Part shown: positions 1-64,000 of the stretch, one piece after another
Numbering within the stretch: position 1 is the first letter of the stretch
How the letters are laid out: the number at the start of each line of letters is the position of its first letter
Source: Proteromonas lacertae
Lineage: Eukaryota
Direction: 5' to 3'
DNA: 64,000 bases
Assembly (NCBI GenBank): GCA_002245135.1
Contig: NGBS01000321.1
Coordinates: 1 to 64,000 of the forward strand
Translations under genes and position numbers: made by a program
The notes under the pieces: model-generated
The model's input: only the letters and a program-made list of their open reading frames with translations
What the model was told of the DNA's origin: nothing
Databases searched by the model: none

Positions 1-3000
1 AATTAATAAATATTGATCCACTAGTTGAAGAACCATTACCTGAATTAACAACAATAGATCCACTTATACTCTCACCACTTCCACTATTTATTAATATATT
101 GCCACTAATGCTACCATCTCCAGTGGAAATTTCAATGTAACCAACATCGGTAGTAGCATCACTTGTACTAAAATGTATTGATCCACTTGTTGATTTACCA
201 TTTCCACTTAGTATATTGATTGAACCACCTATGTTACTACTTCCACTAAGTATATAAATTGAACCACCTGTTGATGTACTTTTACCACCTGTCATATTTA
301 TTGAACCATCATCACTTAATAAATAGATTGATCCACTGGTACTTTTACCATTTCCACTTTCTATATTTATACTTCCTCCTAAACTTCCACTTCCACTCAC
401 CAAAAAGATTGAACCACCACTTGTATTACCACTACCTCCTTCTAATAAGATTGAACCAACTTTATTAGAATTACCACTTAGAATTGTTATACTACCACTT
501 GTTACACCTGTTCCACTTATTATTCTTGTATTACCACCTGATTTACCACTTCCATTTTCGATAAAAATACTTCCACCACTTGTTTCACTTCCATCTATGT
601 GAATATTGATTGATCCAACTGTAGAATCAGATGATCCACTTTCGATTGTTAAAGACCCACTGGTTGAGCTACTAGATCCACTCTTTATTAAGATTGAACC
701 ACCACTTGAACCATTTCCACTATCAAACGATATTGAACCACTTACTTTTGATCCATTTCCACTCAGTATTGATATACTTCCACCTATTTCATTTCCATCT
801 TCATTCAAGATAAAAATACTTCCTGAGGTTGTTTTACCACTTCCACTAACTATTTCGATTGAACCACTTTTTAATCCACTTCCAGTAGTCAATAATATTG
901 AACCAACATTGGAACTACCATCTCCACTTTGGATTCTTATTTCACCTACAGTATTACTACTTGAACCACTTTCGATTAAGATTGAACCACTTGTACTTTT
1001 ACTACTACCACTTTCAATAGTTATTTCACCTCCATTATCACTTCCACTTCCACTTTTAAGATATAATGATCCACTCGTTGAACTTCCACTTCCACTTTCA
1101 ATATAGATTGAACCACTCACTGTATTATTTTCACTGAATATTTGGATTTCACCACTGGTAGTTTGGCCTGCTCCACTTAATATATTTATTGAACCACCTA
1201 TTCCAGATGATTCACCTCCATTTATAAATATTGAGCCACCACTAGTTGTTCCTTTTCCTCCTTTTAATAATATTGAACCACTACTATTGGATCCATTACC
1301 ACTTTTCACATATATTGAACCTCCACTGTTACTACCATTTCCATTTTTTATATTGATTGATCCACCAATTTTACTACTTCCACTTTCTATTGAAATATTG
1401 CCACCAGCTTTATCATTAGCTTCACTACTTCCACTCTTTATTAATATTGAACCAACTACAGTAGCATTACCACTTTCTATATTTATTGATCCACTTGTTA
1501 ATTTACCACTTCCACTTAGTATATTGATTGAACCACCTATGTTACCACTTCCACTAAGTATATAAATTGAACCACCTGTTGATGTACTTTTACCACCTGT
1601 CATATTTATTGAACCATCATCACTTAATAAATAGATTGATCCACTGGTACTTTTACCATTTCCACTTTCTATATTTATACTTCCTCCTAAACTTCCACTT
1701 CCACTCATCAAAAAGATTGAACCACCACTTGTATTACCACTACCTCCTTCTAATAAGATTGAACCAACTTTATTAGAATTAGCAGTCTTAATGAACACAT
1801 TACCAGATGTAGAACCATGTCCACTTAAAAATTGAATTGATCCACCTAGTAAACCTACTCCTGATTCAATGTTAACTCCTCCTCCTTCTGATCCAGTACC
1901 AGAAGATATTTGAATTGATCCTGATTGATTCGCATCTTCAGTTCTTATAAATATTGATCCACTTGTATTTCCTGTGTTACTAAATATTGTTATTGATCCT
2001 CCTTCTGCTGCTGAACCAGATTCAATAAATATTGATCCTCCTGTTGACAAACCATTTCCTGGAATTACATTGATTGATCCTGCATTATTTGATCCTTCAA
2101 CTTTTATATATACTGAACCACTTGTTGATGTTGAGTCTGCAGAAGCAATGTTTACAGAACCACTTTGACCAGTACCTTGATTACCACTGTGAATATTAAT
2201 ATATCCAGCTTTAGTCTGTCCATTTCCACCTATAAATGAAATAGATGAACCAATCTGTGATGATCCAGTGTTAATTGTTATTACTCCAGAGTTTGTTGCT
2301 CCATTTGTTTTAATATTAATTATTCCACCTTCATTACCATCTCCACTTAATAAATTAACACTACCACTTACACTACCACTTCCTGAAGCAATGACAATAG
2401 ATCCAACTGTAGTTGCAGATCCAGTATTGATAAAAATACTACCACTTGTTTTTCCTTTTTCAGTTTGAATAGATACTGAACCAGATTGTGATGCACTTCC
2501 AGTAGTTAAATGGATATCACCGCCCAAGTTATATCCACTACCAGCTAAGATAAAAACACTTCCTGCAGATTCTGTAGATGTACCGACTTTCATTAATATA
2601 TCACCTGTATAATCACTACCTTCAGTATGAATAGATACATCACCAGAAGCACTAATTGTATCGTTAGTTGTTAAAATAATAGCACCTCCATAATCTTTTC
2701 CTGTTCCAGATCTAATATAGATTGAACCACCAGTATCTCCTGATGATGAACCACCTATTGCATTAATGTTTCCAGCTTTACCAGCACTTTCAGTTTGAAT
2801 TAATATAGATGCTGAAATACCTTTATTTTCATCTTTGGGACTTTTACCAAGGATTAAAACAGATCCACCAATATTGGAACTATCACCTGCATTTACATAT
2901 ACATTACCTCCTTGTTGATTAACTAAACTTGAATTACCAGCTGTAAATCTAATATCACCAGTCAATTGTTCATCACCAGTTTCGATATATATTTCACCTG

Positions 3001-6000
3001 ATCTTCCTTCTTCAAAAGATGCTCCTGTAGAGAATGTTATATTTCCACCAAGATCAAAACCATCACCAGAAGTAACATTCAAATCACCTCCTTTTGATGT
3101 TAATTTTGTACCTGATTCAATAAGAATATCACCTCCACTTTTACCTGTTGAAGTTCCTGGTTTAATTAATATTGAACCAGCAGAACCATCATCACCAGTT
3201 GCAATAGATAAAGAGCCACCTTCACCATTAACAGATTCAGACACACTAGTAGTAATACTAACATCACCACCTTTATTAAATCCATCTCCTGACTGTAATG
3301 ACACAATTCCACCAATATCTTCTCCTTTACCTCCTCTTACTAATATATCACCAGCTAAATTTCCATTACCTGGAGAGATTAAGATTTGTCCTGCTGTTGA
3401 AATTGAATTTCCAGTAATAAATGATATACTACCTGATTTACTTAATTCAGAATTACCAGTTGCCATTTTAATATCTCCTGATATTGATGTTGATGAATAA
3501 CCAGTTGTTGTTGATATTGATCCACTAGTTGTTGTACCAGATCCTCTTACTTCTAAAACACATGGAGTACTTCCAGTTGACAAACCTGATAATACATAAA
3601 CATCACTAGCAGTTTCACCTTTACCACCTTTAATTTCAATATCAGCAACAGTACCAGTAGAATTACCAGTTAATATTTCAATATTACCACTATTCTTAAC
3701 TGCAGATCCTGATATGAATGCTATTGAACCAGTTTTACCAGTTTCTTCATTGTTGTTAGTTGTTATACTAATTGATCCTGTAACATTATTTGCTATACCT
3801 GATATAAACTCAATCATTTCCTCCTAATGAATTACTTCCACTACTAGATCCTGATTCAATATTCACTGTACCTCCTTGTTTTAAATAACTACTACCAGCT
3901 TTAAACTTAACAGATCCACCATCATTTTGATTTGATGAACTTGCATTTACAACAATATAACCTCCTTCATAATTCAATGATCTTCCACCTTCTAATGAAA
4001 TTGATCCTGCAGCTGCTTGTGAATCACCAGTTTGGAACAATATAGATCCGGATGAACTACTTAAAGCATTACTTGTTTCAAATGTTATATTTCCTGCTCT
4101 ACCATCACTTTGATCAGTTCTAATGATAATTCTACCACTATCTCTTCCACTTCCTGATGTAACATTAACTACACCTCCCACAGAGACTTTACTATCACCT
4201 GCAGTAATAAATATAGATCCTGCTACATCGGTTGATTTTCCTGGATTTATATGAATTGATCCACCTAGTATCTGACTTGAACCAGCTTTGAATGTGATTG
4301 TTCCACTTGATTGACCATATAAGGTATTTCCTTCAGTATTTATAACAATACCACCAGAACTAGATGATGATGCACTTCTAATATAAATATTTCCACTTGA
4401 AAAACCACCACCTGATACAATATTAATATTTCCTCCATTACCTGATGTATCACTATTACCAGTTACTAAATTAATTGAACCAGTCTTTGAATCTGCATTT
4501 ATGACTATTCTTATATCACCACCTTTATTAGATTTTGATTTACCTGTCTTAATTGCAATTGAACCAGATTCTATTGATGAACTTCCTGTCTTGAAATTAA
4601 TACTTCCACTTGTTGTATTGGATGGAGTACTTGCATATATTGATCCTGATTCTCCTGACACAAATCTTACATCTCCAGCTTTATTATTTGATTCACCACT
4701 TTGTATTTTTATATTACCAGATTCTAATCCATTACCTGTCTTTAATTCTACACTTCCTGTTTCTCCATTGTCTGTTGTTTTTCCTGAAGTTAATGATATA
4801 ATACCAGAATTAGCAGCATCACCAGTCTTAATATTGAAATTACCACTTTCTTTACCAATACCACTTTCTAATGTAACATTTCCTGATACTTTTCCATATC
4901 CACTCTTTACATTTATATCTCCACCTTTTTCATTTAAGGATGAACCAGTTTCAACAGTTATATTACCAGCTGCAACAGGTGAAGATCCTGATTCAATATT
5001 AATTGATCCTCCATCTAATCTACCATTACCACCAGTGAAAGTTATAGATCCACTATTCAAGGATGAATCTGTTACAATTTCAATATCTCCAGAACTAGCT
5101 GAATCTTCTGATTTTATCATTATTGCACCAGATGAACTTACTCCTTGACCTGATCTGAATACAATACTTCCTGATGTTTTTGATTGGCTTGTTTCAATGT
5201 TAATATCACCAGATTCTCTATTAGATGATCCACTTTCTAATACTACCTTTCCACCTTCTGTCTGCATATTATTACTAGCTGATACTAATATATCACCTCC
5301 TTTATTACTTGATGATCCTTTAAAAACTATATTTCCTACTTCATTCTGTGAATCTCCTGTATTTATTCTTATACTTCCAGATATTTTCTCACTGTTACTG
5401 GAAGATAATTTAATAGAACCACTATTCTGTTCACCTTTTGCAGTATTAACTACTATTGATCCACCACCTGTTTTACCTTTACCAGCTTCAAAACTGATTA
5501 TACTACCATCTCCAGAAGTTGATCTTCCACCTGCAATCTTTATACTTGTTCCATCCAAATATGATGATTTACTTCTTAATATAATTGATCCAGATTTTGA
5601 AAGAGCTGAAGATCCAGTTTCTACAATTAATGATTTAACTCCAGCATTGATATTAATATCACCAGATTTAGATAAATCTGAAAGATCAGTTTCAAATTTA
5701 ATATTACCACTTGAAGCAGCGCCTTCACCTGATTTGAATGTAATACTTCCACCATAGTTATTCCTTGAATAACCACTACGTAGAATAATATTTCCACCTT
5801 TTACACCAGATCCAGCTTCAAACATTATTTGACCTGAATTATCATTCTTACTACTACCAGTTGTCATTTCAATATCTCCTGATTTCTGTACAGATTTACC
5901 TGTATTTACAAATATTGTACTATTTCTTCCTTTTGTTGTATATGAGATTGATCCACTTACTTTTGAATCAGCAGTAATCATATTCACATCACCACTACTT

Positions 6001-9000
6001 CTACTTTCAGATTCACCTGATTTTATATAAATGGATGATGCTATACCTCCAGAACCAGTTTCAAATCTAATAGTGCCAGAAACATCAGAAGAAGAATCAC
6101 CACTCTTAAACTCAAAATTACCTGACTTTGTATTACCTACACTATTTCCAGTAATCATTGATATATTACCAGAAACTACTGATGATGGAGTAATGAATGA
6201 AATTTCACCACTTTTATCAATACCACTTCCACTTTTAATATAAATATCACCTCCATTATCTTTCGATGATGAACCTGATTTTACTTCTATTACTCCACCA
6301 CCTGACACTCCTGAACCAGAATTAAATGTAATCTTTCCTGATGTTTTACTATCTCCTGCTTTCATTCTTATATCACCACTCTGTGAATAATGTTCATTTG
6401 TCTTAATTTCAATATTTGATTCCATTGATTTGAATGAAATATCACCTCCTTTTATTACACCTGCTCCTGATTCAATGTTAATGTTTGATCCTTCTAAATT
6501 GATATTTCCTGATGAACTGTTTGATGACGTTAAGAATGATATTGCACCAGATTTAATACTTGAATCACCTGATTCTATTAATACTGAACCAGATAATGCA
6601 GTTCCATTTCCTGTGGATAAATCAATCATACCTGACTTTCCTTTATTACTATATGATTTCACATCAATATTACCACTTGATCTTCCTCCTTTTCCTGATT
6701 CAATATTAACAGATCCTAAGAATCCTGATCCACCAGTAATCTTGATAGAAGCTCCATAATAATTCTTTCTATTTAACACATTTTTACCTGCTCGAATGTA
6801 TATATCACCAGATTTTCTCCATGCTTTACCTACTTCTATTACAATAGATCCTGCTTTATTAGAATTGGATGTTTCCAGTCTAATTGAACCTGATGCTTCA
6901 TTTCCATTACCTGTTTTAATACTAACAGATCCACTATCCACTGATGAAACTCCTGTAACTAATTGAATATCACCACTACCAGATACACCACTTCCTGTCT
7001 TAATTGATATATAACCAGATGTGCCTTTAGATTGTGATGTTATATAAGACATATTACCACTCGTTGAAACACCTCTTCTTGTTATTATTCTTAAATCACT
7101 TGATTCTTCATTTGATTTTCCTGTTTCGAAGTTGATATTTCCACCTTGAGCAGATTCACTATTCAACGAGCTTCCAGCATTTATTTCAATATCTCCTCCA
7201 CTTCCAAATATATTACTTGATCCAGCTTTAAGAACAATAGATCCACCAATAGATCCATTTTCCACTTTGAATTTGATATCACCATCTTTTGCATTGGATG
7301 ATCCACTTCTTAGCTTTAGACTACCAGCTTTTCCACTTATAAATGAAATTGTGCCACTTGGTATTGAAGATGATGAGTAACTATTTGATGATTTTATATT
7401 CAACATATAATTTGATTGCAATTCAATACTTCCACTTATTTCACCACTTTCTGAACCAATCTTTATACTTCCAGAAACAATACCTGAATTAGTCTTGAAT
7501 CTTAGATCACCAGTCTTTGATTTAGCTTCTGTCATAATATGAAGATATCTACTGTCTTTTATTGATACTGAACCAGTATTTCCATTTTCGCTATTACCAG
7601 CTTCAATATTCAAAGTGGATGAAGCATCGACTGTTATTACACCTGAATCACTTGATTTACCAGTTTCAATTATTACATCTCCTCCAACTTTACCAGAACC
7701 TGTTTTTACATGAATTGCTCCATATTTATTGAATGAATTTGTGTTAATATCTATACCACCTGACATTCTCTTACCTTCACCTGTCATAAAGTATATATCA
7801 GCTGAGTTTCTAGAAGAATCTTCCAGTTTCAATCATAATCTTTCCTGATTTCAAACTCTTTGATGATTCTATTTCAATGTTTCCTGAAGATTTTGATGCA
7901 CTTCTTCCTGTTTCAATTTCAATATTACCAGCATCTTTCTTATTACTTGAACCTGATTTAAATATCACAGATCCAGCTACTCCATCATTTACATTCATTG
8001 CATTAATAATTATACTGCCAGCATTATTCTTATTTGTAATATCTATTGTTGAACCAGCTTTAAATCTAACATCTGAACTTGAAATAATATCAATAGATCC
8101 TGATGATTTTCCAGCTCCTGTTTCAATTAGTATTTCTCCTGTTTCTGATGAAGTTGTTGTTTGAATATCTATTGAACCAGATACTAATTCTCCATCTTCT
8201 GTTTTTATCTTAATTTCACCACTTTCATCATCAGAATTTCCTGTTTCGAATGAGACTTTTCCAGATGATTTTTTCTCTGATTTTCCTGATTTTATATTTA
8301 TAGGAGAACCTGCAATACCGCTTCCTCCTAATAATTCAATATCTCCACCATTATATGTGTTTATTGCTATAGATCCACCATTATTACTATCAACAGAAAA
8401 TCCAGTTGAAATATTCACAGATCCACCTATTGTACCATTACCACTCACCATATTTATATCACCTCCTTTAGATGATGAATCTCCTGCAATTATATTCAAA
8501 CTTCCACTTTCTACTTCAAATGATATACTTCCTGATTTTGAACCATTTCCAGTTTGAATATTTATATTTCCACTTGATAATTCACCAATACCAGTCATAA
8601 ATGATATTCCTCCTGTTTTGTCTGATTCATCATTAGTTGTTATTATTTTTATTGATCCAGATTCTACACTTGATTCATTACTCTTTAGATTTATTGAACC
8701 TCCTTCAATTTTACCTTCACCTCCTTTCATTACTATTTCACTTCCTATTCTGTTATTAGATTCACCTGGTTTTAATGTAATATTTCCAGATATAAAATTG
8801 ATTGAACCACCATCAGCAAAACTACTACTACCTATTTCCATGTTTATATCTCCTGATTTACTATTACTTTCACCAGTTTCAATTGATAATTCACCATTTG
8901 TACTTTCAAATACTATTGATCCTGATTGAATATCACTCTTTCCTGATTTTATATATACATCTCCTCCTTCAGATGAACCTTCTCCTGATGATAATTTAAT

Positions 9001-12000
9001 ACTTCCACCAGTTTTACCTTCTTCTGTCTTAAATAATATATCACCAGCTTTTCCATTCATATTCAAACCAGATGTAATGGTTGTATTACTATCATCTAAA
9101 TTGTTATCTAAATGAAGTGTAATTTCGCCAGCTAATGTTCCATTTCCAGTTACAAATTCAATATCTCCAGTTGATCTAGCATTATCACCTGTATGTAACA
9201 ATATTTCACCTGATTTTGAAGTACCATTTCCTGTTTCAATATCTATTGATCCACTTACAGCTGTTCCTGTTGTACTGATCTTTACATCACCACCTCTACC
9301 AGAGCCTTGTGCTGAATTAATCTCAATATTACCTGGTAAAGATTTATTACCTCCTGCTATTAATGTTATACTTTCATCGATTTTGATTGAAGCACCTTTA
9401 ATACCATTTGATTCTCCTACATTTATTTCTATACTTCCTGATTTTCCATTGTAGGATATTGATCCAGTTTCAAAATCAATACCTCCAGATTCTCCTCCAT
9501 TTGTTTTGGCTGTTTCTAGCTTGATTGATCCAGAAACTTCCTTTTCACTATTTCCTGTTTTTAATGAAATTGAGCCAGATGTTTTGGGTGATGAAGTGTT
9601 GTTATATCTATATCACCAGTCTTACCATCAGGACTTGCACCAGACTCGAATGAAATATCACCTCCTTCACCATTCTCTGAATTACCACCATTTATCACTA
9701 TGTTTGATGTTACTTTTTCACCATTTCCTCCTTGAATTGTTATATTACCAGCACTAGTAGAACTAGCTGTTTCAAATAATATAGAACCTGTATTAGCACC
9801 ATCTCCTATCTTTAAATTCAAATCACCACTTCCATCTTTATCACTATTACCAGTATTAATCTTAATACTTCCAGATATAATACCTGATCCAGATTCTAAT
9901 TTTATTGAACCAGCTTCTTTATCACTTCCATGACCAGCTTTAAATGTTAAATTTCCTGATCTCATTGCTGATCCTGTTGTTACTGTTAAGTTACCAGATG
10001 AGGATTGATTACTACTTCCAGTTACAAACTTTATTGTTCCAGCTTTTTTATCAGATGATCCTGTTTCTATTTGAATAAAACCACTTTCTTGGTTGTTTGA
10101 TGTACTTATATCAATAGATCCACTGTTTATACCAGATCCAGCTTTCAAATTAACATCACCACTTGAAATAACACCATAACCAGAAGATAATGTAACATTA
10201 CCTCCATCTTCCTTTTCTTTGTCAAACACATTAATATTTACACTTCCAGATATCTTATTGGATGATCCAGTTTTGATATTAATATCACCAGATGTAATGG
10301 AATTGTCAGTTGTATTACCTCCAGTCATTATTGTTATATTACCAACTTCTTTTGATGCTGTTGTTTCAACATAGATTGATCCTGTTACTTTACCAGAACC
10401 AGTTTCAATATAAATATCTCCTCCATCATTTTGTTCTGATGATCCTGAACTAATTATTAAACTTCCTGATATTTGATTTGAATTACCTGTTCCTAGTTTG
10501 ATTGATCCTGATTCACTCTTTGCATTACCAGTAGACATTTTAGCATTTCCACTATTCTTTAATGCTTCTCCAGTTGCCATTAATATTAAACCAGATTCTT
10601 TCAATGAATCAGCACTTTGAATTGATATTTTACCACTTGTATAGTCATCAGAAACACCAGAATTTACTTTAATATCACCTCCATTATAATCTCCATCAGA
10701 TTTTCCACCAATAAATTCAACATTACCAGCTACTTGATTAGATTCACCTGGTTGAATGATTATATTTCCACTTATCTTACTAATTGATTCTCCTGTTGTT
10801 AATAATATATCACCAGATGAAACTACTCCCTCTCCAGTCATCATTTTAATATTACCACTTGATTTTGCACTTGATTCAGTAGATATTGTTATATTACCAC
10901 TACTCTTTACTGTATTAGATGTAATATTATATCTTCGAGTCAATGCTTGAATACCAGCTAAAATATCCATTGCCATCTTCACTTTATTAACTTCAAGGAA
11001 ATCAACCATTGAGAAATTCTTTTCAGGTATTCTGTATAATTCTTCTTTGACAATATATTCTGGGAATACTTCTTCTACTTCATTGGCAATAAAACCTCTA
11101 ACAGGTCTATCTTTACTATAACCATATTCTTCAGGCATCATTTCACGAACTTCTTTCCATTCTTCGGTGTAAGTATATGACTTAACTTTCAATTGTTGTA
11201 ATCTGAATAAAATATCTTCAACATCTATTCTTTCAATATTTTCTTTTACTCTTCTATCAGATGGATAAATATCTTCAACAAATTGATGTGGAACATGTGA
11301 GAATATCTTATGAGATTGAATTCTAAATACTGCTTTAGATGAACCTTGTAACCTTGATCTCAAATGTCGAATTAAGAATTCTCCATTTTTATCAGTAAAT
11401 TGGATTATATTATCACCTCTTGCTACAGTTTCAAAGTTATTCTTTGGTGGTGTATATATCTTAATTCCATTTTCATCAATTATTAAACGTGGATTAGCTG
11501 AATCGGATATTTCGAATAACGGAGTGGTTATTTCAATATTACCTCCACTAACTGTACCATTTCCACTTACAAATAGTATATTTCCACCATTTGTATTACC
11601 TTTTCCACCTTTCAATTCTATATCACCTCCTTTTCCACTTTCACTATCTCCTCCTTTAAATTCAATATTACCAGCTTGTTTAGCATCTCCACTCTTTATT
11701 GAATAAGTTGATGATTTTTCATATCCATTTCTCATTTTCAAATGAATTTCACCACTTTGTTTCTTACCAGAACCACTCTCAATTTCTATATTACCAGAAT
11801 AATTACCTGATAAAGTTGAAATAGTCAAATTACCACCTGCAAACTTACCATCACCAGCATTCATATTAATTACACTACCATTTCCTCTAGCTGAATAACC
11901 TCCTTCAATTGATATAGCACCAGATCCATTAATAGCATGACCTGATTGTAATACAATTCTGCTAGTCTGACTATAACCACTACCTTTACCAATATTAAAC

Positions 12001-15000
12001 TTAACTGAACCTGAATCACTTACTTCAGTTGATTCAGTTCTTAATGAAATATCTCCACTTGTTGCATTAACTGTATTTCCAGTTACCATATTCACATTAC
12101 CACTACTGCTTCTATGACCTTTACCACTTCGTAATTCTATTTTACCACCTTCAACATCTTCTAGATTATTACCATTAACATCAACATCACCAGCTGATAC
12201 TTCGATATCTCCACCTTTATATAAACCATCTCCACTAGTTAATTCCATTTTACCAGCTTGACCATTTACAGAATCTCCTGTTTGCATTGATATATCACCT
12301 GATTTTTGTTCACTTTCGCCTGTTTTAATGTCAATTTTACCACTTCCATTTATACCAGAATTTGATGATATATCAATTGAACCAGATGTTTTTCCTTCAC
12401 CACTCTTTAATTTCAATTTTCCTCCATTATTCAAATCTGAACTTCCTGAAGCTAATTCTATTGAATTATCACCACTTTCAGAAAATCCTGTTTTAAATGT
12501 AATATTTCCTGATTTGTCAGTAGAATTACCAGTCTTAATATTAATATATCCAGATTCTAATTGTGATTTGGATGTTTTTAATTCAATTGATCCTGTATTG
12601 TTTGAATTAGCAGTTTTTACTAATAAATTTCCTTTTTGTCCAGATATAAAATCTACATTTCCTCCTTTACCATTATCAGAAGAACCAGCTGTCATTCTTA
12701 TTACACCACCATCAGTCAAATTGGATAAACCAGCAGTTAATGAGATAGATCCAGCTGTATATTCACTATTACCAGTCTTAATATTAACATTTGATGAATA
12801 ATTACCATTTCCTGTTTGAATATCTATTGAGCCAGATAGTTTAGCAGAATTTGTTCCTAATTTTATATCACCACTTATATCAGATATTCCACTTTTTAAT
12901 GACACTGATCCTGACTCATCACCTTTACCAGATAACAATTCTAAATCACCACTCTTTTCTTCGGCAATTCCAGTTTTAATAGTCTGCTTTCCTGATATAA
13001 ATGATGATTGAGTTTTAACTGATATTATACCTGATGTAGTATTACTGTTGCCAGTTGTTATATTGATTGATCCAGAGATAAATGAATCTTTTGTATCAAT
13101 CGAGATTGAACCACTTTTACCAGTTATACTTGATCCACTTACCATTCGAATTGATCCACTTGAATTAGATGTTTCAGACGAGGTTTCAATTATTAAATCT
13201 CCACCTTCACTCTTGGATTTACCTCCATGAATTCCTATATTACCACCTACACCTTTATCATTATCACCTCCTTTAAACATAACAGATCCACCAGATTTTG
13301 AAGATTCGGTTGAACCAGCTTTTATATTGATTGAACTACCATTCAATTTCCCAGATCCACCTATTAATTCGATATTGCCTACATTAGAATGACTCGAATT
13401 TCCTGTCTCAATCAAAATCATTCCATTATTCTCGATACTGTTTTCTATAGAAATTTCAATTGATCCACTTTGATTAAATCCACTACTACTCATTATTATA
13501 TTTCCTCCTTTCATCTCACTCGCACCACTAGATAATTCGATATTTCCATAACTTCCTGATTTTATACTGATATTTCCACCATCTAACTTACTTGAATTAG
13601 ATATTAATATTGAACCACCTACGATTGTGCCATTTGAACTTGTCACATTTCCACCTTTCAAAGAGATTGAACCACTTGAGTCTTTACTGTTTATTGTGTT
13701 GATTTCAATTGAACCACTCACTGACACTTCATTGGTACTATTTCCTGTCTTGATTTCTATCTTACCACTGGAATCTTTATTACTTGAACCACTTTCGATT
13801 ATGATTTTACCATTATTCTTTCCTTTACCACTTTCAATATAGATATCACCTCCTTCAGATGTCTTTGATCCACTTCCACTCAACATTTCAATTGAACCAC
13901 CTACTGAACCACTTGATTCACCACTGTGAATCATTATAGAAGAGGAATTATATAAACTAGAACCTCCAATTATATCGATTGGACCACTTTCTTTACCATT
14001 GTTACTAGACATTTCAATTGAACCACTGTCTTTTTCACTTGCACCACTCTTCAACAAGATTGAACCACTTTCACTGTTGTTACTTTTACCACTGGAAATT
14101 TCTATAGATCCACTTAATACTTTACTTTCACCACTTATCATCTCAATTGAACCACTTGATTTTTTACTAGATCCACTTTCGAATGATAAAGATCCACTAT
14201 TATTCACACTTTCACCGCTAGACATTTCTATTGATCCACCTACACCATTCAGATTTTCATCAACTTTTATTAAGATTGAACCACTTTCATCTTTACCTTT
14301 TCCACTCTCGATTAAGATTGAACCACTTAGTTCATTTCCATCATTACTCATAATCTTTATTGATCCATATTCTTTTCCACTTCCACTCTTCAAGGTTAAA
14401 TCACCTCCAGAAATTCCTCCACTTCCACTTATACTAATAATAGAACCACCAATCTTATCACTTTCACCAGCTTTCAAAACTATTGAACCACTAGAAATTT
14501 TACTTGAACCACTCAATAAGATTACATTTCCAGAAGTAGATTGACTATTTAGTTTATCACCATTTCCACTGGATAAGCGGATTTTACCACTTTCAGATTC
14601 GGCATTTGAACTTCGTAATTCTATTGAACCACTTTCTATTTCACTTGACCCACTCTTGATCGAGATTTTACCTCCTTCACCATCTTCAAACATACTATCA
14701 CCACTCTTTAAGTGGATTGATCCACCTAATTCAGATCCAGAACCTATCTCGAACTTTATTGAACCACTTGATTTTTCACTTGAACCACTCTTTAAACTTA
14801 TATCTCCTGATGAACCACGACTGTTACTACTTTCGATTATTATTGATCCACTGGATTTACCTTCACCACTTTCGATCTTTATTGAACCACCAAGTTCTAA
14901 ACTATCTCCACTTTCAAGCTTGATTGAACCACTTAAACCATTTCGACTTTTACCTCCAATTATTTCAATAGAACCACCATCTTCTTTTATACTCGAGCCA

Positions 15001-18000
15001 GCTTTCATTTTTATTTCACCTACAATTCCTTCTTCACTATCTCCACTCTTAAATTCTATTGAATCACCACTCTCTTTTTCTTTACTTCCTCCTACTATTT
15101 TCATTGAATTTGATTCACTTTCTATTGAAATATCACCACTTTTATTTTCACTGGATTTACTGGAAACGGAAATTTCAAAACCTTTCAACGAGATTGTACC
15201 AGATGATCTTAAACCACTTCCACTTTCAATGGAGATTTTACCACCTTCACCAATACTTTCACCTATCTCAAATTTTATATTACCACTTGAATTACTACTC
15301 TTACCACTAGCAATCAAGATTGAACCACTTGTCCAATTACCTGAATTTCCTGTTTTCATTAATATTTCACCACTTGTTCCATTTCCAGATGTATTACCAG
15401 TTTCAATAAATACTCCACCTTTAATTAATGAATTTTCAGTTTTATTAACCTGTATACTAATTGAACCTGAATTCTTAGATAGATGATATATTGTTTCTTT
15501 TGTAGAACCAGTTACTAATCTGATTGAACCAACTTCTTTAGCTTTGCTTGTTTGAATTACTATATAACTCTTAGCTTTTATATTTATATCTCCAGATACA
15601 CTACCTTCACCTGTTTTTGCAGAAATGCTACCTGATGTAGTATTACTGTTGCCAGTTGTTATATTGATTGATCCAGAGATAAATGAATCTTTTGTATCAA
15701 TCGAGATTGAACCACTTTTACCAGTTATACTTGATCCACTTACCATTCGAATTGATCCACTTGAATTAGATGTTTCAGACGAGGTTTCAATTATTAAATC
15801 TCCACCTTCACTCTTGGATTTACCTCCATGAATTCCTATATTACCACCTACACCTTTATCATTATCACCTCCTTTAAACATAACAGATCCACCAGATTTT
15901 GAAGATTCGGTTGAACCAGCTTTTATATTGATTGAACTACCATTCAATTTCCCAGATCCACCTATTAATTCGATATTGCCTACATTAGAATGACTCGAAT
16001 TTCCTGTCTCAATCAAAATCATTCCATTATTCTCGATACTGTTTTCTATAGAAATTTCAATTGATCCACTTTGATTAAATCCACTACTACTCATTATTAT
16101 ATTTCCTCCTTTCATCTCACTCGCACCACTAGATAATTCGATATTTCCATAACTTCCTGATTTTATACTGATATTTCCACCATCTAACTTACTTGAATTA
16201 GATATTAATATTGAACCACCTACGATTGTGCCATTTGAACTTGTCACATTTCCACCTTTCAAAGAGATTGAACCACTTGAGTCTTTACTGTTTATTGTGT
16301 TGATTTCAATTGAACCACTCACTGACACTTCATTGGTACTATTTCCTGTCTTGATTTCTATCTTACCACTGGAATCTTTATTACTTGAACCACTTTCGAT
16401 TATGATTTTACCATTATTCTTTCCTTTACCACTTTCAATATAGATATCACCTCCTTCAGATGTCTTTGATCCACTTCCACTCAACATTTCAATTGAACCA
16501 CCTACTGAACCACTTGATTCACCACTGTGAATCATTATAGAAGAGGAATTATATAAACTAGAACCTCCAATTATATCGATTGGACCACTTTCTTTACCAT
16601 TGTTACTAGACATTTCAATTGAACCACTGTCTTTTTCACTTGCACCACTCTTCAACAAGATTGAACCACTTTCACTGTTGTTACTTTTACCACTGGAAAT
16701 TTCTATAGATCCACTTAATACTTTACTTTCACCACTTATCATCTCAATTGAACCACTTGATTTTTTACTAGATCCACTTTCGAATGATAAAGATCCACTA
16801 TTATTCACACTTTCACCGCTAGACATTTCTATTGATCCACCTACACCATTCAGATTTTCATCAACTTTTATTAAGATTGAACCACTTTCATCTTTACCTT
16901 TTCCACTCTCGATTAAGATTGAACCACTTAGTTCATTTCCATCATTACTCATAATCTTTATTGATCCATATTCTTTTCCACTTCCACTCTTCAAGGTTAA
17001 ATCACCTCCAGAAATTCCTCCACTTCCACTTATACTAATAATAGAACCACCAATCTTATCACTTTCACCAGCTTTCAAAACTATTGAACCACTAGAAATT
17101 TTACTTGAACCACTCAATAAGATTACATTTCCAGAAGTAGATTGACTATTTAGTTTATCACCATTTCCACTGGATAAGCGGATTTTACCACTTTCAGATT
17201 CGGCATTTGAACTTCGTAATTCTATTGAACCACTTTCTATTTCACTTGACCCACTCTTGATCGAGATTTTACCTCCTTCACCATCTTCAAACATACTATC
17301 ACCACTCTTTAAGTGGATTGATCCACCTAATTCAGATCCAGAACCTATCTCGAACTTTATTGAACCACTTGATTTTTCACTTGAACCACTCTTTAAACTT
17401 ATATCTCCTGATGAACCACGACTGTTACTACTTTCGATTATTATTGATCCACTGGATTTACCTTCACCACTTTCGATCTTTATTGAACCACCAAGTTCTA
17501 AACTATCTCCACTTTCAAGCTTGATTGAACCACTTAAACCATTTCGACTTTTACCTCCAATTATTTCAATAGAACCACCATCTTCTTTTATACTCGAGCC
17601 AGCTTTCATTTTTATTTCACCTACAATTCCTTCTTCACTATCTCCACTCTTAAATTCTATTGAATCACCACTCTCTTTTTCTTTACTTCCTCCTACTATT
17701 TTCATTGAATTTGATTCACTTTCTATTGAAATATCACCACTTTTATTTTCACTGGATTTACTGGAAACGGAAATTTCAAAACCTTTCAACGAGATTGTAC
17801 CAGATGATCTTAAACCACTTCCACTTTCAATGGAGATTTTACCACCTTCACCAATACTTTCACCTATCTCAAATTTTATATTACCACTTGAATTACTACT
17901 CTTACCACTAGCAATCAAGATTGAACCACTTGTCCAATTACCTGAATTTCCTGTTTTCATTAATATTTCACCACTTGTTCCATTTCCAGATGTATTACCA

Positions 18001-21000
18001 GTGGTTATGTTAACTGAACCAGATTCTGATAATCCACTACCAGTTTCCATATTAATATTACCACCTGCAGTCTTTCTATTTACTAAATCATCAACATCTC
18101 CAGCTTCAATTCTGATACTACCATCTTCAGTAGCTCCATTTCCTGTTTCTAAATTGATATTTCCTGATTCTGGACCATTTGTTGAAGTTGTTTTAACATC
18201 AATATTACCAGATATACCATTCATTGAATCACCTGTTTTGAATGACACATTACCAGATGCAATTGTATTTTCTTTACTTTCAACAGAGATAATACCACCA
18301 TAAGCATTATTCTCTCCTTTACCTCCTTCAAATGAAATATCACCTGTATTACCACTGTAACTATTACCAGTCTTCATGTCAATATTTCCAGCTGTTTTGC
18401 CACTTCCACTCTTTATATTGATATTTCCTGATATAATCTTACTATTACCTACAGTCACATTGATTGATCCAGATTCATCAGATGATGATGATGAAGTATT
18501 TATGAGGATATTACCTGAAATGACATTAGAGTCTTCAGTAGTGAAGTAAATTGAACCACTTTCAGTTTTACCACTTCCACTCTTCATTGATAATATTCCT
18601 CCATTATCCTTTTGAGAACTACCACTCTTGAATGATGTTGATCCTCCTACAGATTTCTCGCTTGAACCTGCATTGAAGTAAATAGAACCTGTTTTATTAT
18701 TTGCATCATTTACTTTAACAATAATAGATCCAGATTTATCAACTGAATCTCCTGACTTTAATAAGATTGAACCAGATAAAGCAGATGAATCATTAGTCAT
18801 TAATTTAATTGAACCGCTATTTCTTTTTTCACTTTCACCTGATTTTATATCAATATTACCACTCTCAATACCATTTCCTGTTTTAATAGTCATATTACCA
18901 CTTTCTAAACCTTGAGATTTTCCTATTTTGAACTGAATTGAACCAGATCCATCTTTACTATTTCCTGTTTGTACTTTGATCATTCCACTATTACTGCCTG
19001 AACCAGTAGTATAATTAACAGATCCACTTTGTTTATTTGATTCTCCAGATGCAATTGCAAAATTACCACTTGTTAAGTTCATTGAATTACCAGTTTTCAT
19101 TTCAATATTACCACTTGTTAATGATTCAGCAGTAATTATTGATATTTCACCAGAATCTTCTTTTTCACTTGAACCAGTCTTAATATCAATATTACCACTG
19201 ATTCCATTATTACCATTTCCTGATTTTACATTAATATTTCCTCCATTTACACCAGATCCAGCTTTAAATTGGATTGATCCACTTTCTTTTCTTCCTGAAC
19301 CAGCTTCTAATGTCAAATTACCACCTTTACCTTTGGCATTAAAAGAATTACCAGCTTCAACTGTAATATTGGATGGTTTAACAGAATTATAGTTATCAAC
19401 TGTTATTTCAATACGACCAGCTTGTGAATTACTACTATCACCAGTTACAAGCTCAATTGATCCTGAAGATTTCTTTGAACTTTCAGTTTTGAATGATACA
19501 TCACCACTTGTTCCATTTAATGCACTTGTTTGAATGGTTATATTACCAGATGGGAAATATTTATCTGACTTTGTCTGTAACAATATACTACCACCAATTG
19601 AATTACTATCTCCAGCTTCAAACTTTATACTTCCAGATGATTCTTTACCATAATTTGTTTGGATTTTAATACTTCCACTTTGATTTTCAGCATCACCAGT
19701 TTGTAGAATAAAACTACCTGACTTATCAGGTCCATTACCTGTTGTAATATCAATTGATCCACTAATCTGTCCATTTGCAGTATCTAATCTAATAGATCCA
19801 CTTACACCTTCTTCACCTTCAGTATTACCTGATTTAACTATTATTTTACCACTATTACCCATATTCAATTTAGATCCAGTTTCAAATGAAATATTTCCTC
19901 CTATTCCATTACCTAATGAATCACCACCTTCTAATAATACATCACCACCATTGGCTTTATTATATTTACTCTTATCTAAACTTGATCCACCTACAAATGA
20001 GATTGAACCAGCGGTTAAACCACCTGATCCTGATTTGATGTTTATATCTGAACCATCTGTAATATCTGTATTACCAGAATGAATATTAATTCTTCCATTT
20101 CCTTTTTCAGAATTTCCTGTCTTAAATGATAAACTACCAGACTTTGATCCTGATTCTCCAGTTTCAATGATTAAAGATCCACTGTTTACATCATCAACAG
20201 CTGATAATACAATAGAACCACTTAAAACACCATTACCACTTTCAATAGAAATAGTTCCACCTGATGTTTGTTTTGATGAGCCAGATAACAAAGTCATATT
20301 AGAATGAATTGATGTAATGTTAATTGAACCACCATTCTCTGATAGAGATGAACCTGCATAGAATGAAATAGAACCTGGTACATTGTTAATTGAATCACCT
20401 GATCTAATAGAGATTGATCCAGCTTTTAGAGCATCAGATTGTTGGATATAAATAGATCCACTCTTTTCAACACTTTCACCAGTTTCAACATTAATATTTC
20501 CACCAGAAACTACATCACTATTACCAGCTTTTAAATTGATTCTAGCTCCATTACCTTCAGCTGTTGTACCTGTACGAATATTTATCTTTCCACTATCACC
20601 ATTTAAACTATTTCCAGATTCAATTGATAAACTGCCTGTTGAGCCATAGTTATTACCTGTAATGAATGAAATAATACCACTACTTTTAGTTGAATCAGGT
20701 GTATTTATAATAACAGAACCAGAAATGAAATTATCACTACTTCCTGAATTAACACTAATATCACCACTTTTACCTGAATTACCTTTTCCACTCTTTAACA
20801 TGACAGAACCACTACGTTGTTTCTGAGTTATTCCATGTGTTGAACCAGCATTAATAACAATCATTCCACCAATACCATTCACTGAAGATCCAGCAATGAA
20901 TTCAACATCACCACCATTTCCTTTATTAACATTTTTTGAAGCAATGAGTGTAATTTCACCTGATTTATCACTACCACTGCTTTTACCAATTTGAATATAC

Positions 21001-24000
21001 ATATCACCAGGTATAACATTCTTTACATTTCCTGTTGTGAATAATAATTCACCAGATATTGTTCCACTATTTCCAGTATTCAATGAAATTGAACCAGATA
21101 TTGGTGATATTTCAGTCTTCAATACAATACTACCTGAAACACCATTTGGAGCTGTTCCTGTAATACCTACAATTGATCCACCAGTTTGTGAATCAGATGA
21201 ACCAGCTTCAATTTGTATCATTCCAGTATTCATCAATCCTTTACCAGTTATTAATGATATTGATCCTGCTTTATTTATATCTGAATTAGCTGTTTCAATT
21301 AAGATTGAACCAGAACCTAATAATCCATCTGAATTACCACTTTCTATTGCAATTGATCCACTTAAACCTCTTTGGACTGATGAGGTTTTGATTGAGATTT
21401 CTCCACTTGATTTCTCACTTTCACCAGTTTTCATATAAATAGATCCAGTTAAACCACTATCAGATTTACCAGTTTCAACAGCTAATTTTCCTGCATTATG
21501 TTTGCTAGTTAATCCATCACTACTACCTGATGATATAACAATACCACCAGATGTTTTATTTGAATTATAAGTGGTAATATTAATTGAACCACCTAAAATA
21601 CCATTTCCACTCTCTAAGTCAATACTTCCACTATTTTTACCACCAGATATACCAGCTTCAACGACAATATTAGCTGGTGTAATTGACTCGCCAGTTTCAA
21701 TGTCAATAGTTCCAGAACTATTAGTCAATGATAATCCAGTCTTAAATGCAATATCACCAGTTCTACCAGAAACAGATGAACTTGTTGACATATTAATATC
21801 ACCAGTCTTATTCTTGCCAATACCTGATACTATACTCACATTACCTCCTAATCCTGTAACACTACTTCCACCTGATAATAATACATCACCTCCGGTATCA
21901 GTGGATGTTTTACTGTATGTATCACCACCTTTAATATCAATATTACTACCTGTTAAACCTGATCCTCCTTTAATACTCATATCACCACCTTTAGCACCAT
22001 TCTTATCAGTACTTCCAGCTTCAAATCGAAGAGAACCAGAGGTTAAACCAGCGTTACTTGATTCAATAGTAATATTTCCACTTCCTTCACCATTACCAGT
22101 TTCTATTGTTACATTACCACCTTCATTACCTGAACCAGTAATTACTCGAATTGATCCACTATCATGTTGTAATGCAGATGCATTGGCAGTTTGCATAAGA
22201 ATTGAACCACTAAAACCTTCATCGGATGAACCACTGACAAATTCAATTTTACCTCCTTCTCCTTCTTTAGATGGACCAGCTTTCATTGTAATATCACTTC
22301 CATTACCAGAGAATGAATCACCGACTTTCATATCAATTTCTCCGGAGTAATGATTGGATGATGAACCTGTATGAACTTTAATATCACCTGAATCCTGAGT
22401 TGCATTACCAGTTCTAATTGTAGCATTACCACTTGAACCATATACACTGTCACCAGTTTTAAATCTCATTTCACCACTATTGTATTTCACTGATGATCCT
22501 GTTTCCATTAAAATATCACCACCAGTACCAACATCTCCTTTTCCACCTTTTACTTCAATATTACCTCCACCTCTTGCTTTAGTTCCACTGAGTGATTCAC
22601 CACCAACAGCTTCAATATTTCCACCTCTTCCACCATCAGCAAATGCAGTGTTATTTCTTGTACCAGCTTTTAAGGAAACATTTCCACCTTTACCATTTTC
22701 ATTCTCACCAGCAATGAATAATATATCACCACCACTGTTTGCTTCAGCTTTACCAACATTAAATACTAAGTTACCAACAGTTTCACTACTATTTCCTGTT
22801 TCAATATTGATATTTCCACTTCCAACAATACCAGAAGCTGTAGAGAATGAAATAATACCTGAATTTCCATTTCTCACTGATGGTGTATAGATATTCAAAT
22901 GTCCACTTGCACCTAATGTATTTACACCAGTAGTAACATTAACATTACCACCATTACTTGTAACTGAATCACCAGCTTTAACAAATACATTACCTCCTGT
23001 GTTATTCATTGATTCACTAACAGATATAATCATATCACCAGCAATACTTGAATTGGAATCACCAGTCTTGATAAAGATTGCACCTGCATCTTTTACAGAA
23101 AAACCAACTTGAACAGATATATTTCCTGTATTGCCATATTTACTATCAGCTGTATGAACTATCATATCACCACTTTTACTATCTTTACTTGGTCCTGTCT
23201 GCATAAGCATTGAACCACCATCTCCATTCACAGCAGCACCACCTTCATATTTGATATTACCACCTGATGCTTCTTTATTATCACCATAGGAATGACCAGC
23301 TCTTACTTCTACATCACCTCCACTTCCTCCATTAATATTTGGGTTTGTACCTGAACCAGCTTGAATTGAAACATCACCACCTTCACCATTTGGTTTTACT
23401 GTATCTCCAGCTTTTATTTCAATACTTCCTCCTATTGCTCCATGAGTTTCATCAATATTGAATAAAATATCACCAGCATGACCATTTACTGTATTTCCTG
23501 TTTCAATTTGGATAACTCCAGATTCACCTTGATTACTTTTACCAGTAACAAATTCAATTTTACCACTTTCTCTTCCAGTTGATTCAGTATTAATAACAAT
23601 ATAACCACTATCTCTTTCTACACTCTTTCCTGAGGTAATAGTTGCAGAACCACCAATACCACCAACTGCATTTCCACCTCTTATTTCTACATCACCTCCT
23701 GTCTCATATACCGATCCATGTGAAGATCCAGCTTCAAATGTTAAATCACCACCATTACCTTTATCAGAATTACCACCTTTCATATTGATATTACCAGCTG
23801 GAGTTAAAGCAGCAGAGGTTGAACCAGCTTCAAATGAAACAGAACTACCATTTCCATTGAAACTATCACCTGATCTTATTCTCATACTTCCACTATCACT
23901 TTCATTTGAAATACCAGTTCTAATATCAACAATACCTGCATCTCCTGCTGTTGTATTACCGGTTTCAATATTAATATTACCACTTGAAATACCATCTTTA

Positions 24001-26255
24001 TTTGGCTGATTTGCAGTTGTCAATGATATATTACCTGTTCCAGCTGGTCCTTTACCAGATGTTACATGAATTGAACCACCATTTTGACCAATTGAATTTC
24101 CTCCTTTAAATGTAACATTTCCACCAACTGAATTATTACCTTCACCTCCAATGATAGTGATATTTCCATTTCCTACTGTTCCATTACCAGAAATAACATA
24201 GGCAGTTCCTCCTTTTACTGGACCTTCACCTCCTTCAATACTAATGCTTCCACCATCTTCAGTCTTGGATAAACCTCCTTCTAATGTAATATTACCACCA
24301 TCACCTACAGATTTCTTTATTAAGACAGAAAAACCACCTGCTTTCTTTGCATCTCCAGTTTGCATATATATATCTCCACTAGTGAAATTAGAATCACCAC
24401 TGTCAAATGATACTTCACCAGCTGTGCCATTATCTGAAGTAGATGTTACTATTGATATACTTCCACTATCTCCAATGAGATTAACACCAGTTTCAATATT
24501 AACATCACCTCCTGTATCATTTAAAGATTCACCAGCTTTCATAATTATTGGAGATCCTTCAACATTTGTTGTATTTCCACCTATTATATTGATATCTCCA
24601 GCTTTAACTGGTGAAAATCCAGTATTAATATCAATATTACCAGATGTGTTATTAGCATTACCAGTAGAAATTGAAATATTTCCAGAGTTATTCTCACTAT
24701 TAATACTTGAAATATTAATATTTCCACTTTTACCTGTAATACTTTCACCAGTTTCAATAGTAACGTTACCACCAGTTGCATTATTAGTAGCATTACCACC
24801 TTGTAATAATATACTACCAGCTACACTATCAACATCATTATTATCAACAGAAATACCTTTCATAAACACATCACCACTTGTTCCATTACCAATATTCTTA
24901 CCACTCTTTATATAAACATCACCTCCTTTGGTTGTATTAACTCCTGATCCACCTTGTAATACTAAATTACCTGTAGCACCATGAATAGATGAACCTGTAG
25001 TAATATTGACATTACCTGTTAAGTTTTTACTATCACCACTATTGATTATTATTGAACCTGATATTGGTGCACTTCCTGATTCAAATTTGATTTCTCCACT
25101 TTTAGATTCACTTCCAGCTTTTTCTGTTTGAATAACAAAGTCACCACTTTTATTATTTTCACTTTTACCTGTTGTAAATTCAACAGAACCTCCAGTACCA
25201 TTACCAATTGTATTACCTCCTTGTATATCAATAGAACCAGGTATTTTCTTACTATTTCCACCTTTCAATGTAATATTTCCTGATTTCTTCAATGAATCAT
25301 TCACTACAATATTCACATCACCTGATTTCTTATCACCAATACCTGTATTAATATTAACATCACCAGTTCTATTAGATTCAGTAGATTTAATAATAACATT
25401 ACCAGAAATATTACTATTCTCATGATCATTCACTATAATATCACCACCAACGTTATTATAACCATTTCCACCTGTAATACTAGCAGTACCTCCTTGTCCA
25501 GCTACTGAATTACCTCCAATCATTGTAATATTCTGTTTAGTAGAGGTTATATTGACAGAACCACCAAGTATATTTCCTGCACCAGCTGTTATACTGATTG
25601 AACCTCCTACACTTGAACCATTACCACTTAACATGGTTACATTGTTTGGTGATGTTATATTGAAAATCTTATTGTTCTGGGTCATTCTAGAGGGAGATCC
25701 CAATCCTACTTCACCTCCACTGAATACTTCATCTGCTTCAACATTAAGATTTCCAATAACTGTCTCGTTATTAACAAATGATGTTGGACAGGGAGTTTCA
25801 TACACCATTCCTCTACATTTGGAAGTAAAAACATCATCTTTGATAATACATCTACTCTCTGAAGAACACCAACCACAATCGTCTGCAGATGCGCATGAAG
25901 TACAATCTGTGTAATTAGAACAATTGGGTTTTTCTATTATGGAAATATAGAATATTAAATAATATACTTGGACATATATTAACCTCCTCAGTTGTATATA
26001 ACCATTCGTCACAGTCTAATCCCTCTGCAGGTCCAACCTCATTACCTTCCATACATTGAAGAGAAGAGAGACAATAACCACATCCTGCAGTAACTACGCA
26101 CTTACCACAGTAATCCATCTCATCCCTATAAAATATATAAAACATTATAGCCTATACCAGTATAATCTCCCATTCTCATCATTAAACTGGCTACAGCTAC
26201 TCCCATACGCTGTACCAGTTAATAGTGATAATATTATCACTAAGATCGTAAGCAT
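1..26255 (-). CDS. Giant secreted Gly/Ser-rich repeat fibre protein with N-terminal PSI-like domains and internal Peptidase S74 chaperone domain (3'-partial, at least about 8,700 aa, three apparent 1-nt frameshifts)
   Basis: ATG at 26255 (MLTILVIILSLLTGTAYG, signal-peptide-like). GT-AG introns 26126-26157 (32 nt) and 25934-25967 (34 nt) splice in frame into ORF 9561..26012. The same repeat continues through ORFs 7810..9201 and 3810..7832 and an apparently open frame from about 3815 to the window edge. Frame changes occur at about 9596, 7821 and 3818. Confidence 0.88.
202..1781. repeat. Direct repeat of about 272 bp (202-473 and 1510-1781), offset 1,308 bp, inside the giant CDS
   Basis: ORFs 259..468 and 1567..1776 differ by one residue; I see two nucleotide mismatches; the offset is in frame. 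Confidence 0.9.
10929..11261 (-). other. Peptidase S74 / intramolecular chaperone autoprocessing (ICA) domain within the giant protein
   Basis: SDRRVKENIERIDVEDILFRLQQLKVKSYTY...VRGFIANEVEEVFPEYI...MDILAGIQAL matches the SDxRxK...GfIAqEv..vfPe.V...l..aiqeL pattern of endosialidase, tail-fibre and MYRF chaperone domains. Ser codon 11259-11261, Lys codon 11244-11246. Confidence 0.9.
13028..18002. repeat. Direct repeat of about 2,374 bp (13028-15401 and 15629-18002), offset 2,601 bp, inside the giant CDS
   Basis: Identical translated ORF pairs offset by exactly 2601 (13627/16228, 13999/16600, 14717/17318, 15059/17660). Boundaries read by eye; the spacer is 227 bp and the offset is a multiple of 3. 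Confidence 0.95.
25780..26110 (-). other. Two tandem PSI (plexin-repeat-like) Cys-rich modules at the N-terminus of the giant protein
   Basis: CGKCVVTAGCGYCLSSLQC...C..W...CP and CSNYTDCTSCASADDCGWCSSESRC...C...CP; the CxxC...CG(W/Y)C...C pattern is typical of PSI repeats. Confidence 0.75.
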
Positions 26256-26385
26256 TGCTTTCAAAAAAGTCTTTGAAATATTCAAGCCTAATCAAGCAAT
26301 GAAAAAGCGTATAGTTGTTTACATTCTTTATCAAGACCTATCAACGTATTTCATTCAAACATTAAGCTTGACTGGTTTGATTGAA
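26256..26385. promoter_or_regulatory. Bidirectional promoter region between the giant fibre gene and uL11m
   Basis: 130 bp between divergent ATGs; TCAAGC at 26282 and 26292 (GCTTGA on the minus strand) and GCTTGA at 26366. Confidence 0.55.
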
Positions 26386-26945
26386 ATGTCAAAAGCCTCA
26401 AAAGCAGCAAAAGGAGTTCAAATATTAAAACAAACAGTGTTAAGACTGATGGTAAAATCAGGTCCACCAAAACCAACACCTGAAATATCAAGAGTATGAG
26501 TTTGTTTTTCTAAATTAGGCGCTTGGATCTCTTGGATTGAATGTAAAAGATTTTGTTGATAAAGTGAGTAAAGCCACAACACAATATCAGCCAAACATTC
26601 CTATTCCAGTCATTATGACTGCTTTTCCTAATAGAACATTCACATTTTACACAAAACTACCACCTACAACTTATTTTATAAAGAAATGTGCTGGAATTAC
26701 TAAAGGGAGGTATTGATTTTTATTTTTATGTTCTATGTTAGTGGTGATCAAAAAGTAATAGTTGGATATATAAATCTAAAGCAAGTATATGCAATTGCCG
26801 AATTGAAGAAAACAGAACCTCATCTAAGTCATTTATCTTTAGAAGCTTTGTGTTCTCAAGTATAATTATAGGGTTATATAATAAATAGATTATTGCAACT
26901 TGTAAGACGATGGGTGTGAAGGTAGTTAATAAGAATGGACAGTAA
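26386..26945 (+). CDS. MRPL11: Mitochondrial/bacterial-type ribosomal protein uL11
   Basis: Spliced (3 introns, first 26494-26518): LRLMVKSGPPKPTPEISRALGSLGLNVKDFVDK...IPIPVIMTAFPNRTFTFYTKLPPTTYFIKKCAGITKG...VGYINLKQVYAIAELK...IIATCKTMGVKV, the uL11 signature throughout. Confidence 0.93.
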
Positions 26946-27010
26946 TTTATAATTTCTTTTGTTTGTATTGCTTTTTCAGGAAATAAACACTTCATGAATA
27001 AATGTATTAT

Positions 27011-30000
27011 TTATAAACTTAGTGAAATACATCTATAATTACACTTTATTCTAGAAAACTCCAAAGTAGAGAAAGATTCTTTCTTTATTTCTTCACATAA
27101 AAGTCTATAAAAATGAAAGTATTGTCTTTCACACGGGATTGTATTGATTATTATATTTTCTAATGCATAAGCAGCAATAAAATGAGATTTGACTAAATCT
27201 ATATTCAACCTTACAAATAACAATAGATAATCATCATTTTTCATTATTGGTTCAATGATACCATGAAAATCGGTTATTTGATGATATATCTATTTATAAA
27301 TATAATAATAATCAAATACATCTGATATAACTAAATCATATTGTTTCAAATTATCAAACATCTTCTCCAACAACAAAATATATTCATAAAAATGAGAAAA
27401 AGAATATTGTATAAAATGCTCTGTTACTGTAAATACTAATTTTCTAAACACTCTAGGTAATGATTCTCCAATATTTTCTATTTTTAACATTTCTTTTTTG
27501 TTATTCAATTCTTCAACAAATACACTCATCACTTTAAAGAATTCATCTTGAATTTGTTTTACATCTTCATCAGAATAGAAATCTATTGAGAATTGAGTTA
27601 CATAATATATTTAATACTATTAAGTTCTAAAAACTGATAGCATAATTCTTTCAGATTAACCAGTATGTATTTCTCTTCTATTGTAACTGTCTTAAACTTA
27701 TTGGCAGTAAAACAGAAATGATTATACCACTAAATAATAATAACAATAATAATAATTGAGTTTATATATACAACATTTTCAATATATCTTTCAGATTTTG
27801 AGTTCTTTATATCCATTTTTTTCATTACATTATATTTGGTGATTGAAATAAATTGATTAATAACTTCATCAGTTATAACCATTGGTAATAATAATCTGAG
27901 AGATTTCTTTGATGAATCTGTAATTATGTCTTCATAATACTTTCTTATTTCGTCAAAACACTATTAAAATTAATAAATCTTCATAATATACAATTGTTGA
28001 GAATTTCTCTCTATCTTTCTTCTCAAATGATGATCTATGGATATATAAATGCTACATTTAAATTAATTATACATCTTCACATTCTTAACAACATCATCAA
28101 TTGCTTTAAAATCACTGTAAACTTTTGGATTTAACGACTATAATATATACATTACTAATAAATACAATTTTTAGACATTCTGATATACTGCTGATTATGT
28201 TATAATACACTGGTTGTTTTGTTTGAAAATCTTTCAAAATTCTCTCGGTAATTGAAGCATTATTATGGATATTATTTTCAAATGAATTACTATTAGCATT
28301 ATCAGTTAATGGACGAATTTTTCTTGATGGTAGATTCTCTTTTGTTTGTGTATTCATTAAGTATTGTATTGACATTTGTATCAATAAACAGTTTTTACTA
28401 ATTAGACTTTTATTGTTAAATAATGGCAGATTATCTAACGGTATATGTTTCAACTTTGTTATTGAAAACTCAAACTGCTTTAAAGGAATATAAATACCAT
28501 TTATATTGCAAACTGATGCAGAATGTTTAATAAAACAGTTAATACACAAAGATTCATTACAACATACACAATGAACTATTTCTATTTGGTTTGATGAACA
28601 TTTTGAACAGCATAACTATGTTCATTAATATATAAATTATATAATATATACATCAGGTATTATGAATGAATTATCATCTGTTGAATAAGTCAAAATATGA
28701 AATAAATTCTCAACCTCATAAACTAATGATAGATAATTAAAAATATAATAATCCATTTCTTTATTTGTCTGAATATATATCAACATACTTCTATAACAAT
28801 TTAAATTGATAATAAATAAGTAAAGAAATACTTTTTAATTACATTTAAAAATGATAAAAGCAAATGAATCTCTTGATTCTTTCTAATAAATATTTGGTTT
28901 TGAATCACCATTAAATAAGATATTAAACATCCCAAGCTTTGTAACAATTCAGATTTTTTAATTGATTCAAGTAAATTTCTTGGTAATGAAAAGAATATTG
29001 CATTATAATTTGTGGTTAGAATTGAATCACTATCATCAAATGGACTAAAATCCAAATATCCAATAAATTTGGATAGAGTTTTTAGTATGTGTAATTTATG
29101 AATAATTCCCTAGTGTAATTATATAACAAGAAAGTATAAAATACTTTTATTTCATGTTTTTCTGATAATATTGTATATTGTTCAACAAATACATTCTTCA
29201 TATTAACCAATAACTTATAGTTTGTAGTATAATTCAAAAATAAATAAAAGAAATATTCTGTGTTGTTATATACGAGATCATTTGTGTTATATTGAGATTT
29301 GAATCTTTCTTGAAGCTTTTCAACTTTATCAGAACTAATTATGTCTAAATCTGATTCAACGTCTGATAATGTGTACTTTATAAAATATATAAATAAGAAT
29401 ATAGTAATACTTTAATCAATTGAGTAATGAAATATATACTAAACCAACCAATCAACTTATCATTAAATTTTGGGTTTTTATTTCCTCTAATATCTTCTTC
29501 CTATTATCATATTATTATGTGATATATTAATACAGAATAGAAATAATGAACAGTTCTCTTCATATTCATTTTGAATTTATCCAATAAACCAGCATTCATA
29601 GAATTAATGTTATTCTATTATATAGAGTAAATATATATTTATTTAAATACATTATAATCTTTAAATAATAAAGCTAACCAAGTTCTTATCTTTGTCTTAA
29701 GTGTAGTTGTTTGAGGAGAGAAATGTTCATCTGGTAATAGTTGAGTAATATATATTTCATAAATAGATTTATCATTTACTAAATTGTTCAATAAATTATA
29801 ATCATTATTTGGAAATGATTTATTTATTTCATATTTTGGTATAATAGTTGATAATGTCTTTGAAGATTGTGAAATAATCTGTGATATTGAAATATTTGAT
29901 ATTTGCTAAATGGAATAGAAAAAAAATAAAAATACTTCATAATATTGTCTGTAATTTTCTAAATAATTCCAAGTCACAGTCATAAAGTATTTAATGTTAC

Positions 30001-30821
30001 TAAAACTCTGGAAATATTTTATTTCTTTGATGATTAAATTATGATTTGGAACATTCATATGTTTAATAATGAAATTTATTTCTTTAGTAACAGAAGGTAC
30101 TTTTAGTGTTAAGATTAATAGAGAATATAGCTGAGATAAAACATCAAGTTCTTTTTTCTTTGTCACTTCAGCTGGTTCAATATTGGCAGTATTGATTGTT
30201 GTAATTGTTGTTGTAGATTGTACATTTGATGATGATGATGATGATGTAATAGGTTTATTTTCTACTGATAACTTCAAATCTTGTAATAATCTTCTTTCAA
30301 ATAAAGTATTTTTATCATCTTCATTAACAGCTTCTGGAGTTGTAAATAGAGTATTCTTGATGGGATTGGTTAATAAAGCTGAAGAAGGATTGCAAGAAGA
30401 TATTAGTAATGTTCTTACACGTTTTTGACCTTTCTACAAGAGATAAAAATAATTATACTTTTGAATGTGGTTTAATTGGAGTTGGAATTGGTTGATCATT
30501 GTTTTCTACTATTTTTACTGGTGTTGGAACAGGCGGTTTTCTTGTTAATTCATCACTACATAATCCAATTTCATATGCAAGTAATGAAAGGAGCGAATTA
30601 CTAATGTTTATCAGATTGTAGAGATATTTATGATCATTTATGTTATTTACCGTTTTATCTTCCTCTTGAATTTTATTGGTGTTATTGAATATCTAAATAC
30701 CTAAATAAATGCAATATACATAACAATATATTTCATCTGTTTCAAAAATATCAGATAATAGCATTTTTCCATCACATATGCTTTGTACTATATTATCAAT
30801 ATTTAAAACTGCCTGTGACAT
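27011..30821 (-). CDS. CDAN1: Codanin-1-like protein (multi-exon)
   Basis: ELDVLSQLYSLLILTLKVPSVTKEINF, DKVEKLQERF and LKTLSKFIGYLDFSPF resemble conserved codanin-1 blocks. Many short GT-AG introns link the ORF fragments; ATG at 30821. Exon boundaries not all resolved. Confidence 0.7.
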
Positions 30822-31002
30822 GCCTCTATGTAAGAAAACTCAAAAATCAGTTTCAAAAAATATATTCGTTTTATAATTCCAAAAAAACACCAAAATATTC
30901 AAAATAAAAAATAAAAGAAATAAATAAGATATTAAAAATAAATACTATCATACATAAATATATATCTGTTGAAGTAACCTAAAAGTTAATATAGTATGTA
31001 AT

Positions 31003-32203
31003 CTAAAAAGGAGAGTCATCAGAAGGTAAAGGATAAATTTTTGGACTAAATATTGGTTTTACTACAGAAGATGAATTGGCAGCAGATCTGAAATGTTGTT
31101 TTACCACAGAAGATGAGTTAGTTGCAGATCGAAAATTTGATGTTTGTGGTGTAACTGCTGATTTATGACTCAATCTTTTACTTGATAGTGACTGTGGTAA
31201 TAAATACATTTTATTGGACGATTCTCTGTCAACTCTTTTACAATATCCAAATTCCCTTCGAATCTCATAAATAAAATTAGCTAAAATAGATTGATGGTTT
31301 GAATGAATAGTTCTATATTCGGTATAATACAGTGGAGGTTTTTTTGTTAGTAATCTTTCGATTCTATCATAACAACCTTCATTAGGCAACTCTTCTATAA
31401 CTTTGCTGTTTCCGAGATTATTGTAGTATTTAATTCTCCGCTTTATAGTATTGTATTCCTTAAATCCAACAAAATTTTCTACTATTGACAGTTGAAGTTT
31501 TTCAAATGTTGATGTGATTGTTTGTGATGAATGAACTACTCTAAGTACATCATCCATGGATATTTTTTCATTCTTTTCTATTTGTTGAAGGAATATTTTT
31601 ACCATAACATCATCTTTTACATCTGAGCTAATTTCTTCTAGAAATTTTATCACTTCATCATAGGAGAGATTTATATTACTTTGTATGCCTGATATAGACA
31701 TCATAACTATTGACATTATATAATAATAAGAAATATACTCCTAATTTTCTCATCCAGTGAGAAGAAAGCAAATATACCTAAAAATGGAATAAAATTATCT
31801 AAACTAACATGACGTTCTATATGAATATAACAACAAATTATATATACTATCGTTTTTGAAGTAATCTTGAAAACCCTTCATATCGTTAAACCCCAGATAG
31901 TCTAAAAAATCTGAAACTAAAATATAAGGACAAGACTGATCTCTCTTCCATAAACACAAGTATTTGTATTGCCAAATGGAAATCTCATAGTTGTTCACTA
32001 CATAAAATATTAAAAAACAAATATACGACACAACACTTCAGCTGTCTGTTTACTGACTTTATTTAGTGGGTATATGAGTCTATTCTTGTAATGACTTCTT
32101 AGCGACTTCTTTAAATCCGACAGATAGTTGTCCTAAAAAATATAGACCATGAATATACCATCGTTTTAACCGTAGAAATCTCAACGGTCTGTGATTCTCT
32201 CAT
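31003..32203 (-). CDS. Hypothetical protein, possibly with degenerate EF-hand-like helices
   Basis: ATG at 32203 (MRESQTVEIS); short introns join ORFs 31804..32031 and 31003..31716; duplicated FRSA(T/A)NSSSVVK near the C-terminus. Confidence 0.6.
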
Positions 32204-32303
32204 TAAAAAATTTTAAAAAAAATACTCATCCGTTTGTTAATCTCAATTTATTCTATACACAGAATAATATAAAAAAAATATATGTATTAAAAATATTTTT
32301 TAA

Positions 32304-32943
32304 CTATATGTTGGACTGAGTAACAATATTCTTGACATCTTCCATTAAATCAAAAAATTTCTTATCTTTACCCCTCAGTATAATGGCGAAGAGAGAGTGA
32401 TATAAACATCTGTACTTGTCATTAGCTGGTAAATTAAGTTCATTAGCACATCGAATTACTGTTTGACATAACTATTAGATACATAGAATTAAAAAAATAT
32501 ATTATACATTCGATAATAGTTTAGATATTGTCTGTAAATGTAAATAATCTTCTTGAGGATGTAATTTACTAGAGATTTTTATTAAATAACCATATATTAG
32601 TTTAAAACAATCATGATAGTTGTGCAATTTCTGTAATCCACTACATCACATAATAAATGATAATAATAATACTTTTTATTAGATGCTAAAAATGAGTAAA
32701 ATATAAACAATTGATTCAATACAGCTGCAACTTTAGCATCATAGTATTGATCATATTCTCTATATATAAAATATAATGAATAATACAGTAATAAATCAAA
32801 ACACTTTGTATAATAAAACTTGGCTAATGTAACTGTATTTTTCATCTGTTTCTGATCACTGTTTGTTGATGTTTGACAGATAACTGATTGTAGAGCTCCT
32901 AAATGATAATATAATGCTGTTACTTGACTATAATTCTCCTATA

Positions 32944-32982
<39 letters not shown>

Positions 32983-35377
32983 CAATAATACTTGTGATTG
33001 ATATATTTCTAAAGCATTTTCTAAATACATCAAAGAGTGTTGTTTTGTTGTGTTATAATTACCAATATAAATATGTTTCAATTGATTATACAATCTTACA
33101 CCATATATTAAACAACACATAGCTTTTTCAGATAATAATTGTTTCATTAATCTCTGAGTATCGTCATTCTTATTCTTTCTCAATATATTAATACCTTCTT
33201 CACATAACTTTATTGACTGTAAATGACAGTCATTTTGTTTTGTAGTGATTGGTCCTTCTAACATTTCTTCATTCTGTATATTCACTTCATCGTTTGCATC
33301 AACTTGTAAAGCAATATGTTTCATTAAAGTTGCACTGTTGTAATATAATAGTCCTATATTAATAATATCACCAATCTTCATAAATGACTGTATTCCCATA
33401 TCATAAGCATCAATTGAATCATAATACCTCCTTTCTTTCATATAACTCCTGCCTAATTCATTGTAAGTATAACCTAATTTATGATAATATTGAAATTTCT
33501 CTTCGGGTTGGATATTTGGAGACTGTAGTGCTTGATTGTAACAATATAGTGATAATCGACTATAACATTCAACTCCGTCTATTAATGCTAAACTATCACC
33601 TTTAGGTAGTTCTATATCAGGTGATTTCTTTTGTATAATTTCAAATATATTTTTATACTGTGATAATGGTGGAATATTTTGTTTATCTTTATAATTTTGT
33701 GATATTTCAAAGAAGATATCTCCTAAATGACCCATCAACATTGGTGATTCAATATCTGTTGTTAATGTAACTGCAGTTTCAAACGAAGATAATGATAATG
33801 TAATTGCTTTTTGAGATAACTATAAAAATACATGATAATACATAATAATACATGTATTTGTGACTGTCTAATATAACATAAAAAACATTCATATCTCATC
33901 TGAGTTAATCTCTCTTCTAAATCTTTACATATTGTTTCTTCAATCTCATCATCTTGATGTTCTGCATCACTATTAAGTATCTCTATTCGATGTCTTATTA
34001 GCGTTATTGCTTGAGTTAAATCATCAATTGCATTGGCTACATATTCTAACCTTTCTTTTGCATCTTTCTTATCAATTTTCTCTTTTTCCATTTGTATATA
34101 TGCCTTTGATAATTGACTATGTACATTTATTAATAACATGAAATTCTTTCCATCAATATCATTTAATTCCTATATGCAAATAAATAAATAAATAAATACT
34201 TGTAACAAAGACATTGCTTTTTTCAATAACAATAATTTGTCATCTATTTCTACATCCTTCATCTGAGCTTGTCTCAAACACATTGTCGCCATCATATACT
34301 TCCAATATGTTTGATTTTTTTCAGTTTTTAATGAAGTTAAACTAAACAATCTCACTCCCTTACCACCTTCTTCTCTTAACATCCAATATGTGCCAGTATC
34401 TTGTTTACATTCGTTTTGTAGAAATGTTAATAGTGTTTTACTGTTACGTTGTAATACATTTTCATCAAAAGCTGTAAATCCACCTACACTAGGAAGATCA
34501 GATACTAAATGTTTCTCACTTTTCACTATCTTTCCATTATCATATGTGTTAATGATTGAATATTTTGCATTATTTAATAGACTTTCAAAGTAATAGCACT
34601 TATATAATTCTGAAGTTAATTCTGTTTTTATATCATGGACAAAATAACATGATATTGATCCATCTGCTTCTAATACTAACGGAGCGTTACTTTGTAATGT
34701 CATTTTAAATCCGTTAATATTACATTCGATTATTCTTGGTTTAAGATTGATGCTTTTTATATGTTCAATATCAGATGTTGACTATTTATATAATAAATGT
34801 ATATATATTTAATATTATTTATATACATCTTTATTGGCATTTTTACTTAACTCATATATATGCTTCCTTAATGATTTGAATCGTTTTTCTTCTTCTTTTA
34901 TTGAAGATGATGAAAAAGAAGATGGATGAAAGTCTTTAATTCCCTTTTCTGCTAAATATTCTAATAGCTGTTGAGGTATGTCTGAAGGAGGTAATTCACC
35001 ATCTAAAACCAAAGAATTGCCTATCCTATGAATAATTAGTGAAAGATATTTGTTTGAAGAGACAGCAGTCAATAAACTGCATATATCATAACTACTACCC
35101 AAAAATTGAGCAGATTTAAGATATGGAGCAAAAGAAACAAGAGAGTTTTCGTTAAAAAATTCCTACATTAATAATGATAACTTTAAAAATATACTAATTC
35201 ATCATCAATTGCATAATCTTCTGTATCAGAAATAAAAGGAGCTGGAAGGACTGTTAATAGAGAAGATTGTTCTGATGTTGTTAATAACCACTTATTTTCA
35301 GTAGAATCCTCATTTAATTCTGATTTATACTCATCTGCCAGTATTGGTTCAAACTGACTCTCGCTAATTTTGTCCAT
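32304..35377 (-). CDS. EDRF1: Erythroid differentiation-related factor 1-like TPR protein (multi-exon)
   Basis: LSLIIHRIGNSLVLDG and LLTFLQNECKQDTGTYWMLRE resemble EDRF1 conserved motifs. TPR-like KLGYTYNELGRSY...GIQSFMKIGDIINIGLLYYN in the C-terminal half; stop read at 32304-32306. Confidence 0.8.
32948..32980. repeat. (AT)n microsatellite in an intron of the EDRF1-like gene
   Basis: Uninterrupted AT dinucleotide run; similar intronic runs at about 56730-56748 and 56858-56883. Confidence 0.9.
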
Positions 35378-35512
35378 TTACTCAAATTTAAAAATGAGTT
35401 CACGATCTGCTCAGATTCACTCAAATCATGTTTGTTTTATAATACAATCAATAAAACAACATTCACAACAAAGCATATTTTACATTTATACAAATAATAA
35501 TTACAAAAAATG

Positions 35513-38487
35513 TTATACATCGTTTTTCCTATTTTCATCCAAGAATTGTTTATAATTAGCATATTCTGCACTTTTAAGAAATTCTGGGAATATTTCCTTC
35601 TCCATGTATTGTAACACTTCTTTCTGTAATATTAAAAACATATTAGGAGTTGGATTCTCTATCTGTTCAGTAGTTATTGTATTTTCTATAGAAATTGGCA
35701 ATTTCGCATTTGAAGATAAATATTTCGAAAAAATCTTCTTTGCTTTTACTTTCAACAACCCTTGAGCAGGTATTAAAGAATACTCTTCCACTTCTAAATA
35801 AAACAACAAATTCGAATTTAAATTCATTCTTTCACAATATAATTTCAAATAATTACAACCAATCGGATGTTTAACACATTCTGCTACAGATGTGCAAGCT
35901 TTTGTTTCTTCAGTAGTATCATATACAGTAAATCTCCTCTTATTCTCCTTCTTATCATTATTCTTTATCTCTTCTAATAGTTTTGGGAAATAATCACTTT
36001 GTTGAAATGTTGGGAATAATGTTTTCATAAATTCTTCAATCTCTATTTGTGCTGTATTGAAGACATTTGGATTGTTATCTTTCTCTTCAATTGCTTTCTT
36101 TACTTTTTCTTTTATTTCATCATTTATACAGACAGGTTGACGAGCTTCAGGTGATATATACCTTGTATAAATCTTATTAGCTCTGTTTAAACTATACTGT
36201 GAAGTCGGTGTTCTTTTATATTCTTCAACATCTACCCAAAAGAATATATTTGCTTCAATATATTGTGATGATAAATAATCTTTAAAGTATCTATTATAGG
36301 ATGGTTCTCTCAATATATCCATAAATGAAATACTACAAGGTTCATTCTTCTTTAAATCTACTCCATTTTCATGTTCTTCTAGATTAGCTATATATTGTCT
36401 ATATTCATTACTGAGTATAAATGTATTGTATTCTTCTGTTTCTAAAATTGCATAACACTCTTGAACTATTGGCTGAAACAAAGAGTCGTTACAATTATCA
36501 GTTAAACCTATTTTTCTACAAACTCCTCTTTTAAAAGAATCTTCTAATGGAATTTCTAATTTCGTACCTCTTTGAATATATTTCGTATATATTTTCCTAG
36601 CTCTTCCCATTTTATATAATATTTGAGATCTTGGAATTGTATTAAAATCCTTCACTTCATTTATAAATAAGACTAAATTTTTATTTACACTATTTACTAA
36701 GAAAGTCTCAAACAATTGACATAATGGTCGATTATTAATTATTTCTTCTAATGTGAATAACTTTGCACCAGTAATTTCAGCTAATTCTTTCACATTTAAC
36801 ATTTGAGTTTTCTTCATATCTCTTGTATTTCTTTCATTCAAAAATTCTTTATATTCTTGACTTTGAAAGAATTCATCTACAAAATTATTCTGAATCAAAT
36901 TGAATATAAAATCACTTGCTCTATCAAAGGCTTTGTATGGATAACAATTATCATTTTCATTCCAATTGGATAGTTTATTCACAATTTCATCTTGTAGGTG
37001 ATAATCATCTATCACTTGATTATCACCTCCATTTCTAATATATTTATGATATATTTCAGATGCTTCACTTAGAAAAAATTCACGATTTAATATTTTATCT
37101 AAATCTGTAACAGCATTATTATTAAAATTAGTTGTAGTTGTAGTAGAATGAGGAGTAGTATTTGTTAATATATTTAATTGTTTTAAAGACACATTTCTTT
37201 TAGTTACAATTGGTGGTAAAATGCTTCTATGTGAAGGTGGTGATAGTTCTTCAGTTGTTCCTCCTGAATCTTCTGCTTTTACTGTCTTTGATATTGATCT
37301 TGTACTACTTCGTCGATCATTATTACTTATACTCAATCTAGAATTTATACTATTAGTTGAACATCTAGATCTTGCGATTGAAGTTCTTACATATTCAACT
37401 CGTAATGGATTACTAAATAAAGCATTAAAATCAGCTACAGCTAAATAAAAATTTAAATTATCTACAGCATCTAATCTTGTTAAATATTTTTTGAAATAAA
37501 AACATTTTCTACTGGAAGTTAAAATGTCTTCTAGTTTTGCTCTTTTACTATTTACATCTATTGCAGTTTGTTTCATATCAAGTGTATTTTCATATCGTTT
37601 TCTAGCTTCATAATTGTATAAGAACGCACTACTAGGTTTCTCTTCTGGTACACTTTCTAATTTCTGCATAAACTGTGGATAAATATCATGTGAAAGGAAA
37701 TAGTATATTTCTTCTTGAAAACATCTGAATAAATCTGAACTTGGACATTCATTGGATAATAATATATCATTTATTTCTTCTCTTTCCATTTGTTCTATTG
37801 GAATAGGACATGGAGCTGAATAAACTATATATCTGTTATTAATCTCATTGGCTCGGCTTGTCTTAAATTCACTTTTAGGTAATGTACTAAAATCTGCAAC
37901 TTCTAACCAGAAATTATAACAATTATAATAAACTAAATAATCATAAGTGGTTGGGTCTTTTGGATTGTATGTGTCTTTAAGATATACTTGGAATCGATGT
38001 GCTAAAACTGAATCTTTTAATGTTCTTTTTAACGAATATTGAGGTTCTGGAGTTGTTCCAGTTCTATAGATACCTATACTTCTTTTTGATAAACACAATT
38101 TCAATTCACCTGCTGCACCACTTTTATGGTTTTCAGCAATATAAGCGCTTTTAATTACAGCTGATTTACGATTTGAAAAATTACTTCTAGATTTTTGACC
38201 AGACGTTGCCCTTGGAGAGATAATACTTCCAGAATTTTCAACAGCAATTCTATTGATGATAATAATTAACAGAACAAAAAATACGTTTTTGGAGATATCA
38301 TATGTCCTTGACAATTTGGATCCGTTCCAGCCCTAGTCTGTCTTCCAAATAAAGTTGATGTGGTGCCCTTACCTGTTAATTGTTTATGACTTGTTGAAGG
38401 AGGTGATTGTACACTAGTCATACAACCTTCCACGGACAGAGATATATCTTTCGGTTGAACTCGCTGTTTTGATCTTCCACAACCCAT
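35513..38487 (-). CDS. N-acylated protein with five tandem RGS domains
   Basis: MGCGRSK start at 38487; 35-nt intron 38250-38284 joins in frame to ORF 35513..38314. Five repeats of the RGS pattern (F..YL...NL.F(W/Y)..V.(D/E)(F/Y)...A..I(Y/F)..YI...F...Q...FP.F..S..Y). Confidence 0.9.
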
Positions 38488-38607
38488 CAAAATTCTCTTT
38501 GATCAAAAACGAAAGGTTTGATAAACAAGCCTTTTCGATTTGTTGATTCAAGCCAAATTTGAATTTGAATTTAAAATTGATTTTTTCTCATCGATTAAGG
38601 TGAAAAT

Positions 38608-39963
38608 ATGGATAAAAACAATGAAAAGTATATAAAAGATGAAAAATATATCAAAACCATTGCTGATAAAACAATTCAATCACTTGATTCCTTACAGAAA
38701 GTAGATGGCTTTGATGAGTTTAGAAAATTGCTAAATGAAAATTTAGAATCGATAATACATCCAAAAATAGAAAATGATCATTCTGATCAAACTGGCTTTA
38801 AAAATGGATTATTTAATCTTTCACCATTGCCAGAACCTCCTCATCTTAATTTTCAAACACATAGTAATACCAAACAAAATATTTTAAAGAATTTAACAGA
38901 ATTTGAAAATGGTTATTTCAAAATTGATTCAGATATTCAAAGCAATAGAAGTGAGAAATCTAATTCATCAACACCAATTCCAATAGAATATAATAATAAT
39001 AATCAAAAAGAATCGATAACTAATAAATATTCAACGCAACCACATCAAAATCAATACATTTTTCCATCTCCAAAACCTATTCAATCTCCTCTTCCACCAC
39101 CACCACCACCACCTCCTCAGCCTCAACCACAAGTTAAACAGCAGTTTATATCTCCTCCTCTACCTCATCCACAAGAACATCCAAAACAACAACAACAACA
39201 ACAACAACAATACATTCCATCTCCATCACACCAAATAGAACCTGAATATACCTCATCTTACACTCCTAAACAGCAATATATTCCATCTCCTATTCCATCA
39301 CAACGCCAACAACAATATATCAAATCTTCACCATCACCATCACCATTACCATATTATCCATCTCCACAGAATATTCAATCATATAAATATCCTCCATCTA
39401 CAACAGCAACACAAACTACTCCAAGAGTTGTATATCCATCTAATAGAAATGAATATGAAATACACAGAAATATATCGCCAGAATCATACAAGAAAGATGA
39501 AAAAATAAATACTCATTATCATTATTACATTCCGCCATGTCAATCATCTGTAGAAGATAAACCAATACCACGTCATCAACATCAACCACCACCACAATGT
39601 AATTATTACAATCACAACCATCATCATCACCATCATCATCATAATGATAGAAATGATGAAAATGAATATTGTTATAGAAACAGATTATCTTCACCATCAT
39701 CTTTATCTCTACCCCCATCAAAATACTTTTCATCTTCAACAAAAGAAGATTTCAGTTACCATAAACATCATCCACATTTCGACAGTATTAAATACGATGA
39801 TTATAACATTTATAAATCATATCCGCAAAGAAGTTATAAAGAGTATCAATTGAAAGCAAGACCATTACAGTCAAATTATTTACAAAATAAATATGAATGT
39901 TTGAAAAGAAAAACAAATTTTGTTTCACCAGATTTTGTATTAGATTTATCTTGTTCTTCATAA
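38608..39963 (+). CDS. Pro/Gln/His-rich low-complexity protein of unknown function
   Basis: Uninterrupted 451-aa ORF with ATG, divergent from the RGS gene; poly-P, poly-Q, poly-H tracts and repeated QQYIPSP. Confidence 0.75.
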   Translation: MDKNNEKYIKDEKYIKTIADKTIQSLDSLQKVDGFDEFRKLLNENLESIIHPKIENDHSDQTGFKNGLFNLSPLPEPPHLNFQTHSNTKQNILKNLTEFENGYFKIDSDIQSNRSEKSNSSTPIPIEYNNNNQKESITNKYSTQPHQNQYIFPSPKPIQSPLPPPPPPPPQPQPQVKQQFISPPLPHPQEHPKQQQQQQQQYIPSPSHQIEPEYTSSYTPKQQYIPSPIPSQRQQQYIKSSPSPSPLPYYPSPQNIQSYKYPPSTTATQTTPRVVYPSNRNEYEIHRNISPESYKKDEKINTHYHYYIPPCQSSVEDKPIPRHQHQPPPQCNYYNHNHHHHHHHHNDRNDENEYCYRNRLSSPSSLSLPPSKYFSSSTKEDFSYHKHHPHFDSIKYDDYNIYKSYPQRSYKEYQLKARPLQSNYLQNKYECLKRKTNFVSPDFVLDLSCSS

Positions 39964-40062
39964 TTAATTTGTATATTTTTTATTAGTTTTGTTTTATTTT
40001 TTATACAAATAACAAACAAATCAATAAAAATAAGTGTTATATAATAATAATAATACTATTTA

Positions 40063-41987
40063 TTATTGTTGTAAATCAACCTCAGAGATAGGCATATTCA
40101 CAATAGCAGTAATTAAAGGAATTGTACTCTTTTCATCAACCACAAACACTTTCACTTCATCAGCACAACCATTAGGATCAATACAATAAATATCAGTCTC
40201 TAAATCATACGCAACACCTGATACTAATACAGGTATTACTAACAATGACTGTTGTAATCGATATATATAATGATTATACACAAAAGATACAGGAACATCT
40301 CTTAATAAGATTTTACCAGTATTTTGTATTGTGATATGAATACGGAAATGAGGACCTAATCCTTGTACAGTTGCATTTAATCTTACAGAGTTTTGACTGT
40401 TGTAACTGACTGGTGCACTTCCTTCACTGATTATCTTAACATATGCTCTAGCTGCATTTAATCTTATACGACATAAATCACCTTGGAATATTCTATGCAT
40501 TTCAATAGCTCTTTCTCTCTCACGCTGTGTTTGATCAACATATAATTTAGTTTTCTTTGGTACTTTTAAAGGAATATCTTGTTCTGGTGGAGGTCCTGGT
40601 TGTTGTGAGGATGATAATAAATTGGTTTTTCTTCTCAACATTTTAACAGTTAAAGTTCCTGATTTATCAGCTATAATTAAACTGTGTGGAGCTCTACCAT
40701 ATTTACCAAATATAATAGCAGTTGGAACACCATTAATTTTGAATGTATAAATTAATGTTTTTTCATTATACAATCTAATTTCACCATTTCTTAAACCAAC
40801 AATAATACAAGTGGTTAAATACGTACTTTGAACATTCATTTCACTAAGACATAATAAATCATCATTAAAATAGACAGTATAAGCTTTCTTACCTTTATTA
40901 TGATAACAATGTAAAGTATTATCCATACAACCAATAATTGTATAATATTTGGTTGGAATTAAGCAAATACCAATTGGAGGACTACCAGTTTCAAAGACAG
41001 TTCCTAATAATTTACTATTCTTTATTGTATAAATAACACCATCTCTACAAGCTACAGCAATACGATATTCAACATCATAACAACCACTAACACTGAAGAA
41101 TGTTGGAACACCAGGTATTTTGATTTGTTCAAGTATATTACTAGCCCATTGGTCTAATATCCATACTGCTTTTGATTCTGTACCAATTACTAAACTTGCA
41201 ATAGATTGTTCTTCTTGGATTGATTTATATAAAGTTGTCATACAGGTTATTACAGTATGCTGTTCTAATTTAACATTTTTGACTCTTTCTACGAATTCTT
41301 GTGGGTTTTCTTGAGATAGGAATTCTATTGATCTGCTACTTAATTGAACACCATTTTCTTTGATGGATGTTAATTGCTTGAAGGCTTCTTCTATGTTTGT
41401 ATTGTCATTTGCAAGATTTGCCCATACCGCTGTTTCTCTTATATCTAAATCAATTGGTGGTATTGTCTAGAATGTAATAAATACATAAAAATCTATACGA
41501 ATTTAAAATATGGTTTTAAACTTTTGTAGATGAAAACGGATGAACCAGAAGCAACTGCGATTGCTGGAATATGTGGTGCATTATCATCTATTATAATTTA
41601 ACCATTTTAAGTATTATACCTTGATAAAAAGAACATACAGCAACTGGAACACCTAATAATTCTAATTCTGATTGCAAATTGGTATTACGAAAGACTTTCA
41701 ATCTACAATCGATATTTCCAACAATTAATTTTGAATCACCATCTCCAAAAACATCACTTACTTGTATACTTCTAAAAAAAGAATAATATAATCAATATAC
41801 CCTGAGTATGCTTTGACACCAGCAACTGGATCAGTCCAAGCATCCAACCATGGATCTATATAATGGTGAGTTTAAAAAATTTAAAAATACTCTCAACTGC
41901 TGGTTCTTTTGTTTCTTGTACACTTCTCTCAGGCTGTAAAGGTGCCTGTTCTTCTGTTGTTTCTTCTTTAAAGTCCTCCTTATTCAT
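40063..41987 (-). CDS. BBS1: Bardet-Biedl syndrome 1 protein (BBSome subunit)
   Basis: WLDAWTDPVAGV, DVFGDGDSKL, PAIAVASGSSVFIYKSLKPYFKF, LVIGTESK, PPPEQDIPLKVPKKTKLYVDQTQRERE, VQGLGPHF and ITAIVNMPISE; four short introns in the 5' part. Confidence 0.97.
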
Positions 41988-42077
41988 CAAAATTAAAAAA
42001 CTGAAAAAGAATACACCTAATACACTTAATACAACTGTATTATTTTTGATTCATTTTTATTTTGAATTAAAAAATAT

Positions 42078-42826
42078 ATGGGAAGTCGATCAAGATCAGG
42101 TTCAAGTATATATTTTATACATCCATAATTATTGCATAGGAAGCCGTTCCCCAGACAGAAGACATAGTGAAAGTATATTTGGAATTCTTTTATTTCTATA
42201 GGAAGAAGATCGCATAGTGGTTCAAATAGACGTTTTAGATCAGATCTTCCCAGTATGAATGCATTTTGAATAGTCTGTTTATATAGAAAGCGAAAGTATT
42301 TGCGGAGGATGTGGAAAAAAAGGTCATTATGCAAGGGAATGTCCAGAAAAAGAGTGCAATTTATGTCACAGAAAAGGTCACATAGCCAGAATTTGTCCTG
42401 AGAGAAGACAACAAATAAAGTAAAGATGTTGATTTTATTCCTTGGGTAGATGCTATAACTGCGGAAGAGTAGGTCATTTTGCAAGAGATTGTGTATAATT
42501 ATAAACTATTTTTGTAGCGTGAACGATACTCTCGTAGTCGTTCTAGATCAAGCCATCGTCATCGTCATCACAGTCACCATCGTTATAACAGAGATAGAAG
42601 CTATTCAAATAGCAGAGGTCGTTATGAAAATCGAAGAAGAACTCCTTCTATTTCTAAATCTCGATCATTATCTCCTTCACCTATTAATAATCCACCAATA
42701 GATCAATCAAATCCTCCACCACCTTCACAATCTCCGCCAAGAACAGAAGAACGATTAGGAAATAGAGAAGATAGCAGAAGTAGAAGCAGAAGCAGAAGTT
42801 TAAGTGGATCACCTGTAAAAGAATGA
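42078..42826 (+). CDS. RS-rich protein with three CCHC zinc knuckles (SR-like RNA-binding protein)
   Basis: Spliced from several tiny exons: MGSRSRSGS...CGGCGKKGHYAREC, CNLCHRKGHIARIC, CYNCGRVGHFARDC, then RSRSRS tracts; TGA at 42824-42826. Confidence 0.85.
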
Positions 42827-42964
42827 GTTAATAAACATTTAGAATACGATTATTATTCATATTATTTGATTTAATTTTGAGTTTTGTTGTTAATTACAAT
42901 AACACACATAGATTAAGATAATTCATACTAATAAAATTAAATAACATATAATATATATGTAATG

Positions 42965-44620
42965 TTACTTATTTGGAGAAGTATTAGCTGTACTACCCTC
43001 AGTTCTACATGATTCTTTAGGAAAATCCCACTGTGTTCTATTATGAACTGTATCTAAATAATATTTATCACCATCTTCAGTATAACATCTTCTCCAACCA
43101 GGTGGTATAATTTCAGTACAATATAACTTATCAAGATAAAATGCAGCTTTTGGATGTAATAGACTTTTCTCCTGTGTAATTGAATTGACATAATAATTAG
43201 TATCATCTTTATTAGTCATTTTCTTCCATACTGATGGTAATGGATCAGTATCTATTAATACCTCAGATTTATAATTATTATCTTCTTGTTTTAATTCATC
43301 ACATATTGGGCAAATCGTTAGTGTATTATTCATATTATTTTCATCATAAATAAACTGTTTTACACAATCAGAACATACATTGGAACAACATAAATGACAT
43401 ATTTTCCTTTTATCTTGTGGTAACTCTTTAGCAATATTTGGACATTTCGGATTACAACATTGATCATTCATTATTAATGCAACTTTGTCTTTCATTTCTG
43501 TTAAATTCGATAATCGTTCTCTTATTGCATCTTTGATTGTTTTCATCCATTCATTTTTAGCGTTTATTGATTTGGCTTGTAATACAATACAATAGGTTGG
43601 TGTATATATTGAAAATTGTGATTTATCTTCATCTGTTATATCTGATCTTACTGGAATTACATCTTTTATTGATATATATTCTATAGTAATATAAATAATA
43701 AAAATGTAACATACTTAAATCAAATGAATTTTGGTATTGTAATTTATTTGGATTCTCTTTATCTGGAGCATTTGTTGCTAATAACAATAAATCATTAAAC
43801 AATATTAACATAATTGTTTCAACTGTAGAATGATGAGTTACTTTAATAAATGAATCCATTTTAATAAACTGCCTGATGGCTTTACGCTTTAATCTTGGAT
43901 CATTACCTAATCTTTCATATATATCTGTTATATTAGAAAATTCTTCGAAATTTCCAGCATATTTATTACATTCTGCTGCTAATTCTTTTACTTGATCTAT
44001 CACTTTGTCTATTTTTTCTATTACTGTTTCATTTCCTTCAGATTTTTGATATTGCTTTTTTAATTCAGCAAATAGTAAATTATATCTTGGTATTCTTTGT
44101 GTTGGCATAATAACTAAACTCTATATATATAAATGAATGAATATAATAAAAAATACATCTAAATTTTGTCCCATAAATTCACTTCTTGAATGAACTTCTG
44201 AAAAGAAAAGATTCAACTCATTTTGTTCTAATGATGCTAATACACTTTTAGCATGTAAGTAATTTCTCAAATATGGCTCATACACGTGAAACATCCCAAC
44301 ATTGTCTAATAAGGCATTTATAATATTATCACGGTATTGTATGGATAATGCTCCAGATTCATCTTTTTTTGGTACACTTTCATCAGTCATAGCTGAGTAG
44401 ATTTTTTTGTGAAGTTCAACTATTGGACCAAATGATTGTAAAAACGTGATTGTATCTTTATCTCTACGACATAATTTTGGTAGATATTTATTTAATAGAG
44501 GTTTTGCGATAAATTGTTGAAATAATCTTCAAATAAAATAAAAATATACTTCATCCAGTTCAAATAGCTTTCTTCAGTGTTTTCAATTTCTTGTACAACA
44601 AATAACTCCTTTCCAGACAT
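42965..44620 (-). CDS. RhoGEF with DH-PH-FYVE-like zinc finger-WW-WW architecture
   Basis: VVQEIENTEESYL and MPTQRIPRYNLLFAEL (DH); ILFNDLLLLA and KNEWMKTI (PH); CHLCCSNVCSDC...CPIC; LPSVWKK...YYVN and IPPGWRR...YYLDTVHNRTQWDFP (WW). First intron 44527-44549 (23 nt). Confidence 0.88.
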
Positions 44621-44728
44621 GTTAAAATCACAAAAATCAAAATCAAACTCAAACCTAAAAGCTTGACAAAAATTTTGTTTTTCTTTTTTTAAGCTAAATA
44701 AAACACATTTATCAACGAATTTTTAATA

Positions 44729-46124
44729 TTATTTATATGCCAATAAAACACAATTCTCTGGAGAAGTAGAAACATCACAATAATACTTCAATTCACATTT
44801 CATTCCTAAATTCTCATTAATAAACCTCATTCTTCCATAATCAATCAATCTCTTCACTTTACGTCCTATACTAATCTTCTTGATCAATATTTAACGAATA
44901 CTCATCACTCACTCTATCAGGATTTTTTGCATCTAATAAAGCCCAACTACTCAACTTCGTTAGTTGTTCAAAAGCACAACCATTAAATCCCAATTCTTTG
45001 AATGTATTAATACCAGTATAATCTTTCCAAATACATCTATGATGACAACATAGTGCAATTTCAATACACTTTAATTTAGAAATTACGTTTGGACTGTTTT
45101 TAACAGAAGTTAATGTTAAATCAGTAGCAACACCACATAGATGTTTAGACATTATTACAATATTATTACTATTATTGGAATCATCATTAATATAAGGACA
45201 TTTATCTAAATATAGATCTTTAATATCCATTCTTATTCTACCAAAATTAATTTTATCTTTTCTCAATTGAGAATCAGCTTTGTGTCTAATATTTGCTCTA
45301 TCAATAAGTAGAAATTGACTATTATTTATATGTTCAATTGGTATTATATTTGTTACAGTTAAACTTAAATTACCTTTACCTGCACCCATTTCTATATACA
45401 AATTATCACTTTCTATTATGTTATATATTTTATTTATATTCTCTACAAGTGAACATTGTTGTTCAATATGACGTAATACTGATGTATGTTGTGCTCCTAG
45501 ATCTTTATATTTTTTACAATATTCTATAGATTTTGGTAATGTACAACTGATATTTGTTTCTATCGTAGTTGGATATAGTTTATCGTAAAGTGTGTTTATT
45601 TTTGAGATTAATGTTATTATATCTGATGGTGTGTATGTTATTTCTATTATTTTCTCTTCTACTCCACAATTTAAATTCTCAGAATAATAAGGATGTGTTT
45701 TTAATTCATCATTCTCTGTTTTACGTTGACAAATTTGTATATGCTTTTTTAGAGAGGATTTTGTTATTGTGTGTGTTGGATCTATTGGACAAGTGACTCT
45801 TATATTATCTTCATCTTTTTCATCAACTGGACAATGGTTTCCACAATATAATGATCCTGTTTTTCTTTGAAAACCACAATATCTTCTTTTCTTTTCTATA
45901 AAAAACATACATCTATCCCACTCTTTAGATTTTTCATTCTCTTCCGACTTTTTATCTCTTCTAATTCTTCTTGCACTTTTGTTTACAGTTTCTGTCTTTA
46001 TATCTATGTTTGTGCTAATATTTTCTATTTTTTCTTCCACTTCCATATCAATAGATTCATCAGTTTTTGATTTTTTAGTTTTTGGCATTTCAATTTCTTC
46101 TGTGGATGGAGTTTTTCTATTCAT
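44729..46124 (-). CDS. TRMT13: tRNA position-4 2'-O-methyltransferase TRM13
   Basis: CMFFIEKKRRYC...YCGNH and CPIDPTHT...HIQIC zinc fingers, IEMGAGKG, MDIKDL, SKHLCGVATDL, IALCCHHRC. The C-terminal IGRKVKRLIDYGR...SPENCVL exon is reached by a 31- or 34-nt GT-AG intron near 44871-44915. Confidence 0.95.
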
Positions 46125-46160
46125 TAAAAAAGCTCGGCTTGAACTGTTTTTCACTTAAAA
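46125..46160. promoter_or_regulatory. Minimal bidirectional promoter region between TRM13 and UBXN7-like start codons
   Basis: Only 36 bp separate the divergent ATGs; contains GCTTGA at 46137-46142. Confidence 0.55.
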
Positions 46161-47447
46161 ATGGATGAAAGAAAGAGAATGAAGGTTAATAGAATTAGTG
46201 ATTTACTAAATATTGATAGAAAGACAGTTGAAGCATATTTAGAAGCTTATAATTATGATGAAGATAATACTATTAAAGAACTGCAGTTGATGTTATCGTT
46301 TGATATGCCGAAGTATTTCATTATAAGAATTTTAATGATATATTCATAGAAAACGACGAAATACGGATAGTGTTGAAAATCAAACGAAGCGAAGTAGAAT
46401 GGATGAACATATTTGTATTAATATATTATATTATGAGTCTTATATAGTTTCTGATTTTGGAGATTATTATCCACAACAAGCTCCACCTCCAGATGATTCA
46501 GATGAAAAATTTCAGAAGTTGTTTTCACCGCCATTTGATATTGAAGAATATGGATCATTTGATCAAGTATATTGCTGTCATTTATTTTAGATAAAACAAA
46601 AAGCATCTAAATCAAACAAATGGATTTTGATTAATATACAAGATAATGACAATTTTGATTCTTTAAAACTGAATCGTGATCTTTGGAAGAACGAAGCAGT
46701 TAAATCAATAATAAAAGAGTCATTTATTTTCTGGCAAGTATAAATCAAACAAAATTTAATGTGTAATAGATACATAGCTCTCAAGAAGATTCAAATCATT
46801 TTAAATTATTCTATAATGTCACCATATATCCATTTTTAGGTATAATACATCCGCGAACAGGTGAATTAGTAAAAACATTGAAATGTGTATATGAAACACC
46901 AGATTTGTTGTTAACATCAGTTGTAGCAGATTGTATAAATTATAATATTTTATAATTTTATGTAGTAATTGATTTTCTTGATAATAATGTTCTATTACCT
47001 CTGGAAGATTATAATAAATCTGTAAAAACATCTGCAAAAGATAAAGATGAAGAATACTTCGATTTAATATCAGATCACGAAGATGATACAGAAGATGAAA
47101 CATTAGCACCAAAGCCATCACCTGATACTACCGTTGTTATAAATACACCTCCTGCAGAAGTAGAACAATATAAAATCACAGAAGTACCTGATGATGAAAC
47201 ACAGAATGTATCATCAATAAAATTAGTTTTTCCTGATGGTAAGTTTGCATTGAAAAAGTTTTATAACAATTCGAAGGTTGGTGAATTATTTGTTTGGACT
47301 AAAAATGAGAATAAAGAAGCCAAAGAAAAGAAATTTGAATTAATACAAAGGTTTCCAAAGAAAGATTTGTCAGAATGCAAAGATCAAACAATTGAAGAGT
47401 GTAATTTAGGAAATTCAACAATTGCTTTGAGATGGATCGAGTCTTAA
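46161..47447 (+). CDS. UBXN7: UBXN7/Ubx5-like p97 adaptor (UBA-like, UAS, UBX)
   Basis: LFSPPFDI, KWILINIQDNDNFDSLKLNRDLWKNEAVKSIIKESFIFWQ (UAS); IKLVFPDG...FELIQRFPKKDL...TIEECNLGNS (UBX); several short introns. Confidence 0.85.
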
Positions 47448-47845
47448 CATTTATATTTTTATGTAGTTAACATTTTAATAGTTTTATATAATATTTACTT
47501 GTAGTATTGATTCAGTTGAATAAAATAATTGCAAATATTTGATACTGCAAGTATGTGAAAGATAAATCTAAAAACACGACCATTTGCTCTATTCCACACT
47601 TTCAAGTCGTTCAAACCACATCTCAGCTTAGCAAGAATAATCGATTCAAATTGAGTAGAAAAACGATAGATTTAATTATATTTCTAGAAACAATAAAAAT
47701 AAGCCCACCTGAGGCTTTATTTAATATATAAATTCTATTAAACGTTGCTAACAAGAATAATTCAGTTACACAAAGTATCTATCCTTTATATTACTTATTA
47801 TCTCATCAATTATCAATTATTATTTTATATTGTAGATTATTAATC

Positions 47846-48063
47846 ATGCCAACTCACGAAAAAGATCATCACTCACAAAACGTTAATGATAAACCAAAGA
47901 AAGGTAAGATCGCATTATAATCTCTGTTTGTATAGATGGTGCTGGTGGTAAAGGAACTTGGGGTAAGCCAGGAACAGACGATTTAAATATCAGTTCTGAA
48001 CCTTTAGATAAGAACGATCCAGCATACAGTGACACAGTCACACCCAAAGAAGATGACAAGTAA
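47846..48063 (+). CDS. 61-aa microprotein with PDCD4-N-terminal/Stf2-like PKKxGAGGKGxWG...DPxY motif
   Basis: Exons 47846-47903 and 47936-48063 with a GTAAG...TAG intron (32 nt) give MPTHEKDHHSQNVNDKPKKDGAGGKGTWGKPGTDDLNISSEPLDKNDPAYSDTVTPKEDDK. Probable 5'UTR intron 47775-47835; TGTTTGTT at 48098. Confidence 0.85.
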
Positions 48064-48158
48064 ATATATTTGCATATGTCTCTTATTATTATTATTATGT
48101 TTGTTAAAGTTTTAAGTGATATGATTTTATATTGGGTATTAAAAACAATTGAAAAATA

Positions 48159-49781
48159 CTAAGTCTTACATCTTAACATTGAACCGCATTCATCTTTCCA
48201 ATCTTGAAAACTACAATCTTTCATACCTGATTCTCTTATTCTTTCTTTCATATATCTTCTTACTACACTCCATGAACAGAATCTATAGATCAAATACATT
48301 ATAAATAACTAATAATACGCAGATTTTCTACACTCATCAATATCCAACTTCACATCCTCTTCATTCACAACAATTCTAATTTTATACTCATTTTCACATT
48401 TATATAATTCAAAATGAATATTAGCTGCCATTGGAACAATAGAACTTCCTCTCCAAGACCTTGGTTCATTAAAACTAGTCACATTCAACAAACCAGTAGA
48501 ATTAAACAGATTCAATAATCCAAATAACGGCATAATAGTCTCAGCATGACCAAATTTAAAGTCCATAATATAATCAATGTTATTATTACTAACTACATTA
48601 TCTATTGATTCTATTATATTATTTAATAATAAACATGAATGACTATAAATGATTGGATTATCACCAGAACCTCTTCCGTAATAACTCTATATAAATAAAT
48701 AAATTAAACAATAATAAATACGAAATAATCATCAATAAAATTAAAAAAACTCAAAATTTCACCATAATTTGTAAATAATGAACAAAAAGAAGAAGATGAA
48801 TGTGATGTTATATTATTATATCCATTCATATTTTTATAATCTGTACAAACCAACATTTGACAAGCGTGATACAATAATTGTACAACATCTTCACCATTTT
48901 TAATATAATTAATATATTCATCATAAAATATATCATTCAATAATGGTTTCACTATAGAATGACCATATGTTTTATAGATTTCTTTAACATCTTTATACCA
49001 CGATTTTAGATGATAATATTCTTGATATTTTGTACAAGTCTCAAAACTTCTAAGTATGGAATATCGATGACCGTATTCGTCTATATTATTGAATACTTCA
49101 CAACTTGGTGGAGGTTCTACAGTTTCCATGTATGCTAAAGGTATCTTATTCTTTATTAAATTATCTATTATATATTTATATAACAAAATAATTTATACTT
49201 TTACATATATCTCTTGTTTGAATCGCTCGTTCTTTATTAGTTGAATCAAAACGGATCTTTTTATTTTCATTGGCGGATTTGAAAAACTTTTCATGTTTTT
49301 TATATAATCTATCCATCATTGATCCTAATATTTTGTGGGAATTGGGTGATAGTTTTCCATATTTACCTTCTTCATATTTATAGTAATCATCTAACCAATC
49401 TAATATTTCTGTTTTCTTTAAGCCAGAATCAGCAGAAGCTGATTTTATATCTTCATTCAATGAATCTTTTTTACTTTTGTCTAAACTATATCTTGTACCA
49501 TGTCTGTGTATTGCATAAATGTATTGAATTTCACAACTATCAGGAACTTGTTCATTCTACATTTTATTCATCATAAATCAATTTTATACTTCTATATTGG
49601 GAGATGGGGGAGAGTAAGGAGATTTTCTGGAAAATAAAGCTCTGTAGCCATGCTATAGACAATATTTATACATTTCTTATACTTCATTAATAGCTTCTTG
49701 ATCAGTAAGAGGAAATGCATATGAATATTTTAAAAATACTAAGAAAAATAGTATATTTACTGTAGTTAAGACGATAGTCAT
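48159..49781 (-). CDS. MINPP1: Secreted histidine acid phosphatase, MINPP1/phytase-like
   Basis: Hydrophobic N-terminus MTIVLTTVNILFFLVFLKYSYA; RHGTRY catalytic motif near 49490-49505; FGHAETIMP and WRGSSIVPMAANIHFELYKC. Confidence 0.88.
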
Positions 49782-49912
49782 CTTTTAAACTTCAAACCTT
49801 CAAGCTGATTCTTCTAAAAACAAACAGGATAACACAAAAGAACATAATATAAACGTAAATTAATAATTAAAATATAATGATGATAAGGGGAATACTATAA
49901 ATAATTAAAAGA

Positions 49913-50863
49913 CTATTGTTCATTTTGTTGATTTAAAATATTATCTACATTAGGAGATGGAAAGCAATCCATTGGCGATTTCAATGAGTTTATTGGTGTA
50001 GGAGGGAATTTTAAAGGTTGTAATAATCCCTATAGTAATTATAAATTACAATAATCAATACAAAAGATGATAATGGAGAACCTAGTGGAGATTGTTGAGG
50101 TGGTGTTGGAAATAAATAATTCTGTTTTGACTTATCATCACCATCATCATTCTCCATCGAATTATTCAATTCATTGGCTTCATTATTTTCATTGTTCATT
50201 TCTAATTCATTATCATCATCGTTATTATTGTTGTTATTACTATCTTCATCCATATCATTATCATTATCATTATCATCTCTTTCCATTTCTATTGGTTCAA
50301 CTCCTTCATTGTCATTATCTTCTTCTTCTTCATTTGCCATATCTGATGCAATTCTTTCTTCTTGTTCTTTCAGTTTTGTATTTAACTCCTTTAAAAAATC
50401 TAAAGTTTTACTTAATATTGAGATTTTATCTTTCTTTACCTCTATTCCTTGTTCTTTTAGTAATTTTTGTAATTTGTACATTGCATCATTTAGTCTTCTC
50501 GTTCTTTTTCTCTCTATCTGTTTGTGTATATCTTTATTCTCAATATCACTTCTTTTTCTTCTATTGATAATTCAAAAAAAAAAATAGTTTCAAATATACC
50601 TTTTAACTTCTGGTTGTATTTCTATTGTTGGCGTATCTGGAGACAATTTCAGAGAAGAAAGCTAATTAATGTGATATTGTTATGAAATATACACTATATG
50701 ATTCTTTTAACGGTTGTGAAGTATAATCCATAGATGAATCTCGAGGCGTTGTGTCTTGCTCTGTTGCATATACTGGAATTCGAGACATTATATCATTATC
50801 TGCGTTAGAATCATCTACTGACTTCATTTTCCTACTAGATGATCTTTTCACTCCTCGAGGCAT
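49913..50863 (-). CDS. bHLH transcription factor with acidic/Asn-rich region
   Basis: HKQIERKRTRRLNDAMYKLQKLL...KKDKISILSKTLDFLKEL is a basic helix-loop-helix pattern; three short introns; TAG at 49913-49915. Confidence 0.85.
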
Positions 50864-50920
50864 GAAGTAAATTCAAAAAGAAAAACTAAAAAAGCTTGAT
50901 ACTATATTTGAGAATTAAAA

Positions 50921-52852
50921 ATGCAAATAAACCCTTTCTTCTCATTTTCTAACGATATATCGTTGGGATACATTCAAGCACCACAAATGTCTCCTATTTC
51001 ATCCAATGAAATTCATTTTTCAGGTATAATTCTGTGTTTTATATAGATTAGATAATTCATCTCCTCAATTAGATGGTAAATGTGAATGTTTATATCACAA
51101 TAAAAAATATATTGAATATCAAGATCATTTTTCCTGTTTACTTGAAGATAATAAAGAGAAAATTGTTGAGGAATCAAATTATTTTTTAAGATCTAATGAA
51201 TTACCTGTTTCATTTGATTTACTAAATGAAAGTATAGCAGAAGATAAAGAAATATCTAAACAACAAATGGTATATGATGAAAGTATAGGAAATCAACTTT
51301 TTGTTTATCATCATTTAAACAATAATAATTACTATTTATTTCATCCAATTGGTGGATTCAATGAATATTTAGGATGTAATGAATTGGTACCAAATAATAC
51401 CGTTAATAGTAAAGATTATAAATCATTTTCTGCTGAGATTTATTGTGATACAACCATTTTAAGTATTAATCATTTTACTGATATAACAAAAGGAATTATA
51501 GTGAATACAAGGTGCCATTTGTTTCATTTTGTTATAATAAATGATGATAATAGCCGTAATAACCACAACAGTAATAAATAAATATTAATTTGTTACATAA
51601 ATTTGAAATAATAGGTTCAATAAGTTGTTTTTCAATTAGTCCCATATTTCAATCAGAAGGAATTTATTTAAATAATTATATTATATATAAGTATAATGGT
51701 AATGATTTGCCTAAGCCAGTTATTAATTTACATACAGTAATACATTCTATTGAAGAAAGTGAAAGAGTTATTATCACATATAACAATGTAATAAACACAT
51801 ATTTAATATCTGTTGATAAAACTCTGTATTTATATAATGAAAACACTAATGAGATAAAAGAGATGTATAAATGTTTGGATATAATTAATGGAATTTATAA
51901 CTCAATTATGTATATATATTAATTATACTAAATGTTGAATAGTAATCCATTTCATTTGGTTATTCTAACAGCTGATAAAATACATCTTTTTGATAAAAGA
52001 AATATGAAATGTGAGATGAATGTGATAAAATACTATTATCAATTGCCTTTGACTAAAACATATTCATATATAACAATTGATAATGAAGAAAATATCATTT
52101 TTTAAAATGAAAATAATTAATGAAATTCTTTAACTTTTATTTTTTTCTTACTTTATATGTTATACAGTTTATTACTACCAAATATATTTGTGTTTAAATA
52201 TTCCAATCATTCACTTAGTCATTTAGTTCAATACCAATTATTTCTTAATGTATTTAGTTAATTTATTATTTCATTATATTAATAGAATGATTGTGATATA
52301 AGAGGTGTTTCTGTCTTCTCATTAATAGATCCAAAATATTTAATAGTGCAATTTCATAATGGTGATATATATAAATATAACTTTACATTATCTGAAGATG
52401 ATATAGTAAATAATAAAATACATTATATACCTATAAAACATTTTCAAGAATATACTTTTAAAGATATAAAATCTTTTGAGATATGTAATTTTAATAATTA
52501 CATTCAGAAATATAGTAAAAGTAATGTAAATTCTTATGATGACTATTTAGATTATATAATAGATTTTTTAGAAATTCCAAGGTCATTTGTTGAAATATGT
52601 TATGAATTGATGAATAAGTATAGTATAACAAGAATAGTGATACAGAAGTTGTATGAGTTATTAAAGAAACAAAAACAATTGAAATTATATATATTGCCTT
52701 ACAATTATGACCAAAATACAACTTATCATAAACTATGCAAATGTATACCTCCTTATTGTTGTGGATCCATAAATTGTTGTTCTATGCCTTTTCTGATATG
52801 GTCTAAGAAGAGGGATAACAATGTCACAGAAGAAGATTTAGCAAATTGGTAA
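50921..52852 (+). CDS. Hypothetical multi-exon protein
   Basis: ATG at 50921, short GT-AG introns, co-oriented ORFs 51267..51581, 51590..51922 and 52346..52852; exon structure not fully resolved and no family recognised. Confidence 0.55.

Positions 52853-64000: not shown

Follow-up and report, generated by a model that had tools for sequence, protein, structure and literature searches.

An internal S74/ICA domain in a giant Gly/Ser-repeat gene of Proteromonas lacertae and its predicted autocleavage

The window analyzed here is a 64,000-nucleotide stretch of a Proteromonas lacertae contig, and its content is eukaryotic: the DNA is AT-rich, carries BBS1, RGS, TRM13, GILT, kinase and Hsp70 genes, and contains GT-AG introns of 29-35 nt. 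A single minus-strand gene fills bases 1-26,255, starting at an ATG at 26255 and running off the window edge; all coordinates of its features below refer to the minus strand. Exon 1 (26158..26255) encodes this Met and a hydrophobic N-terminus that resembles a signal peptide when judged by eye, and the end of the exon resembles an exon end in two metagenome loci, L010 and L011. It is followed by intron 1 (26126..26157; 32 nt, GT-AG, AT-rich, of the same size class as the BBS1 introns), by exon 2 (25968..26125), which encodes a first Cys-rich PSI-like module that is 45-48% identical to its L010/L011 counterparts across 42 aa (E about 1e-10), and by intron 2 (25934..25967; 34 nt, GT-AG, AT-rich). 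A PSI (plexin repeat) module lies at 25830..25925, where it scores 27.4 bits against PF01437 (cut-off 23.1) and is 41-43% identical to L010/L011. A Pfam scan from exon 3 to the window edge returned only this PSI module and an S74 domain above cut-off, with no Ndt80-type DNA-binding domain. Neither the N-terminal 644 aa nor the family profile matched a fibre or hair protein when searched by sequence against the PDB, and the leads from an Atlas search with the N-terminal part as query were all below 0.9.

A Gly/Ser-rich repeat of about 4,725 aa occupies 11526..25700 and comprises ~325 units with a mean period of 14.5 aa. Units span 13-15 residues and follow the consensus [SG]G[SND][IV]x[ILF]x[TS]G, which is identical on both sides of the ICA domain described below. 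Ser and Thr make up 25-30% of the repeat, a composition compatible with a glycan-bearing stem, and NxS/T sites occur at 2.6 per 100 aa. Structure models of the repeat are of low confidence, with a pLDDT of 34 for a single-sequence model and of 50-74 for the repeat parts of a later model in which strands are mostly unassigned. By analogy with the TLP-12 glycofibril and with S74 biology, the upstream repeat likely folds as a triple-beta-helix fibre, and the gene likely encodes a secreted giant repeat protein for which a three-stranded fibre is predicted. Two 100%-identical copies of 2,374 bp (13028-15401 and 15629-18002, together spanning 13028..18002) lie within the array, separated by a unique 227-bp in-frame spacer and offset by 2,601 bp, or 867 codons. 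If this duplication were an assembly artefact, the N-terminal part could be about 4,110 aa long and not 4,976; a real recent event is favoured because of the unique spacer and because similar 99.5% duplications occur in another metagenome locus, L006. A second internal duplication, 96% identical, is found in the downstream repeat (152-473 versus 1460-1781).

The repeat is interrupted by a non-repeat linker of ~88 aa (11262..11525), a predicted beta-meander that ends in Pro-4976 and whose model (pLDDT about 50-70) matches triple-beta spikes and unrelated meanders equally, at Z about 6. Directly after it lies a Peptidase S74/ICA domain (10932..11261), which matches PF13884 with 49.4 bits (cut-off 22, E=5.8e-13) in the context IYP/SDRRVKENI, where the slash marks the predicted cut, and which ends in an 18-residue helix. 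Counted from the ATG at 26255 with both short introns spliced, the Ser of the Ser-Lys dyad is residue 4,977 exactly (11261-11259), and the Lys is residue 4,982 (11246-11244). The initial annotation had described an S74 domain with an intact dyad sitting mid-protein in the repeat, its Ser numbered 4977 and preceded by a single non-repetitive interruption of about 90 aa, and each of these points is borne out. A family HMM applied to all six frames detects one ICA alone in the window, at 139 bits with a runner-up of 3.6.

Both sequence and fold place this domain closest to the MYRF ICA. As a single sequence, its nearest PDB entry is the MYRF ICA 7dc3 (E=3.4e-6); with the profile, 7dc3 is matched at E=2.6e-16 and the best phage chain at 0.008. 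The domain model, mostly at pLDDT 74-95, matches 7dc3 with Z 9.1 (rmsd 4.3 A, 130 residues), the sole match with Z of at least 8 among 48,161 chains, followed by 3gud (Z 6.2) and 3gw6 (Z 5.9). The window copy shares nine of the ten mappable MYRF residues for which mutations are described in the available sections of PMC8326128 (S587, R590, K592, Y615, Y617, I637, F666, V669 and K671), the tenth, Q639, being N here. According to the same sections, MYRF is cut between P586 and S587, S587A or K592A abolishes the cut, a Y615A/Y617A double mutant is not cut at the P586/S587 site, and replacement of Q639 by Ala reduces cleavage specificity (PMC8326128). Motif residues present in the window copy comprise the S, D, R and K of the SDxxxK dyad, both Tyr, G-x-I, F, V, N and K. 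Autocleavage at Pro-4976/Ser-4977 is likely because the window copy retains this catalytic residue set. The final helix is ~18 residues long in the model as against four heptads in MYRF, where the four-heptad coiled coil drives trimer formation in the part of PMC8326128 that is available. Taken together, this is a true S74/ICA domain that belongs neither to MYRF nor to a phage fibre.

The repeat restarts at 10931 and continues in frame with the domain for 444 codons (9600..10931). Frame break 1 (~9597) and the stop of the assembled frame (9563-9561) both fall within 9561..9599, and the assembled frame ends 566 residues from the Ser to give a 5,542-residue product. The repeat is taken up by a second frame of 589 stop-free codons (7828..9594) as far as frame break 2 (~7822), by a third of 1,335 stop-free codons (3816..7820) as far as frame break 3 (~3815), and by a fourth of 1,271 codons (2..3814), which is open at the window edge and holds neither a second ICA nor a membrane helix. 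From the ICA to the window edge no membrane helix was found, the top 19-residue hydropathy being 1.24; as the gene continues past the edge, a more distant anchor or a terminal ICA may still follow. These three further frames hold 3,195 codons, so that 3,639 downstream codons are stop-free apart from the breaks, and both codon-position GC and repeat consensus resemble those upstream. The downstream stretch reaches 3,643 codons at the window edge only when three single-base frame breaks are bridged, in agreement with the earlier figure of more than 3,600 codons for a repeat resuming after the final helix if the frameshifts are bridged. Introns were considered as the cause of the breaks and rejected, as there is no AT-rich GTA..AG site there, unlike at the 5' end of the gene. 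Each frame break sits in a short A or AC run. Such runs are a frequent site of long-read errors, and the three breaks are probably errors of sequence.

To place the domain among its relatives, HMMER was run against 1.84 billion representatives and returned at least 150 matching proteins; the family profile applied to the matches listed identified 155 domains in 149 proteins. Counts given for this family are of related sequences and not of independent events. Among the matches listed, 69 domains in 65 proteins have the repeat on at least one side. A repeat also follows the domain in 20 of the 30 listed cases that combine an upstream repeat with a complete domain; two others lie just below the repeat threshold, and the remaining eight end within 40 aa and could include true C-terminal domains because most relatives are fragments. 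Seven of 17 metagenome loci hold a repeat-linked domain, and the frame continues beyond it for 84-1,587 codons in six of those seven. L010 and L011 each combine a PSI-like N-terminus (41-48% identity) with an internal domain less than 7 kb downstream, and first-half length therefore varies. As far as these sequences can tell, the internal layout is a trait of the family and is not peculiar to the window gene.

The named eukaryote relatives, six of 30 looked up, are all stramenopiles, namely the oomycetes Phytophthora infestans (PITG_01491), Nothophytophthora, Aphanomyces euteiches, A. astaci and Achlya hypogyna and one ochrophyte, Phaeothamnion confervicola; the source organism of the window is therefore likely a stramenopile too. 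The domain of protein P0004 is 45% identical to the window domain, and P0043, whose source label reads 'archaeon', groups with the eukaryote clade in the tree. An Atlas cluster of 133 members is mainly eukaryotic with Oomycota commonest. None of 37 pattern matches in prokaryote genome contigs was confirmed as a relative; word-index protein searches also returned no relatives, which is weak evidence given that the full HMMER search did find them. In a FastTree analysis of 99 domains, from which rows with incomplete domains were left out, the repeat-linked clade has a support of 0.93 and is separate from MYRF-like and viral-like rows. A phylogeny had been put forward initially as a test of lateral origin: the tree does set the clade apart, and no donor is claimed. 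Outside this clade, P0093, P0109, P0126 and P0142 form a small clade of their own that is neither MYRF nor fibre; these proteins begin with a hydrophobic segment, continue through a short stalk into an intact S74 domain and close with a tail rich in Cys. Over its 2,217 codons, the fibre gene of one metagenome contig (L007:1-6651, plus strand) contains 10 in-frame TAG but neither TAA nor TGA, and the repeat continues across each TAG, which suggests that this eukaryote reads TAG as an amino acid.

Several relatives carry more than one domain per chain, and in these the dyad is not always intact. P0002 has three domains spaced 365-389 residues apart with dyads S-K, A-K and D-K, P0003 has two (S-K and A-K), and L006 has three inside the repeat of one open 3,919-codon frame, which are intact, Ser-less and intact in turn. 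The L006 gene (6459-11758, plus strand) consists of three units, each a domain plus about 470 repeat codons. Identity among its repeat stretches is 99.5-99.7%, and domain 1 equals domain 3 in sequence, yet domain 2 is of a divergent Ser-less type; either the spacers have been homogenised on both sides of an old dead domain or the assembly is at fault. Across the matches listed, both dyad residues are kept in 44 of 61 repeat-linked domains (8 rows with incomplete motifs left out), and the Ser is lost in 17 of the 61 as compared with 1 of 37 repeat-free domains. Ser-less domains occur at about six places on the tree, which is weakly supported. Ser-intact domains keep the positions equivalent to K592 (45/45), Y615 (43/45) and K671 (39/41), whereas Ser-less domains keep them in 8/17, 9/17 and 7/16 cases; the Fisher P values are below 0.002, which overstates the significance as kin were treated as independent. 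Retained in the Ser-less domains are D588 (17/17), R590 (16/17), the Pro of FPE (17/17) and F666 (16/16). Since catalytic residues are kept with the Ser and lost without it, we argue that selection acts on cutting in the Ser-bearing domains, the window copy among them, and since 17 of 61 domains lack the Ser, cutting would be dispensable at some nodes. This pattern fits one domain put to two uses inside a fibre, as a putative cutting knot and as a knot that may only hold.

The reading we prefer, at a probability of about 0.68, is that the gene encodes a secreted precursor in which the ICA domain forms a trimer, brings the chains upstream of it into line as a triple beta-helix, cuts between Pro-4976 and Ser-4977 and then heads a second fibre. 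The signal peptide would direct the chain into the ER, where three ICA domains would come together and thereby align the chains that precede them, yielding a triple beta-helix of ~325 units. By analogy with TLP-12, at 4.8-9.6 A per unit, such a fibre would be roughly 155-310 nm long, and it would probably be glycosylated. The Ser-Lys dyad would cut after trimer formation, and the ICA would be kept, not discarded as in phage fibres, to become the head of the downstream repeat. The downstream product would contain at least 444 aa of repeat, rising to more than 3,600 aa should the frame breaks prove to be errors of sequence. Precedent for the cut comes from the available text of PMC3742443, in which the internal ICA of MYRF cleaves autonomously, E. 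coli included. For the family, the domain would be a folding knot within the fibre, where intact copies would cut and Ser-less copies would only hold register. The initial proposal of cleavage into two giant halves retains its internal position and its autocleavage, as predicted from residues and relatives, and its giant second half hangs on the three frame breaks. Several points count against the preferred reading: ICA domains fold the sequence N-terminal to themselves in the available text of PMC3742443, and the window shows nothing that would nucleate a fibre downstream of the domain; the final helix is short, Q639 is replaced by N, the models of the repeat are of low confidence, and Ser-less relatives are frequent.

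The frame breaks may instead be real, in which case the precursor has 5,542 residues, its C-terminal product has 566, and the rest is a decaying tail or a young pseudogene. This account, which we hold to be doubtful but deserving of weight, is partly compatible with the preferred reading, as cleavage may still happen without a second giant half. It gains from the fact that none of the three breaks lies at an intron-like site and that all three fall downstream of the domain, in 43% of the gene seen, a placement with a chance of about 0.08; moreover, the frame changes at the 5' end of BBS1 all fit short introns (by eye), giving no hint that errors are frequent elsewhere. The downstream codons themselves argue otherwise, being free of stops apart from the breaks and like the upstream ones in codon-position GC and consensus, as do the A or AC runs at each break and relatives in which as many as 1,587 codons stay open beyond a domain. 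Further from our expectation is a domain that serves as a structural knot in one continuous fibre, either uncut in vivo or cut with its parts still bound, an arrangement that appears unlikely. The viability of uncut nodes is attested by the excess of Ser loss among repeat-linked domains at several places on the tree, and the repeat is identical in kind on both sides of the domain. Yet copies with the Ser preserve the catalytic residues as a set and copies without it lose them as a set, as selection for cutting would have it, the first domain seen in P0002, P0003 and L006 is an intact one, and the N-terminal part of MYRF is released after its cut in the available text of PMC3742443.

A viral fibre gene of a giant virus or polinton-like element lodged within the host genome is very improbable. 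S74 fibres of up to 3,900 aa are described as common in protist polinton-like viruses in the accessible part of PMC12220804, and viral members make up most of two among the three best Atlas clusters. The gene nevertheless has host-type introns and a signal-peptide-like start, its Pfam-named neighbours are cellular (12 ORFs scanned), its N-terminus is conserved in other eukaryote contigs, and this repeat precedes the domain in none of nine viral loci with a domain match (12 fetched). A viral control set that enters this count likewise shows the repeat in none of six loci with a domain match (7 fetched).

Comparison with known systems brings out what is particular to the preferred reading. The available part of bioRxiv 10.1101/2025.09.30.679562 presents TLP-12 as a solved triple-beta glycofibril with Amoebophrya A0A8J1ZHD7 (19,853 aa) as its proposed source, again a protist protein of giant size that combines Gly/Ser repeats with an ICA, and the model for the fold proposed here. 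As described there, that protein has a 12-residue GSxxSx7 repeat, comes from alveolates and carries its ICA at the C-terminus, and the TLP-12 fibre is a triple beta-helix with glycans. In contrast, the present repeat is of 13-15 residues ([SG]G[SND]IxIx[TS]G), belongs to stramenopiles and has the ICA inside it, and chains of this family sometimes hold several ICAs, some without the catalytic Ser. By this analogy, the window protein would behave as a fibre precursor of the TLP-12 type whose chaperone has shifted to an internal position. MYRF/MrfA, as covered in the available text of PMC3742443 and PMC8326128, shares the nearest solved domain in sequence and fold, a eukaryotic host, an internal position and the P/SDxRxK site, and keeps both cleavage products, as is proposed here. 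There the ICA is cytosolic and stands after an Ndt80-type DNA-binding domain and before a membrane helix, whereas the window protein is likely secreted, has fibre repeat on both sides and has a final helix about half as long.

Phage ICA domains (K1F endosialidase, T5 L-fibre) likewise have the SDxxxK Ser-Lys dyad and act as chaperones for trimeric beta-helical fibres. There the domain terminates the protein and is cut off, whereas here 444 in-frame repeat codons follow it. The earlier statement that phage-type S74 domains are C-terminal agrees with our phage- and bacterial-type controls, where 11 of 12 loci with a match (14 examined) have a frame that stops 22-68 aa beyond the matched stretch. 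Long fibres with a terminal S74 domain are also reported in the available sections on Bdellovibrio MAT fibres (PMC10769870) and on polinton-like virus fibres (PMC12220804). Oomycete entries named 'Peptidase S74 domain-containing protein', such as PITG_01491, belong to the same clade and have the same repeat; they are annotated as short hypothetical fragments of 378-859 aa in the named matches. PITG_01489-01493 are not named in the literature searched. Neither an ICA flanked by fibre repeat at both ends nor natural Ser-less copies are described in that literature, which covers subscription journals thinly, and the available portions of PMC8213781, PMC13659346, 10.64898/2026.10.13.758971 and 10.64898/2026.09.11.750887 contain nothing on an internal domain.

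Elsewhere the S74/ICA domain caps the ends of viral and bacterial fibres, where it is disposable, or acts as the release switch of MYRF; here it lies inside a likely fibre. We tentatively raise the possibility, not the likeliest outcome, that the giant surface fibres of stramenopiles arise from single precursors, each bearing live and dead chaperone knots of the phage type; if true, the number and position of live knots would set the fibre count per gene and the length of each. With natural live and dead copies in one chain, it can be tested directly if the chaperone role is separable from cutting, and also how trimeric beta-helices thousands of residues long fold. For Phytophthora, Aphanomyces and related taxa, the findings indicate a large secreted structural protein that has been mis-annotated, and the family is a candidate source for environmental triple-beta glycofibrils.

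The named relative taxa form flagellated cells, and the BBS1 gene in the window (39900-42050, minus strand; introns of 29-35 nt) marks a flagellated organism, likely a protist. A cryo-EM study of the Ochromonas tubular hair reportedly exists. The group-defining tripartite flagellar hairs carry lateral and terminal filaments in the accessible part of PMC2108286, and it is a long shot that the products of this gene are the fine filaments of that hair. The keyword S74 is absent from the supplements of the zoospore proteomes of Phytophthora (a membrane proteome; 3 files) and Aurantiochytrium (4 files), a search by keyword only, without gene identifiers, that constitutes no test. Elsewhere in the window, a 939-codon ORF (35513-38332, minus strand) contains five RGS domains in an unusual tandem arrangement, and a gene at 58117-59271 (plus strand) encodes a protein with two GILT thiol-reductase domains.
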